A stretch of 64,000 bases of DNA. Origin: an uncultured Candidatus Saccharibacteria bacterium (lineage in GTDB: Bacteria; Patescibacteriota; Minisyncoccia; Phycocordibacterales; CAIJYI01). A program made the translations under genes and the position numbers. Position 1 is the stretch's first letter; every line of letters begins with the position of its first letter. The DNA lies in contig CAYPFT010000001.1 in the NCBI GenBank assembly GCA_964410165.1, positions 38,341-102,340 of the forward strand, written 5' to 3'. The notes beneath the pieces were generated by a model that was not told the origin of the DNA, did not search any database, and was given only the letters and a program-made list of their open reading frames with translations. This document shows, one piece after another, positions 1 through 64,000 of this stretch.

Positions 1-252
1 TGGTAGCGGGAGCGAGAGCACGAAACAGGTTTAAGAAATCGTTTTTCGCAAGTCCTTCCTCATGTTCTTGCATCCCAAGACTGCAAGTAGTATGGAGGGT
101 ATGTATGCTTACTTGTCCGGTTTTTACTCGGGAATCAAGAACGCAAAATTCAACGTACTCGGTGATGTCAATGATAGCGTATCCTTCAAGGGAAAGAGTA
201 TCTCGGTATTCTGAAAGGGGGAGGATTAATTCGTATGTCCTGTAGATCATGA
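1..252 (-). CDS. YjbQ/UPF0047-family protein (secondary thiamine-phosphate synthase-like), 3' end cut by the window edge
   Basis: Minus-strand ATG at 252-250 with AAGAGG 7 nt upstream. Translation MIYRTYELILPLSEYRDTLSLEGYAIIDITEYVEFCVLDSRVKTGQVSIHTLHTTCSLGMQE resembles the YjbQ family (HTTxSL region). The ORF continues past position 1. Confidence 0.5.
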
Positions 253-336
253 TGATACCTCTTTGGTAAAAAACAAGGGACTAACCCGCATTGTATAACT
301 TTTCTCAAAAGAAACAAGTTACGGTTTTGTGATATA

Positions 337-1452
337 ATGGGCGCTATGGACGAGCCGAAAAAGGGAGATATTTCAATAAAAAGCTTCTCTCTGAAGAGAT
401 TTGGCAAGTGGTATGAGAAGCATGAGCGCACCGTTTCTTTTGCGGCGTTTTTCGGCGGGTTTATTTTCGACAATCTTACCTTGTCTCGGATAGATCGTTT
501 TTTTGATATGTTCGTTCTTTTTTTCTGGCTTGTCATTGCCGGAACTTCGATCATTATTCTCAACATCTCTCAAAAAAAGTTTTCCAAGTATACGAGCGTT
601 TTTTTGTTCTTCATTCAAATCGCCTTCGGGGCGCTCTTCAGCGGATTTACGGTCATTTATATGCGAAGCGGTTCTCTTGCGGCAAGTTTCCCGTTCCTTG
701 CGCTTGTTGTCTTTCTTTTTGTCGGCAACGAGTTTTTCCGAAAGCGCTACCTTCGTTTGGCGTTTCAAGTGAGCATTCTTTTCACCGCGCTTTTTTTCCT
801 CATGATTTTTTATATCCCCATTCTTCTCGGACAGATGGGTGCCGGGACATTTCTTTTAAGCGGCGCCGCAAGTCTCGCGATTATTTTTGTCTTTATTTCA
901 TCGGTATACTCCCTTCTTCCGAAGGAGGCGGGAGAAAAGAAAATGACGCTCATCAAAAGTATCGGCGGTATATTTTTAACCGTCAACATATTGTATTTCA
1001 CCAACAGTATCCCGCCGATACCGCTTTCGCTGAAAGACGCGGGTCCGTATCATTCCCTTTCAAAATCACCGGCGGGAGATTATATTCTTGAAGGCGAGCA
1101 CGTCCGCTGGATTGATTTTTTCAAGCCGCGCAAGGAGATTCATATTCTCTCCGGCGAATCGGTATACTTTTACAGCGCGGTATTCGCCCCCGCGAAATTA
1201 AGTACAGGTATCGCTCACGATTGGCAGTATTATGACGTGAACGCCGGAGAATGGCTTCCGCTCGGGAAATTTGCTTTCGGTATCACTGGCGGTCGCGACA
1301 TGGGCTACCGCGGATATTCCGTAAAGACAAACATCCGTCCGGGCCTCTGGCGCGTGGACGTGATAACCGACCGCGGGCAGGTCATCGGACGAACGAAGTT
1401 CATGGTTATTGAAACAGAAACGCCCGTTGCGCTTGAAACGGCGGTGCGGTAA
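337..1452 (+). CDS. Polytopic membrane protein with a C-terminal soluble domain (DUF2914-like), hypothetical
   Basis: 371-aa ORF. The N-terminal 200 aa are strongly hydrophobic (several predicted TM helices). The C-terminal 150 aa are hydrophilic (WIDFFKP...GYRGYSVKT). Confidence 0.55.
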   Translation: MGAMDEPKKGDISIKSFSLKRFGKWYEKHERTVSFAAFFGGFIFDNLTLSRIDRFFDMFVLFFWLVIAGTSIIILNISQKKFSKYTSVFLFFIQIAFGALFSGFTVIYMRSGSLAASFPFLALVVFLFVGNEFFRKRYLRLAFQVSILFTALFFLMIFYIPILLGQMGAGTFLLSGAASLAIIFVFISSVYSLLPKEAGEKKMTLIKSIGGIFLTVNILYFTNSIPPIPLSLKDAGPYHSLSKSPAGDYILEGEHVRWIDFFKPRKEIHILSGESVYFYSAVFAPAKLSTGIAHDWQYYDVNAGEWLPLGKFAFGITGGRDMGYRGYSVKTNIRPGLWRVDVITDRGQVIGRTKFMVIETETPVALETAVR

Positions 1453-1485
1453 CGTTATTTATTCTTTATTCATAATTCTTGCACG

Positions 1486-2506
1486 TATGCGGTATCATTT
1501 TTACACTACATCCGAAAAAGCATGGAAGGGGATGCTCGCCGCTATTTCCGGAGCGCAAAAGAGCATTTATCTTGAGATGTATATCTTCGAAAATAATACC
1601 GCCGGATACGATTTTCTTTCCGAGCTTGAAAAAAAAGCGCGCGAGGGCGTGCGCGTTATTTCGGTGTTTGACGCTTTCGGGAGCTCCGCGCTTTCTTCCG
1701 CCGCCGTCAATCATTTGCGGAGTGCGGGGGCGGAGGTTCTTTTTTTCAGCTTTTGGTTTCGACGCCTGCATCGAAAGGTGCTTATCGTTGACGAAACGGT
1801 CGGCTTTGTGGGCGGCGTGAATATCGGGAAACATTACGCACGATGGAGAGATTTACAGGTGCGGGTCGGCGGGAAAATCGTTCGCACCCTTGTTCGTTCT
1901 TTTGCGCGCATCTATCGCGAATCCGGCGGGAAAAATCCGGCATTTCGCGAATCGCACTATACGCCAATCCTCACCAAAGCCCGCTTGTGGTTTGTGGAAC
2001 GCGGTATCGGAGAAAGGCGGCATACTCTCAGGCGGCAGTACGCCGAACATATTGACGGAGCACAGAGCTCTCTTGTGCTCGTGACGCCATACCTCGTTCC
2101 GCGCCGGTGGCTTGTAGCGCGTTTGCATCAGGCGATTTTGCGCGGTGTTCGCGTGGAGATTATCGTTCCCGAACACACCGACTATCGGTTCGTTGACCGC
2201 ATAAATTATTACTACCTTCGTCTTTTTGCCAAACTTGGGGCGACCTGCTTGCTTTCTCGTGAAATGAATCACGCGAAAGCGATGCTCTCGGACGAGCGCA
2301 TCGGGATGGTCGGATCGCATAATCTTGATGCCCTTTCTTTCCACTGGAACGAAGAAGCGGGGGTGTTTTTTGACAATCCCGGCATGGTACGCAAACTGCG
2401 TCGGATTCTTGATATGTGGGAAAAAGGCGCGGTGCGTTTTGAAACAAAAACGTACCGACCCGATTGGATCGATACGTTACTCGCGGTGCTTCTTCGTCTG
2501 TTCTAG
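1486..2506 (+). CDS. Phospholipase D / cardiolipin synthase family protein (two HKD motifs)
   Basis: Two HxK(x)4D motifs: HRKVLIVDETVGFVGGVNIG and NHAKAMLSDERIGMVGSHNLD. The start was chosen at the ATG at 1486 (MRYHFYTT) rather than 1409 to avoid overlap with the upstream gene; the start is uncertain. Confidence 0.75.
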
Positions 2507-2507
2507 T

Positions 2508-2612
2508 ACCGGATTAACTTAATTTTGGCCCTTAAAATTTCTAAAATTTATTGAAGAACTTCCCAAGTTTAGAAATTTTTCTAGGTCAAAATTAAGTTAA
2601 TCTGGTACTAGG
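2508..2612. repeat. Long imperfect palindrome (24-bp arms, ~55-bp spacer) downstream of the PLD gene
   Basis: Arm agtaccggattaacttaattttggcc against ggtcaaaattaagttaatctggtact. The spacer holds a further short inverted repeat (ctaaaattt / aaatttttctag). Confidence 0.5.
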
Positions 2613-2614
2613 GT

Positions 2615-2643
2615 TGACAAAATATAAAAATTAAATTATCCTC
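2615..2643 (+). promoter_or_regulatory. Sigma70-like promoter for the SDR gene
   Basis: TTGACA, 17 nt, TATCCT (ttgacaaaatataaaaattaaattatcct), about 45 nt before ATG 2686. Confidence 0.4.
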
Positions 2644-2685
2644 CTTATGGGGGTTTTCCTTGTATTGAACTTAGAGAGGTGAAAA

Positions 2686-3489
2686 ATGAGTAAGCGAACA
2701 GTAATTGTGAGCGGCGCAAGCCGCGGAGTTGGTGCTGAGATTGCCAAGCTTTTGGGAATGTCGGACTGGAATGTGGTCATTTTTGGTAAAACCGATATGC
2801 CGCATCGGATACTTCCGGGTACGATACATTCGGTCGCGGCTGAAATAAAAGCCGCCGGCGGGAGCGTTCTTGCCCTTAAAGTGGACGTGCGTTTTGAAGA
2901 CCAAGTAAGAAATGCGGTAGAGGAGGTCGTTAAGACTTTCGGCGGAATAGACGCTCTCATCAACAATGCGAGTGCGCTTCCTTTTGACGGGTCGGAAAAA
3001 CAGCTTCAGTTGGTGTACGATGTCATCGTGAATGGCACGCGTTTTTGTACGGAGGCGTGCCTGCCATACCTGCAAAAATCTGACAGTCCGCATGTCATCA
3101 ACATCGCCCCGCCGCTTCCGATGGCAGAACACTGGATTGAAAAATACGGGACGTACGCGAAAGCGAAACGCACCGTAAGCAAATATACGGATGTACTGGC
3201 AGAGCTCTACCCGAACATATCTTTTTCCGCGGTGTGGTTCATGAAGATGCTTCTGACTTTGGCCACTATTTTCGGCGTTTTTAAGAGTCGGGAAAAAGCA
3301 GAGAAACATACTCGAAACCCGGTAATAGCGGCGGATTCGGTAAAGTTGTTGCTGGACAACGGGCGGAATGACAAAATATTTTGGACGGACGAAGAAGTCC
3401 TTCAAAAATTGGGCGGCGTAACTGATTTTAGCCGCTACTTAAACCCCGGTTCCAAAGAAGAAGATTTGATGGACGATGTGTTTGTCTAA
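2686..3489 (+). CDS. Short-chain dehydrogenase/reductase (SDR) family oxidoreductase
   Basis: N-terminal VIVSGASRGVGAEIAKLL glycine-rich NAD(P)-binding motif, 267 aa. RBS GAGAGGTGA before the ATG. Confidence 0.8.
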   Translation: MSKRTVIVSGASRGVGAEIAKLLGMSDWNVVIFGKTDMPHRILPGTIHSVAAEIKAAGGSVLALKVDVRFEDQVRNAVEEVVKTFGGIDALINNASALPFDGSEKQLQLVYDVIVNGTRFCTEACLPYLQKSDSPHVINIAPPLPMAEHWIEKYGTYAKAKRTVSKYTDVLAELYPNISFSAVWFMKMLLTLATIFGVFKSREKAEKHTRNPVIAADSVKLLLDNGRNDKIFWTDEEVLQKLGGVTDFSRYLNPGSKEEDLMDDVFV

Positions 3490-3498
3490 TGAGTAAGT

Positions 3499-3669
3499 TA
3501 CCTTACGCACGATGGGAAAGATTTGGTCGGTGAGTCCGCCCTTTTGGCGGTCTCTCCGCCAAATCTTCCGCTTCCGACGCTCTATTTTGGCGGTTCCACC
3601 GCCAAGAGGCGGAGAAACCGACCAAAATTCTACGCCGAAACCGTACGGTATCACAATCATGCGTAAGGT
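3499..3669 (+). mobile_element. Family-1 MITE, copy A (~171 bp, TIR ...cttacgcac / gtgcgtaag...)
   Basis: The termini taccttacgcacgatgggaaagatttggtcggtgagtcc and ggagaaaccgaccaaaattctacgccgaaaccgtacggtatcacaatcatgcgtaaggt are shared with the copies at 24838-25063, 33308-33535 and 38280-38405. Confidence 0.7.
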
Positions 3670-3686
3670 GAGTGAGTAAAGTAAAT

Positions 3687-3722
3687 AAGGGCGCGATGTT
3701 TTCCATCGCGCCCTTTGTTTTG
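3687..3722. terminator. Bidirectional rho-independent terminator between the SDR gene and ETF-QO
   Basis: Hairpin aagggcgcgatg-ttttc-catcgcgccctt followed by tgtttt; the other strand also has an A/T run. Confidence 0.55.
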
Positions 3723-3729
3723 CTCCCTT

Positions 3730-5385
3730 TTACATATCCGTATAATTTGGGCCACTGCCGCCTTCCGGCGCAACCCATGTGATATTTGAGAACGGGTCCT
3801 TGATATCGCAGGTTTTGCAATGGACGCAGTTTGCGGCGTTGATTTGAAACCGCTTCGCGCCGTTTTCGTCCGTAATGATTTCATACACTCCGGCGGGACA
3901 GTATCGTACGGCCGGTTCTTGGTAGAGCTGCAAGTTGAGTTCAATCGGAACGCCGGGATGGCGTAAATGCAAATGCACCGGCTGATCCGGTTCATGTACT
4001 ATATTTGCCCGATAGACCGAAGCCATTTTTCCGAAACTTATTTTTCCGTCCGGCTCGGGGTACTCTATCTTCCGAGATAGTTTTGCGAGCTTGAGCCAAG
4101 CATGGTCGGAAACTCGATTTCTAAGCGTGACAGATAATTTTCCTCGAAAAATATTCTGCTCGAGGAAAATCCACATCGCTCCGAGAAAAGTGCCGAACTT
4201 TGCGAGTGCGGGACTCCAGTTCCGAGATTGATGCAGTTCTTCATATACCCAAGAATTGCGGTATCTCTCGTCCATATCGGGCGTTTTTCTTTGCGTTAGT
4301 ATAGTGTCAAATATCGCTTCCGCCGCAAGCATTCCGGTTTTCATCGCGGTGTGGTTTCCTTTGATTTTTGCTCCATTCAAAAATCCGGCATCATCCCCGG
4401 CAAGCACTCCTCCGGGGAAAGACAGTTTCGGTACGGATTGAAATCCGCCCTTTATGATGGCGCGCGCTCCATACGATATACATTCTCCGCCTTCCAAATA
4501 TTCTCTGATTTTCGGATGCTCTTTCCATCGTTGAAACTCCATGTACGGGTCAAGGTATGGATTTTCATAATCAAGCGCCGTGATAAAGCCGAGCGACACC
4601 TTGTTGTCTTCAAAGTGATAAAGAAAGCCGCCTCCTTCGGTGTGATTGTCGAGCGGCCAGCCGAGAGTGTGAAGGACGAATCCGGGTTTGTGTTTTTGCG
4701 AATCAATGCGCCACACTTCTTTTATCCCGATGCCATAGTGCTGCGGGTCTGAATCTTTTTGCAATCCAAACTTTTCTATCAGCTGTTTGCCGAGATGCCC
4801 GCGGCAACCTTCGGAAAAAATGGTGAATTTGGCTCGTATTTCCACACCCGGCTGGTAATCGCTTTTCGGTTTCCCGTCTTTTCCGACTCCCATGTCTCCG
4901 GTAAGTACGCCTATGACTTCGCCCGTTTCACCATACAATATTTCCGCGGCGGCGAATCCTGGGAAAATTTCCACGCCCATCGCTTCGGCTTGTTCGCCAA
5001 GCCATCGGCACAGTTGCCCCAAGCTGATGACATAATTCCCTTCATTCCGCATAGTTTTCGGAATGAGGGAATGCGGAATTTTTACACCCCTCCTCTCACC
5101 GGAAAAAAAATGCAATTCTTCTTCCGTAAACGGCACATGAAGCGGTGCACCCATTTCGCGCCAGTCCGGGAAGAGCTCGTTCAAAGCTCTCGGTTCAAAC
5201 ACGGCGCCGGAAATAATATGCGCTCCAACGTATGCGCCTTTTTCAAGAACGCATACGGCGAGTTCTGTTCCGGTTTCCGCCGCGAGCTGTTTTAAGCGGC
5301 ACGCGGCGGAAAGTCCGGATGGTCCGGCGCCGACAATGACAACATCAAAGTCCATCACTTCGCGTTCCGCATAATTCATATCCAT
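3730..5385 (-). CDS. Electron-transfer-flavoprotein:quinone oxidoreductase / FixC-FixX-like flavoprotein with a C-terminal 4Fe-4S ferredoxin domain
   Basis: 551 aa. N-terminal FAD motif DVVIVGAGPSGLSAA. C-terminal CVHCKTCDIKDP ferredoxin-type cysteine motif. Lies adjacent to etfAB. Confidence 0.8.
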   Translation of the reverse strand: MDMNYAEREVMDFDVVIVGAGPSGLSAACRLKQLAAETGTELAVCVLEKGAYVGAHIISGAVFEPRALNELFPDWREMGAPLHVPFTEEELHFFSGERRGVKIPHSLIPKTMRNEGNYVISLGQLCRWLGEQAEAMGVEIFPGFAAAEILYGETGEVIGVLTGDMGVGKDGKPKSDYQPGVEIRAKFTIFSEGCRGHLGKQLIEKFGLQKDSDPQHYGIGIKEVWRIDSQKHKPGFVLHTLGWPLDNHTEGGGFLYHFEDNKVSLGFITALDYENPYLDPYMEFQRWKEHPKIREYLEGGECISYGARAIIKGGFQSVPKLSFPGGVLAGDDAGFLNGAKIKGNHTAMKTGMLAAEAIFDTILTQRKTPDMDERYRNSWVYEELHQSRNWSPALAKFGTFLGAMWIFLEQNIFRGKLSVTLRNRVSDHAWLKLAKLSRKIEYPEPDGKISFGKMASVYRANIVHEPDQPVHLHLRHPGVPIELNLQLYQEPAVRYCPAGVYEIITDENGAKRFQINAANCVHCKTCDIKDPFSNITWVAPEGGSGPNYTDM

Positions 5386-5388
5386 AAT

Positions 5389-6345
5389 TTACCTCCTCTC
5401 ATCAAGAGCGTTTCGCATGGCGGAGATGACCTCAAAGAGATCCCCGACGAATCCGATATCCGCGATTTCAAATATCGCGGCTTTCGGGTCTTTGTTTACG
5501 GCAATAATCGTACCGGCATCTTTTATGCCTGCACAATGCTGGGGCGCTCCGGAAATCCCGAAAGCGATGTAGATTTGCGGAGCGATGGTTTTCCCCGATT
5601 GTCCGACTTGGCAGTCATTCGGTATGAAGCCCAAATCTACCGCAACGCGCGATGCTCCGACGGCGGCTCCAAGCTTCTCCGCCAATTGGAAGAGAAGCTT
5701 GAAATTTTCTTTACTGCCGACCCCGGCTCCGCCTGAGACGACAATGCGCGCCGATTGAAGTTCCGGTCTTCCGCTCGCTTCGCTTTTTTCGAGCGAGAGG
5801 AAACGAGTGTGATTCGGTATCGTTGAAACGCGCTCAAGCATGAGTATCTTTGCATCGCCGGTTCGCGCGACTTCTTTGAAAGATGCCATTCGAACCGTTC
5901 CGCACACATACGGCGCACAAACTTCGGTTGTTACAATGCAATTTTCCGCATATGCCGGATTTTCAAACACTCTCGAATCCACCACGCGCATGATGTTGCT
6001 CACTTGCGGGACGCCGAGAAGCGCCGCCACTCGCGGCAGAAGATCCTTCCCGAAAGAAGTTCCGGGAGCGAAGATGTGGCTATAGTTAAGCGCAAGAAAT
6101 ACGGAAACGATTTCCGGCGCAAAAATATTTGCCACAGGATGGGCATGGGCATTGTCTCTGATTACAAAAACCGATTCCGCGCATTCAAGCATCGCGGCTT
6201 GTTTTCCGAGAGAGTCTGCGTTTTCAGGAGTGGCAAATACCGCAATGCCGACTGTTTCCGCCGCTTCATGGGCGCAGGCGACCGTTCTTGCCGTACTTCC
6301 GTTAAGCGTTATGCCGTCATGTTCGGCGATTACAAAAGCTTTCAT
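5389..6345 (-). CDS. etfA: Electron transfer flavoprotein alpha subunit
   Basis: 318 aa, MKAFVIAEH..., with FAD-binding C-terminal region (SGAPQHCAGIKD...). Lies between etfB and ETF-QO. Confidence 0.85.
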   Translation of the reverse strand: MKAFVIAEHDGITLNGSTARTVACAHEAAETVGIAVFATPENADSLGKQAAMLECAESVFVIRDNAHAHPVANIFAPEIVSVFLALNYSHIFAPGTSFGKDLLPRVAALLGVPQVSNIMRVVDSRVFENPAYAENCIVTTEVCAPYVCGTVRMASFKEVARTGDAKILMLERVSTIPNHTRFLSLEKSEASGRPELQSARIVVSGGAGVGSKENFKLLFQLAEKLGAAVGASRVAVDLGFIPNDCQVGQSGKTIAPQIYIAFGISGAPQHCAGIKDAGTIIAVNKDPKAAIFEIADIGFVGDLFEVISAMRNALDERR

Positions 6346-7115
6346 AAGAGTACCCCTCGTTCTGTAAGTAATGAAATAAATTCATCAATGCTTTCGGCAC
6401 GAATGCCTTTGGGGCGCACAGGCGGAGAGCTTACTCGAAGAATTTTTGTCATCGGCGACATGTCTACTCCCAAAATTTCTGGAGAAAGCGTTTCAATCGG
6501 TTTCTTTTTCGCTTTCATAATATCGGGAAGTTTTGCCCGGCGCGGTTCATTGAGGCGTAGATCAACCGAGATTACCGCCGGCAAATCTACCGAAAGGGTT
6601 TCAATCCCCCCATCAACCTCCCTTATCGCCGTTGTTCTTTCTCCGTCAATCGTGATTTTTGAAACCGATGTCGCTTGCGGAAAGCCAAGCAGAGCGGCAA
6701 GCATTGCCGGCACTTGTCCGGCATCGTCATCGGTCGCTTGTCTACCCATGAGAACAAGACCAGGAGATTCCTTTTTAATGAGAGACGCGAATATCCGCGC
6801 CGCGCAAAATGGCTCTCGGCATTCGTTCGTTACGACATGAATCGCGCGATCGGCGCCGATGGCAAATGCCGTGCGCAATACATCTTCCGCGACCTTGTCT
6901 CCGATCGTTACGGCGATCACTTCGACAACCATTCCATTTATCAATCCGGACTCTCTCATGCGAATCGCTTCCTCAAGAGCAACCTCATCGAAAGGGTTCA
7001 TCACCATCTTTACTCCGTCGGTTACTACGCCGGATCCGTCCGGGCGTATTTGAATTGTCAATGCGGGGTCAATGACCCGTTTGACGCCAATGAGAATTTT
7101 CATTTTTTCGTTCAT
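6342..7115 (-). CDS. etfB: Electron transfer flavoprotein beta subunit
   Basis: MNEKMKILIGVKRVIDPALTIQIRPDGSG... The start at 7115 was chosen because GTGAGGTGA lies 7 nt upstream. Overlaps the etfA start by 4 nt. Confidence 0.85.
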   Translation of the reverse strand: MNEKMKILIGVKRVIDPALTIQIRPDGSGVVTDGVKMVMNPFDEVALEEAIRMRESGLINGMVVEVIAVTIGDKVAEDVLRTAFAIGADRAIHVVTNECREPFCAARIFASLIKKESPGLVLMGRQATDDDAGQVPAMLAALLGFPQATSVSKITIDGERTTAIREVDGGIETLSVDLPAVISVDLRLNEPRRAKLPDIMKAKKKPIETLSPEILGVDMSPMTKILRVSSPPVRPKGIRAESIDEFISLLTERGVLL

Positions 7116-7304
7116 TTTTTTCACCTCACTTATTTTGTTAATTTCAATGAAACAAGATGTTTCTGTACTTATCAGTAGCAATAAAGTATGAATATGTCAA
7201 TAATTGACTACAATGCGATAAAGTAGTAGCCTCGGGAAAGATATTGACAAAGAGATTAATTGCTTTGCAATTTTTCACAACCAGCAGAAAGAGGTATAGA
7301 GAGA

Positions 7305-8653
7305 TGAACAAAACAAGATTTGACAAACGCATTGTTTTCGCAGGTGCGTGTCGTACCGCCGGTGCCAGCGTTCTTACCGGCATTGGCGGTGGCGGATTTT
7401 GGAGTAACAGCGCGCATGAACTCATGACGACTTGTGTACTTGAAACTCTGCGCCGCACCAATGTTCCGATCGGGGATGTTGACGGCGTTGTAATGGGAAC
7501 TTGCATGCATGACCCGCGCGTGCTCAATGTCGGGCGCATTGTTGCTGTACTTGCGGGACTTCCCGAAGAAATTCGCGAATCGTTTTTCCTCGGCGAGTAC
7601 CTGAGCGTGGAAACCGTATCAAACAGGTCGCTTGCATCGCATGTGGTTGGCGATACGGTGAGTTTCAACTGCGGTTCGGGACTTGTTTCAATCATTAACG
7701 CCGTTCGTCGCCTTCTTTTGGGAGAAGGAAAGGCATACATTGCCGGTGGTGGAGAAAGCATGTCGCATGCTCCGCTTCAAATACCGCGGACGGCAAAAGG
7801 TGAAAAGCCGTACAGCCAGCGGGACTTTGTCGTCAAGAACGGGGAAAATCACGACCTCTTTGTCGCGATGGAAAACGGCGTGACGGTTACGGACGCATTG
7901 CTTCACGGTTTACGCGATCCATTTACCGGATTGCATTACGGAGCGACGGCGGATCTCGCCGCGGTAAAGTATGGCATCACACGTCGGGAACAAGACAAAG
8001 CGGCGGTGATTTCCCACTCTCGCGCGCGGAAAGCTCGCGATGCCGGGTACTTTGCTCCGCAGATTGTTCCCATACGGACTCGCGATGCGGAAGCGCGGAT
8101 AATTGATTTGGACGAAGGAATTCGGACCGACCTTACCGAAGGAGTCCTCGCTTCCCTCAAACCGTACTTCACCACGGACGGCACGGTAACGGCGGCGACG
8201 AGCGCTCTCGTTTCCGACGGTGCGGCGAGCATGCTTGTCATGACGCTTGAAGAAGCGCTTCATAGCGGCATCGCTCCGGACGCTGAAATCCTTGACTATG
8301 AGTTCGTGGCGGGCGACCCATCGTATATGGGCGTTGTCCCCATTCTTGCCATTCAGAAAATTTACGAACGGTGGGGATTTGGCAAAGATACCGAGAATCT
8401 CATGCATATCAATAATGCCGCTTTTGAAGCAACCAACTTGTCCGTCCAAAAGCTCGCAGAAGTTCCGAAGAATCGTTGGAATTGGTGGGGGGATGCTATC
8501 TCCGGCTTCGGTCATGCGGTGGGCGGAAGCGGCGCGATGCGCACGGTAGAGGGAGCGTACATGCTCAAATTCCTTCCGGAATACGACTACGTACTCGTTT
8601 CTTTCTGCGTCGGCGGCGGACAGGCGGTTGCACTGCTTATCGGGCGCGTCTAG
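7305..8653 (+). CDS. Thiolase (acetyl-CoA C-acetyl/acyltransferase)
   Basis: N-terminal nucleophile motif SFNCGSGL. C-terminal GFGHAVGGSGAM and CVGGGQAV thiolase signatures. Start at MNKTRFDKR with AGAAAGAGGTA upstream. Confidence 0.8.
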
Positions 8654-8788
8654 TACAAAAATGCTTTGCAACAGAGCAGGCGAGACCCAAACTCTTGACT
8701 GTCTTTCAACAACAGAGAAAGGTGAAAAAAGATGAAATTAAAACAGAAAGCAGGGATCTTTGTCAATCAACAAATAAAGAGGCACATT

Positions 8789-10015
8789 ATGAACAATCCG
8801 ATAAAAAAGGTCGTCATCATTGGCGGCGGAGCCATGGGCGGCGGTTTCGCGGCTCGCATTGCCCGAGACGCGGGCAATCAAGGAGTAAGAACCGTTATAA
8901 TTGAACACCCGGACCGGGTAGATGCGGCGAGGCAATCGTTTTACGAACGCATCCATCGCTGGTTCAAGCTTGGGCACATTCCATTCGCACGAGTGGAGGA
9001 ACTCGTATCCTACGTCACATTCACCGGAAATCCGGCGGATGCGGCGGATGCAGATTTCTTTCTGGAGTGCGTCCCTGAAAACCTCGAACTCAAACAAGAG
9101 ATTTTCAGAACATACGATGCGATACTGCGTCCCGGCGTCATTATGGCGTCAAATACATCGTCGCGTCTCATCGGGGATATTGCGCAAGCCACCAACCGTC
9201 CGGAGCTTGTCGTCGGATTCCACGGCATGCAGCCGCCGACGAGCAGACCGCTCCTTGAAGTCATTCGTTCATCAATGACCTCCGATGAAACGGTGGAGAC
9301 GGTAACAAACTTCGCGGAAGGTCCGCTCAAGATGGTAACGATTCTCTCGAAAGACAGTCCGCTTGCCATCGTGAATCGCCAGCTCCTTGTCATTTTGGAT
9401 GAAGTCTACCACTGGCTTGAGCATTCCAATGTGAATACACTTGACATAGATGAGGCAAACAAGGACTGGCCGGCAGGATTTGTCACTCTCTCCAATTTCC
9501 TTGGTCTTGATGTAGTCTTGGAAGTCGGGAAAAACGGCAAAGTGGCGTATCCGGATCGTGTCGTCATGGGCGATCTCATTCCCGAGATGGTAAAACACGG
9601 ACTGGTCGGAAAGAAAAACGGCGAGGCGTGCGAGGGCTTCTATGCTCTTGATCCGGAAGAAGGTTCAGCGTTTGAAAATTTACGCAACGAACTCTTTTCG
9701 GATTTTCAAATTGCACGCCGGCATGACATTACCGGAGCGATGGTATATGAATACGCCATGCTCCGCGGGATGAATGAAGCGGCACTCATCCTTGAAGAAG
9801 GGGTGGCGAGTAAGAGTGACATTGAACGCGGGACCGTCGTCGGACTTGGCATCAAAAACGAAGGACTTTTGCATGCCGCGGATGCGTACGGCATTAATCG
9901 TCTGGTCGTTGCCCTCACGAAGCTTGAAAGCAAACACGGCATGCGATTCCATCCTGCGAAAATTCTCGTTGATATGACAAAGAGTGACGGGACATTCTTC
10001 GGGGATGAGTTGTAA
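8789..10015 (+). CDS. 3-hydroxyacyl-CoA dehydrogenase (NAD-binding, with C-terminal dimerisation domains)
   Basis: KKVVIIGGGAMGGGFAARIA Rossmann motif and a 3HCDH-like body. Start at MNNPIKK with AAAGAGG upstream. Confidence 0.8.
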   Translation: MNNPIKKVVIIGGGAMGGGFAARIARDAGNQGVRTVIIEHPDRVDAARQSFYERIHRWFKLGHIPFARVEELVSYVTFTGNPADAADADFFLECVPENLELKQEIFRTYDAILRPGVIMASNTSSRLIGDIAQATNRPELVVGFHGMQPPTSRPLLEVIRSSMTSDETVETVTNFAEGPLKMVTILSKDSPLAIVNRQLLVILDEVYHWLEHSNVNTLDIDEANKDWPAGFVTLSNFLGLDVVLEVGKNGKVAYPDRVVMGDLIPEMVKHGLVGKKNGEACEGFYALDPEEGSAFENLRNELFSDFQIARRHDITGAMVYEYAMLRGMNEAALILEEGVASKSDIERGTVVGLGIKNEGLLHAADAYGINRLVVALTKLESKHGMRFHPAKILVDMTKSDGTFFGDEL

Positions 10016-10037
10016 ACTCGTTCACTGTGCAATAGTT

Positions 10038-10072
10038 ACGGAGAAAGTCAAGATTGACTTTCTCCGTTTTTT
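10038..10072 (+). terminator. Rho-independent terminator after the 3-hydroxyacyl-CoA dehydrogenase gene
   Basis: acggagaaagtcaa-ga-ttgactttctccgt followed by tttttt. Confidence 0.6.
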
Positions 10073-10133
10073 GTATATAAAGGTTTTAGGCCTGTCAATG
10101 ACAGAATTACCACTTTATAGATGAGGTAACAAC

Positions 10134-12362
10134 ATGTACCCTGAAATTAAAACAAAAGTAGTCAAAAACCTTGGCGTTTTGACTTTGGAACCGGAAAATA
10201 ATGCATTGTCCGTTGACTTTCTCAAGGCGCTCGCCGGAGAATACGTCGAAATGGCGAACACTTCGGGTACGGATGCCACCATGCTCATGATGAAACGGAT
10301 GATTGTCGGGATGGATATCAAGGCAATTCTCGCGTTCATGGAATCCCGCGATCGCGAGCATGTTGACGAGTTCCTTTCGTTTGTCCATCGCGACTTAATC
10401 ACGGCATTCGCCGAGTCCGGGAAGCCCGTGATTGCGGCTTTGCAGGGATCGCATATCCTTGGCGGCGGACTTGAGCTCGTTCTGCCATGCCACATCATCG
10501 CCGATAAAGCGACAAGCATCGGGCTGGTGGAAAGCGGAATCGGGCTTTTCCCCGGATATATGGGAATTTTCTCAATGATGAAGAGAATCGGGGTGCGGAA
10601 AACGCTTGAGCATGTCCTTGCCGGAGATTTCATTCCGGCTCACCGCGCCTTTGAAGAGGGGATCATTGATTGCATCGCGGACACGGATTTTTCAAATACT
10701 GTGTTCGCATTTGCCGCCGATGTTTTGGAGGGAAGATTTGTGAAGCAATCGCACATTCTTATCCCCGAAGAAGCGAACTCTCTCTCGGAAGAAGAGATTT
10801 TGCGGCTCGCAAACGGAAAACCGGCGGAACTCGTGCAGGCGATAATTGATGCCGTTCGCGCTATCGCTTCAAGACCTACTTCAGTCGAGGCGTCTCTTGC
10901 GGAACGCGAGCGATTCTTGGATGTTTTCTTTTCTCGCTATGCCGGAGAATTTGTTTTGGCGTTCCTTGAAGGAAAGCGCAAACCAAAGTGGGATAATGTC
11001 ATCGGCGGGAATAAGAATATCGCCGCTTCCGTTGAAGTATTGCCAAGCGTTGTAGCGGAAATTCCGCCGTGGGAAAAAGAAGAGTTTAGCGATGCCCGCA
11101 CAGCGGTACGCGAATTTGTGAAAGAGAGAATTCTCGCGAACGAGAAGGATCTCCAAACAGACACTGCCGCGATTACGGAAATACTTCAGCATATGCATGA
11201 GTGTGGCGCGACCGGCTCGAAATTTCCCGAAGACAAATTGACGGAAATCCAACGCGCCCTACGAAAGGCGATGGAAACGAACGAGCCGTTGGTCAAAAAA
11301 ATCGTTTCTGAAATGTTTGACCTCGGGTTCTTCAGTGTCCAGTTTGCCGAACAGTACGGTGGCATGGGAATGGGCATGGTTGGAGCATGCATGGTGGCGC
11401 AAGAGATTGCCTACGGAGATCCGGCAATCGGCATCATCGTCGGCGCACATGCGTGTCTCTTTTCGGGACCGATTGCCGCTTACGGAACAGAAGACCAAAA
11501 GGAACGGTATCTGGTTCCCGGCATGCGCGGAGAATTCTTGGGCGGGCTTGCATCTACCGAGCCGCATGGGGGTTCAAATCCGGCGGGGAAACAGGCGCTT
11601 GCGCTGAAAGTTTCCGGCGGATGGGAAATAACGGGCAGATACTCGTTTATCTCAAACGGCAGAACGGCGCGGTATCTGCTCGTCTATGCGCAGACAGATA
11701 AGGACGCGCTTGAAGATGAGGCGCTCGCCAAGAGGACCATGGGAGCATTCATCGTGGATACGAAGAGCCCAGGATTTCTCGCCTACCCCGACGAAGACAA
11801 AGGGGGGCTCCTTGCTTCGTGTACCAACGGATTGTCGCTTGACTCAGTGTTCGTTCCCGAAAAAGATGTGCTTTCAATCGGGGTTGGAAATTCGGAAGGA
11901 TACAAGACTATGATGGAAACTTTCAACTGCGGCCGGATTATGCTTGCCGCCGCCAATGTCGGCGGGATACAAGCCGGTATTGATGAAGTGCTGAAATTCG
12001 CGACAACGAGAATGATTGGCGGCGGGCGGAAAATGTATGAGTCCGAATCCATTCTTGAAGAAATCGGAAACATGCGAGAACGGTTGGAAGTGCTGAAGAG
12101 AGCTGTGTATGCGACGGCATGGGAAGCCGACCGCGGCATGGACATACGCGTAAGCGCCGCCGCCGTGAAGACACTCGGTACTGATATGACACAGGATGTG
12201 CTCAAACTGGGTAGACAGCTCATGGGCGGTGCCGGTTTTATGAAGAGCAGAATGTGGAAGATGAACATTGACTTCGCCGTGTGGGACACATTTGAAGGTC
12301 CGAAGAAAAGAATCAACACCTTCATCGGCGTGCAGACGGTAATAGATTATACGCGCAGGTAA
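10134..12362 (+). CDS. Fusion protein: enoyl-CoA hydratase/isomerase (crotonase) N-terminal domain plus acyl-CoA dehydrogenase C-terminal domain
   Basis: 742 aa. N-terminal half has crotonase-fold motifs (ALQGSHILGGGLELVLPCHIIADKATSIGLVESGIGLFPGYMG). C-terminal half is ACAD-like (MVAQEIAYGDP..., GGLASTEPHGGSNPAG, ITGRYSFISNG, QLMGGAGFM). Confidence 0.75.
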   Translation: MYPEIKTKVVKNLGVLTLEPENNALSVDFLKALAGEYVEMANTSGTDATMLMMKRMIVGMDIKAILAFMESRDREHVDEFLSFVHRDLITAFAESGKPVIAALQGSHILGGGLELVLPCHIIADKATSIGLVESGIGLFPGYMGIFSMMKRIGVRKTLEHVLAGDFIPAHRAFEEGIIDCIADTDFSNTVFAFAADVLEGRFVKQSHILIPEEANSLSEEEILRLANGKPAELVQAIIDAVRAIASRPTSVEASLAERERFLDVFFSRYAGEFVLAFLEGKRKPKWDNVIGGNKNIAASVEVLPSVVAEIPPWEKEEFSDARTAVREFVKERILANEKDLQTDTAAITEILQHMHECGATGSKFPEDKLTEIQRALRKAMETNEPLVKKIVSEMFDLGFFSVQFAEQYGGMGMGMVGACMVAQEIAYGDPAIGIIVGAHACLFSGPIAAYGTEDQKERYLVPGMRGEFLGGLASTEPHGGSNPAGKQALALKVSGGWEITGRYSFISNGRTARYLLVYAQTDKDALEDEALAKRTMGAFIVDTKSPGFLAYPDEDKGGLLASCTNGLSLDSVFVPEKDVLSIGVGNSEGYKTMMETFNCGRIMLAAANVGGIQAGIDEVLKFATTRMIGGGRKMYESESILEEIGNMRERLEVLKRAVYATAWEADRGMDIRVSAAAVKTLGTDMTQDVLKLGRQLMGGAGFMKSRMWKMNIDFAVWDTFEGPKKRINTFIGVQTVIDYTRR

Positions 12363-12379
12363 CTCGCAACAACTAAACA

Positions 12380-12447
12380 GCCGTCGATCTTCGGGTCGAC
12401 GGCATTTTATTAAAAAAGCCGCCTCCGAATTGATCGGAAGCGGCTTG
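12380..12447. terminator. Back-to-back convergent terminators (plus-strand hairpin 12380-12410, minus-strand hairpin 12411-12447)
   Basis: ccgtcgatcttcgggtcgacgg + attttatt serves the plus strand. agccgcctccgaattgatcggaagcggct preceded by aaaaaa on the plus strand (T-run on the minus strand) serves the ligase gene. Confidence 0.55.
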
Positions 12448-12457
12448 CCTGCTTGTT

Positions 12458-14326
12458 TTACTCCGCTTCTGCGAGTACTGCGGTGCGCTCTTCCATGGCT
12501 TCCATGCGCAGCAGGTAGCGCAGAGTACTTTCTTTCCGTGATTTCGGAATTTCTGTTTTGAACCGTATCTCTTTGGGTATGTTATACGGCGCCATGTGGG
12601 CGGCTACCCAGTCCTTGAGTTCTTCTTTCAGCGCTTCGGTTTGGGTGTATCCGTCTTTCAACACCACAAACGCCCACACTTCCGGCTCAGAACTTTCATG
12701 AACATCTTTGGGCGGAATTCCGACGACCGATACCTCGGCGACGGCTTTGTGCAGTTTGAGCTTGGCTTCAATGTCGTCCGGGTATTTTTTGTTTTTGCCG
12801 ACGATGACATCATCTTTTCTTCCCGTACAATAATGATTGCCGTCTTCATCCTCGTAGCCGAGGTCCGCCGTTTGAATCTTGCCGTCTTTGGTGAGGACTT
12901 TTGCCGTCGCTTCGGGGTTGTTCCAATAGCCGTCCATGACTGACGGAGTTCTAACCCACATCCATCCGATTTCTCCTTGAGCCGTTTCCCTAAAGTGTCC
13001 ACCCTCTTCTTTCATGTATCGTATACTTATGCCGGGAAGAGGCGAACCAATGGATCCGGGCTTGTTTCTTCCCGGCTTGTTGCAAGTAACCACCGGGCCG
13101 CCTTCCGTGAAGCCGTATCCTCCAAAAAGAACCGCTCTCCCGACCCACGCATTGAATCGCTCTTCAATTGCGGGTGCAAGCGCGGATCCTCCGGAGATGC
13201 AATACTTCAGATTCTCCAAGCCCTCTTGGCACCTTTCTGTTTCTGACAGCGCCTCATATTGCGCCGGAACGCCGACGAACACGGTCGCTTTTGATTTCAC
13301 CAAACCGTTTCGTATGGCGGCAATATCTCGCGGATCTATTTCTATGACGATATGGCTTCCGGAAATGAGCGGAGCATTGATCGCTACAGTATCCGGAAAA
13401 GCGTGGTCAGGCGGCAGAGAGAGGAAAAATGTTTCCACGCCGCGTTTGATGCTGAAATGCTCAAGACACCGGTTGGCATTGTCCGCAATCTTTTTATGCG
13501 AGAACATGACGCCTTTTTGCCCCCCGCTCGTTCCGCCGGTAGACATGATGTGTCCGAGAGAGGAAGGAAGCGGACGGCGTTCGTCGAGTGCATCTATTTC
13601 TTCTTGTGATACATATCCATGTATAATCTTCCCGAACGAGTGGAAATTTCCGGCATCTTCGCGCAAGGCCTTTCGCGCTTTTTCAAAGAGCGTTACTTTG
13701 CGTTCAAGCCGGGCTATTTTTTTTTCCGCTTTGGCAAGAGACAGGCCGATAACGTCCGCATAGGCTTTTTCTTCTTCGGCTATTTCCAGATCCCGCCCGA
13801 ACTTCAAAGCGCTTACGGCGCAAAAAAGCGAAGAAACGGAGGTATGCAGAAATTCGGGCGCTGTGCCGGAAAAACACCATTCTGTGCCCGAAAGCATTTC
13901 GGGGATGTTCGCGACAATGGGAACAGAGCGCAAAGGGTTGCTCCACTTGAGAGGTTGTTCCGAAAACGCTTCCTTAACCGTCGGATAGAACAGGTCAAGC
14001 GTCGCGATATTCGCTGCGCCGTACTCAAGTATTTTCTCGGCGAGCTCAAGTTTCGGGGCTTCGGGAGAATATGGTGCCGGAACCGCGCCGGCATAAAAGT
14101 ATCCGAGATAGGCGATAATCCATTCTCTGCAGGGCGGCGCGACGATCATTACTCTGTCGCCGGGGCGTATGCCGAGGCGGATCAGATAAACCGCAAAGCG
14201 TTTGGCATACAATTGCATGTGTTCGTAGTCGGTCGTTTTTCCCATGAAAGTAACGCAAGGGGCTTTTGGTTTTCGTGCCACAGCATCGTCAAATCCGTCC
14301 AAAATCGTTTCATAATTAAAGTTCAT
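12458..14326 (-). CDS. AMP-dependent acyl-CoA synthetase/ligase with a coiled-coil insertion in the N-terminal domain
   Basis: AMP-binding motif MSTGGTSGGQKGVMFSH. C-terminal ligase body (GYGFTEGG..., DLGYEDEDGNHYCTGRKDD). Start at MNFNYE with GGAGG 6 nt upstream. Confidence 0.75.
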   Translation of the reverse strand: MNFNYETILDGFDDAVARKPKAPCVTFMGKTTDYEHMQLYAKRFAVYLIRLGIRPGDRVMIVAPPCREWIIAYLGYFYAGAVPAPYSPEAPKLELAEKILEYGAANIATLDLFYPTVKEAFSEQPLKWSNPLRSVPIVANIPEMLSGTEWCFSGTAPEFLHTSVSSLFCAVSALKFGRDLEIAEEEKAYADVIGLSLAKAEKKIARLERKVTLFEKARKALREDAGNFHSFGKIIHGYVSQEEIDALDERRPLPSSLGHIMSTGGTSGGQKGVMFSHKKIADNANRCLEHFSIKRGVETFFLSLPPDHAFPDTVAINAPLISGSHIVIEIDPRDIAAIRNGLVKSKATVFVGVPAQYEALSETERCQEGLENLKYCISGGSALAPAIEERFNAWVGRAVLFGGYGFTEGGPVVTCNKPGRNKPGSIGSPLPGISIRYMKEEGGHFRETAQGEIGWMWVRTPSVMDGYWNNPEATAKVLTKDGKIQTADLGYEDEDGNHYCTGRKDDVIVGKNKKYPDDIEAKLKLHKAVAEVSVVGIPPKDVHESSEPEVWAFVVLKDGYTQTEALKEELKDWVAAHMAPYNIPKEIRFKTEIPKSRKESTLRYLLRMEAMEERTAVLAEAE

Positions 14327-14544
14327 AACAAACCTCCGTATGTGTCTGTCAAGGTGAAAAATATGCAATGATTATTGCATGAACCTGCTCTATCTTTACT
14401 ACAAAATCTACTTTTTTGCAAGTTGTTTCGGGGCGCCTTGACTCCATTCGTTCTTTATGGAAGTATTGAAGATGGCAGAGCTTTTTTTACGCTCAAGATG
14501 CTTTATTGACATTTTTACAACTTTTTGACCAAAGGAGGCCAAAA

Positions 14545-16455
<1,911 letters not shown>

Positions 16456-16461
16456 AATAAA

Positions 16462-16498
16462 CACCCACCGTCTCTCTCGAGATTGTGGGTGCTTTTTT
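16462..16498 (+). terminator. Rho-independent terminator after ftsH
   Basis: cacccaccgtctctctcgagattgtgggtg followed by cttttttt. Confidence 0.55.
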
Positions 16499-16511
16499 AC
16501 AAACTTCAAAC

Positions 16512-17273
16512 TCAAGAAAGTTTCTTTCGTTGTTCATCAAGTCCTTGCCAGAACACGGCGATAGCGTCGAGCATTTCTTTCCCTGTGGCGATAAAGAGGT
16601 CATCGTTTACGTCAAATTCCATATACACTTCTTTGAATTCTTCATCCGCATGTTTGGCGTGGAATATCTCAACTTCATCGTGTATGCGAAAAAATGTCGG
16701 TTCTTGGGTGATACCAAGTTTTTTGTCCCAAGGCCAAAGGCCTTGCCGCAATTCTCCCCAAAAACCGGAACCGTATGCCCATGTAGACTCGACGATATCC
16801 GCCGCAGCCAAGCTGATAGTCATATCACTGTTCCCATACAGGCGTTTAAGCGCGTTGCAGAAAAAATAGGTTTCCGGTGTTCCTCTTCGCGGATTAAAAT
16901 CTTCCTCCCGCATGCCGTAGAGCATTCCTGTCTCGACACACCAATTGCTGTGACGGTTCTTAAATCGGATAATACTCCCGTCTGATTCGCCGCCAGGTGA
17001 AAAATCCGCACCGATCTCGCTTGCCGCGATACTCCATATCGGTTTCGCGATTTTAGGAATGTGCGACCACCATGCCAGCCTCTCCATTAAAGCTGGGATG
17101 AAGAGAACGGAGAAGACGTAAAACTGCTGAAAAAAATCGTGTATTTGCGGAAGAGTCTGTTCTCCTTGCGCCCACCATTTCGTGTACTCGTTCGCGATTA
17201 CTATCGAGTGAGTCGCCAGCTCGTTTTGCCGTCTTTCCACCAAAGCGAGAAATCGTTCGTGTTTGCTGTTCAT
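16512..17273 (-). CDS. Hypothetical protein
   Basis: ORF with RBS GAGAGG before ATG 17273 (MNSKHERF...). The start was chosen to avoid overlap with the LOG gene. No motif recognised by eye. Confidence 0.45.
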   Translation of the reverse strand: MNSKHERFLALVERRQNELATHSIVIANEYTKWWAQGEQTLPQIHDFFQQFYVFSVLFIPALMERLAWWSHIPKIAKPIWSIAASEIGADFSPGGESDGSIIRFKNRHSNWCVETGMLYGMREEDFNPRRGTPETYFFCNALKRLYGNSDMTISLAAADIVESTWAYGSGFWGELRQGLWPWDKKLGITQEPTFFRIHDEVEIFHAKHADEEFKEVYMEFDVNDDLFIATGKEMLDAIAVFWQGLDEQRKKLS

Positions 17274-17334
17274 GTCAAACCTCTCAATCAGGTTGTTTTT
17301 ACTGTCATTATGGTATTCAAAAAGCGTTTGCGTG

Positions 17335-18036
17335 TCAATCTTGACGCCGTATCGGCGCGTGGCGGACAATATCCGTTATCTTCTCCACGTCGTCTGATAT
17401 GACGTAGAGCTTGCGGTCGTCTTTGTTGATCGCCTTGTGTTTTTTGTAGAGCTGTTGTTCTATGAATTTATCAAGCGCATTCCAATAATCGCTCCCCATG
17501 AGGATTATGGGAACTTGTTCAATCTTTCCCGTCTGGACGAGCGTGAGAATCTCGAAAAATTCATCAAGGGTTCCGAAGCCGCCGGGGAAGAAGATATACG
17601 CTTCGGCCGCGTAGGCAAGGAGAACTTTTCGCACGAAGAAGTAGTCGAATGTCATGCTTTCCGTCAGATAAGGATTTTCACTCTGTTCATGATTGAGCTT
17701 GATGTTGAGTCCGAGAGAAAACCCTTTTGCTTCATGCGCGCCGCGGTTGCCGGCTTCCATGATGCCCGGACCGCCGCCGGTAACGACGCCGATGCCGTAT
17801 TTTGAAAGCCCCGCCGCAAGCTTCCGCGCCGTTTTGTAATGCGCGTCCTTTTCCGTAAACCGCGCCGAGCCGAAGAACGTAACGGTTTTTTCAAGTCCTT
17901 GAATAAAATTAAAACCGTCTTTGAATTCGTTCGCGATACGCTCCACGCGCTCATTCACGATTTTTCCAAACTCTTTTTTTGAGAGCGTGGGAGGAATGGA
18001 AGGGGAAGTTTTTTGCGGAATTATTTTTTTTGCCAT
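17335..18036 (-). CDS. LOG family protein (TIGR00730, lysine-decarboxylase-like / cytokinin riboside 5'-monophosphate phosphoribohydrolase fold)
   Basis: VTGGGPGIMEAGNRGA and PGGFGTLDEFFE motifs. Confidence 0.8.
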   Translation of the reverse strand: MAKKIIPQKTSPSIPPTLSKKEFGKIVNERVERIANEFKDGFNFIQGLEKTVTFFGSARFTEKDAHYKTARKLAAGLSKYGIGVVTGGGPGIMEAGNRGAHEAKGFSLGLNIKLNHEQSENPYLTESMTFDYFFVRKVLLAYAAEAYIFFPGGFGTLDEFFEILTLVQTGKIEQVPIILMGSDYWNALDKFIEQQLYKKHKAINKDDRKLYVISDDVEKITDIVRHAPIRRQD

Positions 18037-18045
18037 GATTTTTTG

Positions 18046-18303
18046 TTAAAAATACAATTCGCTGTGTGTGCCGATTATATAAAAAGTAACGCCATCCTCT
18101 GATTCCTCGAAAATAGCACGATAATCCCCGGTAACATTTAAGCTTCGGCAGTTTGGAAATGTTTTATCCACCGAATGGTTGTTCAACACGACGTCGAATT
18201 TGTTCGCGATAAAAACCTCAAGTCTATCATAAAATTGTTCCTTGATTTTTGGCGGAAGTTTTTTGAACGCCTTTCCAAACCGTCTCTTATATTTGATTTC
18301 CAT
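18046..18303 (-). CDS. RelE/ParE-family type II toxin
   Basis: 85 aa, basic N-terminus, C-terminal GDYRAIFEESEDGVTFYIIGTHSELY typical of RelE/YoeB-like mRNA interferases. Sits immediately downstream of a small acidic ORF. Confidence 0.55.
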   Translation of the reverse strand: MEIKYKRRFGKAFKKLPPKIKEQFYDRLEVFIANKFDVVLNNHSVDKTFPNCRSLNVTGDYRAIFEESEDGVTFYIIGTHSELYF

Positions 18304-18306
18304 GAA

Positions 18307-18561
18307 TTACAGGCGTTTAAGATAGGCAATAGCATCTTTCGCGTTATTAAATCCCGGGGATATATTTTTACCTTCTTTGCTTTCTTGCAATTCGCGTGCA
18401 AGTATTTTTTTTGTGCGAGGATTCAGTTCCTCATGAACAACAAGCTCGACATTGAGTCGGTCATTCACAAAAGCGTCGGCGGCGAAATTAAGCATGGAAG
18501 AAAAAGTGATACCCTTCTCCCGCGCCTTTTTCATTGCCGCCTTTTTAAGCTTCGGCTCCAT
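18307..18561 (-). CDS. Putative antitoxin paired with the RelE-like toxin (RelB/DinJ-like)
   Basis: Small ORF (MEPKLKKAAMKKAREKGITFSSMLNFAADAFV...) ending 3 nt before the toxin start. Start uncertain. Confidence 0.4.
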   Translation of the reverse strand: MEPKLKKAAMKKAREKGITFSSMLNFAADAFVNDRLNVELVVHEELNPRTKKILARELQESKEGKNISPGFNNAKDAIAYLKRL

Positions 18562-18623
18562 TTTAAACATGAATTGAGTAGTCATAATGGAAGTATATAT
18601 ATTTTATATATACTTTGTCAAAT

Positions 18624-18670
18624 TATTCAAAATGCGCCACGCCGTCTTTTCTCGCGATTTTTTGCGCAAT
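18624..18670 (-). pseudogene. Duplicated remnant of the recG 3' end (encodes ...AQKIARKDGVAHFE*)
   Basis: 44 of 47 bp resemble recG 19581-19627 (tcaaaatgcgccRcRccRtctttYYtcgcgattttttgcgc), stop codon included. Confidence 0.6.
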
Positions 18671-18671
18671 T

Positions 18672-18700
18672 TGCAAATTTTCATATTTTGAGTACAATAA
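18672..18700 (+). promoter_or_regulatory. Promoter of the MazF-like cassette (TTGCAA-N16-TACAAT), start codon 7 nt downstream
   Basis: ttgcaaattttcatattttgagtacaat aaaaac ATG. Confidence 0.45.
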
Positions 18701-18704
18701 AAAC

Positions 18705-18845
18705 ATGAAAACCCTCAAGAAAACTAAATTTTCCGCTAAAAATATTCAAAAAAAATCTTCGGGTAAGACTATGACGGAGTCTAAGTTTTGGCAACAAGTT
18801 GCTTTACAACAGCAATCAATTCTTCATGCAAAACACCGCACATAA
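18705..18845 (+). CDS. Small ORF upstream of and overlapping the MazF-like gene (possible antitoxin)
   Basis: 46 aa, MKTLKKTKFSAKNIQKKSSGKTMTESKFWQQVALQQQSILHAKHRT. Overlaps the toxin start by 20 nt, which is a typical type II arrangement. No recognisable fold. Confidence 0.25.
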   Translation: MKTLKKTKFSAKNIQKKSSGKTMTESKFWQQVALQQQSILHAKHRT

Positions 18846-19173
18846 AAAAATACAGAAAGGGGATGTGTGGATTGTGGAGAACGCGAATGCGGTTGGTCAT
18901 ATCCAAAACGGGATACGCCCGCACGTTGTCGTCACTCAAGTGACGGGGGAGACCGTCACGGTTGCTCCGTGTACTTCGCAAAAGAAGCTCCATCGGAAAT
19001 ATATGGTGGAAATAGTTCCGTCGTCGGATAACGGACTTAACGCGACCTCTTTTGTTCTTCTCGCCCAATCTTTTGCGGCGGATGTGAGCTTGTTGCAGAA
19101 AAAAATAGGGCGCTTAAACCAAAACGAAATGATCCGCATTCAGCTTGAGTATGTAAAATATGTTACGGATTAG
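18826..19173 (+). CDS. PemK/MazF-family toxin (mRNA interferase)
   Basis: GDVWIVENANAVGHIQNGIRPHVVVTQ ... VTVAPCTS ... SFVLLAQSFAADVSLLQKKIGRLNQNEMIRI matches the MazF/PemK pattern (GDIxxVxxxxxxGxExxxxRPxxVxS...VxPxTS). Confidence 0.7.
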   Translation: MQNTAHKKIQKGDVWIVENANAVGHIQNGIRPHVVVTQVTGETVTVAPCTSQKKLHRKYMVEIVPSSDNGLNATSFVLLAQSFAADVSLLQKKIGRLNQNEMIRIQLEYVKYVTD

Positions 19174-19249
19174 GGTTTCGGTTTTGCCTTAAACTAAAAA
19201 TCCCGCCGTTCGCTTTCGCGATTGGCGGGGAGATAGCATCGAGACCTTA

Positions 19250-19504
19250 TCAGGGGCTCTTATTTTTTGCATTTTTCAGGCTGAACCTCTGGACTTTACG
19301 CAACTCTCTATGTGTACGTACTACTAAAATTCCCGTCAGAGCAACCATTAAAAGAGCAGGGCTTACGATAACTGTTTTCTTGATCACAATATAGTAGAGA
19401 AATGTCCCCATAGGAACAATAATCATGATTATTCCAAACAGTAAAATAAACCAAGGGAACCATAGCAGTACATCCCTTTTAAATTTTTTCCAATTCGTTT
19501 TCAT
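19250..19504 (-). CDS. Small membrane protein (two TM helices), hypothetical
   Basis: 84 aa with a hydrophobic core, LLWFPWFILLFGIIMIIVPMGTFLYYIVI and ALLMVALTGILVV. Confidence 0.35.
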   Translation of the reverse strand: MKTNWKKFKRDVLLWFPWFILLFGIIMIIVPMGTFLYYIVIKKTVIVSPALLMVALTGILVVRTHRELRKVQRFSLKNAKNKSP

Positions 19505-19580
19505 TTCACACCTCGTTTTGCGAAAAAAAAAGGGGGGACTTCCTCTAAAAACTTATCATAGAATTGTAGACCGCGCAATT

Positions 19581-21737
19581 TTACTCAAAATGCGCCGCAC
19601 CATCTTTCTTCGCGATTTTTTGCGCGAGCATGGGGTGTTTTTTCAAGTCTGGGTCTTTGGCAAGCATTTCTCGCGCTTCGGTCCTCGCGGCTTCCACCAT
19701 TTTTATATTCTTAATCGCTTCCATGCCGAGGTCGGAGATGCCCCACTGTTTCTTGCCGGAGAGTTCGCCGGCGCCGCGGAGGGCGAGGTCGAGTTCGGAA
19801 AGTTCGAAGCCGTTTTTGGCGGTCTTCAAGGCTTTCAACCGCTCGGCGGTTTTTGGGGAGAAGCTGTCGGTGAGGAGATAGCAGTATGCCTGGGTCTCGC
19901 TTCGAATGACGCGCCCGCGGAGTTGATGAAGCTGTGAGAGTCCGAAACGCTCGGCGCCTTCGATGGCGATAACCGTCGCGTTCGGGACATTCACGCCGAC
20001 TTCCACCACGGACGTGGCGCAGAGGATGTGGATTTCATTTTTTTCAAATTGTTCCATGATGCTCTCTTTTTCTTTCGGCGTCATTTTTCCGTGCAGTACG
20101 CCGATTTCATAATTTTGAAACACATTTTTCTTGAGCCGCTTCGCTTCTTCTTTGACGGACTTCGCATTCAGGGCAAGTTCTTTTTCCGGATCCGGTTCGT
20201 CGATGCGTGGGCAAATGACGTACGCTTGCCTTCCTTTTTCAAGCTCGCGTTTCATTTCGCCGTACATTTTCTCGCGTTTTGACGCGAGCACGATTTCCGT
20301 GATGATCGGTTTTCTTCCCGGAGGCATCGCATCAAGCAGGGTAAGGTCGAGGTCGCCGTAAATGGTGAGCGCGAGCGTGCGCGGAATCGGCGTTGCGGTC
20401 ATGGAAAGGAAGTGCGGAGCAACAGCGCCTTTTTTCACGAGTTTCATTCTTTGGGTGGTGCCGAAGCGGTGCTGTTCGTCAATGATGACGAGCGCGAGGT
20501 TTTTGAATTTCACCGATTTTTGGATGAGCGCGTGCGTGCCGAAGAGAATGTCCACTTCGCCTCCCGCGACCCATTTCAAAAGTTGCGGGCGGGAGATTTT
20601 CGTCCATTCGTCGGGCGAGACTTTGGATGGAAATTTTTTACAGCCGGAACCGGTGATAAGCCCTACCGTCACGGGAAGGTGGGAAAAATATTTAATGAAA
20701 GATTCAAAGTGCTGATTGGCGAGAATTTCCGTCGGCGCCATGTAGGCGGTTTGGAGTTTCTCAAAATCACCCTGTGCGTGTTCTTGCGTGAGCGTGTAGG
20801 CTACCGCGGCGGCAACGAACGTTTTTCCAGAACCGACATCACCCTCAAGAAGCCGGAGCATCGGTTTCCCCGAAGCCATGTCTTTCTGCACATCTTCTAT
20901 GGCGCGGTTTTGCGCTTCGGTCGGCGTGAAAGGGAAGCGTGAAATAAATTCTTCCACGTCGTCTTTGTTCGGACGAATAATAAACGATTTATTTTTCTCA
21001 AATTCCACCCTCGCCATTTGGCGGACGAGCTGAATGAAAAATATTTCTTCAAAAGCGAAACGCTTCCGCGCCGCCTCCGCATGGTCTTTTTCTTTCGGCG
21101 CGTGAATCCACACGAGCGCGGTTTTGAGAGAGGGGAGATGATATTTTTGCGTAATCTCTTCCGGTATCGGGTCAGCGATATTTTCGAGTACACCTCCTTT
21201 GATGGCTTTTTGAATGGCGTGATAGAACCACTTGCTCGTAATTCCGCGCGTTTCGGGGTACACGGGGTATGAGAACGCGTCCAGAGCATCCGTATCCCTG
21301 AAAAGCGAGTTGCCCGCATCAATCGGCATATCCTTCGTTTTCTCAATTTCTGGATTATTGAGGTAGAGCGTTCCTTTCCGCTCTGCGAGAGCCCCTGAGA
21401 GCTTCACCAAGTCGCCCTCGGCAAACATTTTGGCGATATACGGCTGGCGGAACCACACCGCCTTCAAATGCCCCGTACGGTCTTCCACAGACGCCTCCGC
21501 GAATGTCATTTTAGACTTAAACCCCTTGGCGGTTTTGAGCCCCGATATCTTCCCATAAATCACCGCCTTTTCACCCAAAACAAGCTCCGATATATTTTTC
21601 ACCTCTGAAATGGTGCTGTATCGCGAAGGGAAGTAGTAAATAAGGTCGCCAAGCGTGCGCAAATTAAGCCTTTCCAACGCCTGTCGTTGCGTCGGCTGGA
21701 GGCGAAAAGTTTCTTCAATAGAAGAGTCGAGCTTCAT
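19581..21737 (-). CDS. recG: ATP-dependent DNA helicase RecG
   Basis: Wedge domain, helicase motifs (GDVGSGKT, DEQHRFG, TATPIPRT) and the C-terminal RecG region. Start chosen at MKLDSS (21737); the longer ORF reaches 21794. Confidence 0.85.
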   Translation of the reverse strand: MKLDSSIEETFRLQPTQRQALERLNLRTLGDLIYYFPSRYSTISEVKNISELVLGEKAVIYGKISGLKTAKGFKSKMTFAEASVEDRTGHLKAVWFRQPYIAKMFAEGDLVKLSGALAERKGTLYLNNPEIEKTKDMPIDAGNSLFRDTDALDAFSYPVYPETRGITSKWFYHAIQKAIKGGVLENIADPIPEEITQKYHLPSLKTALVWIHAPKEKDHAEAARKRFAFEEIFFIQLVRQMARVEFEKNKSFIIRPNKDDVEEFISRFPFTPTEAQNRAIEDVQKDMASGKPMLRLLEGDVGSGKTFVAAAVAYTLTQEHAQGDFEKLQTAYMAPTEILANQHFESFIKYFSHLPVTVGLITGSGCKKFPSKVSPDEWTKISRPQLLKWVAGGEVDILFGTHALIQKSVKFKNLALVIIDEQHRFGTTQRMKLVKKGAVAPHFLSMTATPIPRTLALTIYGDLDLTLLDAMPPGRKPIITEIVLASKREKMYGEMKRELEKGRQAYVICPRIDEPDPEKELALNAKSVKEEAKRLKKNVFQNYEIGVLHGKMTPKEKESIMEQFEKNEIHILCATSVVEVGVNVPNATVIAIEGAERFGLSQLHQLRGRVIRSETQAYCYLLTDSFSPKTAERLKALKTAKNGFELSELDLALRGAGELSGKKQWGISDLGMEAIKNIKMVEAARTEAREMLAKDPDLKKHPMLAQKIAKKDGAAHFE

Positions 21738-21826
21738 AAGGCTAGCATAGCAGACGGGCAGGGTACTTGACAAGAAAATTAAAGTATGATACACATAAAG
21801 ATGGATGAGTAATTTTTAGGAGAAAC

Positions 21827-22105
21827 ATGATGAGTATTTATTATTTAGAGGTTGAGGTAGATGGTTTTTGTGCGGATGCACTTTTTGGCTACTGTCATTA
21901 TAAAATCACCGCAAAATCGGATGAAGCCGCCAAAAAATACGCCAGAGAAAAAGTGAAGAAACTACATAATCCTTCCGGTAACTGGTTCAAAAAATGTAAA
22001 GTAATAGGGGTAATTTTAAAAAAAGAAACTACCCTCCTCAATTTATCTGCAGCAGTAATTATTACAAATAATCCAATCATTGAGTGGATTGAAGAAAAGA
22101 AGTAA
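21827..22105 (+). CDS. Hypothetical small protein
   Basis: 92-aa ORF with AGGAG RBS 6 nt before the ATG. Followed by a terminator. Confidence 0.4.
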   Translation: MMSIYYLEVEVDGFCADALFGYCHYKITAKSDEAAKKYAREKVKKLHNPSGNWFKKCKVIGVILKKETTLLNLSAAVIITNNPIIEWIEEKK

Positions 22106-22125
22106 ATTTTTAAGTTAAGTTTTAT

Positions 22126-22158
22126 CGCCGGACGGGATGTTGTACCCCCGTCCGGTTT
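22126..22158. terminator. Rho-independent terminator (bidirectional)
   Basis: ccggacggg-atgttgtacc-cccgtccgg followed by ttttt. Confidence 0.6.
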
Positions 22159-22303
22159 TTCGTGCAGTCAAACTTTGCATATGCAAGAAAGTGACTACGC
22201 ACATGAATGGAGAAAAAAGAAACAAAACAAAAAAGAAAAGTTTTTGGCGATGTTCGAGAGCGTGACTTTTAATTTTTTACTTTCAACTTTTAACCTCGCC
22301 TTT

Positions 22304-22753
22304 TTATTTCACGACAACCACCCCCATCATCTTCGGGTTCAAATGATTATGGTATCCCCATTCGCCGGGCTTAGTGAAAATGAATTCGTAAGTTTTTTCG
22401 TCGGGGATTTCTGTTTTTGAGTCAAAATCAGAATAGTCGGTGTGCATCGGGTGCGGGTTTGATGCGGGCAAAAAAGCCGAACCGCTTTTGTTGGTGAACG
22501 TTACCGTGTCGCCGACTGCGATGCTCAAAACGGCGGGAGCAAAACCATCGGCGGTATAGGTTACTTCATGTTTTTGCTTCGGTGTACTTGCGGCGCTCGG
22601 CGCTTCTTCGGGGGCGGACGGTGTGGTGTTTTCGGTTGCCGTGATTTTTTCGAGCGGCGGAGCTTTTACATCTTTCGGGTCGGAGAGTATGAAATATCCG
22701 CCGGCGAGAAGGATGATAAGAATGATTACAATCGAAAGGCTTTTGTTTTGCAT
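22304..22753 (-). CDS. Membrane-anchored cupredoxin-like protein, hypothetical
   Basis: N-terminal TM anchor, Pro/Ala/Ser-rich linker. C-terminal beta domain ending GEWGYHNHLNPKMMGVVVV, reminiscent of the cupredoxin C-terminus but without the Cys ligand. Confidence 0.45.
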   Translation of the reverse strand: MQNKSLSIVIILIILLAGGYFILSDPKDVKAPPLEKITATENTTPSAPEEAPSAASTPKQKHEVTYTADGFAPAVLSIAVGDTVTFTNKSGSAFLPASNPHPMHTDYSDFDSKTEIPDEKTYEFIFTKPGEWGYHNHLNPKMMGVVVVK

Positions 22754-22806
22754 AAGAGTTTTTACTGATTTTTAATACCCCCAGTATATACCCGCAACGT
22801 TCTTTT

Positions 22807-23631
22807 TTACAGAGAACAGACAACGACACGCCATCGGTCGAACTGGTCTTTCCAAAACTCCGTGCGGAAAGGGGAGAAGGCGGAGAGTTTTTTAATCTCT
22901 TCTTTTTGCCATGAGTCAAATTCAATGAACAGTTTGCCTCCATGGGCGAGGAATTGCGGGGCTTCAGCAAGGAGTTTTTTTATGTAAAACAATCCGTCGT
23001 CTTCGGCAAACAGCGCACCGTCCGGTTCGTAGTTGAGGACGGATTTTTGGACGGCTTCAATTTTCGCGCGGGAGATATAGGGCGGGTTCGCAAAGATAAA
23101 GTTATATTTTTTTGGTGAGATATTCTTGAAAACGTCTGATGTAAAAACCCGCGCACGTTTATGGTCAATATTGTTGAGAGCTAGATTTTTTTCTATTTGC
23201 GCTACAAAGGCAGGTTCTTTTTCTCCGAAGTCTACGGTCGCTGTCAAGAGGTGTTTTAAGAGAGCGATACCAATACAGCCGGAGCCGGAAAAAATGTCGA
23301 GAATTCGGAGGCTTCTCCACCTCTTTAGAGGGGAGTCCGCCAGCTGGCGGAGAGAGGGGGTGGTTTCTTTCACCCCACCCGGCCTCCCCTCTGAAGAGGG
23401 GAGGAGGACGTCGACTACGGCTTTTTCTACCCACCACTCTGTTTCTGTCCGGGGAATAAGCGGGCGGGAAGAGAGGTCGATTTTGCACCCTAAAAACTCA
23501 AAAAAACCGATAAGGTAATCTATCGGTTCTCCTGATTCAAGGCACTTCACGCCTTCGAAGAATTCGGGGGTTTTTTGTCCGCCGTACTTTTCGCGAAGCA
23601 ACCATTCTGTTTCTTTGGCGTAATTATTCAA
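22807..23631 (-). CDS. prmC: Release-factor glutamine methyltransferase PrmC/HemK, containing a ~32-codon in-frame repeat insertion
   Basis: NPPY motif (FIFANPPYI), SAM motif ILDIFSGSGCIGIAL. The segment LLPSSEGRPGGVKETTPSLRQLADSPLKRWRS is encoded by DNA shared with the MITE at 43891-44234. Confidence 0.75.
   Translation of the reverse strand: MNNYAKETEWLLREKYGGQKTPEFFEGVKCLESGEPIDYLIGFFEFLGCKIDLSSRPLIPRTETEWWVEKAVVDVLLPSSEGRPGGVKETTPSLRQLADSPLKRWRSLRILDIFSGSGCIGIALLKHLLTATVDFGEKEPAFVAQIEKNLALNNIDHKRARVFTSDVFKNISPKKYNFIFANPPYISRAKIEAVQKSVLNYEPDGALFAEDDGLFYIKKLLAEAPQFLAHGGKLFIEFDSWQKEEIKKLSAFSPFRTEFWKDQFDRWRVVVCSL
23325..23415. repeat. Family-2 MITE-derived fragment inserted in frame inside prmC
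   Basis: A 31-bp block ggggagtccgccagctggcggagagaggggg is identical to 44144-44174. Its neighbour cccctctgaagaggggaggaggacgtcg matches 44030-44056 with 3 mismatches. Confidence 0.65.
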
Positions 23632-23632
23632 A

Positions 23633-23989
23633 TTAGGCTGCTGTTTCTACTACTTTTGCAAACACTTCCGGATGAAATTCCGCGAGTTCGGCGAGCATTT
23701 TTCGGTTGAGGGAGATTTCTTTCTTTTTGAGTGCGCCGATGAGTTTGCTGTAAGAGGAAATTTTTTCATTTCCAAGAGCGCGGATGCCGGCATTAATCTT
23801 GATGTTCCATAATCGGCGGAAGTCGCCTTTTTTGTCGCGGCGGTGAGCGAAAGCATGAGAGCCGGCATGAACGATGGCGTCATACGCTTGGCGTTCTTTT
23901 GTGCTTCGGCCGAAGCGATACCCCTTCGTCTGCTTCAAGACGTTCTTTCTGGTTTTATTGGCGATGGTTCCTCGTTTTACGCGTGTCAT
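23633..23989 (-). CDS. rplT: 50S ribosomal protein L20
   Basis: MTRVKRGTIANKTRKNVLKQTKGYRFGRSTKERQAY... is a typical L20. Confidence 0.95.
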   Translation of the reverse strand: MTRVKRGTIANKTRKNVLKQTKGYRFGRSTKERQAYDAIVHAGSHAFAHRRDKKGDFRRLWNIKINAGIRALGNEKISSYSKLIGALKKKEISLNRKMLAELAEFHPEVFAKVVETAA

Positions 23990-24022
23990 GTTATTGATTT
24001 TTAGTACGAAGTTTATAGACGG

Positions 24023-24208
24023 TTAGGTGTTTGGGAGGAAACGGCTTTTGGTTTTGTTTTTCATAACAAAGCCGGAAACCTTCTTTTTCCCGAGCTGTTT
24101 CACCCTTGATTCTTTTGCATTAAAGTGATCGTGACCGCTTTTGCGGACAAGAATCTTTCCTTTCTTCGTTACTTTCATCCGTTTTGAATATGATTTATTT
24201 GATTTCAT
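24023..24208 (-). CDS. rpmI: 50S ribosomal protein L35
   Basis: 61-aa basic protein, MKSNKSYSKRMKVTKKGKILVRKSGHDHFNAKESR. Confidence 0.85.
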   Translation of the reverse strand: MKSNKSYSKRMKVTKKGKILVRKSGHDHFNAKESRVKQLGKKKVSGFVMKNKTKSRFLPNT

Positions 24209-24762
24209 GGTTGGTTTGTTTCTTTGGGGGGTTCGTTTACCGGACTCGGTGATATTTTTGCCGCCCCCTTTTCTATAATAAGCGTCAGCCCTTTCGGCCC
24301 TTTTTTCGGGCCGTCAACTATCTTAAACTCTTCGGTTATGAAGTGGAGCAGACGATCCAGCCGTTCTTTCAGGAAGGCGTCATTTAAGTATTTGGCGCGA
24401 CCTTTCAGAAAGAGATTGATTTTGACGCGATGACCTTCCTTGAGCCATGTCGAGGCGTTTTTTGCTTTCAGAGAGAGGTCGTGCTCGCCGGTGCCGATGG
24501 TAACTTGAAGGGACTTCAGTTCAACAATGTGCGCTTTTGACCTCGCTACCTTCTCTTTTTTGCTCTTCTCGTAGAGAAATTTACCATAATCCAGTATTTT
24601 TGCAACCGGCGGGGTCGCGGTGGGGGATATTTCCACCAAATCAAGCTCTGTTTTTTCAGCAAGAGCAAGCGCTTCTTCGCGCGACATCACTCCCAAAATG
24701 CCGCCATCGTGTCCGATGACCCGCAGTTGCGGCGAACGTATTTGGTTGTTAATTCTCTCCAT
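24205..24762 (-). CDS. infC: Translation initiation factor IF-3
   Basis: RINNQIRSPQLRVIGHDG...LDLVEISPTATPPVAKILDYGKFLYE and the C-terminal domain. The start is uncertain because IF-3 often uses non-ATG starts. Confidence 0.8.
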   Translation of the reverse strand: MERINNQIRSPQLRVIGHDGGILGVMSREEALALAEKTELDLVEISPTATPPVAKILDYGKFLYEKSKKEKVARSKAHIVELKSLQVTIGTGEHDLSLKAKNASTWLKEGHRVKINLFLKGRAKYLNDAFLKERLDRLLHFITEEFKIVDGPKKGPKGLTLIIEKGAAKISPSPVNEPPKETNQP

Positions 24763-24837
24763 TTGAAAATAAATATGCCTCATTCCGGGCAGGTGAAAAC
24801 ATACTAACAAATCCGGAGTCTTTTGGCAAATAAATAA

Positions 24838-25063
24838 CTCACCTTACGCACGACTGGAAAGATTTGGTCGGTGAGTCCACCACAAGAGTACTTCCATTTT
24901 CTAATCGCTTCGCTCAAGAAAATTAGGTCGCTCCTCTTGGAGGTCTCACCGCCAAATCTTTGACTTTCAGCGTTCGATTTTGGCGGTTTCACCTCCAAGA
25001 GGAGGAGAAACCGACCAAAATTTATGCCGAAGCCGTATGTTGTCGCAACTGTGCGTAAGTCCT
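24838..25063 (+). mobile_element. Family-1 MITE, copy B (~226 bp)
   Basis: tcaccttacgcacgactggaaagatttggtcggtgagtcc ... ggagaaaccgaccaaaatttatgccgaagccgtatgttgtcgcaactgtgcgtaagtcct. Lies between infC and a hypothetical gene. Confidence 0.7.
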
Positions 25064-25110
25064 AATAAAAAAGCCAGCACCTTTCATGGTGTGGCTTTTG
25101 CGATATGGCG

Positions 25111-25470
25111 TCAGGGCAGTATTCCAGCGACGAACACTTGTCCCTTGCTAAAATTTTCAACAACGGTTTGTGTTCGCCGTTCATCTTCCTGTTCCTGGTT
25201 TTCTGGCGGGCGCGGATAATTGCACCGCACGCCGTCCTCAATCCGGGAAAAAAAAGCAGGACTTGGTTCCTCGTCCCCATGCATCGTGTTTGCGGTTATC
25301 TCTGCCCCGCATGGCACATAGTTCAGGGCGAGGGTCGTTCCATCCGGGAACATTATTTTTACGGTTATTTGGTCGGCAGTACCGCCGCCCTCGATTTGGA
25401 TATTGCTTTTCGGCAATATCATTGTGCTTTTCGCTTGCTGTTCGGAACAACGGCAGACCTTATCACTCAT
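25111..25470 (-). CDS. Hypothetical protein
   Basis: ORF with GGGAGTGAG RBS before MSDKVCRC... No motif recognised. Confidence 0.4.
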   Translation of the reverse strand: MSDKVCRCSEQQAKSTMILPKSNIQIEGGGTADQITVKIMFPDGTTLALNYVPCGAEITANTMHGDEEPSPAFFSRIEDGVRCNYPRPPENQEQEDERRTQTVVENFSKGQVFVAGILP

Positions 25471-25539
25471 TTTTCTCACTCCCATGTTTGCGAAATTTTA
25501 AGGTTCAAACTATAACATGTATTTATAGCAACTCATTTT

Positions 25540-26130
25540 TTACTCGTCAAGTGTGGATAAGTTAGCCACTGCGGAGCAGGGGTTTTTGAAAAATGAAGCG
25601 GTTCGTTGCGTACGAACCGCCCTTTTCTTCATTCCATGTCGTAAAGCTTGAGCATCCTTTTCAATTTTTTTTTCCTCGTCATGGTCAGGCGGGCGCGGAT
25701 GCCGAACCCTTTTTTTGCCAGTGTAACCATGGCGGCAGGCTCCCTTCCCTCTTTGCCTTTGCGTCGGTTTACTCCCGTAGACAACATCGTCCTCTGTTAG
25801 TGTCGAGAAATCCACACAGGAGGACGAGGGAGCGACTGAAGAAATCATTTTTTTGTTCGCGGCTTCCCAGTCTTCGGCAAAGCACCACGGGGAAGCCATT
25901 AACTTCCCTTCCTTTCCTGCGACGGCATCAAACATGACGCGATCGTCAGTCTTTGGTTCGCGGTCAAGCTTCTTTTCGGACACCTCCGCTTTGCCGCCTT
26001 CCCCCACTTTAATGCTTTTTCCATTTTTCACACGAAAAAAGATATCCTTTCCTCCCTCTTCATGTGCGATAAATCCAAAACCTTTTTGAGGGAAAAAGGT
26101 TTTTACAACCCCAATTTCTTTCATTTTCAA
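25540..26130 (-). CDS. Cold-shock domain protein with a long low-complexity C-terminal extension
   Basis: N-terminus GVVKTFFPQKGFGFIAHEEGGKDIFFRV is the CspA-like RNP motif. A 196-aa stop-free frame follows. RBS GGAG present. Confidence 0.6.
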   Translation of the reverse strand: MKMKEIGVVKTFFPQKGFGFIAHEEGGKDIFFRVKNGKSIKVGEGGKAEVSEKKLDREPKTDDRVMFDAVAGKEGKLMASPWCFAEDWEAANKKMISSVAPSSSCVDFSTLTEDDVVYGSKPTQRQRGKGACRHGYTGKKRVRHPRPPDHDEEKKIEKDAQALRHGMKKRAVRTQRTASFFKNPCSAVANLSTLDE

Positions 26131-26298
26131 TCTCCAAAAAAATTTAAATTGTCGCTACTTAAAAGCGGCATTTTTGTTCTTAACGTCAAGTTTCAGTACT
26201 TTTTAAGCCTAGCATATGAATGGTTTCTTGTCAAATTATTTTTTGCCATTGTCGGAGTTGCCGAAGTTCGTGGTAGTATTATAGAACTTACGCAAACG

Positions 26299-26886
26299 AT
26301 GGCATATTACATATACAATACCCGCGGTTTTATCGCGGACAGTACGAATATCGGCGAAGCGGATCGCGCGGTATCGGTTTTTACCGAACACCTCGGACTT
26401 CTTCGCGTGAATGTTCGTGCGGCACGGAAGGTGTCTTCCAAGCTGCGTTTTTCACTTTCACCGTATTCATTGGTGCGCATCGCGCTGATACGCGGAAAAA
26501 ACGCGTGGCGCCTTACGGATGCCGAGGAGATCGTATCTTTTCGCGGGATTCGCGCAGAAAGGAAACGGCAACTGATCGCCGGCGTTTTTTCTCTCGTGAA
26601 TCGGCTGGTTCACGGCGAAGGGGAGAATCAGGCGCTTTTTCGGGGACTGGAAGACCTCTTCGGTTTTCTGCAAAGAGAAGAGAATCTTTCAGACGGCGAG
26701 GCGTTGATAACGGAAACCGTCACGGCGTGTCGGATTCTCTCCGCACTCGGGTATATGGGAGAAAACAAAAACGTTTCAGCGCTCCTCTCCCTTCCAATTT
26801 CAAAATCTCTTCTGGATGATTTCTCGCCGCATTGGCGCGGAATACGGGAGGAGATTGTTCGAGCGTTGCGGGAATCGCATTTATAG
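26299..26886 (+). CDS. recO: DNA repair protein RecO (short form)
   Basis: MAYYIYNTRGFIADSTNIGEADRAVSVFTEHLGLLRVNVRAARKVSSKLRFSLSPYSLVRIAL matches the RecO N-terminal OB-fold. Start chosen at 26299 within the longer ORF. Confidence 0.55.
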   Translation: MAYYIYNTRGFIADSTNIGEADRAVSVFTEHLGLLRVNVRAARKVSSKLRFSLSPYSLVRIALIRGKNAWRLTDAEEIVSFRGIRAERKRQLIAGVFSLVNRLVHGEGENQALFRGLEDLFGFLQREENLSDGEALITETVTACRILSALGYMGENKNVSALLSLPISKSLLDDFSPHWRGIREEIVRALRESHL

Positions 26887-26925
26887 TAGCTACACGCACG
26901 CAAAGTGCCGTGGTATAATGTTTTT

Positions 26926-28875
26926 ATGCCAGAGGGTCTTCACAACAACATAAATCAAGAAGAAAAATCCCGCATCGAGAAGATACAAGAAAAACTCTAT
27001 TCGCGAACCGCGAAAATAAAACAGAAAGACCGGACGAAGCTTCATCCGAAAAAATTTACCGGCACCGAGGATTGGGAAGGGAGCGAAGATGCTCTGCGCT
27101 TCGGAAAGAAACAAAAACCGGAGCATCTCTCTCCTTACGCGGCGTTTTTTTTCATTTCTCTCACCTTTTTTATCGTGGCCGGCTCTCTTGCCGGGTTTAT
27201 GTTTTTGGACAAAAGGAAGACCATTTCGCCGGATAATGTCGGCATCTCGGTGTTCGGTCCCGTTTCTCTCCCAAGCGGCGGCGTTCTTTCTCTGCAAGTT
27301 ATCATTGAAAACAAAAACAGCGTGCCGCTTGAAGACACTGACCTTTTAATCGAGTTTCCCGAAGGTACGCGCTCTCCCGCGCAATCAGACAAAGAATTTT
27401 TGCGATCCCACAAAGTCCTCGGAGTCATCGCGCCGGGAGAAATTCGGACGGAAACGATTAAAGCGATAATTTTGGGCGAGGAAAAGGACGTAAAAAATGT
27501 TTCCATAGCGATGACGTACCGGTTTGAAGGCTCCGACGCCAAATTCACGAAGGACAAAACATACGCCGTAACGATGTCCGCTCCCGCTTTTTCCATAAAA
27601 ACGGAACTCCTCAAAGAGGTGACCGCGGGACAGGAAATAATGCTCTCCATGGACATCACCTCAGAGTCACCGTCCCTCGTTTCCGGTGCGCTCCTGCAAG
27701 TTGATTATCCGCAGGGCTTTGTTTTTGAAACCGCGGCTCCTGTGCCGTCATTTCAGAATAATGTCTTTGCGCTCGGGAATATGGCGCTTGGTGACAAAAG
27801 ACGAATAGAGATAAAAGGAATTATGAACGGGGAAGACGGGCAAGAAAAAGTGTTTCGTATTTATACCGGCACAGCCAAGAGCGAAACTTCCCCCGCGCTT
27901 GATACCGTTTTCTCGTCCCTTTTTCAAGCACTTGTTGTGAAGAAGCCGTTTCTTGGCATCGGCGTAGTGATAAACGGAAGCGCCGATCCGTCTTTTGTGT
28001 TCAACAAAAGAATGGGGGGAGATGTGTCCGTGTTGTGGACGAACAATCTGCCGGACAAAATCATTGACGGGGAAATTAAAATATCCATCAAGGGTGCCGT
28101 CATAAACCGGAATTCCATACTCGCGAATGACGGCGGGTTTTATAAATCTTCAGACGATACGCTATTGTGGGATGAAAGAACCACGAAGAGTTTGCGGAGT
28201 ATTCCCGCGGGAGGGAAAAGCGGCGTCAGTTTTTCTTTTTTGCTCCTCCCTCTCGCCTCCGGGAGCAACACGGTATTCCGAAATCCGGAGATTGAGATTG
28301 ACATCGGCGTAAAAGGCAAGAGAGTTTCCGAAAATAATGTACCGGAGGAAATCAATTCATTTGTCACAAAAAAATTCAAGGTGGCGACCAATCTGCAATT
28401 CGCCGGACGAAGCGTGTATTACGTCGGGCCGTTTTCAAACACCGGCCCGATGCCGCCGAAGGTTCAAAATGAAACTACGTATACCATCATGTGGGCGATA
28501 CGGAATACTTCCAATCAGGTTTCCGAAGCGGCGGTAAAAGCGGTTCTCCCGCCGTATGTCGAGTGGAAAGGGCTGGTTTCTCCGAATGGGACAAATATAG
28601 AGTATAACCCCGTCAGCCATGAAGTGACATGGAGTATCGGAAAAATCAATGCCGAGGCGGGATATGGCTTTGACGCTCCGGAAGTGTCCTTCCAAATAGC
28701 CCTGACCCCGGGGTTGGCGCAAGCCGGCAAGATACTCCCCCTTATTTCAGAAACGGTATTCACTGGAGTAGACGACTTTGCCGGGGTTCCGATAGAGAAA
28801 ACGATATACTCCTTATCCACCATGCTTTCCACCGACCCGCAGTTTGATCCACAGCACGCGAATGTGGCGCCGTAA
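26926..28875 (+). CDS. Large membrane-anchored surface protein (single TM, then ~550-aa extracytoplasmic beta-rich region), hypothetical
   Basis: Cytoplasmic K/E-rich N-terminus, TM AAFFFISLTFFIVAGSLAGFMFL, long extracellular portion. The extended -10 TGGTATAAT ends 7 nt before ATG 26926. Confidence 0.5.
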   Translation: MPEGLHNNINQEEKSRIEKIQEKLYSRTAKIKQKDRTKLHPKKFTGTEDWEGSEDALRFGKKQKPEHLSPYAAFFFISLTFFIVAGSLAGFMFLDKRKTISPDNVGISVFGPVSLPSGGVLSLQVIIENKNSVPLEDTDLLIEFPEGTRSPAQSDKEFLRSHKVLGVIAPGEIRTETIKAIILGEEKDVKNVSIAMTYRFEGSDAKFTKDKTYAVTMSAPAFSIKTELLKEVTAGQEIMLSMDITSESPSLVSGALLQVDYPQGFVFETAAPVPSFQNNVFALGNMALGDKRRIEIKGIMNGEDGQEKVFRIYTGTAKSETSPALDTVFSSLFQALVVKKPFLGIGVVINGSADPSFVFNKRMGGDVSVLWTNNLPDKIIDGEIKISIKGAVINRNSILANDGGFYKSSDDTLLWDERTTKSLRSIPAGGKSGVSFSFLLLPLASGSNTVFRNPEIEIDIGVKGKRVSENNVPEEINSFVTKKFKVATNLQFAGRSVYYVGPFSNTGPMPPKVQNETTYTIMWAIRNTSNQVSEAAVKAVLPPYVEWKGLVSPNGTNIEYNPVSHEVTWSIGKINAEAGYGFDAPEVSFQIALTPGLAQAGKILPLISETVFTGVDDFAGVPIEKTIYSLSTMLSTDPQFDPQHANVAP

Positions 28876-29001
28876 TGTGTCAATTACGTTATCATTAGGG
28901 AGAAGAGTTTTCCACAACAGTTTGATTGTTGTTGTTTACGATATGCGTAGAGGGGGGGTATAATTAAGAGAACTTAACAACCACGTTAACAACTATTTTT
29001 T

Positions 29002-29523
29002 ATGGCTGAAAAAATAAAAAACCTCGTTCGCATCGCCGTCCTCTCCCTCATCTTTTCCGCCGCCATCGGTTCGGCTCTTGCCAACTGGTCGCCGCCGGCG
29101 GGAACCCCTCCGTTCAACAATATCCCCCCGCCGATTAACGTCGGCGCCGCCACGCAGGAGAAAGCGGGGAATTTGTTTCTTGGTAATTGGCTTATCGCGA
29201 AGAAGGCGCAGGTGGTAAGCCCGACCGTGTCGGGAGATAACCGTCTGGTATTGGCTACCAAGGGGTACGTGGACGATCGAGTCTCCAGTATATCCGGAAT
29301 GATGGGCGGTTTTGGGCAAGCCTATATACGTCCGGATGGTTCATTTGGCGGATGCCGGAACCTTTGGGGCGTGGCTTATTGCTCTGGCGGCACCGTTTCT
29401 TGCGGCGGCGGATATTCACGTCACGGTCTTTTTGCAGATGATACCTTGGCACCAGGGGAGTTTACTTATGCTTGCTCCTCTCTAGAGGACTGCCACACAA
29501 CACTGGTCTTTTGCGTTAAGTGA
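29002..29523 (+). CDS. Secreted hypothetical protein (signal peptide, Pro-rich N-terminus, Gly/Cys-rich C-terminus)
   Basis: MAEKIKNLVRIAVLSLIFSAAIGSALA signal-like N-terminus. A TATAAT -10 lies ~35 nt upstream. Confidence 0.45.
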   Translation: MAEKIKNLVRIAVLSLIFSAAIGSALANWSPPAGTPPFNNIPPPINVGAATQEKAGNLFLGNWLIAKKAQVVSPTVSGDNRLVLATKGYVDDRVSSISGMMGGFGQAYIRPDGSFGGCRNLWGVAYCSGGTVSCGGGYSRHGLFADDTLAPGEFTYACSSLEDCHTTLVFCVK

Positions 29524-29593
29524 TTTCGCGCCACATGGAAACGCGAAACACCGTCGATAGACAAAAAGGGAGAATAAAGAAGAGAAAATACTT

Positions 29594-30694
29594 GTGATTA
29601 TAAGCAGAAGCGAGTATACTTTTTGTATGAGAGCTTCCGTAAAAAAAAATAAAGAAACGATACACATGGACATAAGCACCGGAACCATCGTGAGGGCGGT
29701 TCTGGTGCTTGTCGGTTTTTACTTGCTCTATGTTTTGAGCAACTTACTGCTCGTGCTTCTCACGTCAATCGTCGTAGCGTCGGCGGTCGAGCCTGCTACG
29801 AAATGGTTTATGGGGCGGAAGTTTCCCCGGATGCTCGCGGTCCTCGCGGTATACGTGGTTTTTCTGCTTTTATTCGGAGGGATTTTTTACTTCTTTCTTC
29901 CGCCGCTCTTGAAGGACTTTTCGCATTTCTTTTCTTCTTTGCCGAGTTATTTTGATTTTCTTGAACAGTGGAATCCGTGGAGCGACGTCTTGGATTACCA
30001 GCAAATTCTTACGAATCTTACCTCGAATTTTACCGGCGGAACAAGCACTCTCGGCGCGGCGTCCGATGCCGTCGGCGGAATCGCCCGCACGGTCGGCGGC
30101 GTTTTTCACGGATTGCTGAATTTCATATTGATTATCGTCATCTCGTTTTATCTCGCGGTACAGGAGCGGGGGATTGAGAATTTTTTGAAAATAATCGTTC
30201 CGCAAAAGAACGAAAAGTATGTCATTGATCTGTGGTATCGTTCACAGCATAAAATAGGCCGATGGATGCAGGGGCAGGTAATTCTCGGCGTGATGGTCGG
30301 TATCTTGGTGTACCTCGGACTCGCGATCATGGGGGTACAGCACGCGTTCCTTCTTGCCATCGTTGCGGCGGTTTTTGAGCTCATTCCCGTTTTCGGTCCG
30401 ACGCTTGCCGCAGTGCCGGCGGTGCTTATCGGCTTCACATCAAGCGTTACTTTGGGGCTTATGGTCATCGCGTTTTATATCATCATCCAACAATTTGAAA
30501 ACCACCTCATTTATCCGATCGTGGTACGCAAGGTCGTCGGCGTGCCGCCGATCCTCGTCATTATTGCGCTCTTAATCGGCGTGAACCTCGCGGGCTTCAT
30601 GGGGGTCATACTCTCCGTTCCTCTCGCCGCCGCGATCATGGAGTTTGTCAACGATATTGAGAAGAAAAAGGCGGAAGAAATAAAAGAAATATAA
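29594..30694 (+). CDS. AI-2E family transporter (PerM/UPF0118)
   Basis: Multiple TM helices and the conserved C-terminal region (VILSVPLAAAIMEFVND). The start is uncertain (GTG 29594 or ATG 29666). Confidence 0.75.
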   Translation: MIISRSEYTFCMRASVKKNKETIHMDISTGTIVRAVLVLVGFYLLYVLSNLLLVLLTSIVVASAVEPATKWFMGRKFPRMLAVLAVYVVFLLLFGGIFYFFLPPLLKDFSHFFSSLPSYFDFLEQWNPWSDVLDYQQILTNLTSNFTGGTSTLGAASDAVGGIARTVGGVFHGLLNFILIIVISFYLAVQERGIENFLKIIVPQKNEKYVIDLWYRSQHKIGRWMQGQVILGVMVGILVYLGLAIMGVQHAFLLAIVAAVFELIPVFGPTLAAVPAVLIGFTSSVTLGLMVIAFYIIIQQFENHLIYPIVVRKVVGVPPILVIIALLIGVNLAGFMGVILSVPLAAAIMEFVNDIEKKKAEEIKEI

Positions 30695-30798
30695 CTTTAT
30701 TTTGCTCGTCTACTTGGAGGTTCAACCTCCAAGTAGGAACACTTTCTAGAAAAACAAAAATGCCGCGTGCGAAAATAACAGCTCGCGCAGGACATTAT

Positions 30799-32349
30799 AT
30801 GCCCGAAAAATTCTACATAACCACCTCAATACCCTACGCGAATGCCGCGCCGCATGTGGGGCACGCGTATGAGGCGTTTTTGGCGGACGTTATTGCACGA
30901 TACAAAAGAATGGAAGGATTCGACGTGTTTTTTTTGGCTGGAACGGATGAACACGGGATCAAGATAAGCCGTGCGGCGGAAAGGGGAGGTCTTGGCCCGC
31001 AGGCGTTTGTCGACACAAACGTCAAAGAATTTATCGCGCTGTACGAGTCCCTCGAGATTTCATACGACGAGTTTATTCGAACATCGGACAAAGAAAAGCA
31101 TTGGCCGGGCGCGAACGCTTTGTGGAAAAAACTCTCAGACAATGGAGATATGTACAAATCAAAATACATCGGTCTCTATTGCGTCGGGTGCGAATCATTC
31201 GTCACGGAAAAGGACTTGGTAGGCGGGCTTTGTCCGAACCATAATGCCCCGCCCGACAAGATTGAAGAAGAAAATTGGTTCTTCCGCCTCTCGAAGCATG
31301 CGGGAGCCGTGAAAAATCTGATTGAAAAGGACGAACTCCGCGTTATTCCAGAAACTAGAAAACGCGAGATACTTTCATTGTTCAACGAAGAGATCCCCGA
31401 CATCAGTTTTTCAAGACCGGAAGGCACTATTCCATGGGGGGTGCCGGTCCCGGGAGACCCGACGCAGGTGATGTATGTGTGGTGCGATGCGCTTGCGAAT
31501 TATATCTCCGCACTCGGGTATGGCAGGGAGGATGCCGAGAACCTCACAAAGTATTGGCCGGCGGACTTGCATGTCATCGGAAAGGACATTCTCCGCTTTC
31601 ACGCGCTCTTCTGGCCGGCGATGCTTTTATCCGCAGGACTGCCGCTTCCGCGGGAGATTCTCGTACACGGGTTTATTACCTCGGAAGGAAAAAAAATGTC
31701 AAAGTCGATCGGCAACGTGATTGATCCGAAAGAATATATTGAAAAATACGGAGCGAACGCCTTTCGCGCGTATTTCGCGCGCGAGATTTCTCCATTTGAG
31801 GACGGCGATTTCACGGAAGCGAAGTTTCTGGAGAGTTATAATGCGAATCTCGCCAATGGTCTCGGGAACCTCGTTTCGCGCGTTGCCAAGATGGCGGCGG
31901 AGTATTTTGACGGAAATATCAAGAACTGCATGGAGACATCGGTTCCGCTCAAGCGGAAATTTGAAACGGTTTCCGGCGTGGAAGAGGCAGACGGGTCGCC
32001 GATTTCGCGCGTCATTGCGGGAGAAATTCTGCCGAAATATCGCGAATATATGGACCGGTATGAAATTCACAGAGCGGCCGAAGTTTTATGGGGGCTTATG
32101 AAGCGTCTCGACGGATATGTAACGGACTACGAACCATACCGGCTGATTAAAACCGACACGGATAAAACGGAGGCCGTGTTGTGGAATTTGTTGTACGGGA
32201 TTCAGTATGTGAGCGCCATGCTCTACCCGATCATGCCGGATGCGTCGGATAAAATTCGCGAGATCGTCGGCGCGAAAGTTTCCGAGCAGGGAGAGCCGGA
32301 GTCGTTTTCGGTCAAGCCTGTGGAGAGGGCGCTGTTCCCGCGGCGGTGA
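30799..32349 (+). CDS. metG: Methionyl-tRNA synthetase (short form, no C-terminal tRNA-binding extension)
   Basis: HVGHAY (HIGH-like) and KMSKS motifs; CxxC zinc knuckle (CVGCESF...CPNHN). Start chosen at 30799 within the ORF that begins at 30760. Confidence 0.88.
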   Translation: MPEKFYITTSIPYANAAPHVGHAYEAFLADVIARYKRMEGFDVFFLAGTDEHGIKISRAAERGGLGPQAFVDTNVKEFIALYESLEISYDEFIRTSDKEKHWPGANALWKKLSDNGDMYKSKYIGLYCVGCESFVTEKDLVGGLCPNHNAPPDKIEEENWFFRLSKHAGAVKNLIEKDELRVIPETRKREILSLFNEEIPDISFSRPEGTIPWGVPVPGDPTQVMYVWCDALANYISALGYGREDAENLTKYWPADLHVIGKDILRFHALFWPAMLLSAGLPLPREILVHGFITSEGKKMSKSIGNVIDPKEYIEKYGANAFRAYFAREISPFEDGDFTEAKFLESYNANLANGLGNLVSRVAKMAAEYFDGNIKNCMETSVPLKRKFETVSGVEEADGSPISRVIAGEILPKYREYMDRYEIHRAAEVLWGLMKRLDGYVTDYEPYRLIKTDTDKTEAVLWNLLYGIQYVSAMLYPIMPDASDKIREIVGAKVSEQGEPESFSVKPVERALFPRR

Positions 32350-32367
32350 TTGAGGTATAATAAAAAA

Positions 32368-33285
32368 ATGAAAAAAGTTTTCTCACGGAGTAAAATATTT
32401 TTTGCCGCACTTTCTTTTTTTATTCTCCCGTTTCTTTTTTCTTCGGATGTTAGCTCCGAGCCAATTTTTACCTGTGCTTCCGTGCGCGGTACTTGTATGG
32501 AGGCGAGCAAGTGTGCCGTGCCGCCGAATAGCTTGTTTGGCGGCACTGAATGCGACAAAAGCGGCACCACCATGACTTGTTGTTCAGCCCCTAAATCTGC
32601 GCCAACCACTGCGCCAACGGCACCCACCTGCATTTCGCAGGGAAAGGAATGTCTACTGGAGGCCGCTTGCGAGCCGGGTTCAATTGTGCCGGCCGGGGAT
32701 TGTTTTTCGTACCAAAAATGTTGCACTCCCGGTGTCGTTTCAGGAATCCCCCCACCTCCCACGCCGACAATTACTTGTGTCGGATCATGCGACCCTGGCT
32801 CTTGTCAAAGCGGAACGGTGCCGGCAAGCGGTACTTGTGGCATTGGTGAATCATGCTGCGCTCCCGCCCCTGCATCAGCAACGCTTCCGTCAACAACACC
32901 ACCCCCAACAACCGGCGCTTCTTCGGGGTCAACGGCCGACAGCGGAGGCAGCGGTCTCGTGCCGTGCGGGTATCAGGAGGGGCTAGAAGCCGCTGAAAAC
33001 TGCCAGTTCCAACACTTTTTGATACTTGCCAAAAACGTCATAAATTTCCTCCTCTTTACCATCGCCGTACCGATTGCCGCCATTTCTTTCGCGTGGGCGG
33101 GGTGGCTGTACCTCTCCGCCGCCGGCAATGAGAGCAAGGTGCAGGAAGCACACAGGATATTCGGGTATGTCGTACTCGGCCTCTGCATTGCTCTCGCGGC
33201 ATGGCTTATCGTGAATGCCATCATCGTCGGGCTCGGCCTCTTCCCGAAGTACAATCCTCTCACCGGCGGGACTTTTGGAGGATGA
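32368..33285 (+). CDS. Secreted cysteine-rich repeat protein with a C-terminal VirB2/TrbC-like (T4SS pilin-like) two-helix membrane domain
   Basis: Signal peptide, three Cys-rich repeats each ending in CC.P, Pro/Thr linker. C-terminus FLLFTIAVPIAAISFAWAGWLYLSAAGNESKVQEAHRIFGYVVLGLCIALAAWLIVNAIIVGLG. TATAAT ends 6 nt before the ATG. Confidence 0.5.
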   Translation: MKKVFSRSKIFFAALSFFILPFLFSSDVSSEPIFTCASVRGTCMEASKCAVPPNSLFGGTECDKSGTTMTCCSAPKSAPTTAPTAPTCISQGKECLLEAACEPGSIVPAGDCFSYQKCCTPGVVSGIPPPPTPTITCVGSCDPGSCQSGTVPASGTCGIGESCCAPAPASATLPSTTPPPTTGASSGSTADSGGSGLVPCGYQEGLEAAENCQFQHFLILAKNVINFLLFTIAVPIAAISFAWAGWLYLSAAGNESKVQEAHRIFGYVVLGLCIALAAWLIVNAIIVGLGLFPKYNPLTGGTFGG

Positions 33286-33307
33286 CTCGCAATGCTCGAA
33301 ACTTGAA

Positions 33308-33535
33308 TAGGACTTACGCACTGTTGCGACAGCGTACGGTTTCGGCGAGGAATTTTGGTCGGTTTCTCCGCCTCTTGGCGGTGGAACCGCCAAAATTCAG
33401 CGCTGAAATCGAAGATTTGGCGGAGAGACCGCCAAAAGGGCGCGACCTGATTTTCTTGAGCGAAGCGATTAGAAAATGGAAGTACCCGTGTGGCAGACTC
33501 ACCGACCAAATCTTTCCCCAGTGCGTAAGTCCTAT
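33308..33535 (-). mobile_element. Family-1 MITE, copy C (~228 bp, inverted relative to copies A and B), ending 9 nt before the tatD start
   Basis: taggacttacgcactgttgcgacagcgtacggtttcggcgaggaattttggtcggtttctcc ... gactcaccgaccaaatctttccccagtgcgtaagtcctat. Confidence 0.7.
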
Positions 33536-33543
33536 TGAATATC

Positions 33544-34365
33544 ATGAACCCTCCTCTTTATTTTGACGCTCACTCCCACATAAACGACCCTCGTTTTGAT
33601 ACCGACATCGGCGAAGTCCTTTCTCGCATGAAAGAATCGGGAGTGTGGTCGCTTGTGGTGGGGACGGAAAAAAATCTCTCATCGCGTGCGGTAGAGCTTG
33701 CGAACGAACATGATGGCATTTTCGCCTCCGTCGGACTCCATCCGACGGATGACGCGCATGAGCAATTTGATGAAGCCTTTTACCGGACGCTTGCCGAAGA
33801 TCCGGAAACTGTTGCGATAGGCGAGTGCGGACTGGATTATTTCCGTCTCGGCGAAGAAGAGAGAAAAAAAGAAGAAGCAAAGCAGAAAACCGTGTTTGAA
33901 AAACAGCTTGAGCTTGCCGTTTCACTCGATAAACCGCTGATGATCCATTGCCGCAACGCCCATCAAGACATGCTCGGTATCCTCGGCTCAAAGAAGAAAG
34001 AACACGGCGAAAAACTCCGCGGAAACATCCACTTTTTTTCGGAAGGTCCGGAAACCGCAAAAAAGTATTTTGACCTTGATTTCACGATCTCATTCACGGG
34101 TGTTATCACCTTCGCGAGAGAGTATGATGAAACCATCCGCTACGCTCCACTTGACCTCATCCTCTCCGAAACCGATTGCCCGTATGTTGCCCCGGCTCCG
34201 TATCGCGGCAAACGCAATGAACCCGCTTATGTTGTTGAGGTGGTCAAAAAGATTACTGAGATCCGCGGCGAAGATTTCGAAACCGTCCGCGAGCAGTTGG
34301 TCAAAAATGCCCTGCGGGTGTTCGGGATTCGCGAAACAAAATTTGACAAGAATACTAGTATGTGA
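33544..34365 (+). CDS. tatD: TatD-family metal-dependent hydrolase (DNase)
   Basis: FDAHSHIN...GLHP...GECGLDY...HCR...FSG TatD motifs. Confidence 0.85.
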   Translation: MNPPLYFDAHSHINDPRFDTDIGEVLSRMKESGVWSLVVGTEKNLSSRAVELANEHDGIFASVGLHPTDDAHEQFDEAFYRTLAEDPETVAIGECGLDYFRLGEEERKKEEAKQKTVFEKQLELAVSLDKPLMIHCRNAHQDMLGILGSKKKEHGEKLRGNIHFFSEGPETAKKYFDLDFTISFTGVITFAREYDETIRYAPLDLILSETDCPYVAPAPYRGKRNEPAYVVEVVKKITEIRGEDFETVREQLVKNALRVFGIRETKFDKNTSM

Positions 34366-34400
34366 TAAGCTGAAAACCGGATAAGGATGCTTGAAAACAC
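34343..34400 (+). promoter_or_regulatory. Promoter-leader module 1 (TTGACA-N17-TAAGCT plus conserved leader gaaaaccggataaggatgcttgaaaaca)
   Basis: Near-identical module at 35302-35360. Overlaps the tatD 3' end. Confidence 0.5.
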
Positions 34401-34544
34401 CGCATATCAGCCGCGATTTTGGGACGACAACCACCTTTTTTGCCGTTTTCTTTTTGTTTTCTTCCCAAAACCGGGGCTGATTAGCTTTGCGGAAACCATA
34501 TTTGGTACCTCTTATGAGAGTATCCCAACTACAGGAGAGTTATA

Positions 34545-35075
34545 ATGAAAACAGACACAACCTTAAAAATTGACGAAGAGAAATTTCGGGAAGTATGCGG
34601 ATTAAAATCGTCGCTTAAAGAAACTTTTGCGCAAATGATTGCGGCAGGCACCATGATAGTCCACCCTGGTGTCAAAGTAAACCGCAACCGTAGTCCAGAA
34701 GAAGCAATCGGCGCTACGGGTCGGAAACAACACGTCCTCTCCGACAGTGCACTCGCAACCATGCCGCGAGGACAAGGCGAAGTCGTTGACCTCTACTATA
34801 TGAAGAGGGAGGGCTTTACGAGCGATAACAAATGGGAACAATATCTCAAAGAGCTCAGGCTCGCTCCCGACCCGTACGCCCAAGCCGCAGATAACGAAGC
34901 CAACCCATGTTTTGCCGATGAGCACCCTAACGGCACTCATTGGAAAAACAGCGAAGGCGAGTGGTATCTTGTCTCCTTCAACCGTTGGCACGGTGAGCGC
35001 GGTGTGCTTGTTCGCCGGAGCGATCTCGACTGGCTTGACGACTTGTGGTTCGGCGGGCGTGAGTTAGATCTTTAA
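34545..35075 (+). CDS. Hypothetical protein
   Basis: 176-aa ORF with AGGAGAG RBS. Followed by a strong terminator. Confidence 0.45.
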   Translation: MKTDTTLKIDEEKFREVCGLKSSLKETFAQMIAAGTMIVHPGVKVNRNRSPEEAIGATGRKQHVLSDSALATMPRGQGEVVDLYYMKREGFTSDNKWEQYLKELRLAPDPYAQAADNEANPCFADEHPNGTHWKNSEGEWYLVSFNRWHGERGVLVRRSDLDWLDDLWFGGRELDL

Positions 35076-35111
35076 TGTTTGCTGCTTTAGTCTTTTTTGT
35101 CTTCTGATCTT

Positions 35112-35147
35112 AGTCCTATCCCGATACATCGGGATAGGACTTTTTTT
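35112..35147 (+). terminator. Rho-independent terminator
   Basis: agtcctatcccgat-aca-tcgggataggact followed by ttttttt. Confidence 0.7.
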
Positions 35148-35301
35148 GTGTACACTGAGGAGGTAACCGGTCGCGGGTTTGCAACCCAGACCGTAATGTT
35201 TGAAATTACATTCTGCGGTAAATTTAAACATTCCGACTGGGTTACCAACCTCGTCGGGCGACGACACGGGTAAGTGGTGCGAGTACGGGCGAGCAGAAAT
35301 T

Positions 35302-35360
35302 TTGACAAACATGCCGCTATGTGCTAAGTTAAAAACCGGATAAGGACTCTTAAAACAGCA
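35302..35360 (+). promoter_or_regulatory. Promoter-leader module 2 (TTGACA-N17-TAAGTT plus conserved leader aaaaaccggataaggactcttaaaaca)
   Basis: Paralogous to 34343-34400. Confidence 0.5.
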
Positions 35361-35397
35361 TGATTTTTTAGCCCTCTTCTCAGAGGGTGAGGAGTAA

Positions 35398-36000
35398 GTG
35401 ATGAAACAAAAATTGAAGATTGCGGAACTTCACAACGATTACTACGTCCAAAGGCATGGTGAAAGCACTGCGAATATACGTCGGATTATCGTGTCTGACC
35501 CACAACGTGGAAAACGGAAAGAATTTGGACTGACGACATTTGGAAAATCCCATGCAAGAGGTATCGCAGGGGAAAATGAATGCGCCCTCGGACCGGACAC
35601 CGTAATAATAACCTCCCCTTTCTCTCGTGCCAAGGATACCGCCAAAATAACGGCGGATGTCCTCGGCGTACAAAAGATAATCGTGTCGTGGCGGTTGAAG
35701 GAAAGATACTTCGGGTGTTATGAAGGGACAACCAACGCCAATTATCAAAAAGTATGGGACGATGATAAAAAAAATCCAAACCACAGAAATCATGGAGGAG
35801 AATCAGTGAATGATGTTTTGAGGCGAGTGCGGGTTCTTATCACCAAGCTCGAGAATAATTACACGGGCAAAAAAATTTTGTTCGTAACCCATGGAGACAC
35901 CGGGCAGATTACGACGTGTTTTTTCCAACACATCGCCCCCCGTCATCACCGAAAATTGGAGCATCTTAAAACAGGAGAAATACGAAAACTTTCTCGGTGA
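35398..36000 (+). CDS. Histidine phosphatase family protein (phosphoglycerate-mutase-like)
   Basis: RHGESTAN catalytic motif near the N-terminus, and a C-terminal H (VTHGD). Confidence 0.7.
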   Translation: MMKQKLKIAELHNDYYVQRHGESTANIRRIIVSDPQRGKRKEFGLTTFGKSHARGIAGENECALGPDTVIITSPFSRAKDTAKITADVLGVQKIIVSWRLKERYFGCYEGTTNANYQKVWDDDKKNPNHRNHGGESVNDVLRRVRVLITKLENNYTGKKILFVTHGDTGQITTCFFQHIAPRHHRKLEHLKTGEIRKLSR

Positions 36001-36300
36001 ACATGATAGAGTGCGAACGGCGTCCGGCAAGGATGCCGTTTTTTGTACAAAAATTTGACTTCATTCGTCCTTTTTGTTAGGATACTCCGTACGGCTCGAC
36101 TTAGTGAGCTTTTGTTAAATACGTATAATTCCACCACAACAGTATTTTAGCCACTCGCACGAGACGGGGATTTTCGATGAATTGCACTTTTGTTTTACGA
36201 GGAGTTCGCGGGGTTGTATAGCAATACTACCCCGCAACCCCGCAGAAAAACAAAATTGCAAGGCGCGAAAATAACGGCTCGGGCAGTCTCTGTAAAATAT

Positions 36301-36651
36301 ATGACCAGATCCCTGAAGAAAGGTCCCTACGTGGACGAAAAACTGATGAAAAAGATCGAAGGGAAGAAACCGACGGATGTTGGCGTTATTAAGACGTGGC
36401 GCCGCGCTTCTCAGATTGCGCCGGAAATGGTCGGTTTTACCTTCGGCGTTCATAATGGACGCCAGCACATTGAAGTGCTTGCAACGGAAGACATGGTCGG
36501 GCATCGTTTGGGCGAGTTTTCTCCGACAAGAAAGTTTTTACGGCACGGCGGTAAAATGCAGAAAGAACTCGAACAGAAGAAAAAAGAAGCGGAAATATCG
36601 GCGGCAAAAGCGGCAAAAGCTTCAGGAGATTCGGCATCTAAAAAGAAATAA
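36301..36651 (+). CDS. rpsS: 30S ribosomal protein S19 with a lysine-rich C-terminal extension
   Basis: [20 protein letters not shown]...GHRLGEF. The extra C-terminus [29 protein letters not shown] is unusual. Confidence 0.9.
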
Positions 36652-36660
36652 TCTGCTATC

Positions 36661-37047
36661 ATGGAACAAGGAATCGCCAAGCTCGCAAATTATCGACAGT
36701 CACCCAGAAAGGTGAGGCTTTTAGCCGATATGGTTCGGGGGAAAGAAGTGGGAGAAGCCCTTACGGCGCTTCGCTTTACGCCGAAAAGAGCATCGCTTCC
36801 CATCATGAAGCTCATTAAAAGCGCCTTATCCAACGCACAGAACGCGGGAGCCGGTGCGAAAGACATTTTTCATATCACCGCCATAGCCGTTGACAAGGGC
36901 GTGGTACTCGCAAGACACATGCCGCGTGCCCGAGGAAGAGCATTTCCCATAAAAAAACGTTCCAGTAATGTAACCATTGTAATAGAAAAAGGCGAAGCGA
37001 AACAGAAGAAATCCAAAAACACAAAGGCAATAAAAACAAAATCGTAA
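36661..37047 (+). CDS. rplV: 50S ribosomal protein L22
   Basis: Typical L22 core with a K-rich C-terminal tail. Confidence 0.9.
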   Translation: MEQGIAKLANYRQSPRKVRLLADMVRGKEVGEALTALRFTPKRASLPIMKLIKSALSNAQNAGAGAKDIFHITAIAVDKGVVLARHMPRARGRAFPIKKRSSNVTIVIEKGEAKQKKSKNTKAIKTKS

Positions 37048-37065
37048 CCGTCTTTCGTCCCCGGT

Positions 37066-37093
37066 ACTTATACTAATCCCTTATACTTAACAT
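37066..37093 (+). promoter_or_regulatory. 28-nt motif acttatactaatcccttatacttaacat immediately 5' of the rpsC ATG (identical copy before fusA)
   Basis: Exact 28/28 identity with 41205-41232. Contains two TATACT hexamers; the second ends 6 nt before the ATG. Confidence 0.5.
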
Positions 37094-37777
37094 ATGTCTC
37101 ACACCGTTCATCCATATTCACACCGCCTCGGCATATTGCGAGATTGGAAATCGCGCTGGTTTGCGGCACCGGGAAAATATCAAGAATTTTTGAGAGCGGA
37201 CGTGCTTTTGCGGGAATATTTGGAAAAACGCCTCCGCGGATGCTCGGTGAGTTCCATTGACATCGAGAGAAACCAAAATACTTTGAAGATACTCATTAAA
37301 ACGGCACGTCCGGGAATGATCATCGGCCGAAGCGGCGAAGGGGCGGCAAAGCTCAGGAACGACATTTTTACGTTTGCCAAAAGACGCAAAATCGCGATTT
37401 CCGAGAATCTGAAGGTTGATATTGAAGAAGTCCGGTTTCCCGAAGCCGATGCCGTTATTGTGGGAGAAATGGTTGCGGAAGGTCTGGAAAAACGCATGCC
37501 ATTTCGCCGCGTCCTGAAGCAGACCATTGAAAAAGTTATGGCGAATCGCGATGTGCAAGGAGCGAAAATCGCTATTTCCGGGAGGCTCGGCGGTGCCGAT
37601 ATGAGTCGCGCCGAGCAGATTAAAAAAGGAAACATTCCCCTGCAGACATTCCGCGCGGATATTGATTTCGCCCGCGAGAGAGCTTATCTCCCGTACGGCG
37701 TCATCGGCGTCAAGGTGTGGATTTATAAAGGTGAAGTCTTTGCAGACAAGCCGAAAACGGCAACATCAAGAAATTAA
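37094..37777 (+). CDS. rpsC: 30S ribosomal protein S3
   Basis: KH domain and S3 C-terminal domain. Confidence 0.9.
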   Translation: MSHTVHPYSHRLGILRDWKSRWFAAPGKYQEFLRADVLLREYLEKRLRGCSVSSIDIERNQNTLKILIKTARPGMIIGRSGEGAAKLRNDIFTFAKRRKIAISENLKVDIEEVRFPEADAVIVGEMVAEGLEKRMPFRRVLKQTIEKVMANRDVQGAKIAISGRLGGADMSRAEQIKKGNIPLQTFRADIDFARERAYLPYGVIGVKVWIYKGEVFADKPKTATSRN

Positions 37778-37787
37778 ATTAACCGCC

Positions 37788-38210
37788 ATGCTCCTCTTTC
37801 CAAGAAAAGTAAAACATCGAAAATGGCAGACAAGCCGCAAAAACCCGAATAAGCCTCGCGTGGCTACCCGGGGCGTTACGGTTGCTTTCGGTGCGTATGG
37901 GCTGAAAGCGCAGAGCGTAGGCCGCATCCGGTCAAACCAGATCGAAGCGGCGAGGAAAACGCTCGTACGCACTATTTCCAAGACGGGAAAAGCGTGGATT
38001 CGCATTTTTACAGACCGGCCGGTAACTCAAAAAGCGGCGGAAGTGGGGATGGGAAAAGGGAAAGGAGATCCGGTGGGGTACTGCGTAGAAGTTTTTCCGG
38101 GGCGGGTGCTTTTTGAGGTTGACGGTGTTTCGGAAGCTGTAGCGAAAAATGCGCTTCGAAAAGCCGGCGCCAAACTTCCGGTAAAGACGAGAATCGTGAG
38201 CCGAATATAG
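37788..38210 (+). CDS. rplP: 50S ribosomal protein L16
   Basis: MLLFPRKVKHRKWQTSRKNPNKPRVATRG... Start chosen at 37788 within the longer ORF. Confidence 0.9.
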   Translation: MLLFPRKVKHRKWQTSRKNPNKPRVATRGVTVAFGAYGLKAQSVGRIRSNQIEAARKTLVRTISKTGKAWIRIFTDRPVTQKAAEVGMGKGKGDPVGYCVEVFPGRVLFEVDGVSEAVAKNALRKAGAKLPVKTRIVSRI

Positions 38211-38279
38211 CGCAATGCCGAGCAGATTGACGCAGAGCAAAAAATGCGCTAAAGTCATGGTTGCGGCGTAATGTATCAA

Positions 38280-38405
38280 ATAGGACTTACGCACTTGGAT
38301 GAGATTCGAGGCGAAACAAGGGTTTTTACGGAGATGTACTAACAGTACATTGACGGGAAAACCCGATGTTTCAACGACGAAGATCGCCAAATGCGTAAGT
38401 CCTAT
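38280..38405. mobile_element. Family-1 MITE, copy D (126-bp minimal copy) between rplP and rpmC inside the ribosomal operon
   Basis: ataggacttacgcac ... gtgcgtaagtcctat termini identical to the other copies; the internal sequence is unrelated. Confidence 0.65.
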
Positions 38406-38419
38406 CAAAATCAAAATCA

Positions 38420-38626
38420 ATGTCCGACAGTATTAAAACGCAAAGCGATAAAGATTTGGAGAAAACAGTGCTTGAGAAGCGCGGAGTTTTGCGCGATGCT
38501 CGATTTAACGCGGCCGGTTCAAAGACCAAAAATGTTCGCGAGCAAAGAACCGTCAAACGGGAAATAGCAAGAATTCTCACCGAACTTGTCGCGCGACAGA
38601 AAGCGGGTACGCAAAACCCAAAGTAA
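38420..38626 (+). CDS. rpmC: 50S ribosomal protein L29
   Basis: 68 aa, [20 protein letters not shown]... Confidence 0.85.
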
Positions 38627-38633
38627 TATTTTT

Positions 38634-38894
38634 ATGAAAAAAATACAAACACAGACCGAAACAAAGAAAAAAACTCTTCACGGGGTTGTTGTTTCCGATA
38701 AAATGCAAAAGACGGTCATTGTCCTCGTTCATCGTTTTGTGAAGCACCAAAAATACGGCAAATACATAAAACAGAGCAAAAAATACAAAGCGCACGACGA
38801 GGAGAATGCTTACAAGACGGGGGACAAGGTCAGTATTGAAGAGACCCGCCCGATTTCAAAAGACAAGAGTTTTAAGGTCGCCGGGAAAACATGA
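38634..38894 (+). CDS. rpsQ: 30S ribosomal protein S17
   Basis: [30 protein letters not shown]... Confidence 0.88.
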
Positions 38895-39012
38895 TAAAGT
38901 AAAAATTGAAAACGAAAAATGAAAAACGAAAATCCAAAAGTAAAAACCGCTCGGACTTTTTAATTTTTTCTTGTCGTTTTTAGATTTTCATTCTTCAATT
39001 TTAATTCGCACC

Positions 39013-39384
39013 ATGATTCAGCCGCAAACCATCGTAAAGATAGCAGACAACACCGGTGGAAAGATCGGGCGGGTGTTCAAGGTACTTGGCGGATCAAAGA
39101 GGCGGTACGCTCAAATTGGAGATATTGTTATTCTCGCGGTGCAGGTTGCGGAACCGCGCAAAGGAGTAAAAAAGAAAGATGTGGTGTCCGGGGTGGTGGT
39201 GCGCCAGACGCGGCCGTTTCGCAGAAAAGACGGTTCCTATGTTCGCTTCGATGAAAATGCGGTAGTTATCATCGAGAAAGGAAAGAAAGACCCGAAAGGA
39301 GGGCGAATTTTCGGGCCGATTCCGCGTGAAATGTCCGAACGCGGGTATCAGAAGATTATTTCGCTGGCGCCGGAAGTCGTTTAA
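39013..39384 (+). CDS. rplN: 50S ribosomal protein L14
   Basis: MIQPQTIVKIADNTGGK... Confidence 0.92.
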   Translation: MIQPQTIVKIADNTGGKIGRVFKVLGGSKRRYAQIGDIVILAVQVAEPRKGVKKKDVVSGVVVRQTRPFRRKDGSYVRFDENAVVIIEKGKKDPKGGRIFGPIPREMSERGYQKIISLAPEVV

Positions 39385-39470
39385 GAACATAAGACATGAA
39401 TCATGGAACATGAAACAAGCAAAGTGACAGATTGATTTATGTTTTATGATTTATGGTTTATGAATAACCC

Positions 39471-39776
39471 ATGCAAATTAAAAAAGACGACAATGTAATA
39501 GTCCTCACGGGCAAAGATAAAGGCAAGAAAGGAAAAGTCCTGCGTGTGCTTCGCGGACAAGGAAAGGTGGTTGTTGACGGTGCGGCGGTGCATAAAAAGC
39601 ACCAGAAAGCGGCAAAACACGGCGGCAAGGGCTCGATCATCGAGAAAGCGACTCCGATCCACGTATCGAATGTCGCGCTCATGGATCCGAAGACCGGCAC
39701 GGCAACGCGGATTGGAACAAAGATGGTCGGAGGGAAGAAAGTGCGAATCAGCAAGAAAAGCGGAACAGAAATATAA
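39471..39776 (+). CDS. rplX: 50S ribosomal protein L24
   Basis: KOW motif, MQIKKDDNVIVLTGKDKGKKGKV. Confidence 0.9.
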   Translation: MQIKKDDNVIVLTGKDKGKKGKVLRVLRGQGKVVVDGAAVHKKHQKAAKHGGKGSIIEKATPIHVSNVALMDPKTGTATRIGTKMVGGKKVRISKKSGTEI

Positions 39777-39784
39777 TTTACACC

Positions 39785-40330
39785 ATGCAAAATATAAAAG
39801 AAAAACAAAAGAAAGCATTCACCGAAATGAAAGGTACTTTCGGCTACAAAAACCCGATGCAGGCGCCTCGTTTGGTTAAGGTTGTCGTTAGTGTCGGTAC
39901 AGGAAAAGCGAAAGACCCGAAGCGCAACGACTTTATTGTGGACAGGCTTTCAAAAATTACCGGTCAAAAGCCGGCCCTTCGCGGGGCGAAAAAATCCATC
40001 GCGTCTTTCAAAGTGCGTCAGGGCGACCCGGTGGGCGTTACCGTCACGCTTCGCGGCGAGCGAATGCAGAGTTTTCTCGACAAGCTCATCAATATCGCCA
40101 TTCCACGCATGAAAGACTTCCGCGGACTTGAGCCATCCGCGGTGGATGAAATAGGAAACTACACCCTCGGACTTCGCGAACACTCCATTTTCACCGAAAC
40201 CGCGAACGAAGACTTGAAAGACATCTTCGGACTTGCCATCACGGTGGTAACCACAGCAAAGACCCCGAAAGAAGCCAAAGCATTTCTCGACATTCTCGGT
40301 TTTCCTTTCAAAAAAGCGGAAGTGAAATAA
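39785..40330 (+). CDS. rplE: 50S ribosomal protein L5
   Basis: Typical L5 (FGYKNPMQAPRLVKVVVSVG...). Confidence 0.92.
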   Translation: MQNIKEKQKKAFTEMKGTFGYKNPMQAPRLVKVVVSVGTGKAKDPKRNDFIVDRLSKITGQKPALRGAKKSIASFKVRQGDPVGVTVTLRGERMQSFLDKLINIAIPRMKDFRGLEPSAVDEIGNYTLGLREHSIFTETANEDLKDIFGLAITVVTTAKTPKEAKAFLDILGFPFKKAEVK

Positions 40331-40348
40331 CACCGGAAAAATATTTGC

Positions 40349-40621
40349 ATGGAAAGTTTTTCAAAAGTTAAAAAAGAAATGATGAAAAATCCGGAATTTC
40401 GCCGGCTCTACGATGAGATGGCTCCTCAATACGAGCTTATCAGTGAAGTCATCCGCAAAAGAATCGAGCGGAAAATGACGCAGGCCGAACTCGCGAAGAA
40501 AATGGGAACGAAGCAATCCGTCATCTCGCGCCTCGAATCCGGCAACGCCAATCCCACGCTTTCTTTTATGCGAGAAGTCGCCACTGCTCTCGGCAGCGAG
40601 CTCAAAATCTCATTCAAATAA
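40349..40621 (+). CDS. XRE-family helix-turn-helix protein
   Basis: MTQAELAKKMGTKQSVISRLESG HTH motif. Lies directly after rplE, where S14/S8 would normally be. Confidence 0.7.
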   Translation: MESFSKVKKEMMKNPEFRRLYDEMAPQYELISEVIRKRIERKMTQAELAKKMGTKQSVISRLESGNANPTLSFMREVATALGSELKISFK

Positions 40622-40648
40622 AAAAGCCCGCGTAACGACGGGCTTTTG
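40621..40648. terminator. Bidirectional terminator hairpin
   Basis: aaaaagcccgcgtaacgacgggcttttgg. Confidence 0.55.
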
Positions 40649-40672
40649 GGAAAAGGACTTTCAATTAAGAGC

Positions 40673-40930
40673 CTAACAAACCCCGTATGTTTCCGCATCT
40701 ACCACAAGGCGTTTGCGTTCGTCCTCATCAGGAACGACAGACTCTAATTTCAGAAATGAATCTGGATGTTGAACTAACCCCAAAAACTGGTACGCTTGTT
40801 CACACCGAGCGTCTTTGTCAAGATGAAGCCCTTCGGCTGTGATACCCGTTCTCCATGCTTTGAGAAGGGCTTGCGAGTCCCAGTCGGCGAAAGCCGCAGT
40901 TATATTGTAATCTGGCAGCAATGGTTCCAT
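40673..40930 (-). CDS. Hypothetical protein
   Basis: 85-aa ORF with AGGAG RBS. Confidence 0.4.
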   Translation of the reverse strand: MEPLLPDYNITAAFADWDSQALLKAWRTGITAEGLHLDKDARCEQAYQFLGLVQHPDSFLKLESVVPDEDERKRLVVDAETYGVC

Positions 40931-41204
40931 TTTCTTCTCCTAAAAATTGTGATTGAATTTAGTATGTACCGCTGAAAACAGTTTATCACAATACAACACA
41001 TTTGTCAACTCTTTCCACGTCACCAAAAATAGGGTAAGATAAATACATCTTTTAATGACCGCTACCGGGTCTTTTTATTTAGACAAGCGAGGAAGGAATA
41101 GGAGCTTGCTCATATTCCAGCCGAGTGCCGTCTAAATATGAGAATTTATTGCTCATATTTAATAAACGATGAGTAGAGAAAAAAGGGCGTTCGTTTTCCC
41201 TTAT

Positions 41205-41232
41205 ACTTATACTAATCCCTTATACTTAACAT
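41205..41232 (+). promoter_or_regulatory. Second copy of the 28-nt motif acttatactaatcccttatacttaacat, 1 nt before the fusA ATG
   Basis: Exact copy of 37066-37093. Confidence 0.5.
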
Positions 41233-41233
41233 T

Positions 41234-43381
<2,148 letters not shown>

Positions 43382-43466
43382 GAAAAGAATCAGGAATAGG
43401 GAATCACGAATAGAGAAAAACCCCTCCGATGGATATCGGAGGGGTTTGGCGGATACGGGGAATGTT

Positions 43467-43817
43467 TTATTTTCCTTCGTCTCGTCCGGTCTTATAGAGA
43501 CCTTGACTTGGCGATTCAGTTTTCGGCAAATCTTCCGTTGTGGCAGAGGAGCGAGTCATAATAAAGTCGCCCCGGCGATCTTGACGCGTGAAGCATTCCG
43601 CTACACAGAAAGCTCGTTTTTCCGCGTCTTCTCCCGTGAAGTTGAGTACATCTTCGTCCATGATATTTATCCACCACTCGGCTGAATCATCTGGCGGCGG
43701 AAAGATGAAAACAAGATTACCAGCGGTGCTTTTCCAGTGTCCCGTCATTAAGAGGTTTTTCTCCCTCCACTCCCATACCTGCCCAAAACGTTCGATTTTT
43801 TCACCTTGTAAATTCAT
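43467..43817 (-). CDS. Hypothetical protein
   Basis: 116-aa ORF. No motif recognised. Confidence 0.35.
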   Translation of the reverse strand: MNLQGEKIERFGQVWEWREKNLLMTGHWKSTAGNLVFIFPPPDDSAEWWINIMDEDVLNFTGEDAEKRAFCVAECFTRQDRRGDFIMTRSSATTEDLPKTESPSQGLYKTGRDEGK

Positions 43818-43890
43818 GATATTTCTCCAACAAAGAACGGATGTTGTTCAAGTATAAGTAAATCATTTTTTGTTGGCTTTGTCAATCTTT

Positions 43891-44234
43891 TGACAAGTAA
43901 GTTCTCACACCCCACCCCAATCCTCCCTTACAGGGACTGTACACCTTTTGGACTTTTTGTTTCCCCGCCGGCTGGCGGGTCACAAAAATCCTCAAAAGGT
44001 CTTGCGGAACGGGTCCCTGCCCATTCCTCACCCTCTAAAGAGGGGAGGAGGCACGACGGTTGGCGTCCTTACCGCATGGGCACTTCCAATTTTATACTCC
44101 TTTCAGTCGTTAAAATTTAGGTCGCTCCCCCTTTTCAAAGGGGGAGTCCGCCAGCTGGCGGAGAGAGGGGGTTCGTGTGTAATATCGCTCTGTACAGTAA
44201 AGATATTTTTGGGGTGTGAGGACTTACTTTGACA
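43891..44234. mobile_element. Family-2 MITE (~344 bp) with ~25-bp terminal inverted repeats ttgacaagtaagttctcacacccc / ggggtgtgaggacttactttgacaa
   Basis: Perfect inner TIR ctcacacccca/tggggtgtgag. Internal palindromes ccgccggctggcggg and ccgccagctggcgg. Shares a 31-bp block with the prmC insert. Confidence 0.65.
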
Positions 44235-44257
44235 AAAATGTCAAGGACGGGTATCAT
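44229..44257 (+). promoter_or_regulatory. Promoter TTGACA-N17-TATCAT whose -35 lies inside the MITE right TIR; the start codon is 6 nt after the -10 (leaderless)
   Basis: ttgacaaaaatgtcaaggacgggtatcat gggtgt ATG(44264). Confidence 0.45.
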
Positions 44258-44263
44258 GGGTGT

Positions 44264-44577
44264 ATGAAAACACTCAAAAAAGAAACTTCAACCGAATATT
44301 CGTTTACTGTCATATACGAGCCGGTAAAGGGTGGCGGGTATCAGATAACCGTACCGGTTTTACCGGGCGTTATTTCGTACGGGCGGGATATTGAAGAAGC
44401 CAAAAAAATGACCCGACGATTCGATTGATTGATAAAAATGGCATTCATCCGCCGCATTCGCTCAACGCTCAAACTGTCGACGAGGCGGTATATTTTTTGG
44501 ATCAATTTATGTCTGAATGCGAAACACAAGAGTTGCTTCCTTTCGACTACTTCACAAAGGAAGACAAGGTTAAGTAA
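44264..44577 (+). pseudogene. HicB-like antitoxin gene, apparently frameshifted at an A7 tract (44410-44416)
   Basis: N-terminus YSFTVIYEPVKGGGYQITVPVLPGVISYGRDIEEAKK matches the HicB N-domain. The frame stops at 44428, but a +1 shift in the A7 run opens a further 57 codons (NDPTIRLIDKNGIHPP...FTKEDKVK). Confidence 0.4.
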
Positions 44578-44592
44578 TAGCAAAGGAAGAAA

Positions 44593-44619
44593 AGAGAGGC
44601 ATACCGTCTCTCTTTTTTT
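44593..44619 (+). terminator. Terminator hairpin plus T-run
   Basis: agagag-gcataccgt-ctctct followed by ttttttt. Confidence 0.45.
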
Positions 44620-44672
44620 GTCTTCATGAAACGTTTATGTAAGACGGGTGTTGTAGTAGAGAGAACAAGCGG

Positions 44673-44701
44673 TTGACTATTTTTGGACTTCCGCATATCC
44701 T
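44673..44701 (+). promoter_or_regulatory. Promoter TTGACT-N17-TATCCT upstream of ppsA
   Basis: ttgactatttttggacttccgcatatcct. Confidence 0.4.
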
Positions 44702-44774
44702 TTTTACAGAAAGGGGTGTTGTTTGCCCCCCAAAATAAGACAGATGTTTCTTTGGCATCAAGGGGAGAGAAGAA

Positions 44775-47177
44775 ATGGTCAATCATATTAAATGGTTTTT
44801 TGAAATAACGATAGATGATGTTCCTTTGGTCGGCGGTAAAAATGCGTCGCTTGGAGAGATGTATAGAGAATTAACGCCGCAAGGTATTCGTATCCCGAAC
44901 GGTTTTGCTGTAACGTCGGAAGCATATCGTTATGTGATGGATCAAGCCAATGCTTGGGAACCACTACACGAAGCGCTTGATGATTTGGATCCGAACGACA
45001 TGTTGGATCTTGCTAAACGAGCTCATCGGGCGAGAGAAATTGTGTATGCGGCGCCGTTTCCCGACGATTTGAGAGAGCAGATTTTGGCATCTTGCGCCAA
45101 ACTGAAAGAACAGTACGGCGATGACACGAGCGTGGCGGTACGAAGCTCTGCTACGGCGGAAGATTTACCGACGGCGAGTTTTGCCGGACAACAGGATACC
45201 TATCTTAATATTCGACCGGATAGAAGCATTATTCATTTTTGCCAACGTTGTTTTGCGAGCCTCTTTACCGACAGAGCTATCCACTATCGGGTTGATCATG
45301 GGTTTGATCACTTCAAACTGGCGCTATCGGTTGGCATCATGAAAATGGTGCGTTCCGATTTGGCTTCAAGCGGGGTTATGTTTTCGCTTGATACCGAGTC
45401 GGGCTTTAAGGACGTGGTGTACATTACCGGCGCGTATGGTCTCGGCGAGAACGTCGTCCAAGGTGCGGTTGATCCGGATGAGTTTTATGTTCACAAGCCA
45501 ACCTTTATGAAAGGATATCGGAAGGTTTTGAAACATTCGCTCGGAACGAAAAAAATAAAAATGGTATATGCGGATACATGGGGAACGGCATCGACTAAAA
45601 ATGTACACACTTCGTTTCATGACCAAAATCGGTTTTGTCTTAATGATGAAGATGTTCTTACTCTCGCCAATTGCGCTATAAAAATTGAAAAACATTATAG
45701 CAAAAAGGCGGGGCGCTCAAAACCAATGGATATGGAGTGGGCGAAAGACGGTATTGACGGAGCGCTGTACATTGTCCAAGCTCGTCCGGAAACGGTCGTC
45801 TCTCAAAAGTCAGGAATGATATTAGAGCAATACGAACTAAAAGAGAAAACAGCGAAGTCGGTAGTAACGGGACATGCGGTGGGCAGTAAGATTGCCGCAG
45901 GACCCGTGCGTATTATGGGAAATGTGAGACAGCTTTCTGATTTTAAGAAAGGCGATGTGCTTGTGGCGGATATGACCACGCCCGATTGGGAGCCGGTGAT
46001 GAAAATCGCTTCCGCAATAGTTACGAACCAAGGCGGACGCACCTGCCATGCGGCTATTATTTCGCGAGAGCTTGGCGTTCCGGCTGTTATCGGTTGTGAA
46101 AACGCAACGACGGCGCTTCGGAATAGCAAGCAGGTGACCGTGTCTTGCGCCGAGGGCGATAAAGGTAAGGTTTATGAAGGTATTCTTCCTTTTGAAGTAA
46201 TCACCACAGATTTATCCCACCTTGGGCGCCCAAAGACGCATATCATGCTCAATCTTGGCAATCCGGAGCTTGCTTTTAAGACGAGCTTTTTGCCCAACGA
46301 CGGGGTCGGCTTGGCAAGAATGGAATTTATCATTACCGAGTATATCAAAGCCCATCCGATGGCGTTGATTCATTCGGAAAAAGTACAAGATGAATCCGAA
46401 AAAAAAGAGCTTGCTTTATTGGTCAAGAATCAACTGCCGGAAGAGTTTTTCATAGAACGTTTAGCGGAAGGCGTGGGAACTATCGCGGCGGCTTTTTATC
46501 CAAAACCGGTTGTGGTACGGATGTCTGATTTCAAGACTAACGAATATGCCACTTTGCTCGGCGGACGCTGGTTTGAATTTGACGAAGCCAATCCGATGAT
46601 TGGTTTTCGCGGCGCTTCGCGTTATACACATTCCGCGTATGCCGAAGCTTTTGCTTTGGAATGCGCCGCGATGAAACGAGTTCGCAACGACATGGGATTG
46701 ACGAATGTCATTCTGATGATTCCATTTTGCCGCCGCATTCGTGAAGCGGAGCGGGTGCTTGAATACATGGCGGAGCTTGGCTTGAGGAGGGGAGAGAACG
46801 GATTGCAAGTGTATGTCATGTGCGAGATTCCGAACAATGTAATTCAAATTGACGAATTTTCAAAGTATTTTGACGGCTTCTCTATCGGCTCCAATGATCT
46901 TACTCAGCTAACTTTGGGTGCAGATCGAGATTCTGCCATTATTGCCGAAAGCTTTGACGAACAAGATCCGGGAGTGAAGGAAATGATTCGGTTTGCCGTC
47001 GCAGGCGCAAAACGAAACGGCAAGCATTCCGGATTGTGCGGTCAAGCGCCGTCCGATTACCCGGACATGGCGGAGTTCTTGGTGGAAATCGGAATTGATT
47101 CTATGAGCGTTACTCCCGACACAGTACTTAAAATCACAGAGCGAGTGCTGGAAGTGGAAAAGAAGCTCGGACGATGA
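44775..47177 (+). CDS. ppsA: Phosphoenolpyruvate synthase (pyruvate, water dikinase)
   Basis: 800 aa; phosphohistidine region GGRTCHAAIISRELGVPAVIG; PEP-utilising C-terminal TIM-barrel domain. Confidence 0.9.
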   Translation: MVNHIKWFFEITIDDVPLVGGKNASLGEMYRELTPQGIRIPNGFAVTSEAYRYVMDQANAWEPLHEALDDLDPNDMLDLAKRAHRAREIVYAAPFPDDLREQILASCAKLKEQYGDDTSVAVRSSATAEDLPTASFAGQQDTYLNIRPDRSIIHFCQRCFASLFTDRAIHYRVDHGFDHFKLALSVGIMKMVRSDLASSGVMFSLDTESGFKDVVYITGAYGLGENVVQGAVDPDEFYVHKPTFMKGYRKVLKHSLGTKKIKMVYADTWGTASTKNVHTSFHDQNRFCLNDEDVLTLANCAIKIEKHYSKKAGRSKPMDMEWAKDGIDGALYIVQARPETVVSQKSGMILEQYELKEKTAKSVVTGHAVGSKIAAGPVRIMGNVRQLSDFKKGDVLVADMTTPDWEPVMKIASAIVTNQGGRTCHAAIISRELGVPAVIGCENATTALRNSKQVTVSCAEGDKGKVYEGILPFEVITTDLSHLGRPKTHIMLNLGNPELAFKTSFLPNDGVGLARMEFIITEYIKAHPMALIHSEKVQDESEKKELALLVKNQLPEEFFIERLAEGVGTIAAAFYPKPVVVRMSDFKTNEYATLLGGRWFEFDEANPMIGFRGASRYTHSAYAEAFALECAAMKRVRNDMGLTNVILMIPFCRRIREAERVLEYMAELGLRRGENGLQVYVMCEIPNNVIQIDEFSKYFDGFSIGSNDLTQLTLGADRDSAIIAESFDEQDPGVKEMIRFAVAGAKRNGKHSGLCGQAPSDYPDMAEFLVEIGIDSMSVTPDTVLKITERVLEVEKKLGR

Positions 47178-47187
47178 CTTGTTAAAG

Positions 47188-47218
47188 TGCCTCATGGGAA
47201 ACCAGTGAGGCATTTTTT
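47188..47218 (+). terminator. Rho-independent terminator after ppsA
   Basis: tgcctca-tgggaaaccag-tgaggca followed by tttttt. Confidence 0.6.
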
Positions 47219-47229
47219 ATGAGCAAAAT

Positions 47230-47503
47230 CCCTATAGCTAATTCTAGCATATGCCACTTAGCCGGATTAATTTGGTTGATAATCAACTCGGATTGCAGGT
47301 AATGTGCCTCGTACACCGGCTTCTTCTCTCCTCAAAACGAACGATTTTAAGCTCGCAACACGATGATTTCGCATGTATTTTTTTTATACACGCGAATTGT
47401 TTCAAAAAAACGAAAAAAATGCTTACGCTACCGAACTAAAACGACTACGCTATCAACCAAATTAATCCGGCTATTACGCATATGCTAGAATTAGCTATAG
47501 GGG
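47230..47503. mobile_element. Family-3 MITE (~274 bp) with ~50-bp terminal inverted repeats
   Basis: ccctatagctaattctagcatatgc ... gcatatgctagaattagctataggg (25/25 perfect), extended by ccggattaatttggttgata / tatcaaccaaattaatccgg. Confidence 0.7.
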
Positions 47504-47514
47504 AAAAAGAAAAA

Positions 47515-48804
47515 TTATTTTTTAGTTTTTATGGATTCGCCGATGCTTGTCCCCGCGACGAAGCCTGTCGTCCAGCAGAGTTGAAGCGAGAAGCCGCCGG
47601 AAGGGCGGTTGATGTTTAAAATATCTCCGAGAAGGTAGAGGTTCGGGTGAATGCGCGAGGTCATGTTTTTGAAATTCACTTCTTCAAGCATTACTCCGCC
47701 GTCGGCGATGACGGCTTTGTCGAAACCGAGTGTGCCGATGATGGGGAAGGCGAGGTTTTTCATTTTTTTCACGAGCTTCTTTCGTTCTTCTTTGGTAACT
47801 TCGTTTACGGGCTTTTCAGAAAGCGAAACGCCGGTGGGGTTGATATCCTGCATCACAAGTATTTCGGCGGCGACCGCCTTATCCATCATCTCCGGCAAGA
47901 CATTTTTCATTTTTTTATTCTTGTTCTGCTCAAAGAGGCGCCATACCCGGCGGTCGAGCTCGTTTTCTTCCGTGTCGGGAAACATATCAATGGTCGCTTC
48001 CACTTGTCCCGCTTTCAGTAATTTAATGACTTCAAAAGACGAGTTGAGTACGAGCGGCCCGGAAACGCCGAAGTGGGTGAAAAGAATTTTCCCCGTTTTT
48101 TTCAGTTTTATTTTCCCGTCGAGCTTGAAGCGGATGGTCATGAATGAAAGCGTAACCCCCGAAAGCCGGTGCACCCACGTGGCATCGGTGGCAAGCGGAA
48201 CGATATTCGGACTCGGATTTTTGGCGGTATGTCCGAGCGATTTCAAAAGGTTGAACCCATCATCGGTTGAGCCGGTTTCCGGAGCGGCGAGATTGCCGGT
48301 AGCAATGGCGATATTTCGCGCAATGAACGCATCTCCTTTTTTTGTTTTTACCTCAAAATTTCCGTCCCGCATTTTTTTGAGGTATGAAACGCGGGTGTTC
48401 GCCTTTATCTCCACGCGGTTGTTTTTGACATACTTCTCCATAACCCGCGTTACATCCGGCGCTTTCTGCGTATTTGGGAAAGCTCGTTTGCGCGCCTCAA
48501 TGACGAGAGGAAGTCCGTGGTTCTCAAAAAAAGTGAACGTATCTTTTGCCGAGAATTTTGAGAAAGGAGAGAAGAGAAATTCCTTCGCTTCGGGAAAATT
48601 CGCCAAAAAAGCGCGAACATTGAATTCCGCATTGGTGATATTGCACCGTCCGCCACCAGTTAAAGAGAGCTTTTTCCCAAGCTTCTTGTTTTTCTCAAGC
48701 AGAAGCACGCGCGCGCCAAGCTCCGCCGCACGTCCGCCGCACATCATCCCCGATGGCCCGCCGCCGATGACGATGAGGTCGTATGTAGAATGGTCTAATT
48801 TCAT
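47515..48804 (-). CDS. HI0933/BaiN-like FAD-dependent flavoprotein (TIGR00275 family)
   Basis: YDLIVIGGGPSGMMCGGRAAELGARVLLLEKNKKLGKKLSLTGGGRCNITN. Confidence 0.75.
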   Translation of the reverse strand: MKLDHSTYDLIVIGGGPSGMMCGGRAAELGARVLLLEKNKKLGKKLSLTGGGRCNITNAEFNVRAFLANFPEAKEFLFSPFSKFSAKDTFTFFENHGLPLVIEARKRAFPNTQKAPDVTRVMEKYVKNNRVEIKANTRVSYLKKMRDGNFEVKTKKGDAFIARNIAIATGNLAAPETGSTDDGFNLLKSLGHTAKNPSPNIVPLATDATWVHRLSGVTLSFMTIRFKLDGKIKLKKTGKILFTHFGVSGPLVLNSSFEVIKLLKAGQVEATIDMFPDTEENELDRRVWRLFEQNKNKKMKNVLPEMMDKAVAAEILVMQDINPTGVSLSEKPVNEVTKEERKKLVKKMKNLAFPIIGTLGFDKAVIADGGVMLEEVNFKNMTSRIHPNLYLLGDILNINRPSGGFSLQLCWTTGFVAGTSIGESIKTKK

Positions 48805-48885
48805 GAGTTTTTACAATAACATAAAAATAGGGAAAAGAAAAGCCCCCCAATAAATTGGTGGGGGGTCATATAAGATGGGCTGGAA

Positions 48886-49188
48886 TTACTCTTTAGTTTT
48901 CCAACCAGCAACATTTTCTTTTCTGAATGTTTCCGAAGTGCCCGTGTATCGTGTCCCACTCCATACACTGAAAGCATCCCACGATATTCCTTCCACTGTG
49001 TACTGCTCCGAAAGGTCAAGTGTCGCGAGATATTTCTCTCCATCAGACGCGATAATTTCGAATATTTCGCCCGGGGTGCGATTTTTGGGGAAGCCTTCGT
49101 TAAACGGAAATCCGGCTAACTTTGTTCCAATAAATTGTTGGTCAACAGTTTTTGATACTGTTTCCCAATTTTTGCTTTGCTCTGCCAT
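48886..49188 (-). CDS. Hypothetical protein
   Basis: 100-aa ORF. No motif recognised. Confidence 0.35.
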   Translation of the reverse strand: MAEQSKNWETVSKTVDQQFIGTKLAGFPFNEGFPKNRTPGEIFEIIASDGEKYLATLDLSEQYTVEGISWDAFSVWSGTRYTGTSETFRKENVAGWKTKE

Positions 49189-49356
49189 TTTACGCTCCTC
49201 GTTTGTTGGGGGGTTGAAATGTGCCGTTTTTGACGGTATTGATACGCCAAATGTAGAGTATCCTACTATAGGTTATTTGTCAAACTTATAAATTTGACTC
49301 AACGTAAAAGATATGCTTTTCTTATCCCAGACAAACAATTTTTGGAGGTTCTTTAC

Positions 49357-49980
49357 ATGAGAAATTGGCTGGGGTACGAGTGGACTCCGGAGGCGATAAG
49401 CTCTTACGGAATCATTTTTTTTATTTTCTTCGGTTCCGTCGCGCTTGGTATCCAGGGATGGAAAATTTGGAAAAATAAATCGGGGGATTCGGTGTCGGCC
49501 ACATGGGTATTCATTTTCTTTTTCATGTTTATCACTTACCCCATTTTCGGGGTTAAAGAAAGTAATTCTCTTTTGGCATGGCAGGGAGTGTTTCGCATTG
49601 CATTTTACATCCCGATTCTTTACGGACTGTATAAATTCAAAGGGTTCACAAAAAAAGAATTACTGCTTGTTCGGCTTCTTTTCATTATGATATTTATCAT
49701 GATTGAGTTTCCGCGTACGGGAGAATTTGTTTTTTCCATGATAAACTTTTTTGCCGTTCTCGGTGTTTTTGCTCAAGGGGAGCTCATCAGGAAAGAAAAA
49801 AGCGCGGGCATGGTCTCTCCGGTTTTGCTTTTCGCTTATGCTGTGAATGTGGTCGTTTGGATATGGTATTCTTATGAAATTGACGATTGGCTCGTGTTTG
49901 CAAACTCCGCCCTCTTCCTCTTTTCGTATGGGTATACCATTGCTCTTTGGATGCGTTTTCGGCACAAGCGCGTGATGTAA
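49357..49980 (+). CDS. Polytopic membrane protein, hypothetical
   Basis: GGAGG RBS 9 nt before ATG 49357. About six hydrophobic helices. Confidence 0.5.
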   Translation: MRNWLGYEWTPEAISSYGIIFFIFFGSVALGIQGWKIWKNKSGDSVSATWVFIFFFMFITYPIFGVKESNSLLAWQGVFRIAFYIPILYGLYKFKGFTKKELLLVRLLFIMIFIMIEFPRTGEFVFSMINFFAVLGVFAQGELIRKEKSAGMVSPVLLFAYAVNVVVWIWYSYEIDDWLVFANSALFLFSYGYTIALWMRFRHKRVM

Positions 49981-50077
49981 AAAAGCCGCTCTGATTGAAA
50001 GAGCGGCTTTTGTTTTTGTGTATAAAAATTTCATGATACAATACAAGCATAACTTACCAGCGTAATCATATCTTTGT

Positions 50078-50140
50078 ATGGCAAAAGGAATGTCGCATAA
50101 AAAAGAAGCGAAGAAGCCGAAGAAAGGCGCGAAGAAATAA
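50078..50140 (+). CDS. Tiny lysine-rich ORF (20 aa, MAKGMSHKKEAKKPKKGAKK) with its own promoter-like element and terminator
   Basis: Extended -10 TGATACAAT at 50024-50032. The terminator at 50145-50177 sits directly after the stop codon. No SD sequence. Confidence 0.2.
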   Translation: MAKGMSHKKEAKKPKKGAKK

Positions 50141-50144
50141 TAAA

Positions 50145-50177
50145 GAAAATCCGCCCTTCGGTTTGGGGGCGGATTTT
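50145..50177 (+). terminator. Rho-independent terminator
   Basis: atccgccc-ttcggtttg-gggcggat followed by ttttt. Confidence 0.6.
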
Positions 50178-50200
50178 TTACCCTGCGTATAAGAGAGTTA

Positions 50201-51313
50201 TCATGCCGCATCATTCTTTAAAATTCTTTGTATCTCTCGTTTCCTTTGCCGCGGTGAAAGTTTCGCGAGCCGCTCCGTTTGCCGGTAGAAACCCTGAAAA
50301 TCGCGATTGGAAAATTCAAAAAGCTTTTCGAAGAGAGGTACCAGATTTCCGTAATCGTTTGTTTCACTCACGCGGGCGTTGTTCAGAGACTTTTTAAACC
50401 AACCATCGTAGCCGCCGTATCCGCCCCAGCTTTCTTTCAGTACGGCGTAATCTTCTCGCATTTTTTGAAAAACGTTTCGTTTCAAAAGACGCGTTTCTTT
50501 CGGCGAAAGATTTTTCATGTACAGCGTATCGAGTTCACGCCATGTTGCGGCGACAAGGTTTGCAAATTCAACCGACCTTTGCGTGCGTTCGAGGATCCGC
50601 TTCGCCAAAAGAACTTTTTGGTCTTTTTCGTAATGTTTTTCCACCCACAAGTATTGGCCGATTCTTCCGACAAACACGGCGAACGATTCATTGAAAGCCG
50701 GCTCGCCCGGTATGCGCAATTTTTCATGAGCCATTTCGTGGAAGACGGTACTCGCGTACTCGTAATCTGGATATTCAAAAAGAGTGTTCATTGCCGGGTC
50801 GGCGAAATTGCCACCCGTGGAATATGCCGTGACGCCGCGAACGGAAACGTCATATCCTTCGCGCGACAGTTTTTTCTCGTATTCTTTGGCGAGCCGCTCG
50901 TCAAAGAATGTCAGATGAGAAGCGCATCCGGCGAAAGGGAAACACCATGTTTTCGGCCGTACCGAAAATTCCGGCGTTGCAGTAAGCGACCAGTTTGCGA
51001 ATTCTCTGCCGGTGTCCATGTAGGTGGTGAAGCTTTTCGTCGCGGGAAGGCCGAGTTCTCGTATCGCGAATTCGCGTATTTCAAGTACGGAACGCAAATC
51101 CTTTTTTAATTTTTCCGGCACTTGTTTGTCGTCGAGCATGTCGCGTATCGGCACGCGGTTGGTTAAAACGCGGGTTTCTCCGGCGACCAATTGCGCGTAG
51201 TAACCCGGGCCGGTAAAATTCGCGCAAGAAACCAGACAAGAAGATACGAAAGGAAAAATAATAAAAAGAAAGGCAAGCCGAAATGTTTTGGCGCGTTTGA
51301 GAAGAGTGTTCAT
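50201..51313 (-). CDS. Putative zinc metallopeptidase lipoprotein (HExxH)
   Basis: Lipoprotein-like signal FPFVSSC. HEMAHE zinc-binding motif. Confidence 0.55.
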   Translation of the reverse strand: MNTLLKRAKTFRLAFLFIIFPFVSSCLVSCANFTGPGYYAQLVAGETRVLTNRVPIRDMLDDKQVPEKLKKDLRSVLEIREFAIRELGLPATKSFTTYMDTGREFANWSLTATPEFSVRPKTWCFPFAGCASHLTFFDERLAKEYEKKLSREGYDVSVRGVTAYSTGGNFADPAMNTLFEYPDYEYASTVFHEMAHEKLRIPGEPAFNESFAVFVGRIGQYLWVEKHYEKDQKVLLAKRILERTQRSVEFANLVAATWRELDTLYMKNLSPKETRLLKRNVFQKMREDYAVLKESWGGYGGYDGWFKKSLNNARVSETNDYGNLVPLFEKLFEFSNRDFQGFYRQTERLAKLSPRQRKREIQRILKNDAA

Positions 51314-51379
51314 GCGGTACCTCGCGTAGCGGTATCAAAGGGTTTCTTGTTTCAAGATAGCATGTTTTCCAGAGAACAG

Positions 51380-51860
51380 AAACGGATATGCCAGTAAAAA
51401 CAAAAACCGACTGATGCCGGTTTTTGCGCCAAACTTGGTGGAGATGGGGGATCGGTCACAAGTATTTTTTCTGACAAAAAATCTTGCGACCCCGGCTCGC
51501 GGTTTTTGCCTTGTGCTTCGCACAAACAAAAACATCGCTGCGCCTTTCAATCCCCCCACGTGAGCAAAGCAGTTTGCTCACTCATCTCCACAACTCAAAA
51601 CAACAAACCGCCCTAAATCGGGCGGGTTGTTTTGGCTGTGGAGATGGGGGGAATCGGTCACAGATAAATTTTTGTTGCTACAAAAATTTTCCGCGACCCC
51701 ACCTCGGCTGTTTTGTCGCTTGCGAGCGATAAAACATGCCTGCGGTTTTCGATTCCCCACGGAAGCCAAGCAGTTGGCTTCCTCCATCTCCACCGAATTT
51801 TGGCAAAACAAAAACCGACTGATGCCGGTTTTTGCGCCAAAATTGGTGGAAACTAATGAA
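51380..51860. repeat. Array of degenerate repeats derived from the ssrA 3' end (old att remnants) plus 45-bp direct repeats
   Basis: tggagatggggg(g)a(a)tcggtcaca occurs at 51438 and 51643. Inverted ...catctccac... occurs at 51585 and 51784. ~110-bp diverged repeats lie at 51484-51595 and 51690-51800. The 45-bp direct repeat aaaacaaaaaccgactgatgccggtttttgcgccaaaNttggtgga lies at 51393 and 51804. Confidence 0.6.
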
Positions 51861-52175
51861 TGACGTTAGAACCTATATTCTGGAACCAGATGTGTGCTCT
51901 TCCCTTAAGATCGTTCAATCGTGGTAATGGTTGAGGGACACTAGAATCACTTGAGTGGGTAGTTTACACTCTCGGTTGGTATTTCTACCACTTTGAATAG
52001 AACCACCATCACATCCTACTCTCCAGGATGTTAACTATGTTAATGACATTCATTAACTGAATAAAAAAAATAGGCCTGAAAAAGTGCCTATGGGGTAACG
52101 GATACTTTTCGCGAGATTTATCCGGATTCTTTGTTTGAGTCCATTCCGGACAAGGGGTATAATGATATTGACACC

Positions 52176-53489
52176 ATGCCTCTATCCACTACTGATATAA
52201 AAGATTTATTTGTTTCTTTAGAACCAAGGGAAGATTGGTCATTTCGTGATGTTGGGAGATCTCAGACTACGGCCTTTACTCATGACTATCACCGGTATCC
52301 GGCAAAGTTTATCCCCCAAATCGTGAAGAAACTTATAGAAGATTATGCTCCAAGTGGGACTCAGGTTGTTTGCGATCCTTTTGGTGGATGTGGCACTACT
52401 CTTGTGGAAGCAAAAATGTTGGGTCACAAGAGTATTGGATTTGATATAAATCCAGTTGCGAAGTTGATAACTCAAACAAAGACCACTCCAATCAAACCAA
52501 GAACTCTCACTAATTACAGAAGTAAATTCTTGGAGGATTATGATAATGCTCCCACGGTATCGTATGAACACCACCCCAGGATTGGATACTGGTTTGAGCC
52601 AGATATGGTTCGAGAGCTGGACAGAATATATTTTGCTATAAAGGAAATAAAAAACCACAATGTTAGAAGGTTCTTCTTGTGTTCTTTTTCACACAACTTG
52701 AAAAATTGCTCGCGTTGGTTAATGAAAAGTATTAAACCAACTATTGATAAGGAAAAAGTGCTACCTAATCCAAAAGCGACATTCTTGCGTCATCTTGATT
52801 CGATGATACGAAAGAATGAGCAGTTTTACACTTCGTTAGTTCAGTCTAAGTACACGAATGTCCCAGCGAAAATGTACAGGAGGGATTCGACAAAGAAGTT
52901 TCCTCTGGAAACAAATTCTGTAGACCTCATTATTACATCACCACCTTATGTCACTTCATACGAATACGCTGATTTACATCAGCTATCTTTGCTCTGGTTT
53001 GGGGATGACCCGAAGCATTTCAAGAAGTGGCATCATTTTAGCAAAGAGTTCATAGACTTCAGAAGGACTTTCATAGGCACTAGCTCAAAGGCAGAAAAAA
53101 GGGGCGAGTTCGACAGTGAGATAGGCAATCAAATAGTGAATGCGTTAATGTCTGTGGAGCGACCTTTGGCGATTGATGTTGCGAATTACTTTTTGGATAT
53201 GAAGAAGGTTTTTGCAGAAATGCATAGAGTGTTAAAGCCAGGAGGCAAGGCGTGCATCATAATCGGAAATACAAATCTGCGCGGTGTAGAGATTTCCAAT
53301 GCTCAGGTTACTGCAGAGCAAATGCAAGTTGCTGGGTTTAAAAAACTCGATTTCATCAAGCGGGAAATACCCAACAAGATGATTACTCCCTGGAGAGATT
53401 TAGACAGTGGCAAGTTCACCGGCAAGGATAATCCTTCAAAAACTAGAGCTTATGAGTTTGAGTATGTTGTTGTGATGGAAAAAGTTTAG
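52176..53489 (+). CDS. DNA amino-methyltransferase (N6-adenine or N4-cytosine; motif I DPFGGCGTT, motif IV SPPY)
   Basis: CDPFGGCGTTLVEA SAM motif and IITSPPYVTSYEY catalytic motif. Start chosen at MPLSTT, 11 nt after a TATAAT. Confidence 0.8.
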   Translation: MPLSTTDIKDLFVSLEPREDWSFRDVGRSQTTAFTHDYHRYPAKFIPQIVKKLIEDYAPSGTQVVCDPFGGCGTTLVEAKMLGHKSIGFDINPVAKLITQTKTTPIKPRTLTNYRSKFLEDYDNAPTVSYEHHPRIGYWFEPDMVRELDRIYFAIKEIKNHNVRRFFLCSFSHNLKNCSRWLMKSIKPTIDKEKVLPNPKATFLRHLDSMIRKNEQFYTSLVQSKYTNVPAKMYRRDSTKKFPLETNSVDLIITSPPYVTSYEYADLHQLSLLWFGDDPKHFKKWHHFSKEFIDFRRTFIGTSSKAEKRGEFDSEIGNQIVNALMSVERPLAIDVANYFLDMKKVFAEMHRVLKPGGKACIIIGNTNLRGVEISNAQVTAEQMQVAGFKKLDFIKREIPNKMITPWRDLDSGKFTGKDNPSKTRAYEFEYVVVMEKV

Positions 53490-55774
53490 TCTTCTCCAAG
53501 TTGCTCTGCTCTATTGGTGAAAGAAAGGTCAAGAATAAACTTGCTTATAGCTTTAAGTGAGTTGGGAATTGCCCAATCTCGTTTGTCGGGCTCATTTTTC
53601 ATTTCAAAAAACATTGCAATAGCATAAAGATAAATGCTGGCGAAAAATCGTTTTTGGATCGTAGACATCATATCTCCAGATGCATACTTTGGATTTCTTT
53701 TTGGAAATTCAATAAGTACGTCGGGTTCTTTATTTATGTAGACTGTAATTCCTTCTTGGTCTTCCACAACCTCAGCGATATCAACTCCAGTCCATCGTTT
53801 ACCAGATGGCGAAGCCCAGTCTTCTTTTGTCCAGTCTTCTTTGGGAATATATTTTCTTTCCGGGAGTTTAAGGGCAAGTTTTGTCGGCTGTTTTGGAGTA
53901 CCAGGCTTTCCTACATGCGGTTCTTCAAATTCACCTATGATTATTTTCAGCTCAACTTTGAGTGATTCCTGATTTGGTCGTGTAAGTTCAAAAGTCACAG
54001 TGTCGGTTTCTCCCGGTTTTGCGCCTTTGGCTGGTTCAATACGAATAGGCAAGAAGCCGTCTTTTAATGAATACTGATTGATTTGAACCAATTTTGATGC
54101 TGTCCAGCGAAACTCACCGCTGTCTTTGGTTCGTATGAGGTAGTCATTCTGCGCGTCTGTTTTTATTCTCAATCGAGCGTAACGATTGAAAGGAATTGTT
54201 TTTTCATTCTCCTTGAGTTCAAAGAATGTAGGTATGTATTCTCCTTTGTATTCTTTTTTATTTTGTCCCTCGGGTCTCTCTGTGGGCACCTCTTCTCCCA
54301 CATTCAAGAGTGAAGCAAGAAAAGGATTGTCTTTAACCAATCGACCTATATAACGTGATAGGTCTTGGTCTTCTGGTTGAGCATTCTTAAGTTTTCTTTC
54401 TTTGTACTCGCGATTTAACTCTTTCAGTGTTTCATCACCTTTAATAGAGTCAATGAGTCGTTGTTCAAATTCTTCTCTCTCCGGTATGTCAATGAGTCCA
54501 CTTCTTGCAGTATGGAAAACCTTGTTTGCTTCGTGGCTTGCGTTTGATAAATCAATGTGGATTGTCATGAACGGGGCGAGGTCTGGTAACAAGCACTCTG
54601 TTTTTAGAAAGTTTACGGAGTATGTATGTTGAGCTTGTCCGTTCACAGTTAGAAAGACTTTTTCTGTCTGGCTCTTATATGATTTCCCCTGCTCACTCTC
54701 ATCATTGAGAATGACTATTTCAATATTTCTTAACCCAAAAATACCTAACTCTGCTTTGAGCGGTAACACTTGGCGAACAATCTCCTTATCTGAAAATTGT
54801 TTTTTTAGAAGTCTCCAAAGACCGTAGATTCTCGTGACTTTATTTTTATCGGAATAACCTCGAAGCTGAGTACGAAGCTCGTTTATTTGAATTGGCAATG
54901 GCATTGAGAAGTACCTCTTGTTGATTTCACGAGCTAATTCTTTTTCTCTTTGACCGGTTATGAAAAGGTTGCTATTTCTAAGAGCGTAACTATATAGACG
55001 AACAAAACTTCCACTCTCAAAGCTACCCCCATCTGGCAAGATTTTAAGAGGTTCAAAAGGAATGGATGGTACATTGTTGTCTACAACGCAGTATTCATAG
55101 CGTTCTGCCTTAAATCCGGGTTCGTACCATTCACGGACTAGTGAAAATCCCCAAAGATCTTCTGCGCCGTTTTTTATATTTGGAGCTCGTCGTGAGAGAA
55201 CGAGTTGATACCCATTCCCACAGAACTTCAAAGCGGCGGAACCTCCTTGGTTGTATACACCATGAGCGAATTTTATCCTGATTTTATTTGAGCCACCTAT
55301 TGAAAGAAATGTTTTTGGAAAATCGTTCGGGTGTTGTCCTTCACCAGAGTCGAACACTGATATTGTTGGTTTGTCAGGAGAGCCCTCACCAGTTATACGA
55401 ACAGTCTTTAGGGCAATTTCTCGTACTTCTTTATCAGATAAGTCAAAGTCTGCGATTTTTTTACCAAAGAATTGTTTTATTGCTTCTCCCTGGCTTTGCG
55501 GAGCTGACGGTGAGGTAGGATCTATTCCGGTGTCCAAACAGAATCTAACTAATAGCGCATCGATTCCATTTGTAATTTTCTCAACCAAAGCACCAATGGG
55601 ATCTGGTGCTTGAGCCTTGATAGTTCCAGCATTGTTTTCCTGTCCGCCGTACGGTACCCATTTGCAAGTTTTGAAAAACGGGTGTGTGCTAATCAATTCC
55701 GTGACCTTTTCTTGGCTGGTCGCTTTTATGAGTTCCAAGAGAACATCTTTATTTAGCTTTTGTTGAGGAGTCAT
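53486..55774 (-). CDS. Large (762 aa) uncharacterised protein with N-terminal GHKL/MORC-like ATPase motifs; candidate restriction/defence partner of the methyltransferase
   Basis: Bergerat-fold motifs ALVEKITNGIDAL (ExxxNxxDA) and ISVFDSGEGQ (DxGxG); a glycine-rich segment KFAHGVYNQGGSAALKF follows. Convergent with the MTase gene, with 4-nt overlapping ends. Start chosen at MTPQQK, which follows the stop of the small upstream ORF by 4 nt. Confidence 0.5.
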   Translation of the reverse strand: MTPQQKLNKDVLLELIKATSQEKVTELISTHPFFKTCKWVPYGGQENNAGTIKAQAPDPIGALVEKITNGIDALLVRFCLDTGIDPTSPSAPQSQGEAIKQFFGKKIADFDLSDKEVREIALKTVRITGEGSPDKPTISVFDSGEGQHPNDFPKTFLSIGGSNKIRIKFAHGVYNQGGSAALKFCGNGYQLVLSRRAPNIKNGAEDLWGFSLVREWYEPGFKAERYEYCVVDNNVPSIPFEPLKILPDGGSFESGSFVRLYSYALRNSNLFITGQREKELAREINKRYFSMPLPIQINELRTQLRGYSDKNKVTRIYGLWRLLKKQFSDKEIVRQVLPLKAELGIFGLRNIEIVILNDESEQGKSYKSQTEKVFLTVNGQAQHTYSVNFLKTECLLPDLAPFMTIHIDLSNASHEANKVFHTARSGLIDIPEREEFEQRLIDSIKGDETLKELNREYKERKLKNAQPEDQDLSRYIGRLVKDNPFLASLLNVGEEVPTERPEGQNKKEYKGEYIPTFFELKENEKTIPFNRYARLRIKTDAQNDYLIRTKDSGEFRWTASKLVQINQYSLKDGFLPIRIEPAKGAKPGETDTVTFELTRPNQESLKVELKIIIGEFEEPHVGKPGTPKQPTKLALKLPERKYIPKEDWTKEDWASPSGKRWTGVDIAEVVEDQEGITVYINKEPDVLIEFPKRNPKYASGDMMSTIQKRFFASIYLYAIAMFFEMKNEPDKRDWAIPNSLKAISKFILDLSFTNRAEQLGED

Positions 55775-55781
55775 CTTTTTA

Positions 55782-56000
55782 TAGTTTAAAGTCCCGTCTC
55801 TTGGGGAAGTGGAATTTTGCTTTTGTGTTTCTGACATTTCGTTCTATTTCGGAAAAGATTTTGTTTATCTCGTCTTCAGTGTAGTCGTAAACACTCCTGT
55901 TCGCACAGTTTCCAAGAACCTTAAGACGTTTTAAGACCATGTTCGTCCGGAGAGTGGCGAGTCTTACAAAACGATCTCGATTTGTTTCTTTTCCTTTCAT
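55782..56000 (-). CDS. Small basic ORF translationally coupled to the large GHKL-like gene
   Basis: 73 aa. Its stop lies 4 nt before the ATG of the large gene. TATAAA lies directly upstream of its own ATG. Confidence 0.3.
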
Positions 56001-56343
56001 ATTTTTTATACTACAAGGGTTGTTTTATATTTGCAAGGGCGTAACGTATTTATGTAGGGTAGCTTATACATGAGTAAAAGTAAAGTCAAGAAAGCAGAAA
56101 GTGGAATTTTACTTTCAGGGGGGAAGGTAATACCATGTAAATACAACTGAATATCGTGCTCGAAAGAGCTAGGACCTAAACCAGTAGATTTGTCTCTGGC
56201 ATGGTCTCAAATCGTTGAGGATAGAAAACCCGTCATTCAGGGCGTCCTCAACGTTATAGGGGGAAACTCCTATAGGGCCGCAAGGCCTCCTGGTGGCGGG
56301 TTTTGTGTATCCCACCAGGAATTATCAATTAACAAAATTAGAT

Positions 56344-56571
56344 ATGACTGGTGCAATAAAATACAACATCATAGGTCTTTGGGTAGTGGTCGTTGGATTG
56401 GCGTTTATGACACTGAGTGGATTAAGTAGTTCTCGAAGTCAGTTCGAGCAACTCAAGAATGCTCTGCGAGCACAGGAAAGTTTTAATAACTCACTTGTTC
56501 AACAGTTGAATTTGCAGGGTGCTGTGAACGAAAACCTACTGAATTTCGATGGAGCGATCATCAACCAGTAA
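56344..56571 (+). CDS. Small membrane protein, hypothetical
   Basis: MTGAIKYNIIGLWVVVVGLAFMTLSGL TM segment, 75 aa. Confidence 0.25.
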   Translation: MTGAIKYNIIGLWVVVVGLAFMTLSGLSSSRSQFEQLKNALRAQESFNNSLVQQLNLQGAVNENLLNFDGAIINQ

Positions 56572-57005
56572 GTGCACGAAGTTCACACATTCACAATAAT
56601 ATGAAAGAAAGAGAGACGAACAACTCATCGGGGATTATTGCAATTTTTATATTACTGCTGATTCTTGTTCTTTGGTCGTTGACTTGGGATACGGATGAAG
56701 AGCAAGAGCCGTCAGTTCTTGATTCTCCAGAGTTCTTTCAAGAAATGTATGAGCTTGGCGGAGGGCAAATCAAAGAATAGTTTTAGCTTCTCTGGCAACC
56801 TCACTCTTTTTGGACATCTCAAATCAAAAGTAAAGAAACTGGGCACGGAGTGCTTCTGGGGGTAATCGATTAAGGGGATGGACACATCAAGTGTGCTCTG
56901 TGACATCACGGGCACATCTGAGACACTTTCGGTGGGTTGGTAATGGTATCTATCATCTAAAGTTGCTTTCTACCAATACGGCATGGTTTCCGTTAAAATT
57001 GAAGA

Positions 57006-57683
57006 ATGACTCAGGGCAAAATAGAACCAAGACTGCTCGATGAGCTTGAGCGTCTCTTCCAGCGTGAATCTTTTGGTATCGAAGTCATTTTGAAAAGGGC
57101 TAAAATCGGGATTCCTATTCTGGATGGTTTTGAATCCAACCAGAAGTATCTTTCTTGGCTGAAAACACACAAAGATAGATTTTTTGATATTCAGTCAGCA
57201 AGAGCGGACTTAGCTCGAAAGTTTAAGCTACCTCTCCCTCACTCTCAATGGATTGAAGGGTATTTGCTACTTGGAAAAAAGTTTAAGGATTTTGATACAA
57301 CTATCCCTTTTGGGATGTCATTTTCTCGTGGATGGGATAAGGCGGGTTTTTCGTGTGCATTTGAATTTGATAAAGATGAAGAATGCGTCAACATTAAGAT
57401 TCTTCCGGGGGCAAGTTATCGGGATGTGAGTAAATTCATTCGTGATAATAAGGGTGAGATTGAGAAGGCGTTGAGCTCATTTAAGCATAGAGTAGTGCCC
57501 ATTCGAGTACGGAGTCAAAAAGAGCGTGATGAACTTGTTTATGCTTGCTACAAGAAGGGGTTATTGGATCGGTATGGGAGAGATAAGACTTCTGATGGTG
57601 TTTGGCTTCCAGATGAGATTTTGAATATGGATATGGATATGCGACGGAAAATCATTGAGCAACAAATCACATTGAGAAGTTAA
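57006..57683 (+). CDS. Hypothetical island protein
   Basis: 225-aa ORF. No motif recognised. Confidence 0.4.
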   Translation: MTQGKIEPRLLDELERLFQRESFGIEVILKRAKIGIPILDGFESNQKYLSWLKTHKDRFFDIQSARADLARKFKLPLPHSQWIEGYLLLGKKFKDFDTTIPFGMSFSRGWDKAGFSCAFEFDKDEECVNIKILPGASYRDVSKFIRDNKGEIEKALSSFKHRVVPIRVRSQKERDELVYACYKKGLLDRYGRDKTSDGVWLPDEILNMDMDMRRKIIEQQITLRS

Positions 57684-57926
57684 GTGTAAACGCTTAACGG
57701 TTTATCGCGGGACTTCCGTTTTCTTTAGACTGCCTGGTGTAAGGCAGTTTTTTTATGGCATTCACACAAAGGTCGATTCAAAACTTCAAGCGGTTGTATC
57801 TCCAAGAATTCGAGGAGGAGCTTTCGGATGCGGAAGCAGAACGGAGGGCGGGATATCTCCTAGAAGTTTATAGGGTCGTCTTTGGACTGCCAAGCGTAGA
57901 GACGTTCTTTGACAACAAAATAGACG

Positions 57927-58478
57927 ATGAGAAAGCAAAGTGAGCTAGTCACTATCTGGGAGAGTGTGTCGATTATTCCCGGATGGTTGCGGTTGCTGTG
58001 GATGACGAAGCAGTACTCGGATGAGGAACTGGATGAGTTGGAACAGATTGATGATGAGTTTCGTGCTTTTTCCAGAGAGGAGGAAATCAAACATCGGAAG
58101 TGGTTGCGGGAGAATCTCCCTCGGACTACAGATGGGTGGTTGAAGATTTTTCCAGAGGCAGAGAAACTCATCCCTCGGAAGAAACGGAAGAATCAACGGA
58201 GATTCGAGGAGATGCTGGAAGTAGCGAGGGATGTGGACTTGGAGGATGTGGTATCGGAATACGTCGATTTGCGACGGGGCGGTACGCATCGGTTGGTCGG
58301 GCTATGTCCATTCCATGCAGAGAAGACACCCTCATTCGTTGTGTTCACGGATAACCCCCACTACTACTGTTTTGGGTGTCATGAGCATGGGGATGTCATT
58401 ACATTCGTGAGAAAAATTAAAAACTTAAAATTCAAAATGGCTGTGCTGGTGCTGTATAGGTACTCACAGCAAGATTAA
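57927..58478 (+). CDS. CHC2 zinc-finger protein (DnaG-primase-type zinc-binding domain only)
   Basis: VSEYVDLRRGGTHRLVGLCPFHAEKTPSFVVFTDNPHYYCFGCHEHGDVITFV matches the primase CHC2 finger. The start may be at the internal ATG at 58002. Confidence 0.6.
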   Translation: MRKQSELVTIWESVSIIPGWLRLLWMTKQYSDEELDELEQIDDEFRAFSREEEIKHRKWLRENLPRTTDGWLKIFPEAEKLIPRKKRKNQRRFEEMLEVARDVDLEDVVSEYVDLRRGGTHRLVGLCPFHAEKTPSFVVFTDNPHYYCFGCHEHGDVITFVRKIKNLKFKMAVLVLYRYSQQD

Positions 58479-58482
58479 AAAT

Positions 58483-60168
58483 ATGAGCAAGAAAAAAGAA
58501 AAAGAAATTGTGGAAAAGAAATCCATTGATCAAATTGCAGAAGAGGAGAAAACAAAGAATGAGAATCCTACTCCACCAAATGAAGCAGATACGGCTGATG
58601 GTGAAGATGTTGAGTGGCCGGGTGTGTCGTGCATTCTGCAAGACGGGTCATTAGTCGAGATGTTGCATGATTCGGTAAAGCGGACTACTAAGTTGGCGGT
58701 GTATAAAGACGGCAAAGTAAGTCTTGAGGATAGCGTGCGGTTCGATGATAGGACGGTGTTTAAGCCATTAGCTCCCAATCAAAGTCTTCTTGAGACTGGG
58801 TACATTTTGTTTCCTTCGGAGGTCGGAGATTATCAAAGTAATGAAGCCCTGTATTACGAAGTGAGAGCGTTCGTAGATAAATATGTGCAACTTCAAAATG
58901 AGTTTCTCTCGGTCGTTGCAGTCTACATCATGATGAGTTGGGTATACGACAAGTTTAGGAGCGTTCCCTATCTGCGAGTGACAGGTCTCTGGGGAAGCGG
59001 AAAATCTAGATTGTTGTCGGTGGCGGGAAATCTCTGTTACAAGACGGTGATGGCGGGCGGGTCAATCAGTAATGCGGCTTTGTTCAGGACTCTTGATTTG
59101 GTGAAGCCAACTCTTGTGTTTGACGAAGCCGAACTTAACGAAAAAGAGTCAACTGAAATGCGGATGGTTCTACGGCAGGGCTACAGTGCGGGTACTCCGG
59201 TTTCGCGGATGGAGAAGTTACCAAACGGAAAGATGTATATCCAAACATTCGATGTCTTTGGTCCAAAGATTATCGCTTCTTTGGCTCGATTCCATGATGT
59301 TGCTCTTGAAAGTCGATGTCTCACAGGTTGGATGCCTCCACACATGGATAGTGGAAGACCCATTGAGTTAACCAAAGCATTCAAGGAGGAAGCGTTGGCA
59401 TTGAGGAATAAACTTCTGATGTTCAGGTTTAAGAATCATCATCTGATGAGTGCGGACGAGAGTGCGTTGGGAGGGATAAGTCTTCCTCGGTTGAAGCAGA
59501 CGGGACTTGCGGTGATGAGCGTGGCGAAAATGCTTGGGGTACAACCAATCGAAGATGTAAAGAAGTTTCTGGTTGAGTACGAACAAGAACTCGGTATTGA
59601 GCAAGCAGACTCGGTAGAAAATGACATTCTACTCTGCGTGTTAGATCTTCTTACCCAACCAGGAATCAGGTATGCGGGCAAAATTCGTACGGGTGTGGAC
59701 TTGGCGGAGAAGTTCAACAATCTTCACTATGAAGACTACTCAAACAGGGAGACGAAAGAGTACAACTCTAGTTCGATGGGGGTGATGAAGTATCCGGGGT
59801 CAAAAGTGTCTGCGAAGAAAATCGGTTGGTATGTGCGGAAGATGGGCTTTCGAGTGGATAGAGATGCCCGGGGCTTCTACATCTCTATTGTGAAGGAGTA
59901 TCCAAAGATTCGGTTGCTGGCGAAGCGGTACGGGCTTGATTCTCTATTCGAGCTTCCAGAGGGCAATCTCAACGGAGTGAAGCGAGTCGTGGACGCTGCT
60001 ACTAAGGCACAAAATTTGAAGGCGCAGGAAGAGCGGAAGCAAAAGAGGGAGCTTGAAGAGAAACGGAAGAAAGAGGCGGAGGAGAGGGAGCGAAATCGTA
60101 AACCAATGTCAGATGAAGAATACAAGGAGATCTTTGGAGAGAACTCTCTACCTAAAGATACTCTTTGA
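58483..60168 (+). CDS. P-loop NTPase, putative replication/primase-associated ATPase of the island
   Basis: Walker A VTGLWGSGKSRLL and Walker B PTLVFDEAE. C-terminal K/E-rich tail. Confidence 0.45.
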   Translation: MSKKKEKEIVEKKSIDQIAEEEKTKNENPTPPNEADTADGEDVEWPGVSCILQDGSLVEMLHDSVKRTTKLAVYKDGKVSLEDSVRFDDRTVFKPLAPNQSLLETGYILFPSEVGDYQSNEALYYEVRAFVDKYVQLQNEFLSVVAVYIMMSWVYDKFRSVPYLRVTGLWGSGKSRLLSVAGNLCYKTVMAGGSISNAALFRTLDLVKPTLVFDEAELNEKESTEMRMVLRQGYSAGTPVSRMEKLPNGKMYIQTFDVFGPKIIASLARFHDVALESRCLTGWMPPHMDSGRPIELTKAFKEEALALRNKLLMFRFKNHHLMSADESALGGISLPRLKQTGLAVMSVAKMLGVQPIEDVKKFLVEYEQELGIEQADSVENDILLCVLDLLTQPGIRYAGKIRTGVDLAEKFNNLHYEDYSNRETKEYNSSSMGVMKYPGSKVSAKKIGWYVRKMGFRVDRDARGFYISIVKEYPKIRLLAKRYGLDSLFELPEGNLNGVKRVVDAATKAQNLKAQEERKQKRELEEKRKKEAEERERNRKPMSDEEYKEIFGENSLPKDTL

Positions 60169-60508
60169 GGAAGTTAACTTCGTTCACATCGTTAATGTGG
60201 GGGTGAGGGTAAGTCATACTCTCACCCCTCTTAGCGTGTGTGCGAATCTACCCAAAGTTGTTAACACTTTTTTGGGATTATTAACCTATACATATATAGA
60301 ATAATGTGGTATAATATATTTATGAAAATAAAGTATCTAAGCCATATTTTCTAATCTTGTATGGATTTCGAGTCACTCAAAGATTGTGTAATCGTAGACA
60401 TGATTGAGAAAGTCAAAAAAATGACTCGGGATGAGCTTGAGAGTCGTGTGATCGATTTTGAATCTCGAAAAATCGAAACTCTCAAAACCTTAAATGAGGT
60501 AATAGATT

Positions 60509-62200
60509 ATGGAAACAAAAACAAAACTTAGATATGTAGCGTATGCTCGTAAGTCGACTGACCAGGAAGAAAAACAAATCACTTCCATTGAAGATCAGTT
60601 GCGGGAAATTGAGCGGATAGGTGCTGATTGTCACATTACAAAGAAACTCACGGAAAAACGGACTGCTAAAACTCTGGGTCGTCCTGTTTTTGCTGAAATG
60701 TTGCAGTTGATTCTGGATAAGAAAGTAGACGGGATTGTTTGCTGGAAGCTGAATCGGTTAGCAAGAAATCCAATAGATGGAGGGCAGATAATCTGGATGT
60801 TGCAAAATGGGGTTATCAAAGAAATCAGGACTGATGATGGTATCTACACTCCAGAGAGTGACATGATAATGCTTCACATCCACTTCGGGATGGCTCATCA
60901 GTTCAGTTTGAATCTCAGTAAGGACATCAAGAGAGGTTTACAGGGTCGTCTTCGTGAGGGAGTTCGTCCAAGTATTGCTCCTATCGGGTACATAAACAGT
61001 CAGTATCACATCAAGAGGATGGAAGAAATCTTGGTTGATGAGGAGCGGTTCCCAAAAGTAAGAAAGTTATTCGATTTAATGCTTTCTGGACAATACTCTC
61101 CTCTCCAGTTGGTTGAGATTGCGGATAAGCAACTCCATCTGGAAACAAGGGGGACGAAGAAATGGCCGAGAAAAGCGATGAGTAAGTCAAATATGTATCG
61201 GGTTCTCACCAATCCTTTCTACTATGGGTCGTTCGAGTTTCCGGAGGGTAGCGGTGATTGGCATGTTGGTAAACATAAACCAATGATTACGGAAGAGGAG
61301 TATGACAAAATCCAATCTCTCCTTGGTCGTGAGGGTAGACCGAGACCGAAGACTCACATCTTTGCTTACACTGGATTGATGCGGTGTGCAGGTTGCCAGG
61401 CTCGCGTGACTGCTGAAGAAAAATGGAAACACCAACAGAATGGGAATAGTCACCATTACATCTACTATCGGTGTACGGGTAGTCAGGGTCCAGAGTGTTT
61501 GGAGAAGTCGGTTGAGGTGAAAGTTCTGGAAAAGCAAATTGATGAATTTCTCTCTAAGATTCAGATTCCACCAGAGTTCCATGAATGGGCTGTTGAGGAG
61601 TTGAAGAAACTCCATGAAAGAGAAAAGGGTGATAGGAACTCGCTGATTGTGAAGCATGAGCAGGACTATAAGGACTGTGTATTCAAGCTGGATCAGTTGA
61701 TGGAGCTTCGATTGGAGGGCAAGGTTTCGGATGAGATGTTCTCTCGGAAGGAATCACAACTCTTGAAGCAGAAAGCAGAATTGAAGAGATTGTCTGATGG
61801 AGATGATAAGAGAGTAGATGACTGGTTGGTTCGTCTTGAAAGCACTCTCACCTTTGCGGAGAGAGCCAGAGAGGAATTCCAAAAGGGTGATATTGCGAAG
61901 CGGAGGCAGATTCTTACTGCTTTGGGGACTGAGCATATCCTCAAAGACCGGGCAATCCACATCAATACGGAAAAACCACTCCTTGTACTTCAAGAAGTGG
62001 TTTCCGAGAGCAATCGTCTGTTAGATAAGTTAGAACCTCCCAAAAGTGTTGGAAACAATGGGCGGATTAAACAAATCTATGACAAAAGTTCATCAATGTG
62101 GAGATGGGGGGAATCGAACCCCCGTGCAAAAAGGAATTCTCGCTCCTTCTACAAACATAGATTATTTGTTTTTGGTTTAAGTGGAAAAAGTAAGGAATAA
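60509..62200 (+). CDS. Large serine recombinase (resolvase/invertase-type N-terminal domain plus recombinase and zinc-ribbon domains)
   Basis: YVAYARKSTDQEEKQITSIEDQ catalytic-serine motif. The recombinase domain (RPSIAPIGY) and CxxC...C zinc ribbon (RCAGCQA...YYRCTG...C) are both present. The 3' end reads through the ssrA terminus. Confidence 0.85.
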   Translation: METKTKLRYVAYARKSTDQEEKQITSIEDQLREIERIGADCHITKKLTEKRTAKTLGRPVFAEMLQLILDKKVDGIVCWKLNRLARNPIDGGQIIWMLQNGVIKEIRTDDGIYTPESDMIMLHIHFGMAHQFSLNLSKDIKRGLQGRLREGVRPSIAPIGYINSQYHIKRMEEILVDEERFPKVRKLFDLMLSGQYSPLQLVEIADKQLHLETRGTKKWPRKAMSKSNMYRVLTNPFYYGSFEFPEGSGDWHVGKHKPMITEEEYDKIQSLLGREGRPRPKTHIFAYTGLMRCAGCQARVTAEEKWKHQQNGNSHHYIYYRCTGSQGPECLEKSVEVKVLEKQIDEFLSKIQIPPEFHEWAVEELKKLHEREKGDRNSLIVKHEQDYKDCVFKLDQLMELRLEGKVSDEMFSRKESQLLKQKAELKRLSDGDDKRVDDWLVRLESTLTFAERAREEFQKGDIAKRRQILTALGTEHILKDRAIHINTEKPLLVLQEVVSESNRLLDKLEPPKSVGNNGRIKQIYDKSSSMWRWGESNPRAKRNSRSFYKHRLFVFGLSGKSKE

Positions 62201-62491
62201 TCAAAATCTTTCTCCACCCTAGCTTCTTTGTTTTGAAAATAAATCGAAGCGGTTTATATTTTCTATCCCGATTTGTATTACACCCGTATCCCACCCTCGG
62301 GAGAGGAGAGATAAAGACGCCGGTTTACGCTAAAGCGAATCCGGGATGAAAAGCAAAGTATGGTGATACAACGCTTTTCACCTTAGAAGAAAGTTTTGCA
62401 ACTATCAGTTTCCTGTGCGCTATAACGGGTGAACAGGAGTATCCGGTTTGCAAAGCGAGAAGACGACTTCTTGTCGAAGCCAGTCATCCCC
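62098..62491 (-). ncRNA. ssrA: tmRNA (SsrA)
   Basis: 5' end GGGGAUGACUGGCUUCGAC matches the tmRNA consensus. Acceptor pairing GGGGAUG/CAUCUCC carries G3:U70. T-arm GGGGGUUCGAUUCCCCC. Resume context GAUAGUU-GCA followed by a 24-codon tag ending FALA-UAA. Confidence 0.75.
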
Positions 62492-62502
62492 ATGTTGTTG
62501 AG

Positions 62503-62933
62503 TATCAGGGAAAGAGTATCAGTATCAGGAATTTTTATCCATTGCTGATTTTACTAAGCCGGAGATAAGTCGAATCGCGAGACGAATAGACATATTGATT
62601 TCATTGAAAGTTTCCTCATTTATAAACGCAAGGTCTTTCGCCACAAGTAATTGGCTCTCTGTTTCAAGTAATGACCCTTTTGCTATGGCGTAAAAATGCG
62701 CCTTATCTTTTGCAGAATTTCTTCCGAAGCCTTCTGCGATGTTTGAAACAATGGAAATCGAAGCTCTTCTGATTTGGTTTGTTAGACCAAACCTTTCGTC
62801 CGGAGGAAATGTTTTTGTAATCTTATAAATTACCAGCACAATTTTCTGCGCTTCTTTCCATGCTTCTAAGTCTGTAAAATTTTGAATTTTCATAATCGTT
62901 TTCGTCCCTGATACTGATACTTTCCCCTGATAC
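62503..62933. mobile_element. Inverted-repeat-flanked cassette carrying the four-helix-bundle gene
   Basis: 28-bp inverted repeats gtatcagggaaagagtatcagtatcagg (62503-62530) and cctgatactgatactttcccctgatac (62907-62933). Confidence 0.5.
62525..62893 (-). CDS. Four-helix-bundle protein of the 23S rRNA intervening-sequence (IVS) protein family
   Basis: 122 aa, DLEAWKEAQKIVLVIYKITKTFPPDERFGLTNQIRRASISIVSNIAEG...KGSLLETESQL is typical of TIGR02436. Confidence 0.7.
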   Translation of the reverse strand: MKIQNFTDLEAWKEAQKIVLVIYKITKTFPPDERFGLTNQIRRASISIVSNIAEGFGRNSAKDKAHFYAIAKGSLLETESQLLVAKDLAFINEETFNEINMSIRLAIRLISGLVKSAMDKNS

Positions 62934-62949
62934 TTAAATTATCAACGTG

Positions 62950-63390
62950 CTACCGTTTCATTTCGCGCGCCATTTCGCGTTCCGAGTCGCGTTTTTTAAT
63001 CGTCTCGCGCTTGTCGTATTTCTTTTTTCCGCGAACGATGGCGATTTCCGCTTTGATTTTCCTGCCCTTATTATACATGGATATAGGTATCACTGTCAAG
63101 CCTTTTTGCCCCTCGGCGTCGGCGAGCCTTGTTATCTCGCTTTTTTTGAGCAAGAGCCTTCTGGTGCGGTCAGGTTCGTAGCTTTTCGGGGCGTTTTTGG
63201 GCTGGAAGGCGGGGATAGAGGCGCCGATGAGGAACGCTTCACCGCCACGGACGATCACTCGCGCGCCTTCAAGAGATCCGCGCTTCATTTGCACGGATTT
63301 CACCTCGAAGCCGAGAAATTCGACCCCCGCCTCAAATTTCTCGAGGATTTCGTAGTTAAAAGAAGCTTTTTTGTTGAAGAGAAGCGACAT
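62950..63390 (-). CDS. smpB: SsrA-binding protein SmpB
   Basis: NKKASFNYEILEKFEAGVEFLGFEVKSV...DRTRRLLLKKSEI...KGRKIKAEIAIVRGKKKYDKRE. Start chosen at MSLLF; the longer ORF reaches 63561. Confidence 0.85.
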   Translation of the reverse strand: MSLLFNKKASFNYEILEKFEAGVEFLGFEVKSVQMKRGSLEGARVIVRGGEAFLIGASIPAFQPKNAPKSYEPDRTRRLLLKKSEITRLADAEGQKGLTVIPISMYNKGRKIKAEIAIVRGKKKYDKRETIKKRDSEREMAREMKR

Positions 63391-63500
63391 AGGTATATAT
63401 AGTAGCAGGGAAGCGTGGAGTTGACAAGTAATATAAACTACAGTATACTTAGCTTTAACAAATTGTTCATCGTTAATCATTTTTTTCGGAGGAAATCGCC

Positions 63501-64000
63501 ATGAACGCGTTAACGCTTGTGTTTCTCGCCGTGCTGTTAATCGCCATTTGCTGTGAAGCAAGGCTGACGCATAAGGATATGAGGCAGTTACGGCAGTCGT
63601 ATAAAACCAACCTCGCCATGTTTCTTTTCAACAACGCGGCGTTGTCATTACTGTCGGTATCCTCGCTCCTCTTGGTGGCAGGAAACTTTTCTCAATTCGG
63701 CCTGTTGAATCTCGCGGGGCCGTGGAAACTTCCGTTGTCTTTCATTCTGCTTGATGTAACGCTCTACGCGTGGCATCGGGCATGTCACACCTTTGAGTGT
63801 TTATGGATGTTCCACAAGGTGCACCACAGCGATCATTCAATGAATGTGACAACGGCGTTTCGCGTGCATGTGGTTGAGGTGTTTTTGACGACGGTGGTGA
63901 AAGCGATTTTTATCATCGTTGCTGGAGTAGACGTCATCCTTGTCCTCGTGAACGAAACAATAATCACGCTCTTCGTCATGTTTCATCATTCACAGATGAC
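63501..64000 (+). CDS. Fatty-acid hydroxylase / sterol-desaturase-family membrane protein, 3' end cut by the window edge
   Basis: GGAGG RBS. Histidine boxes WHRACH and HKVHHSDH. Hydrophobic segments. Confidence 0.55.
   Translation, partial: MNALTLVFLAVLLIAICCEARLTHKDMRQLRQSYKTNLAMFLFNNAALSLLSVSSLLLVAGNFSQFGLLNLAGPWKLPLSFILLDVTLYAWHRACHTFECLWMFHKVHHSDHSMNVTTAFRVHVVEVFLTTVVKAIFIIVAGVDVILVLVNETIITLFVMFHHSQM

Follow-up and report, generated by a model that had tools for sequence, protein, structure and literature searches.

Probable trans-mobilized type II MITEs, with two unrelated interiors on shared ends, in a Parcubacteria (CPR) genome

The DNA analyzed here, a single stretch of 64,000 nucleotides referred to below as the window, carries an L16 that is 91% identical to the L16 of MAGs named 'Parcubacteria group bacterium', with Parcubacteria/Paceibacterota as the next matches; its host is therefore a CPR (Parcubacteria) bacterium. 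Four short elements, A to D, are distributed along the window (Table 1), and the genes that flank them specify an SDR, ETF-QO, infC, a pilin-like protein, tatD, rplP and rpmC. The interval 3730-14368 holds a complete-looking fatty-acid β-oxidation set (ETF-QO, ETF α and β, thiolase, 3-hydroxyacyl-CoA dehydrogenase, acyl-CoA synthetase and an enoyl-CoA hydratase/acyl-CoA dehydrogenase fusion), which one would not expect of Parcubacteria. A low-GC (40-44%) integrated element (52000-62500) adjoins the tmRNA gene (62096-62491, minus strand); its cargo comprises a large serine integrase (60509-62200), a primase zinc-finger protein, a DNA methyltransferase and large proteins of unknown type, and a LOOT RNA lies within it at 56173-56288. 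Repeats of other kinds are also present. The palindromic elements at 47230-47502 and 2503-2611, with arms of 52 nt and 47 nt and with CCGGATTAA(T/C)TT in both, probably constitute a second MITE-like family (L001, a Logan contig assembled from short reads of this organism, stops within the 47230-47502 repeat), and an identical 32-mer hairpin, GGGGAGTCCGCCAGCTGGCGGAGAGAGGGGGT, is found at 23330-23361 and at 44141-44172.

Table 1. Positions of the four elements, their parts, their flanking duplications and their surroundings in the window.
Feature	Position	Strand	Description
Copy A	3496-3673	+	hairpin-pair MITE, short form, 178 bp; ends AGTTACCTTACGCAC / ATGCGTAAGGTGAGT (variant-1 tips)
Copy B	24837-25064	+	hairpin-pair MITE, long form, 228 bp; ends chimeric
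Copy C	33308-33534	-	hairpin-pair MITE, long form, 227 bp, inverted; TAGGACTTACGCAC at both ends
Copy D	38281-38404	+	124-bp palindromic MITE; ends TAGGACTTACGCA(C/T)
Hairpin 1 of A	3520-3565	+	outer stem GATTTGGTCGG/CCGCCAAATC, 5x5 internal loop, inner stem CCGCC/GGCGG
Hairpin 2 of A	3584-3628	+	inverted variant of hairpin 1 (ATTTTGGCGG...CCGACCAAAAT)
B/C-specific insert	B 24880-24934; C 33439-33492
TSD of A, GAGTA	3491-3495 and 3674-3678	.	perfect 5-bp direct repeat
TSD of C, TTGAA	33303-33307 and 33535-33539	.	perfect 5-bp direct repeat
TSD of D, TCAAA	38276-38280 and 38405-38409	.	perfect 5-bp direct repeat
Context of copy A	SDR gene 2686-3489; bidirectional terminator 3687-3715		copy lies between the SDR stop codon and the terminator
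Context of copy B	infC promoter-like site 24829-24801	-	copy lies upstream of the site, 7 nt from the -35 box
Context of copy C	pilin-like gene 32350-33285; tatD 33544-34365		copy lies between the two genes
Context of copy D	rplP 37788-38210; rpmC 38420-38626		copy lies between the two genes, in a ribosomal-protein operon

The limits of A to D were fixed base by base, and they fall within 1-3 nt of those of the original prediction, which had listed four copies at these places, with C inverted. All four copies are intergenic in a window of which ~15% is intergenic (p about 5e-4); they lie in either orientation to their neighbors, and these neighbors (SDR, infC, tatD, rpmC) are mutually unrelated. 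On its other side, copy B faces a terminator-like hairpin of the upstream gene, recognized by eye (the terminator scan gave no call). Copy D begins 25 nt downstream of a promoter-like TTGACG-N17-TAAAGT site (38227-38255). In the closest relative the same site stands 12 nt before the rpmC ATG, so that D would give a near-leaderless rpmC a leader of ~165 nt; this suggests that the host clade has, inside its ribosomal-protein operon, a promoter that leaves rpmC nearly without a leader. Promoter-like sites between rplP and rpmC of relatives, about 9-12 nt upstream of the rpmC ATG, are at L077:10440-10476 (TTGAC-N17-TAAAGT) and L090:1145-1182 (TTGACT, with a TATACA-like -10). Elsewhere in the window, a 36-nt module (TCCC..TACTTATACTAATCCCTTATACTTAACAT) recurs at 37058-37093, 41197-41232 and 62905-62940, the third copy being weaker. 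The module immediately abuts the ATG of rpsC and that of the EF-G gene, and from its sequence it looks like a promoter giving leaderless mRNAs.

What is common to all four copies is only a 9-nt core, CTTACGCAC/GTGCGTAAG. CTTACGCAC occurs six times in the 64-kb window (0.34 expected), each time at an end of one of the four copies, and the 13-mer AGGACTTACGCAC, with up to two mismatches allowed, is likewise found six times (0.83 expected); chance is excluded as the source of the repeats. Outside the core there are two variants of the tip, TAGGACTTACGCAC on C, D and the right end of B, and A(C/G)T(C/T)ACCTTACGCAC on A and the left end of B, whose outermost bases are unlike (TAGGA as opposed to ACTCAC). 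The termini (t)aggacttacgcac, which were thought at the outset to be shared by all four copies, thus reduce to the core, since A lacks aggacttacgcac and the left end of B, ACTCACCTTACGCAC, is of the ACTCACC type; the right end of B, GTGCGTAAGTCCTA, is of the TAGGAC type. The terminal inverted repeats extend over 14-15 nt, perfectly in C (14/14) and less so in D (13/14) and A (12/15); those of B match in the core only because its ends are chimeric. Two differing tip variants are unusual for elements under a single DDE transposase. The core CTTACGCAC is suggested to be the main recognition determinant, because two unrelated interiors use the same ends and because B has one tip of each kind. With one tip of each variant and no clean duplication at its flanks, copy B either arose by recombination between two elements or is simply old.

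Alignment of the termini and their flanks, the check that accompanied the original prediction, brings out perfect 5-bp direct repeats around A, C and D that had been missed there, and no clean one around B. The flanks of B are AAATA and ATAAA, and would match (as ATAAA) only with its left end moved 2 nt outward. An A-type copy on a metagenome contig (L062:621-802) has the perfect 5-bp repeat AATTA on both flanks, the flanking repeat of a D-type copy on the same contig (L062:13914-14037) matches at 4/5 positions, and a clean duplication is absent or ambiguous at B, L062:4603-4726, L061, L080 and L082. At such spacing in the window, flanks match at 5/5 positions by chance with a probability of 0.0018 per site (0.0097 if both pentamers are A/T-rich). 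Perfect 5-bp repeats at three or more of four sites correspond to p<4e-6, a somewhat optimistic value in that the limits were picked after inspection, although even when relaxed tenfold it stays well below the chance level. The sequence of the duplication varies from copy to copy, which points to a staggered cut at varied targets and not to site-specific or HUH-type insertion; flanking 5-bp repeats of variable sequence are not a known product of HUH transposases (IS200/IS605, RAYT).

The interiors fall into two unrelated kinds. That of A, B and C is common to the three, and the blocks gatttggtcggtgagtc, ggagaaaccgaccaaaat and gccaaatctt that had been claimed for the long copies are found in each of them. 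B and C are 85% identical overall, and both contain an extra ~54 nt that A lacks, which in B falls within hairpin 1. This insert may, to judge from its sequence, be an independent small repeat that the MITE has taken up. A 37-nt match to it (84% identity) lies upstream of nrdD on a related metagenome contig (L085:6085-6121), and AAATTTAGGTCGCTCC (44113-44128), beside the second copy of the 32-mer hairpin in the window, resembles it. The interior of D is 42-49% identical to those of the other copies, which is the background level. D had been described as sharing only its termini with the rest, which it does, at a length of 124 bp and not the 126 bp first given. A single 'Family 1' is accordingly right as to the shared ends and too simple as to what lies between them, there being two unrelated interiors (the hairpin pair and the D type) and two tip variants.

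The A/B/C interior is built of four ~21-nt motifs, (G/A)ATTT(T)GG(T)CGG-N5-CC(G/T)CC, in alternating orientation, which make up two nested hairpins. In each of these, an outer stem leads through a 5x5 internal loop to an inner stem of 5 bp, closed by a loop of 4-5 nt. The internal hairpins noted at the outset in the long copies are thereby given a definite form, two per copy. Each hairpin has an inner stem of CCGCC/GGCGG or of CCTCC/GGAGG, without mixtures, so that all 10 of the 10 hairpins in A, B, C, L061 and L062 are paired, and the state of one hairpin is independent of that of the other: in L061, hairpin 1 is of the G:C state and hairpin 2 of the T:A state. What is conserved is the local hairpins and not long cross-pairing. 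D forms one imperfect palindrome without the hairpin motifs of A, B and C. All the elements fold much more stably than shuffled controls: D folds as DNA with z = -11.0 and -10.5, and as RNA A folds with z = -9.3 and C with z = -9.8. The compensatory changes could stem from the usual co-evolution of the two ends with the transposase, from selection acting on a folded intermediate, or from repair processes in palindromes.

The elements have no recognizable coding capacity. None of 8 internal ORFs of the copies has a significant Pfam match. When the 121-aa internal ORF is run with HMMER against 1.84 billion representative proteins, the sole match is a 67-aa ORF, P0122, itself a translated copy, and a search of 5.8 billion proteins with a six-frame pseudo-protein of C and D returns a single match, P0001, which contains a translated D-type copy. 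The ORFs of 64-121 aa are artefacts, as the original prediction held, in that the protein searches recover only element-derived ORFs. A scan against Rfam finds no family at the gathering threshold, only generic hairpin models below it (miRNA precursors and twister-P3, the latter at 18-23 bits against a threshold of 39.9). A known RNA family is rejected on these sub-threshold generic hairpin matches, and an attC site, a retron and a group II intron are rejected on anatomy.

Two of the sites can be compared with their counterparts in other genomes. The rplP-rpmC spacer, which D occupies, measures 209 nt in the window and 5-105 nt in six relatives (53, 57, 105, 5 and 11 nt are the values listed). 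At the site of C, compared with the one syntenic relative L077, tatD abuts its upstream gene in the relative, and of the 258-nt gap in the window 232 nt are element plus duplication. Among the relatives compared, the C and D sites are, on this alignment of gene neighborhoods, filled only in the window's lineage. The relatives, which were reached via L16, have 81-91% protein identity and only about 75% DNA identity, and this is too distant for an exact empty site with a single pentamer to be read.

Beyond the window, an exact scan of 596 Gb of genomes with an 18-mer common to A, B and C yields chance matches only; the same 18-mer finds two real loci, L061 and L062, in the metagenome collection. 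Neither collection includes the source genome, and the genome-wide expansion put forward in the original prediction would be an extrapolation from the four copies in 64 kb. L061 has one A-type copy with a degenerate right end. On L062 (14.7 kb) an A-type copy with 83% identity to A is accompanied by two D-type copies, 97% (L062:4603-4726) and 88% identical to D; one D-type copy (L062:13914-14037) ends in TAGGGCTTGCGCGC / GCGCGCAGGCCATA, in which both ends show the same three A-to-G changes. Judged by its sequence, L062 is probably Parcubacteria as well: its peptidase shares 59% identity with one from a Parcubacteria MAG, and its tetranucleotide usage correlates with that of the window at 0.91. 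A REP-like repeat that L061 and L062 contain and that is absent from the window suggests that they come from a different organism. The M3 oligopeptidase of L062 (11412-13433) is closely matched in just a few similar contigs, the next-best matches being ~50% identical oligopeptidase A proteins of Gammaproteobacteria, a pattern that suggests a gain by horizontal transfer.

A profile search reaches further, to diverged D-like elements in the ribosomal-protein operons of two relatives, at L080:7605-7730 (upstream of rpsS) and L082:4381-4503 (after rplB), with the tip AGGACTT, differing interiors and no duplications. The D-like sub-terminal motifs GGATGAGAT / AGATCGCC are conserved and lie 90-92 nt apart, and in the D-like alignment 16 of the 47 stem pairs have changed on both sides. 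The superfamily must therefore be older and wider than its near-identical copies suggest. Another ~150 kb of related Parcubacteria DNA, found via L16 and the L062 peptidase, contains no close copies and only the two diverged D-like elements, which makes the expansion lineage-specific. Viral contigs, scanned with both end variants and two internal blocks, give chance matches or none, and the plasmid and phage collections give no match to the elements.

A MITE is defined as a sequence of <500 bp with terminal inverted repeats of ~4-30 bp, direct repeats around young copies and an intergenic location (PMC10969869). MITEs are non-coding, form stable stem-loops when transcribed and resemble ISs at the ends only; AT-richness is typical and not defining (PMC10969869). 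The four elements correspond to this description in length (124-228 bp), terminal repeats, duplication, dispersed intergenic copies and presence/absence among relatives, and the one feature in which they depart from it is AT-richness, their GC content being 45-53%. Their ends, duplications, multiple copies, absence at orthologous sites, lack of coding capacity and self-folding are direct observations, and the early assignment to non-autonomous elements agrees with the terminal repeats, the TSDs, the intergenic, non-coding character and the empty sites in relatives. Correia elements of Neisseria, RUP of S. pneumoniae and QMITE1/2 of Coxiella are prokaryotic examples of type II MITEs, and Correia and RUP duplicate TA. 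The duplication here is 5 bp and not TA, and the elements differ further from known MITEs in having two tip variants and two unrelated interiors on one 9-nt core, and in having a streamlined CPR/Parcubacteria genome as host. Inverted ends and a 5-bp duplication are also reminiscent of non-autonomous elements of the Tn3 family. Tn3-family ends are, however, ~38 bp long and start with GGGG, whereas the ends here are 14-15 nt long and start with TA or AC, and a Tn3-type transposase/resolvase partner is not seen. Among the papers examined, none names both MITEs and CPR/Patescibacteria, and the literature search found none with these end sequences.

TIGR arrays (TIGR-Tas) occur in CPR bacteria and phages (PMC12045711); each consists of 5-15 tandem units with two 8-12-nt repeats and variable 9-nt spacers, beside a Nop-domain tas gene (PMC12045711). 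Short alternating repeat blocks, hairpin potential and a CPR host give the elements a likeness to such arrays, from which they differ by eight 5-6-nt GC blocks, near-constant 4-5-nt loops, dispersed copies and housekeeping neighbors. A TIGR array is rejected: there is no tandem array, and the loops are near-constant between copies.

Three other explanations compete with, and are weaker than, the type II MITE reading. Short GC-rich intergenic hairpins, inverted pairs and compensatory stem changes all recall REP/REPIN-like palindromes, whose hairpins a RAYT-type Y1 (HUH) transposase would recognize and which it would spread in the form of single-stranded DNA. The exchange of CCGCC/GGCGG for CCTCC/GGAGG, independent in hairpins 1 and 2 with 10/10 hairpins paired, the both-sided changes of the D-like family (16/47 pairs) and the presence of a RAYT-like Y1_Tnp gene on the copy-bearing contig L061 speak for such an origin, which is nonetheless very improbable. 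Variable 5-bp flanking repeats are not known to be made by HUH transposases, a Y1_Tnp gene is not found in the window, and D has the same ends with none of the hairpin motifs. REPINs are not known to leave a target duplication and have a conserved GTAG/CGTC tag; the combination of no duplication, a conserved tag and a RAYT gene with the same repeats is not what is seen here. The RAYT-like gene of L061 (12383-13111, minus strand) lies in a locus (L061:12300-13296) with palindromic ACAAGGACTACCCTAGG repeats, a different repeat that does not occur in the window, and a link of this gene to the elements is rejected because the flanking repeat differs. One ACAAGGACTACCCTAGG-type repeat abuts a D-type MITE in L062 (4586-4600). 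A TA that precedes the conserved GGAC in C, D and the right end of B could instead be taken for the duplicated target of IS630/Tc1-mariner-type MITEs, which duplicate TA only, the element proper then being GGACTTACGCAC...GTGCGTAAGTCC. This is barely credible, because the identity of the C and D flanks runs 5 nt past the TA (TTGAA, TCAAA) and because A and L062:621-802 combine non-TA tips with the 5-bp repeats GAGTA and AATTA.

The elements might also be taken for a structured cis-acting or small RNA family, with the inverted ends as a closing stem and the copies arising by duplication or recruitment. Very stable folds (z = -9 to -11) and compensatory stem changes would be expected of such a family, and two of the copies are so placed that they would be transcribed: D, lying 25 nt downstream of a conserved promoter-like site, would be in the rpmC leader, and A is between a stop codon and a terminator. 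Target-site duplications, however, point to insertion and not to a resident RNA gene; the copies lie in both orientations beside unrelated neighbors (SDR, infC, tatD, rpmC), close relatives are without the element at the same sites, no Rfam match rises above noise, and the same ends enclose two unrelated interiors. An RNA family is thus decidedly unlikely.

That leaves the type II MITE reading: A to D are very probably non-autonomous elements of this type in a Parcubacteria (CPR) host, and a DDE-type transposase acting in trans would move them. The window ORFs, scanned with Pfam, NCBIfam and PHROGs, include no DDE or Y1 transposase, in agreement with the original prediction that the window contains no transposase gene. 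Searches of the window, of ~0.4 Mb of related loci and of viral, plasmid and phage collections turn up no transposase with these ends. The sole recombinase of the window is the large serine integrase of the integrated element beside the tmRNA gene, and it is not related to the inverted-repeat elements. The kind of transposase, its supply in trans and the present mobility of the elements are matters that we infer from the ends and flanks; these ends, with their 5-bp duplication, do not place the elements in an IS family and bear a weak resemblance to those of ISEcp1 (IS1380 family) or Tn3.

A scheme consistent with this reading would run as follows. A DDE-type transposase encoded elsewhere would bind the 14-15-nt terminal inverted repeats with the core CTTACGCAC and insert the element where it had cut A/T-rich intergenic DNA with a 5-bp stagger, whose repair would generate the 5-bp duplication. 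At least two unrelated interiors, the hairpin pair of A, B and C and the 124-bp palindrome of D, would ride on the same ends. Co-transcription with host genes would be a by-product, placing D in the rpmC leader and A in the 3' end of the SDR transcript, with B just upstream of the infC promoter.

It is unlikely that the folded form of the elements is under selection in this CPR lineage, beyond selfish insertion. Such selection would fit the observations that compensatory changes keep the internal hairpins and the terminal stem, that the length and the sub-terminal motifs of D-like elements are kept while the interior is replaced, and that D-like elements recur in ribosomal-protein operons of different Parcubacteria. 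If the fold were selected, an undescribed CPR transposase might act on an intermediate that is single-stranded and folded, or cruciform, or the elements might have been recruited as structured leaders of essential, otherwise near-leaderless operons.

The elements are real MITEs, an ordinary kind of element in an unusual host, and their interest comes from that host and from their positions beside essential genes. The general view of CPR/Patescibacteria is of streamlined genomes with little mobile DNA. Here four copies of one MITE superfamily and several other palindromic repeat families lie within 64 kb (and three copies of the superfamily within the 14.7 kb of L062), and transposon activity has shaped at least this Parcubacteria lineage. 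Insertions beside essential genes, in the rpmC leader and upstream of the infC promoter, could affect expression. Repeats of this kind break short-read assemblies and so bear on the quality of CPR genome bins, and the elements could serve as markers for finding the partner transposase.

Follow-up and report, generated by a model that had tools for sequence, protein, structure and literature searches.

A predicted oxidative fatty-acid beta-oxidation module, complete with ETF and ETF:quinone oxidoreductase, on a Parcubacteria chromosome

The window, that is, the whole 64,000-nucleotide stretch of DNA that was analysed, probably carries a fatty-acid beta-oxidation module that is complete, self-contained, and oxidative, located on a Parcubacteria (CPR/Patescibacteria) chromosome. 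The Parcubacterium holds a full beta-oxidation gene set together with a proteobacterial-type ETF and ETF:quinone oxidoreductase (ETF-QO) that should feed a membrane quinone pool. CPR bacteria, which have tiny genomes and include the Parcubacteria, are generally regarded as having neither fatty-acid oxidation nor respiration. The host was identified as a CPR (Patescibacteria) bacterium because EF-G (41234-43381) is 94% identical to that of a 'Parcubacteria group bacterium'; the next matches, at 76-87%, are from Paceibacterota, Campbellbacteria, Yonathbacteria, and Lloydbacteria. This identity of the host is the most interesting fact about the locus and was absent from the earlier sequence-only reading, whose remark on a small genome agrees with a Parcubacteria/CPR host.

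The minus strand encodes ETF-QO (3730-5385, 551 aa, Pfam PF21162 and PF05187), EtfA (etfA, 5389-6345, 318 aa, Pfam ETF and ETF_alpha), and EtfB (etfB, 6342-7115, 257 aa, Pfam ETF at 141 bits), with a 4-bp overlap between the etfB stop and the etfA start. A GC-rich hairpin with a perfect 12-bp stem (3687-3715), located 15 nt 3' of the ETF-QO stop, is likely the terminator, maybe bidirectional, of the etfB-etfA-ETFQO operon. An AT-rich, divergent intergenic promoter region of 188 bp (7116-7303) contains the 20-bp palindrome CAAAGAGATTAATTGCTTTG (7248-7267), a candidate operator. The plus strand then encodes a 3-ketoacyl-CoA thiolase (7304-8653, 449 aa, Pfam Thiolase_N/C), a 3-hydroxyacyl-CoA dehydrogenase (HADH; 8789-10015, 408 aa, Pfam 3HCDH_N and 3HCDH), and a crotonase::ACAD fusion (10134-12362, 742 aa, ECH_1 and Acyl-CoA_dh_N/M/1). 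Between the HADH and fusion genes, a plus-strand hairpin with a 13-bp stem followed by a T-run (10038-10067) is terminator- or attenuator-like. Two convergent terminator hairpins (12380-12403 on the plus strand, 12416-12446 on the minus strand) separate the fusion gene from a convergent minus-strand gene for an AMP-forming, FadD-like acyl-CoA ligase (12458-14326, 622 aa, AMP-binding and AMP-binding_C). A PLD/cardiolipin-synthase-like gene and an SDR (Pfam) lie just upstream of the module. Third-party gene calls for the independent Logan assemblies of SRR4343428 and SRR4343430 give the same ORFs. Every gene claimed in the sequence-only reading was present at essentially the coordinates given there, and its concern that the flavoproteins might belong to unrelated families was checked by profile search, in which the claimed Pfam families were matched well above the curated cut-offs.

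The 551-aa protein is predicted to be a canonical ETF:quinone oxidoreductase (EC 1.5.5.1). Its domains are an N-terminal FAD Rossmann fold (GxGxxG matches at residues 14-61, Pfam), a ubiquinone-binding domain (PF21162, 148.2 bits, cut-off 27.7), and, at the C-terminus, a 4Fe-4S domain in which all four Cys are present (PF05187, 148.2 bits, cut-off 24). The 4Fe-4S motif CVHCKTCDIKDP, quoted in the sequence-only reading, was found in the translation, and the cluster ligands are four Cys arranged as C-x24-C-x2-C-x2-C. Residues 7-551 align collinearly to residues 30-584 of the pig enzyme 2gmh_A (655 bits, E = 5e-196), with RYCPAGVYE and NCVHCKTCDIKDP aligned and identical Cys positions. In database searches the protein came closest to gammaproteobacterial ETF-QOs, with which it shares 62-68% identity. 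FixC lacks the ubiquinone-binding domain, and FixC and FixX are paralogous to the FAD and ferredoxin domains of ETF-QO, respectively. The choice between ETF-QO and a FixCX-like fusion, which the sequence-only reading could not make by eye, falls to ETF-QO, since the score to 2gmh_A compares with 100 bits to FixC (7koe_C) and 28 bits to FixX (7koe_D). The protein scored 80.8 bits to the NCBIfam FixC model, whose cut-off is 610. These scores and the ubiquinone-binding domain rule out a FixCX fusion as the identity of the protein.

EtfAB is predicted to be a Group-1, non-bifurcating 'housekeeping' ETF. The best solved relatives of EtfA are from Paracoccus (1efp_A, 228 bits) and human (1efv_A, 224 bits), compared with 145 bits for the bifurcating 4kpu_A, and EtfB scored 236 bits to human 1efv_B versus 85 bits to bifurcating 4kpu_B. 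Overall, scores were 224-236 bits to the human and Paracoccus ETFs versus 79-145 bits to bifurcating ETFs. The dehydrogenase-recognition loop in EtfB is LNEPRRAKLPDIMKAKKKP, with the anchor Leu present, and a domain search of the 318-aa EtfA gave no N-terminal ferredoxin domain or other extra domain. A bifurcating FixAB-type partner was considered and rejected, as EtfA and EtfB scored 130 and 81 bits against 7koe_B/A compared with 224-236 bits to human ETF. A butyrate-forming Bcd/EtfAB system was likewise rejected: the ETF is non-bifurcating, ETF-QO is present, and the ACAD is no closer to Bcd than to MCAD.

The fusion protein carries features of both the crotonase and the ACAD superfamily, and catalysis by both domains is predicted. 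Residues 1 to ~290 form the crotonase fold (PF00378, 58 bits, cut-off 27), ~293-310 a disordered linker, and ~311-742 the ACAD (PF02771, PF02770, and PF00441, all above cut-offs), with a lineage-specific insertion of ~40 aa at about 335-375. In the crotonase domain, the catalytic Glu pair E114 and E133, which we take to be equivalent to E144 and E164 of rat ECH, lies in the motifs GGGLE(114)L and LVE(133)SGIGLFPG; an alignment of the fusion family showed no variation at the pair or at G110/G112. The first of the oxyanion motifs is degenerate, with VGMD instead of AGAD. In the ACAD domain, the catalytic Glu E721 lies within FEGP, a (Y/F)EG(T/P) motif, and E721 and E725 are nearly invariant (alignment A2). 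The domain appears equidistant from short- and medium-chain enzymes, with butyryl-CoA dehydrogenases 1buc, 9w60, and 5ol2_C at ~139-141 bits and MCAD at 134 bits. An AlphaFold model of the fusion (mean pLDDT 77.5) has two well-folded domains. Compared with butyryl-, isovaleryl-, and medium-chain ACADs, the modelled ACAD fold gave TM-scores of 0.86-0.90 when normalised by target length. No PDB chain spanning both domains of the model was found (TM-score on query <= 0.47). The thiolase scored 260.6 bits to TIGR01930 (acetyl-CoA C-acyltransferase, cut-off 240.55) and keeps its catalytic residues (Cys in NCGSG, His in GH, and Cys in FCVGGG). HADH has the architecture of the dehydrogenase half of FadB/FadJ, with an NAD domain and a duplicated C-terminal domain (3HCDH, two stretches); it aligns to FadJ positions 303-706, and the His/Glu catalytic residues are present. 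The ligase (Pfam AMP-binding at 200 bits plus AMP-binding_C) has the P-loop STGGTSGGQKG, the motif GYGFTE, and a coiled-coil-like insertion of ~100 aa; its best NCBIfam models are long-chain-fatty-acid--CoA ligases, each scoring under its cut-off.

The fusion is assigned by alignment to an uncharacterised and very rare parcubacterial ECH::ACAD family. Among 1.84 billion representatives, scanned exhaustively with HMMER, ~11 true ECH::ACAD clusters were found, in which the named members, MBI4120267.1 and KKU05270.1, are Parcubacteria. The window fusion can be aligned over its whole length with P0173-P0178, P0180, P0181, P0183, and P0190 at 27-35% identity, and nothing in public data other than the fusion protein itself exceeded 37% identity. 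The locus was compared with six relative contigs, representing five distinct relatives. In all seven loci the gene next upstream of the fusion is HADH, and in five of them a thiolase also lies upstream; one relative (L085, L086) has a thiolase::HADH fusion. Thiolase-HADH-(ECH::ACAD) is an old cassette of Parcubacteria with a patchy distribution. No ETF or ETF-QO was found within about 10 kb on any of the six relative contigs, and the module is unique in public data. Neighbours of the cassette in relatives include a patatin-like lipase (L085, L086) and an alpha/beta hydrolase with a PlsC-type acyltransferase (L084). If true, the ECH::ACAD fusion and the thiolase::HADH fusion of the relatives would amount to a new two-polypeptide beta-oxidation machine.

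In the proposed pathway, the FadD-like ligase would activate free fatty acids, probably taken from lipids of a host or of the environment, as CPR bacteria presumably cannot make fatty acids. The ACAD domain would convert acyl-CoA to enoyl-CoA (step 1) and the crotonase domain of the same polypeptide would hydrate the enoyl-CoA (step 2), two consecutive steps that are presumably channelled, and the FadB/J-like HADH and the thiolase would finish the cycle. The ACAD flavin would be re-oxidised by the non-bifurcating EtfAB, which would pass the electrons to the monotopic membrane ETF-QO and thus reduce a membrane quinone. The sequence analysis shows which genes are present and in what order, their families, the conserved catalytic and cofactor residues, the type of ETF, the lineage of the host, and how rare and lineage-restricted the fusion is. 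We infer the direction of flux, the pairing of ETF with the ACAD, the substrate chain length, and the presence in the cell of a quinone pool with a quinol oxidase downstream. A canonical ETF-QO together with a non-bifurcating EtfAB indicates that the module would run oxidatively into quinone and not by FixABCX/Bcd-type bifurcation or butyrate formation. The self-contained module for acyl-CoA activation and beta-oxidation with its own ETF and ETF oxidoreductase, as proposed in the sequence-only reading, is upheld by profiles, sequences of solved structures, and catalytic residues. Its 'butyrate-type' label did not hold, as nothing specific points there (equidistant ACAD, FadB/FadJ-type HADH, long-chain FadD models for the ligase), and the reverse direction that it also allowed is unlikely given the non-bifurcating ETF and the quinone-linked acceptor.

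That reverse direction would be a reverse beta-oxidation or butyrate-type fermentation, in which acetyl-CoA is condensed to butyryl- or longer acyl-CoA and the ACAD serves as an enoyl-CoA reductase, the module being powered by a bifurcating ETF or by a complex resembling FixABCX. Enoyl-CoA reduction requires a low-potential or bifurcating donor, and a quinone acceptor makes the step between acyl-CoA and enoyl-CoA effectively one-way and oxidative. In favour of the reverse reading, the chemistry of the four core reactions allows either direction, butyryl-CoA dehydrogenases are among the top solved relatives of the ACAD, and CPR bacteria are classically fermentative (PMC5220378). Against this, EtfAB falls in Group 1, the oxidoreductase is an ETF-QO with a ubiquinone-binding domain and not FixC/FixX, MCAD nearly equals the butyryl-CoA dehydrogenases on the ACAD, and an AMP-forming ligase serves uptake and activation and not the release of fermentation products, so that a fermentative module is very unlikely. 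Lipid tailoring, in which the main role of the cassette is to trim or remodel fatty acids scavenged from the host, managing the acyl-CoA pool for the building of membranes, and ETF with ETF-QO is only a redox vent, is unlikely as well. It would draw on the lipase, hydrolase, and acyltransferase genes that adjoin the cassettes of relatives, the PLD/cardiolipin-synthase-like gene and SDR beside the module, the lack of fatty-acid synthesis in CPR bacteria (PMC9166423), and the relatives whose contigs have no nearby ETF or ETF-QO. It is compatible with energy conservation, however, as the full cycle including the thiolase gives acetyl-CoA and NADH, and a dedicated ETF and ETF-QO operon stands beside the cassette; the gain of such an operon directly beside it suggests selection for efficient disposal of electrons into a quinone pool.

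An assembly or binning artefact, in which the etfB-etfA-ETFQO half, if not the entire module, came from a co-occurring proteobacterium and was misjoined to a Parcubacteria contig, was judged very improbable. The nearest relatives of ETF-QO, EtfA, and EtfB are from Gammaproteobacteria, the module is known from one organism and one study only, and its tetranucleotide signature is somewhat off the core (similarity 0.78-0.87 versus 0.91-0.97 for other core segments). This lower similarity is consistent with an acquired island, with a small residual chance of mis-assembly. The Logan contigs also stop at 2536-2572 and at 3544-3628, leaving these two junctions on the left side of the module unbridged, but the breaks fall on palindromic repeats, and one of the repeats is a dispersed element: a genome-specific repeat of ~150 nt is found at the module border at 3.5 kb and again elsewhere on this contig, at 24.9 and 33.4 kb. 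From ETF-QO into FtsH, the Logan contigs of the two runs are collinear with the window and 100% identical to it, including the etfB-thiolase and ligase-FtsH junctions. The independent assemblies and the genome-specific repeat argue against a chimera. In addition, the module has a GC of 0.50 and a GC3 of 0.48-0.53, inside the host range, protein identity to proteobacteria is just 54-68%, and 188 bp separate etfB from the thiolase gene, which sits in a cassette with a fusion gene of a family associated with Parcubacteria. The order etfB-etfA-ETFQO is the same in the gammaproteobacterial-type operons L170 and L171 (54-68% identity overall; EtfA 56-59%, EtfB 54-57%), and this collinearity and identity indicate that the three genes were probably acquired en bloc. 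The donor was probably a gammaproteobacterium, and the composition has probably been ameliorated since the transfer, the GC of L170/L171-type operons being 0.57-0.61 versus 0.50 in the window operon.

Beyond the oxidative module itself, the fate of the electrons was considered. No genes for quinone biosynthesis, a quinol oxidase, or other respiratory complexes are encoded in the 64-kb window, and CPR bacteria are generally reported to be without quinones. Beta-oxidation genes with an ETF are known from one Parcubacterium (PMC5220378), and quinol oxidases derived from proteobacteria are known from Paceibacteria (PMC9166423). Tentatively, the Parcubacterium might feed host lipids into a minimal respiratory chain assembled by lateral transfer, running from scavenged fatty acids through the fusion, HADH, and thiolase to ETF and ETF-QO, an imported quinone, and a quinol oxidase. 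The quinone would be taken up with host membrane lipids and not made by the cell, and the quinol would be re-oxidised by a proteobacterium-derived cytochrome bo3 or bd, as in some Paceibacteria. If true, ETF-QO would be the missing quinone reductase for the quinol oxidases of Paceibacteria, which without it resembled mere O2 scavengers, and some CPR bacteria would respire the lipids of their host.

Among known systems, FixABCX and Bcd-EtfAB (7KOE, 5OL2, 4KPU) share only distant flavoprotein-fold homology with the module, as the FixC and FixX scores are 6-fold lower than that to pig ETF-QO and the ETF lies outside the bifurcating group. The mitochondrial and proteobacterial ETF-ETF:QO systems (1EFV, 2GMH; Paracoccus 1EFP) have the same three proteins with the full-length domain architecture, and the gene order etfB-etfA-etfQO is shared with gammaproteobacterial systems. 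Unlike in those systems, the host here is a CPR bacterium without known quinone biosynthesis or a complete respiratory chain, and the sole dehydrogenase client encoded nearby is the fused ECH::ACAD. The Fad system of E. coli and Pseudomonas (FadD, FadE, and the FadBA multienzyme complex) has the same chemistry and set of activities, with HADH resembling the C-terminal half of FadB/FadJ and the ligase resembling FadD; in the classical FadB/FadJ the hydratase is fused with HADH, whereas here it is fused with the ACAD. In 'Candidatus Parcunitrobacter nitroensis', beta-oxidation genes and an ETF are co-localised, which its authors judged exceptional for CPR (Castelle et al. 2017, PMC5220378). That genome has a GC of ~38% compared with 47-52% here, its ACAD and hydratase are described as separate genes, and an ETF:QO 'was not identified', an FeS oxidoreductase being proposed instead (PMC5220378), whereas the module described here includes what is predicted to be a bona fide ETF-QO.

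Every gene named in the sequence-only reading was recovered in the ORF listing and by profile searches. Three tightly packed genes lie on the minus strand: etfB (6342-7115, 257 aa), etfA (5389-6345, 318 aa, its start overlapping the etfB stop by 4 bp), and an ETF oxidoreductase gene (3730-5385, 551 aa), with a perfect hairpin with a 12-bp stem downstream (3687-3715). An AT-rich divergent intergenic region of 188 bp (7116-7303) containing a 20-bp palindrome (7248-7267) separates etfB from a plus-strand cassette of thiolase (7304-8653), 3-hydroxyacyl-CoA dehydrogenase (HADH; 8789-10015), and a 742-aa crotonase::acyl-CoA dehydrogenase (ECH::ACAD) fusion (10134-12362), in which an N-terminal crotonase of ~290 residues is followed by a complete C-terminal acyl-CoA dehydrogenase of ~430 residues. 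The gene for an AMP-forming acyl-CoA ligase (12458-14326, minus strand) is convergent with the fusion gene, and two facing terminator hairpins lie between them. Catalytic motifs were intact in the thiolase (NCGSG, GH, and FCVGGG), the HADH (GGGAMGGG and the His/Glu pair), the ligase (P-loop and GYGFTE), and the fusion (crotonase E114 and E133; ACAD E721 in the FEGP motif). With genes, families, and motifs all present, the proposed acyl-CoA activation and oxidation pathway with its own ETF is supported. Directly left of the module (1409-3489) are a PLD/cardiolipin-synthase-like gene with two HKD motifs and an SDR gene (PRK08278-like, 216 bits), which suggest a lipid-related setting. Also near the module, at 17335-18036, a gene of the LOG family (lysine-decarboxylase-like) is 49% identical to a gene adjoining the cassette on a relative contig (L167, 3208-3936).

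The sequence-only reading noted a C-terminal 4Fe-4S motif in the 551-aa protein and left the choice between an ETF-QO and a FixCX-like fusion to profile or structure comparison. All four cluster cysteines are conserved relative to pig ETF-QO (2gmh), with which the protein is collinear over its whole length (655 bits, E = 5e-196), and PF21162 (ubiquinone-binding) and PF05187 (the 4Fe-4S domain of ETF-QO type) each score 148 bits. Against the solved FixABCX structure (7koe), the scores were 100 bits for FixC and 28 bits for FixX, and the NCBIfam FixC model, at 81 bits, was below its cut-off of 610. By these comparisons, the predicted protein is unambiguously classed as ETF-QO and not as a FixCX-like fusion. 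EtfA scored 224-228 bits and EtfB 226-236 bits against human and Paracoccus ETF, versus 79-145 bits against the bifurcating ETFs of Acidaminococcus, C. difficile, Thermotoga, and Acetobacterium. EtfB retains the dehydrogenase-recognition loop (LNEPRRAKLPDIMKAKKKP), and the predicted ETF is clearly of the Group-1, classical non-bifurcating type. The FixCX, or bifurcation, reading was ruled out by the profile and solved-structure scores for both the ETF-QO and EtfAB. The ETF-QO domains and scores, the EtfAB scores, and the EtfB loop together point to a non-bifurcating route from ETF to ETF-QO to quinone.

Such a route renders the ACAD step oxidative, and the butyrate-forming or reverse direction requires a bifurcating Bcd/Etf-type system. 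No system of that type is encoded and the ETF is non-bifurcating, so the reverse or butyrate-type direction that had been entertained was not upheld; the ACAD step is read as oxidative because of the ETF to ETF-QO to quinone route. Nor was there a specific sign of a short-chain (butyrate-type) substrate. By PDB scores, the ACAD domain is roughly as close to butyryl-CoA dehydrogenases (139-141 bits) as to MCAD (134 bits), with PDB and NCBIfam scores for short- and medium-chain enzymes differing by about 8 bits at most. The HADH is built like the dehydrogenase half of FadB/FadJ, and the top models for the ligase were long-chain FadD types, every one below cut-off.

When 5.8 billion proteins were searched with a word index, the fusion matched itself and otherwise only unfused ACADs at ≤31% identity. 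A small ECH::ACAD family that this search had missed emerged from an exhaustive HMMER scan of 1.84 billion cluster representatives. Six length look-alikes of ~740-800 aa from that scan (P0182, P0184, P0185, P0188, P0207, and P0285) consist of two complete ACAD domains in tandem and were excluded; one is MDQ7031080.1 from an Ardenticatenia MAG. This left 11 representatives with the true crotonase::ACAD architecture, which have 27-35% identity to the window protein and have invariant catalytic residues in common, the ACAD E721 being nearly invariant. The members with a taxonomic label are Parcubacteria only (MBI4120267.1 and KKU05270.1). Scans of GTDB genomes and JGI metagenomes gave no more fusion loci, only ordinary ACADs and operons with unfused ECH and ACAD, and a literature search found no description of an ECH::ACAD fusion. 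AlphaFold, run on the family alignment, gave a model (mean pLDDT 77.5) in which both domains were confident and the linker (residues 293-310) was disordered. No single PDB chain spanned both domains in a search with this model (best TM on the query, 0.47). An insertion of ~40 aa (residues ~335-375) within the N-terminal helical domain of the ACAD has low pLDDT and is missing in all ten family relatives. In the MCAD:ETF complex, ETF docks at this domain, and the window fusion is the sole family member with an adjacent ETF; a link between the insertion and ETF docking is speculative.

The cassette was compared with six relative contigs (L083-L086 and L167-L169, with the same protein on L085 and L086). 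HADH lies immediately upstream of the fusion at all seven loci, the window included, and thiolase is upstream at five of the seven. On L085 (7432-9885) and L086 (1851-4304), from another Parcubacterium of the KKU05270.1 lineage, an 817-aa thiolase::HADH fusion sits directly upstream of ECH::ACAD, with a patatin-like lipase gene just upstream, so that the whole beta-oxidation cycle is predicted to come from two polypeptides. Cassette neighbours in the relatives include ligase, patatin-like lipase, alpha/beta hydrolase, and PlsC-type acyltransferase genes. The flanks also contain genes for ribosomal proteins, NusG, and SecE, along with numerous small ORFs that have no annotation, as is usual for CPR (Patescibacteria) contigs.

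Outside the module, the window has a ribosomal-protein cluster (S19 to L5) and genes for EF-G, MetRS, IF-3, RecG, RecO, FtsH, a T4SS-pilin-like protein, and tmRNA. EF-G (41234-43381) is 94% identical to that of a 'Parcubacteria group bacterium', and further matches at 76-87% were, where named, mostly Paceibacterota, Campbellbacteria, Yonathbacteria, Lloydbacteria, and Pacebacteria. From these EF-G matches, the host is assigned to the Parcubacteria within the CPR, which agrees with the earlier remark on a small genome. The S10/spc/str region (36190-43381) is unusually rearranged: the order is S19-L22-S3-L16-(L29)-S17-L14-L24-L5, with L2 and earlier genes missing upstream and a histidine phosphatase gene in their place, and an XRE-type HTH gene (40349-40621) breaks the cluster after L5, before EF-G. 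A 94-nt tRNA-Lys(CTT) called by ARAGORN at 43210-43303 (plus strand) lies wholly within the EF-G ORF and is probably a false positive.

The tetranucleotide correlation with the contig core is lower for the module (0.78-0.87) than for other core segments (0.91-0.97). It is lower still for a putative mobile element at 52-62 kb (0.62-0.75), and the GC3 of the module genes (0.48-0.58) falls inside the host range; we read the lower correlation of the module as that of an old island. Against a chimera, Logan contigs, which are independent assemblies of two runs, are 100% identical to the window over 3629-15315 (SRR4343428) and 3629-12841 (SRR4343430). Both span the ETF-cassette junction, and the SRR4343428 contig alone spans the ligase-FtsH junction. 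Positions 1-2535 and 2573-3543 are covered by other collinear contigs from Logan, and Logan contigs extend 1.1 kb beyond the left end of the window. Both Logan gaps left of the module fall on palindromes. One of these palindromes belongs to a repeat of ~150 nt with further copies at 24.9 kb and 33.4 kb in the contig core (6 motif matches observed versus 0.03 expected); the shared repeat therefore ties the left border of the module to the same genome. Taken together, these observations speak against a chimera.

The three intergenic copies of the repeat (3530-3665 and 24920-25060 on the plus strand, 33310-33450 on the minus strand) have 84% column identity and are highly structured, forming a long imperfect hairpin of TTTGGCGG-N5-CCGCCAAA units. 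In copy 2, GGCGG has become GGAGG and CCGCC has become CCTCC, a pair of apparently compensatory changes. Because the copies lie in no consistent orientation to the genes around them, the repeat looks REP/MITE-like rather than cis-regulatory; an Rfam search of the copy at 3.5 kb matched no family. The repeat accounts for the Logan assembly breaks.

The segment at ~52000-62500, low in GC (0.40-0.44) and compositionally foreign, abuts the tmRNA gene (62096-62491, minus strand) and looks like a mobile element or prophage integrated at the tmRNA site. Among its genes are those for a DNA methyltransferase (52131-53489), a protein with a CHC2 primase zinc finger (57927-58478), and a large serine recombinase (60509-62200); two further ORFs, of 783 aa and 561 aa, are unannotated. 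A LOOT RNA match (RF03000; 56173-56288, plus strand; 72.7 bits against a gathering score of 46.4) lies inside it, and a literature search on this RNA found nothing informative. The tmRNA tag peptide is unusually long (AKLSSKVKSVVSPYFAFHPGFALA).

The ETF operon appears to have a separate origin. ETF and ETF-QO were absent from the flanks of all six relative contigs. The best 120 database matches to ETF-QO were 61-68% identical, with nothing closer in public data, and those named were Gammaproteobacteria (Methylocaldum, Cycloclasticus, Alcanivorax, and Arenicella). The two best-match loci that were examined (L170 and L171) share the gene order etfB-etfA-ETFQO with the window, at identities of 54-57% for EtfB, 56-59% for EtfA, and 66-68% for ETF-QO, and their operon GC is 57-61% versus 50% in the window. 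For every cassette gene, by contrast, identity to the Parcubacteria counterparts is only about 28-38%. The simplest history would have two parts: an old cassette patchily distributed in Parcubacteria, and a proteobacterial ETF/ETF-QO operon inserted beside it en bloc and later ameliorated. CPR quinol oxidases, reported as gammaproteobacterial in origin, offer a parallel (PMC9166423).

The window thus shows that a Parcubacterium encodes a complete predicted enzyme set for fatty-acyl activation and oxidation, a Group-1 ETF, and a canonical ETF-QO, with the active sites intact throughout. The fatty acids may come from lipids of the host or the environment. Within the fusion, the enoyl-CoA made by the dehydrogenase would be channelled to the hydratase site, ETF would dock onto the ACAD domain, and ETF-QO would reduce quinone. 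Beta-oxidation wired to ETF-QO implies a quinone pool and a quinol-oxidising partner in the cell; no genes for quinone biosynthesis, quinol oxidases, or other respiratory functions were found within the 64-kb window. Because some Paceibacteria have quinol oxidases (cytochrome bo3 or bd) of proteobacterial origin for which the source of electrons was unclear (PMC9166423; PMC5220378), a minimal chain from acyl-CoA through ETF, ETF-QO, and a (borrowed) quinone to a quinol oxidase is offered as a tentative and rather doubtful reading. The handling of host lipids by CPR bacteria, quinone borrowing, and the purpose of the orphan quinol oxidases of Paceibacteria become testable.

CPR/Patescibacteria make up a large share of bacterial diversity. 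The chemistry of the pathway is textbook and is notable because the host belongs to this radiation; the CPR host, the rare ECH::ACAD family, and the ETF-QO link are what is unusual. The hydratase::dehydrogenase fusion family is rare and uncharacterised. Several Parcubacteria conserve it together with HADH and thiolase, and module-based annotation pipelines have probably overlooked it. In the literature, CPR bacteria are described as fermentative episymbionts without respiration, quinones, or fatty-acid synthesis or degradation, and the one exception found is 'Ca. Parcunitrobacter nitroensis', which has beta-oxidation genes and an ETF (PMC5220378). In that organism, the sole respiratory Parcubacterium described, 'ETF:QO was not identified' (PMC5220378), whereas the window has one, the first clear ETF-QO tied to beta-oxidation in the CPR.

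Follow-up and report, generated by a model that had tools for sequence, protein, structure and literature searches.

How did a block of about 0.9 kb come to lie between recG and its downstream neighbours, with a copy of the recG terminus on either side? In the window, by which we mean the whole stretch of 64,000 nucleotides analysed, recG is an intact gene of 737 amino acids (19581-21794, minus strand) that carries the Pfam domains DEAD, Helicase_C, RecG_wedge and RecG_dom3_C and ends in ...KKDGAAHFE and a stop codon. Its last 45 nt (19581-19625, stop codon included), delimited by repeat search and by alignment with relatives, recur without gaps at 18623-18667 on the same minus strand, with 39/45 positions identical (87%) and a spacing of 958. 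The original prediction had placed a 44-bp duplication at 18627-18670 and 19585-19627 with 5 mismatches; the repeat is real, but the coordinates were about 4 nt off and the mismatch count was off by one. Our main reading, to which we give a probability of about 0.5, is that this repeat is the scar of a homology-anchored capture of a cassette at the 3' boundary of recG.

The functional tail reads ...AQKIAKKDGAAHFE up to the stop, and the second copy, a non-coding remnant that we call the orphan tail, reads AQKIARKDGVAHFE up to its own stop. This is the longest repeat within 17-22 kb, and self-blastn of the whole window recovers it with E = 8.7e-8. The 15-mer GCSCATTTTGARTAR is present in 2 exact copies against 0.10 expected, and 0/100 shuffles contained two or more. 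Moreover, two Logan contigs from the separate runs SRR4343428 and SRR4343430 cover 17765-19752, including both copies, with 99.9-100% identity. The contigs found for this strain carry the filled site only; the same population yielded neither a donor nor a circular form nor a polymorphic empty site.

The content of the block agrees with what had been predicted, namely a promoter, a small ORF, a MazF/PemK-like toxin gene and a membrane-protein gene. The recG loci of relatives, which belong to the Paceibacteria, are indicated here by L-numbers. The stop codon of recG is followed by a leader of 76 nt (19505-19580, minus strand) with a TATGATA -10-like element, which alignment shows to be partly kept in L186, and then by a gene for a predicted membrane protein of 84 amino acids (19250-19504, minus strand); this protein matches no Pfam family above cut-off and its sole homologue (73%) lies in the same block in L186. 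At 19196-19229 there is a GC-rich hairpin, CCCGCC-AA-TCGC-GAAA-GCGA-AC-GGCGGG, followed by a U-run on the minus strand (fold z = -3.8). It is conserved in L186 and is 94% identical by blastn to the hairpin 5' of PrelB in L001; judged from its sequence, it is the predicted terminator of the membrane gene. On the plus strand, a MazF/PemK-family toxin of 115 amino acids (18826-19173) matches PF02452 (PemK_toxin) over profile positions 2-102 of 109 (E 2e-16; 60.6 bits, cut-off 23.1); in Patescibacteria it has 155 homologues, with identities of 60-85%. Its putative cognate antitoxin, 46 amino acids long (18705-18845, plus strand), overlaps mazF by 20 nt and has a conserved C-terminus, FWQQ[VI]ALQQQxxLHAK. 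Such an ORF precedes the toxin and overlaps its start in 9/9 genomic contexts, and it matches no Pfam family at E <= 0.1, MazE/PemI (AbrB/SpoVT) included. The promoter-like TTGCAA-16-TACAAT of this mazEF unit (18671-18698, plus strand) begins 4 nt beyond the inner edge of the orphan and keeps its position in the mazEF alignment.

Outside the repeats lies the RelE/RelB-like pair, again as had been stated, although both of its matches fall below the Pfam gathering score. The relBE promoter-like TTGACA-18-TATACT (11/12; 18592-18621, minus strand) begins 1 base past the orphan stop and is conserved in L001, L085 and L003. The RelB-like antitoxin (92 amino acids, 18307-18585, minus strand; weak PF04221 match, 96% to L001) and the YafQ/RelE-like toxin (85 amino acids, 18046-18303, minus strand; PF15738 E 2.8e-4, 92% to L001) form an older cassette beside the block. 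They are followed by a LOG/lysine-decarboxylase-like gene (17335-18036, minus strand; PF03641 E 1.5e-32), which also stands 3' of the cassettes in L001 and L085 and, as a conserved neighbour, marks the limit of the variable slot.

L001 and L085, the closest relatives (RecG 92% and 93% identical at the amino acid level), keep the order recG, (relB), LOG and lack the block, which bears out the view that it was inserted at the 3' end of recG. The six differences between the two tails of the window are distributed over codon positions as 0, 2 and 4, and by alignment each of the 6 orphan-specific bases is shared with the functional tail of L001 or with that of L085. For these two reasons the differences look allelic rather than products of decay, an argument drawn from six sites in tails that are about equidistant among the window, L001 and L085 (84-87% nt). 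The functional terminus of recG thus looks imported and the orphan would be the resident tail, in line with the claim that the insert had supplied a replacement terminus.

Similar arrangements are found elsewhere. Of about 155 Paceibacteria loci, 8 have orphan recG tails, which measure 17-151 nt and lie at a distance of 0.4-3.7 kb downstream of recG; each orphan resembles the recG tail of its own genome and the length of the repeat follows the local tail. In 8/8 loci the duplicated segment is the homologous recG tail and similarity stops at the stop codon, where homology ends, whereas the 5' edge varies over 17-151 nt. A search with the last 16 nt of recG (up to 2 mismatches) gave 9 same-strand downstream recurrences in these 8 loci; downstream on the other strand it gave 0 matches, and upstream 5 weak ones. 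Among 64 local direct-repeat pairs in 1.6 Mb, 17 (counted by hand from the repeat table) are anchored within about 100 nt of a recG stop, a region that makes up about 2.7% of the sequence. The 12-nt core CATTTTGARTAR ends recG in 106/164 loci and is the minimal part common to all orphans; read as sequence, it is apparently just the conserved coding end HFE plus stop of recG. The orphan-flanked cargo (0.4-3.7 kb) consists mostly of toxin-antitoxin (TA) modules, the scanned proteins being TA pairs, a PaaX-like and an MVP-like protein, and the hairpins between cassettes carry T-runs after them and are terminator-like. In our best reading, the spot after the recG stop in Paceibacteria is a variable slot for small self-contained cassettes with their own promoter and often a terminator, and many of these cassettes are TA modules of type II.

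Some of these slots have been filled serially. In L063 the order is recG, an MVP-like gene, a 50-nt orphan (50/50 against the true tail), HicAB and a 151-nt orphan (91%), the differences in the latter being spread over codon positions as 5, 5 and 5. L003 has two successive blocks with an orphan between them, and L004 represents its empty site; both blocks share the architecture promoter, ORF, terminator, promoter and TA pair, yet their proteins are 26-39% identical and the orphan is 96% identical. L005 and L132 share homologous sequence that ends at the recG stop and resumes at the orphan; the cargo in between is a PaaX-like gene in L005 and a YafQ/RHH pair in L132. Perfect repeats occur in L086 (31/31) and in L132. 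Cassettes adjacent to recG with no duplication were also found: in L186 the window's block (membrane protein 73%, MazF 84%, same hairpin) immediately follows the recG stop and there is no orphan, and L090 has the TA cassette of L132, likewise without an orphan. L186 and the window share GCG, 3 nt only, at the point where the window orphan begins.

The mazEF unit is not confined to recG. It measures about 0.53 kb, and its limits, the -35 element and a point some 20 nt beyond the stop, are consistent between genomes. It occurs in 8 different contexts, in 4 of which it is flanked by duplications of 37-65 nt of local sequence: in L165 a perfect 37-nt (37/37) terminator, in L166 65 nt of the 5' start of a gene, with one edge at the start codon, and in L175 at least 57 nt of the 5' region of a LamG-like gene. 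These duplications at non-recG sites have no sequence in common with the recG tail. Alignment, inspected by eye, revealed neither terminal inverted repeats nor conserved termini at the ends of the unit.

Could a dedicated enzyme be recognised? A crude motif screen detected no recombinase in the window or within 5-6 kb on either side of recG in 161 loci, and no integrase or recombinase is encoded among the scanned cargo proteins of the window and of the other orphan-bearing loci. The repeat search listed no inverted repeats at the block ends. Hallmarks of IS elements, transposons or MITEs are absent, with no terminal inverted repeats and duplications varying over 17-151 nt, as are those of integrons, with no recombinase motif and with a recG tail, rather than an attC-like imperfect palindrome, as the repeated element. 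Downstream of the recG stop we found no conserved sequence or dyad symmetry, and at the stop no 28-bp XerC/XerD-type site (11-6-11 dyad); the fold of the recG tail is unremarkable (z = -0.85).

The capture that we propose would start with DNA from a related cell carrying a recG tail and the membrane gene, terminator and mazEF. The conserved recG sequence would provide the homology for recombination of this DNA with the resident chromosome, and the other end of the DNA would be attached at a point about 45 nt upstream of the resident stop, either because a circularised fragment integrates by a single crossover or because homologous recombination on one side is combined with an illegitimate or microhomology joint; the route itself is one we infer. 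As an outcome, recG would terminate with the imported tail, leaving the resident one stranded as an orphan beside the older relBE cassette. Repeated rounds would generate arrays in which the most recent block lies closest to recG, and TA cargo might be over-represented since loss of a block by tail-tail recombination would trigger post-segregational killing, a stabilising role that is likewise conjectural. That similarity stops at the stop codon is expected for such a capture, because donor-recipient homology ends where the cassettes begin. In a described precedent, a circular molecule whose homologous segment is truncated integrates by a single crossover and the segment becomes duplicated over a variable length of 109-950 bp, and the joints of homology-facilitated illegitimate recombination (HFIR) show 3-10 bp of microhomology (PMC3240628).

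Some observations do not sit easily with this reading, and the short and the perfect repeats among them would be better explained by duplication in place. Several repeats, of 17-31 nt, are below the length of an efficient RecA substrate; the perfect repeats (L086 31/31, L063 50/50, L165 37/37) speak for in-place duplication over import from a diverged donor; the even codon-position spread in the second L063 orphan is as expected for neutral decay in place; and shared flanks should favour a clean double crossover far more, yet 4/8 mazEF contexts carry duplications. A trans-acting insertion mechanism might have duplicated 17-150 nt of target, cutting preferentially just past the recG stop, with both copies resident; candidates are a transposase-like or Cas1-like integrase and the repair of widely staggered nicks or of hairpin-induced breaks. 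The consistent mazEF ends, the perfect repeats in L086, L063 and L132, the unrelated local duplications in L165, L166 and L175 and the long variable target duplications of IS1549 and IS1634 (8-514 bp; PMC2266710) also favour it. We regard it as unlikely all the same, given that neither transposase nor terminal inverted repeats nor conserved cassette termini were seen (crude screen and inspection by eye), that one edge falls at a gene boundary (stop codon in 8/8 recG loci, start codon in L166), which is unexpected for a target-duplicating enzyme, that the same blocks are duplication-free at the same site in L186 and L090, and that the distinguishing bases of the window orphan look allelic. A related and equally tentative idea is that the recG stop is a true cassette-acquisition site, integrase-free and integron-like, which would take up small cassettes with promoters of their own, mostly TA modules, one after another and duplicate 17-150 nt of target each time; the agent would be a dedicated but unrecognised enzyme nicking after ...CATTTTGARTAA, or a RecA-driven cycle of excision and integration with the gene tail as attachment site, and the mazEF unit would have been moved to other gene boundaries in the same way.

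The original prediction, that an element with an integrase of its own had integrated here and then decayed, was not borne out. Direct repeats at a gene 3' end with recG intact through its stop codon, hence a reconstituted target, are the classic attL/attR signature, and the shared core, the tandem arrays with the newest block proximal and the known integrases that target gene ends and supply a replacement end, such as the dusA family (PMC4482086), all point the same way. We nevertheless find quite doubtful both that elements of about 1 kb with decayed integrases occupy an att site at the recG stop and that an Xer-like tyrosine recombinase encoded on the chromosome mobilises, in trans, non-autonomous cassettes whose attP is a recG tail, in the manner of integron cassettes or pdif modules. 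Eight loci without a detectable recombinase would require eight independent decays to 1 kb or less, which is unparsimonious; moreover, repeat length tracks each genome's own tail and not an element-borne consensus, and the sequence past the stop offers no conserved or dyad site. Homology-driven capture fits better than a lost integrase because of these variable own-tail repeats, the blocks without orphans (L186 against the window, L090 against L132) and the mazEF duplications away from recG, although a recombinase that acts in trans is conceivable. As for a repeat unrelated to the insertion, be it an old tandem duplication later overwritten inside, a chance or low-complexity match, or a mis-assembly, the origin of the sequences from MAGs and the similar architecture of the two L003 blocks, a possible hint of ancient tandem duplication, could be invoked. 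This seems highly improbable in view of the E value and the shuffles, the two independent assemblies spanning both copies, the gap between protein and orphan identity in L003 and the existence of relatives without the block.

Comparison with known systems places capture at the recG slot among several partial parallels. Genomic islands at tRNA and tmRNA genes integrate at the gene end and carry a replacement end. The dusA-specific integrase islands also integrate at a gene end and bring a replacement for it (PMC4482086). Like such islands and prophages, the recG inserts lie within the terminal codons of a conserved gene that would be restored by incoming DNA, are flanked by direct repeats of the gene end and leave partial gene ends upon tandem accretion; they differ in the absence of a detected integrase, in their small size, in variable repeats that match the genome's own tail and in the existence of repeat-free cassettes at the same site. 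Campbell-type single crossover and HFIR (PMC3240628) share with them a duplication of variable length, one edge of which is set by the end of homology, and possibly microhomology (GCG) at the other joint, and need no dedicated recombinase; these processes are known, however, from laboratory crosses, whereas here we envisage a process that recurs in nature at a single gene boundary throughout a bacterial class, with several repeats shorter than efficient RecA substrates and no circular intermediate observed. IS1549 and IS1634 (PMC2266710) resemble the slot in that the insert is surrounded by direct repeats of variable length, from tens to hundreds of bp, and differ from it in that the latter shows no transposase gene or terminal inverted repeats and that one repeat edge is always at a gene boundary.

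Two further parallels concern small cassettes. The recG-slot arrays are serial, with one- or two-gene cassettes, the newest proximal and TA pairs frequent. Integron arrays, including super-integrons, also gather small cassettes at one fixed point, with the newest proximal and TA cassettes frequent, the latter being thought to stabilise the array in super-integrons; unlike them, the recG slot lacks IntI and attC-like sites, has a promoter in each cassette and repeats the tail of a neighbouring gene. The pdif modules of Acinetobacter are small, often consist of TA pairs and are bordered by short repeated sites without a recombinase of their own. The recG-slot modules share these features with pdif and other Xer-exploiting elements, but the recG stop has no XerC/XerD-type site and the repeats vary by genome.

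Patescibacteria have tiny genomes, yet variable gene content. To our knowledge, the mobile-element biology of these members of the Candidate Phyla Radiation is poorly known, with few recognisable integrases or transposases. If our reading is true, a recG-stop slot that bears an orphan-tail scar and needs no dedicated recombinase would reveal a way for streamlined genomes to acquire and reshuffle accessory genes, would explain the dominance of TA modules in such islets and would make orphan gene tails a simple sequence mark by which comparable slots could be sought in other genomes. Should the duplications derive instead from a target-duplicating enzyme, a new insertion mechanism would be involved.

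With regard to the toxin module itself, the partner of MazF differs from the known antitoxins of MazEF/PemIK modules, since it has 40-51 amino acids, is lysine-rich and is without a Pfam match to MazE/PemI/AbrB or RHH. In other respects the module resembles them, with a PemK-fold toxin, a small overlapping gene upstream, its own promoter-like site and a scattered genomic distribution that is consistent with horizontal mobility. The GC content dips to 0.39 over 18-19 kb, against about 0.49 in the flanking sequence.

The stop codon of recG is a hotspot across Paceibacteria at which cassettes lacking an integrase gather and leave behind orphan tails, that is, non-coding copies of the 3' end of the gene downstream of its true end; the recurrence of this pattern is the new part, and we found no description in the literature searched of recG-end integration, or of long duplications around toxin-antitoxin (TA) cassettes, in Patescibacteria. 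Judging by its RecG relatives, the window host is itself a member of the Patescibacteria, class Paceibacteria (Nomurabacteria-like MAGs).

In the window, a repeat search recovers 18623-18667 and 19581-19625 as a 45-nt same-strand direct repeat (39/45 identical, ungapped, spacing 958). The right-hand copy, on the minus strand, is the terminus of an intact RecG of 737 aa (Pfam domains DEAD, Helicase_C, RecG_wedge and RecG_dom3_C) and reads ...AQKIAKKDGAAHFE; the left-hand copy, on the same strand, is an orphan reading AQKIARKDGVAHFE. The match has a blastn E value of 8.7e-8 in a self comparison of the whole window, and the 15-mer GCSCATTTTGARTAR occurs 2 times against 0.10 expected. Two Logan contigs from separate sequencing runs span 17765-19752, including both copies, at 99.9-100% identity, and therefore the arrangement is not a mis-assembly; with the E value and the 15-mer count, they rule out both an assembly artefact and a chance match. 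The repeated recG terminus of the original prediction is thus real, its coordinates and mismatch count having been a few bases off for the same feature. GC content drops to 0.39 over 18-19 kb, vs ~0.49 in the surroundings, and the region of the block gave no meaningful match to Rfam or to a known RNA family.

Followed in the orientation of recG (minus strand), the stop of the Pfam-typed gene at 19581 is succeeded by a 76-nt leader delimited by alignment (19505-19580, minus), an 84-aa membrane-protein ORF with no Pfam match above the cut-off (19250-19504, minus), and a GC-rich hairpin with a U-run (19196-19229, fold z = -3.8). A convergent MazF/PemK toxin gene comes next (18826-19173, plus; PF02452, E 2e-16), overlapped over 20 nt by a 46-aa ORF conserved across contexts (18705-18845, plus); the promoter scan places the promoter-like TTGCAA-16-TACAAT of these two genes at 18671-18698 (plus). 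Beyond the orphan tail, and only 1 base past it, lies a TTGACA-18-TATACT promoter (18621-18592, minus; 11/12 match), followed by RelB-like (18307-18585), YafQ/RelE-like (18046-18303) and LOG (17335-18036) genes, all on the minus strand and typed by Pfam search, the first two from matches below the gathering score.

Related loci, 80 of which were examined per collection and all of which, like the window, come from MAG or metagenome contigs, show what the slot past the recG stop looks like with other contents. In L001, whose RecG is 92% identical to that of the window, recG is followed by a different cassette of 328 bp (a promoter-like copy, a 59-aa ORF and the hairpin of the window at 94% identity), the relBE promoter, relB (96%), relE (92%) and LOG. 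In L085 (RecG 93%) recG is followed by the relB promoter, a relB-like gene that has diverged, a hairpin, an 18-nt orphan (GVAHFE*) and LOG; the relB cassette, too, thus has an orphan tail at its boundary, beside LOG. Both loci lack the membrane-mazEF block, which is therefore an insertion relative to them, as had been proposed from the sequence. Exact-protein look-ups of MazF, the membrane protein and RelB, made for an empty site in the same population, returned just the two filled-site contigs. As a separate observation, two similar TTGACAAA...TATAAAATA promoter-like sequences flank the 59-aa ORF cassette in L001, the closest relative (8213-8245 vs 8542-8575), the first beginning directly past the recG stop; either the promoter has been duplicated, or the cassette carries a near-consensus promoter of its own.

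Other loci add further states of the slot. L003 carries two blocks with a 25-nt orphan between them, and L004 (recG 86% identical in nucleotides) is its empty site: the recG tail of L004 matches the L003 orphan, and its downstream sequence resumes past the second L003 block. A recent tandem duplication in L003 was discarded, the proteins of the two blocks being just 26-39% identical. L063 reads recG, an MVP-like gene, an orphan of 50 nt with no difference from the true tail, HicAB and a 151-nt orphan (91%), and represents two captures in succession, the newer beside recG. Between L005 and L132 (recG 79% in nucleotides), homology extends to the stop codon and resumes at the orphan (82% over 2.2 kb); the cargo enclosed by these flanks differs. 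Occupancy free of repeats also exists: in L186 the block of the window, with its hairpin and promoter and with homologues of the membrane protein (73%) and of MazF (84%), comes directly past the recG stop with no orphan, and L090 has the TA cassette of L132 past the recG stop, again without an orphan.

A search for further scars at the recG 3' end, where the original prediction had advised looking for other elements, shows that they recur. recG ends in CATTTTGARTAR (HFE*) in 106/164 loci, and its last 16 nt, allowing <=2 mismatches, recur downstream on the same strand 9 times in 8 loci, namely the window, L003, L059, L063 (twice), L085, L086, L132 and L149; there were 0 downstream matches on the opposite strand and 5 upstream matches, each with 2 mismatches. 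The orphan repeats are ~17 to 151 nt long, each matches the tail of its own genome (31/31 in L086, 22/22 in L132), and in every case the similarity stops at the stop codon. Self-comparison of 161 loci (1.6 Mb) gave 64 local direct-repeat pairs, of which 17, by hand count from the repeat-pair table, are anchored <= ~100 nt from the recG stop, a zone that accounts for ~2.7% of the sequence; these 17 fall in 13 loci. The cargo between true tail and orphan is MazEF with a membrane gene in the window, a DUF6364/YafQ-like pair with a 115-aa ORF in L003, HicAB in L086 and L063, a YafQ/RHH pair in L132, a relB-like gene in L085, a PaaX-like wHTH plus Cas2-like-domain protein in L059 and L149, and a Major-vault/SPFH-like protein of 837 aa in L063; no recombinase is found among it.

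Two of these cargo types deserve a description of their own. The 837-aa protein beside recG in L063 (8243-10756, minus), from the Parcubacteria MAG GW2011_GWA1_40_21, has major-vault-protein shoulder, vault repeat and SPFH/Band 7 domains. The PaaX-like protein (160 aa, winged helix plus Cas2-like PaaX_M, E 1.7e-11), absent from the window, is encoded downstream of the recG stop in 10/161 loci, among them L059 (8206-8780), L005, L038/L114, L039, L072, L139, L141 and L149; in 7 the gene lies directly past the stop, whereas in L023 and L038/L114 another gene comes first and it is found ~0.8-0.9 kb downstream. A palindrome of ~37 nt, TTATCAC..GACGGCCGTC..TGATAA, stands on both sides of it in 8/10 loci; L038/L114 has 3 copies, the first two of which enclose a TauE-like gene. 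The PaaX-like gene may be a cassette that regulates itself, or it may take part in the dynamics of the slot.

The mazEF module is found well beyond recG. The window MazF has 155 homologues at 60-85% identity, essentially all from Patescibacteria-type sources, and no match on IMG/VR contigs, which were searched as a check for a phage vector. Upstream of the toxin, and overlapping its start, nine contexts have a lysine-rich ORF of 40-51 aa (93 aa in L166) with a conserved C-terminus, FWQQ[VI]ALQQQxxLHAK; this ORF, which matched no Pfam family, is probably the antitoxin. By its sequence, the toxin is a bona fide member of the PemK/MazF family, the antitoxin being unclassified. What is conserved at the DNA level is a unit of ~0.53 kb that starts at the -35 element and stops ~20 nt beyond the stop codon of the toxin gene; since it takes in the -35 and -10 elements, a retro-copy origin was rejected. 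Its neighbours are entirely different from genome to genome. Local sequence is duplicated around the unit in 4/8 independent contexts: in the window this is 45 nt of recG tail, in L165 a terminator of 37 nt repeated perfectly, in L166 a stretch of 65 nt that begins with the downstream gene's start codon, and in L175 at least 57 nt from the 5' region of a LamG-like gene, where an orphan N-terminal ORF is left; the contexts in L167, L170, L180 and L182 have no flanking repeat. This 0.5-kb unit appears to move between gene boundaries with long local duplications, which is also new.

Two of the mazEF contexts have particular features. In L175 (2667-3470; also L176-L178) mazEF lies within the 5' region of a gene for a 695-aa LamG-domain protein, with an orphan 77-aa N-terminal fragment, retaining the original start, upstream. 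The start of the full-length gene is called at an ATG that falls within the final 14 nt of mazF, an overlap suggesting that its translation may now be coupled to that of the toxin gene. In L182/L183 (2139-2848), from another Paceibacteria genome, mazEF is just downstream of a tRNA-like sequence and divergent from LOG, with no flanking repeats, so that proximity of LOG and mazEF is seen again in a different arrangement.

How the cassettes arrive is best approached from what they lack. Pfam scans of the window cargo ORFs and of most ORFs of the other orphan-flanked inserts revealed no integrase or transposase; a regular-expression search for tyrosine and serine recombinase motifs in the window and 161 loci found none, although as a crude motif search with a reach of +/-5-6 kb it is a weak negative. 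A dif/Xer-like or structured att site at the recG stop was looked for as well: past the stop, no sequence is conserved across loci, and folding of the recG tail is not unusual (z = -0.85 and -0.18). The original prediction is partly right: that DNA inserted at the recG end and supplied a replacement terminus is supported, but the attribution to an integrase-bearing element, now decayed, is not. Site-specific recombination, acting in trans or by decayed elements, is in our judgement improbable: decayed elements predict that at least some occupants have an integrase, that the element carries an att whose extent is fixed, and that no site is occupied without repeats, and none of the three is borne out by the loci compared here. 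Islands that target gene ends produce the same outcome (replacement terminus, flanking repeats, tandem accretion), but they are defined by an integrase, and the scans above found none at the recG slot. Like integron arrays and pdif modules, the slot stores small, TA-rich cassettes in series, none with a recombinase of its own, but here there are neither IntI/attC nor Xer-type sites. Somewhat less doubtful, and still unlikely, is a mechanism, of a kind not yet recognised, that duplicates its target on insertion; long duplications of variable length are known for IS1549/IS1634 (PMC2266710), and such a process accounts for the perfect repeats and for the mazEF duplications at unrelated sites, but it leaves open why one edge of the duplication falls exactly on the gene boundary and why identical blocks occupy a site without duplication, and neither transposase nor terminal repeats were seen.

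Most of the facts would be covered by homology-anchored capture, to which we give a probability of about 0.5, mixtures or other routes taking up what the readings named here leave. Donor DNA from a relative would bring the conserved gene end with its adjoining cassette and recombine via that end, while its other end would join inside the resident copy of the same end; the duplication would then extend from a variable joint to the limit of donor-recipient homology, the stop codon. In E. coli, a circular molecule with a truncated homologous segment yields, by a single crossover, variable duplications of 109-950 bp, and HFIR joints show 3-10 bp of microhomology (PMC3240628). The empty site of the recG block would read ...CTC|GCGCAAAAAATCGCGAGAAAAGACGGCGTGGCGCATTTTGAATAA|TTTGACAAAG joined straight to the recG body, and a circular form would join ...TTTGCAAATT to the recG tail and then AATTGCGCGGTC. 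In L186 the block is followed by GCG and TTTGACA, and in the window by GCG, the remainder of the orphan and TTTGACA; the shared GCG may be microhomology. The two window tails differ by codon position as [0,2,4] (p ~0.1), and alignment of both with relatives, which the original prediction had proposed, places all 6 orphan-specific bases in functional recG tails of L001 or L085, as expected if the tails came from two functional recG genes. A mosaic-divergence scan for an imported 3' segment found recG of the window, L001 and L085 about equidistant (84-87%), with no clear breakpoint. Against homology-anchored capture count the very short repeats, the perfectly identical ones, the evenly spread decay in L063-B (differences [5,5,5] over codon positions, so that the codon-position signals are mixed) and the expectation that clean double crossovers outnumber duplicating events. 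As for the excess of TA cargo, we infer that stabilisation is the simplest explanation, since direct repeats on both sides make a block liable to be deleted, and cells that lose an addictive module are selected against.

Several other repeats and RNAs occur in the window. A second gene-tail duplication, a 59-nt direct repeat (34338-34396 / 35297-35355, 78%) with a spacing of 959 nt, nearly equal to that at recG, takes in the final 9 codons of a TatD-like gene (33535-34365) with an embedded TTGACA promoter and 5' leader; its copies flank a 176-aa ORF with no Pfam family (34545-35075), and the second precedes a histidine-phosphatase-like gene (35398-36000). A 36-nt repeat (37058-37093 / 41197-41232, 92%, TCCC..CTTATACTAATCCCTTATACTTAACAT) abuts the ATG of two different genes (37094-37777, 41234-43381) and probably represents a leader or promoter that these genes share. 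Two copies of a 46-nt terminator hairpin occur at 51397-51442 / 51805-51850 (98% identity), and between them lie two tandem units of ~160 nt, 81% alike (~51436-51600 and 51634-51805, minus), which start GTGGAGATG, finish CATCTCCAC(CA) and show compensatory changes in an internal hairpin; with no tRNA by ARAGORN and no Rfam match better than E 0.16, they may be an unclassified structured RNA pair. GC is low over 52-57 kb too (~0.39-0.42), a LOOT RNA lies at 56173-56288 (plus; 72.7 bits, above the gathering score), and a tmRNA is found at 62096-62491 (minus).

Follow-up and report, generated by a model that had tools for sequence, protein, structure and literature searches.

The 64,000-nt stretch of DNA analyzed here (the window) comes from an ultra-small Parcubacteria bacterium, whose prmC gene, coding for an enzyme of the essential type, contains a GC-rich, palindromic insert of approximately 100 nt. 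In the product, the insert is placed between the helix formed by residues 62–76 and strand β1. This insert is very probably a tail-to-tail pair of REP-like palindromic units that is read through as a tolerated loop of PrmC. As judged by comparison with orthologous genes and other genomes, the insert was shown to be lineage-specific and to be made of repeat DNA arranged in discrete units.

The prmC gene and its insert

The prmC gene (release-factor glutamine N5-methyltransferase, HemK family) is located at 22807–23631 on the minus strand. It starts with a TTG codon, abuts the stop codon of rplT (23633–23989), and lies in the order infC-rpmI-rplT-prmC-cupredoxin, which is the same in relatives. 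As had been stated in the first-pass annotation, the frame is kept through the insert, yielding an uninterrupted ORF of 274 aa with no stop. The inserted peptide quoted there, LLPSSEGRPGGVKETTPSLRQLADSPLKRWRS, is also correct: it comprises residues 76–107 and is followed immediately by LRILDIFSGSG, and thus lies shortly before the SAM motif. The insert region encodes the stretch LLPSSEGRPGGVK...SPLKRWR, and AVVDVLLPSSEGRPGGVK and ETTPSLR are peptides predicted from the inserted segment. The linker between the helix and β1 contains 34 residues, compared to six in E. coli PrmC (2B3T/1T43), where it is flanked by the helix end VEQALA and the β1 strand CRILDLGTGTG, and 8–10 residues in the closest homologues, which come from Parcubacteria/Paceibacteria metagenomes. 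The segment is thus specific to this lineage and is not conserved PrmC sequence. Its GC content (0.63 for the linker) is higher than that of prmC as a whole (0.48). While the insertion does preserve the frame, the net gain over the orthologues is 29 residues (13 + 16 codons, 87 nt) rather than the 32 counted previously, since the residues KETT in the middle of the insert look like host linker.

Part of the insert matches a second locus in the window, near 44 kb. Positions 23330–23361 are identical to 44141–44172 in 32 of 32 nt, with no match in 100 shuffles, supporting the earlier proposal that a repeat had given rise to a frame-preserving, lineage-specific coding insertion. The identical block had been reported with coordinates in the 44-kb element that were off by about 3 nt. 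By sensitive local alignment, this match (block A) could be extended to 23315–23361 and 44125–44172, with 43 of 48 positions identical (E = 4e-10). A second block, previously described as near-identical, is indeed present (block B, 23383–23413 versus 44026–44058), but the match is weaker, at only 29 of 33 positions (E = 1e-3).

The remainder of PrmC is probably functional, judging from its predicted sequence and fold. The product scored 129.6 against TIGR00536 (hemK_fam), which is above the HMM cut-off of 115.5, and 169.8 against the equivalog TIGR03534 (PrmC), which is below the cut-off of 199.1; it also matched PF05175 with E = 1.7e-14. All 24 columns that are invariant across 120 homologues are retained, including NPPY (N182-P-P-Y185) and the GSG of the SAM motif (G116-S-G118), and the dN/dS relative to the nearest relative is 0.14. 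In an AF2 model made from 43 homologues, the pLDDT was about 91 outside the insert and at least 90 outside a low-confidence loop (pLDDT 53–71) at residues 81–110 (about 77–107), which was placed between the helix 62–76 and the strand 109–113. The best match of this model to a solved structure was 2b3t_A, PrmC complexed with RF1, with a TM score of 0.81. The retention of the invariant residues, the modeled fold and its similarity to the solved structure, and the low dN/dS all argue for an enzyme that is functional with an extra loop, as the first-pass annotation had suggested.

The loop that precedes β1 is a permissive site that has been colonized repeatedly. In the 115 homologues that have both of the flanking motifs, the median linker length is 19 residues, and 24 of these homologues have a linker of at least 27 aa; many of the insert sequences in these long linkers are mutually unrelated. 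When four other inserts were read as DNA, three were palindromic or MITE-like: L103, which has 27-bp inverted arms (−64 kcal/mol), L102, which has several hairpins, and L105, which has long-range inverted ends. The fourth, L104, had no marked palindrome (−35.6 kcal/mol). A 21-nt palindrome (FGHxMSK) occupies the same prmC loop in close relatives of the window.

Units A and B and the element at 44 kb

The insert is composed of two units separated by a short spacer. Unit B (23371–23409, minus strand) is 39 nt long and corresponds to 13 codons (VLLPSSEGRPGGV; sense strand GTCCTCCTCCCCTCTTCAGAGGGGAGGCCGGGTGGGGTG). It consists of a 9–10-bp C/T–G/A hairpin followed by a G-rich tail, GGNNGGGTGGGGTG. 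The 12-nt spacer (23359–23370, minus strand) encodes KETT and shares some positions with the G-rich tail of unit A. It is homologous to EEST in L002 and KEGT in L001, both of which follow B, and is probably the original linker sequence. Unit A (23311–23361, plus strand; homology block 23315–23361) is about 48 nt long, or 16 codons, and comprises a hairpin (CTCCACCTCTTTAGAGGGGAG), a 16-nt palindrome (TCCGCCAGCTGGCGGA) and a G-rich tail (GAGAGGGGGT). It thus has the design of B on the opposite strand, with the 16-nt palindrome added between hairpin and tail. The boundaries of unit A are reproduced in the alignment with the homologue P0002, in which a 16-residue BLASTP gap, PSLRQLADSPLKRWRS, maps to 23311–23358: the P0002 prmC contains B, while exactly the 16 codons of A are absent. 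Thus, B, the 12-nt spacer and A together account for the 29 extra codons. The tail-to-tail pair (23311–23409) folds into a single long, branched hairpin formed by REPIN-like pairing of the hairpins of the two units with each other, with an RNA folding energy of −60.8 kcal/mol (z = −3.9) and a z-score of −4.1 when folded as DNA.

The A–B pair recurs collinearly in two other places. In L051, it is intergenic and flanked by inverted CGTCGT/ACGACG ends; in L039 (Parcubacteria GW2011_GWA2_49_9), it lies in frame in murB and has no 16-nt palindrome. A scan of metagenomes for the core of A yielded 51 loci, nearly all of which belong to an unrelated palindromic family of approximately 100 nt that has just a 25-nt core in common with A; L051 is the only true relative, perhaps along with L069.

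The element at 44 kb, referred to as the family-2 MITE (43890–44234, plus strand), comprises 345 nt of non-coding DNA with 25-nt terminal inverted repeats (TTGWCAARGTAAGTYCTCACACCCC) and a folding energy of −76 kcal/mol (z = −8.1). Its backbone recurs at L107 6000–6104 and L051 12075–12376, identifying it as a genuine repeat family. Nested in it are a copy of unit A (44125–44172, plus strand), which is identical to L051 2888–2935 in 46 of 48 positions, and a degenerate B-like hairpin (44015–44059, plus strand) with a C-rich lead-in and the end GGAGGAGGCACGACGG. The hairpin of unit A stays paired between its two copies in the window through one compensatory change.

We considered the earlier proposal that the insert is a fragment of this MITE, in which case a piece of the 345-nt element would have transposed or recombined into prmC and been kept because the frame was preserved. 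The perfect 32-nt match and the second, 88% match between the two loci are consistent with such an event, as is a short stretch at 23365–23380 that resembles the left terminal repeat of the MITE. However, the order of the blocks is opposite, A then B in prmC and B-like then A at 44 kb, and their spacing differs. Unit A and the B hairpin were not found in the backbone copies in L107 and L051, and, conversely, the A–B pairs in L051 and L039 both lack the MITE backbone. Furthermore, unit B in prmC is far closer to the B of other genomes (38 of 39 positions in L001) than to the B-like stretch at 44 kb (29 of 33), and B occurs in the prmC of lineages without A. A MITE fragment is therefore very unlikely, and this origin can be considered largely refuted. 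Rather, the reversed order, the unit-free backbones, the backbone-free pairs and the closer similarity of B to other genomes suggest that prmC and the 44-kb MITE copy appear to have been colonized by the same small palindromic units.

Unit B in prmC and across the Patescibacteria

Unit B occurs without A in the prmC genes of P0002/L002 and P0014-15/L001, at the same gene offset (222–261) as in the window and with the sequence GTCCTCCTCCCCTCTT(C/T)AGAGGGGAGGC(C/T)GGGTGGGGTG. In the sister genomes L001 and L107, prmC is filled and empty, respectively, the difference being exactly the 13 codons of B, and no target-site duplication was found in this comparison of filled and empty sites. Unit B is 95–97% identical to that of the window in L002 and L001 (37–38 of 39 positions), while the rest of the gene is 63–75% identical and third positions are 42–55% identical. 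Between the window and L001, for example, 38 of 39 positions are identical in B, compared to 7 of 12 just upstream, 62.6% gene-wide and 41.5% at third positions. Since only background identity remains a few bases beyond the borders of B, a spread of B through transfer of a larger prmC segment could be rejected. A possible decayed remnant of B is present in P0025 (VLLPSS...).

In a neighbor-joining tree of PrmC (linker masked, 233 columns, 200 bootstraps), the window sequence grouped with P0002–P0013 in 96% of the replicates, and P0014/15 grouped with P0023/19 in 99.5%. In none of the 200 bootstraps did the four sequences with B form a monophyletic group, and B is absent from most members of both clades, as it is from most close relatives. 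On the basis of this distribution and the identities above, it is very unlikely that a neutral loop was simply inherited vertically. The explanations that remain for the shared site are independent site-specific insertion, an old insertion followed by repeated seamless loss, or homogenization against other copies.

A scan for GAGGGGAGGNNGGGTGGGGTG, using one genome per species, yielded 45 loci, of which about 25 are in Patescibacteria; the rest are mostly chance matches in high-GC genomes. The Patescibacteria loci include Saccharibacteria, Paceibacterota, Microgenomates, and Berkel-, Kerfeld- and Taylorbacteria, and in nearly all of them the 5′ arm of the hairpin is present and matches, with loops that vary. 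With the strict pattern, there are 1–3 matches per species genome. The family unit is 35–39 nt long, with a stem of 9–10 bp and a loop of 3–5 nt, and the hairpin is complete in 20 copies. A CGTCGT sequence adjoins the hairpin in L051, L002 and the 44-kb element; the window (GACGTC) and L001 have degenerate versions of it. A tag of this type is absent from most other Patescibacteria copies and occurs in a sub-family only. No common flanking target motif was seen around B-type units.

B-like units were found in frame in TopA, LepA, IleRS, KsgA, TsaD, TrxB and MurB (topA, lepA, ileS, ksgA, tsaD, trxB and murB), inside long ORFs, in both orientations and in three frames. In all seven proteins, the NCBIfam HMM matches flank the unit on both sides, forming a single stretch in five, whereas those of IleRS and MurB are split into two or three stretches. 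The KsgA unit is located just before GPGxG, which is the same structural spot, the pre-β1 loop, as the PrmC insert. Other copies of the family are intergenic, 12–90 nt from gene ends. Look-alikes of B were seen in Acinetobacter and, downstream of genes, on megaplasmids of Deinococcus; a plasmid search returned only three weak intergenic look-alikes from Deinococcus, and no match to B was found in viral contigs and phage records. The 64-kb window itself contains four units at two loci, and its ORFs have essentially no other poly-pyrimidine or strong GC hairpins beyond the prmC and 44-kb loci. Rfam returned nothing at the gathering threshold over the window, and only generic miRNA-like hairpin noise at E values up to 10 over 23250–23480 and 43850–44270. 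We also considered, and rejected, an adaptation of the unit to avoid stop codons in every frame: four to six of the six frames are open, which is no better than in composition-matched shuffles, so that the lack of stops follows simply from composition.

These copies bear on the question of whether B is targeted or functional, either as an element that homes to particular loops or as a hairpin/G-tract under selection as a signal, such as for ribosome pausing between domains or as a DNA mark; in both cases, selection would keep its sequence constant. That B has one and the same offset in three prmC lineages that are not monophyletic, with the identity jumping from about 60–75% to 95–97% at the borders, would fit such a role, as would the conservation of the core across classes of Patescibacteria despite its low copy number, the unit in the analogous pre-β1 loop of KsgA, another Rossmann methyltransferase, and the compensatory change that preserves pairing in the A hairpin. 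However, most close relatives lack B, and its occurrence in both orientations, in three frames and between genes argues against a role on a single RNA strand. Neither a common flanking target motif nor a target duplication was seen, unrelated inserts occur in the same loop, as mere tolerance predicts, and the open-frame content is no better than that of shuffles. Overall, we consider a targeted or functional B unlikely. We give slightly more room, while still regarding it as rather improbable, to a broader proposal in which the unit represents a single ancient and still active family, shared by the Patescibacteria, with look-alikes in Deinococcus and Acinetobacter, and both inserting and excising seamlessly at preferred sites in essential genes, or in which the hairpin or G-tract is itself functional. 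Two unusual features leave room for this proposal, namely the conservation of the unit across whole classes and its recurrence at one site in prmC. A family of this kind would explain how the identical nucleotide of prmC came to be occupied in unrelated lineages by units that are 95–97% identical.

The in-frame copies also bear on the possibility that the insert disables prmC or is bypassed in its expression, either because the gene is a recent pseudogene or because the segment is removed or skipped, so that there is no extra loop. GC-rich mobile hairpins are bypassed during translation in yeast mitochondria, which provides a precedent, and a hairpin as stable as that of the A–B pair (−60.8 kcal/mol) could block ribosomes. 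Against this, the insert preserves the frame and its length is 87 nt (13 + 16 codons) with no stop; the frame is likewise kept by all other prmC inserts and, in seven further conserved genes, by B-like units. The invariant residues are all retained at a dN/dS of 0.14, and the occurrence of units in both orientations is not predicted by a strand-specific RNA mechanism. Disruption or bypass of prmC thus seems extremely improbable.

Proposed read-through and mobility, and comparison with known systems

According to our preferred explanation, a tolerated pair of REP-like units, the ribosome would read through the insert, since the lengths of A and B are multiples of three and the GC-rich units contain no stop in frame. 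Read-through would add a disordered surface loop of 29 residues, rich in Pro, Gly, Ser and Arg. The N-terminal end of β1 in a Rossmann methyltransferase faces away from the cofactor site, so that a floppy loop may plausibly do no harm there. The loop would be located on the side of the methyltransferase domain that points away from the SAM/substrate site, and PrmC would therefore stay functional. We infer translation through the insert from the intact frame, and presume that it does no harm. The most economical history would be that B, which is common to other lineages, came first and that A was inserted beside it later; alternatively, the whole A–B pair may have been inserted at once, with loss of A elsewhere.

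The units probably move, or are homogenized, at the DNA level. A candidate mover would be a hairpin-recognizing, single-strand Y1 transposase of the IS200/IS605–RAYT type. Such enzymes excise and insert seamlessly, which would fit the seamless filled and empty sites and the lack of target duplications. Conversion between copies would be an alternative to a transposase. RAYT-like Y1 transposase genes are present in the related Parcubacteria L107 and L039, where they are flanked by other repeats, and a tblastn search for Y1_Tnp in the 64-kb window found none. An association of the units with RAYTs was thus not supported by L107, L039 or the window, the repeats next to the two sets of RAYT-like genes being unrelated to the units.

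In-frame palindromic repeats in essential genes, which have so far been known mainly from Rickettsia, now extend to the Candidate Phyla Radiation (CPR), with a unit that can be recognized across several CPR classes inside topA, lepA, ileS, ksgA, tsaD, trxB, murB and prmC. We found no prior description for these bacteria in the searchable literature, using CPR together with REP, MITE or palindromic elements, as well as the motif string, and a 2024 review of prokaryotic MITEs makes no mention of them. Such inserts lengthen proteins and lower HMM scores, as for PrmC here, which falls below the equivalog cut-off, and can thereby mislead the annotation and phylogeny of CPR genomes. They also constitute natural “loop-insertion scans” of essential enzymes, and the presence of B at an identical site in non-monophyletic prmC genes provides a concrete case in which to weigh site-specific insertion against seamless excision.

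Several kinds of known elements resemble the insert to varying degrees. Like the bacterial MITEs, which are TIR-bounded and IS-derived (for example, Correia/NEMIS, ERIC and RUP), the pair of units is made of non-coding DNA of approximately 100 nt with inverted ends, and MITEs can make in-frame fusions. The 44-kb element is plausibly a MITE. For the prmC pair, however, neither a target-site duplication nor a related autonomous IS was found, and, unlike in a MITE, each of its “terminal repeats” is a self-complementary hairpin in its own right. REP/REPIN elements, which are mobilized by RAYT tyrosine transposases (PMC3116915, PMC3337134), are similar in that the basic unit is a short imperfect palindrome (20–40 nt in REPs) and an inverted doublet forms a long hairpin, that singlets occur beside doublets, that copies are found near gene ends, and that related genomes contain RAYT-like Y1 genes. 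In contrast to REP/REPINs, no RAYT flanked by units was found in L107, L039 or the window, and there is no GTAG head. Unlike classic REPs, which number tens to hundreds per genome and are mostly extragenic, the units appear to have a low copy number, with two loci in 64 kb, and many copies are intragenic. Moreover, their sequence is common to lineages that are very distant from each other; REPINs, in contrast, are as a rule inherited vertically and specific to a lineage.

The Rickettsia palindromic elements (RPEs) and other intragenic REPs are small palindromes, present singly or as inverted dimers, that add 13–30 residues to conserved proteins, and the short RPE-4/RPE-6 types have been classed as CGTC-tagged REPs (PMC3733652; PMC10969869). 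The stems of CGTC REPs have A–T pairs at positions 1–2 and are followed by a short CCA tail (PMC3733652). The units described here differ from these in having a C/T–G/A-rich stem with no A–T pairs at positions 1–2 and a conserved G-rich tail in place of the CCA tail, and they have a CGTC-like tag in a sub-family only. Given the inconsistent head tag, the differing stem and tail, the lack of a cognate RAYT and the low apparent copy number, membership of the units in the GTAG/CGTC REP super-families or among RAYT-driven REPINs is not established. They also differ from RPEs in belonging to the phylum Patescibacteria, in having no apparent sequence relationship to them, as compared by published description, and in having a core that is conserved across whole classes at an apparently low copy number. 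The similarities to RPEs are nevertheless extensive. In both cases, a bacterium with a reduced genome has small palindromic repeats in frame in conserved housekeeping genes (here in prmC, TopA, LepA, IleRS, KsgA, TsaD, TrxB and MurB), at sites that the fold can accommodate and where extra loops are predicted, and these repeats occur as singles and inverted dimers of roughly 13–30 residues without a known dedicated transposase. The closest known kind of element for the prmC insert is thus the intragenic REP/RPE elements.

Palindromes in the prmC genes of relatives

In close relatives whose prmC lacks units A and B, the REP-like palindromes of the window gene, the linker loop contains a perfect 21-nt palindrome, TTTGGACATCSGATGTCCAAA, encoding the peptide FGHxMSK. 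Such linkers were found in three comparison loci (prmC at L003 9076-9825, L106 6-671 and L102 3001-3894), and in the last of these the palindrome occurs together with a 45-residue multi-hairpin insert. An in-frame hairpin with a 13-bp stem, CTGTCAATCCGCCAGCCGGCGGATTGACAG, encoding YCQSASRRIDS, was located in the 3' part of another prmC that contains unit B (L002 2028-2058), where it stands in place of sequence present in the window prmC.

Similar units in other genes and families

A B-like unit, TPHPTSPHEGEES, is found in a ksgA/rsmA gene (L033 1303-2241) directly before the GPGxG SAM motif, and the structural position of this insert is the same as that in PrmC. Motifs resembling B, consisting of a hairpin and GGCTGGG(A/T)GGGG(G)TGA, lie immediately 3' of genes in distant phyla (L100, a Deinococcus aetherius plasmid, 290-340; L101 300-340; and L022/L048 from Acinetobacter). 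The resemblance between unit B and the Deinococcus and Acinetobacter motifs may reflect either homology or convergence.

An abundant palindromic family of ≈100 nt is present in metagenome contigs with a GC content of 0.38-0.48 (L049-L099). Its members are laid out as CATGTACTCACCCCC ... CCCCCTCTTTCCGCC-NNNN-GGCGGAGAGAGGGGG ... GGGGGTGAGTACATG, and a 25-nt core is the only sequence that they have in common with unit A. For the 44-kb element, a putative MITE, a backbone segment of ≈40 nt, AAAGGTCTTGCGGAACGGGTCCCTRCCCATTCCTCACC, has 95% identity in a comparison of the window copy (43996-44033) with that of a different genome (L051 12339-12376), and the counterpart in L107 (6000-6104) is more diverged.

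Further features of the window

A separate repeat family, TTGGCGG...CCGCCAA hairpins, is represented by three intergenic copies (3481-3667, 24822-25070 and 33303-33541). In the operon that includes prmC, one of these copies directly precedes infC, and L107 has a related stretch after its prmC. The window also contains inverted repeats with 52-nt arms (47230-47281 and 47451-47502; 92% complementary, spacing 169 nt), a pair of 46-nt direct repeats (51397-51442 and 51805-51850), a LOOT RNA (56173-56288; 72.7 bits) and a tmRNA (62096-62491). The 94-nt tRNA-Lys(CTT) called by ARAGORN at 43210-43303 lies inside the EF-G ORF (41234-43381) and is probably a false positive.

Y1 transposase genes near related loci

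In L107, a Parcubacteria MAG, prmC lies two genes upstream of a RAYT-like Y1_Tnp gene (11221-11889, minus strand; 222 aa) with NHFH and RYVERNPLRAKLV motifs, bounded by 21-nt inverted repeats (11213-11233 and 11922-11943). The syntenic site in its sister genome, L001, is without this gene. A second Y1_Tnp homologue (L039 1970-2540, minus strand), 2 kb from a murB that contains an A-B-type pair, has GACGAGGCTCAACCTCGTC hairpins on both sides (1824-1864 and 2570-2589), in an arrangement like that of a REPtron.
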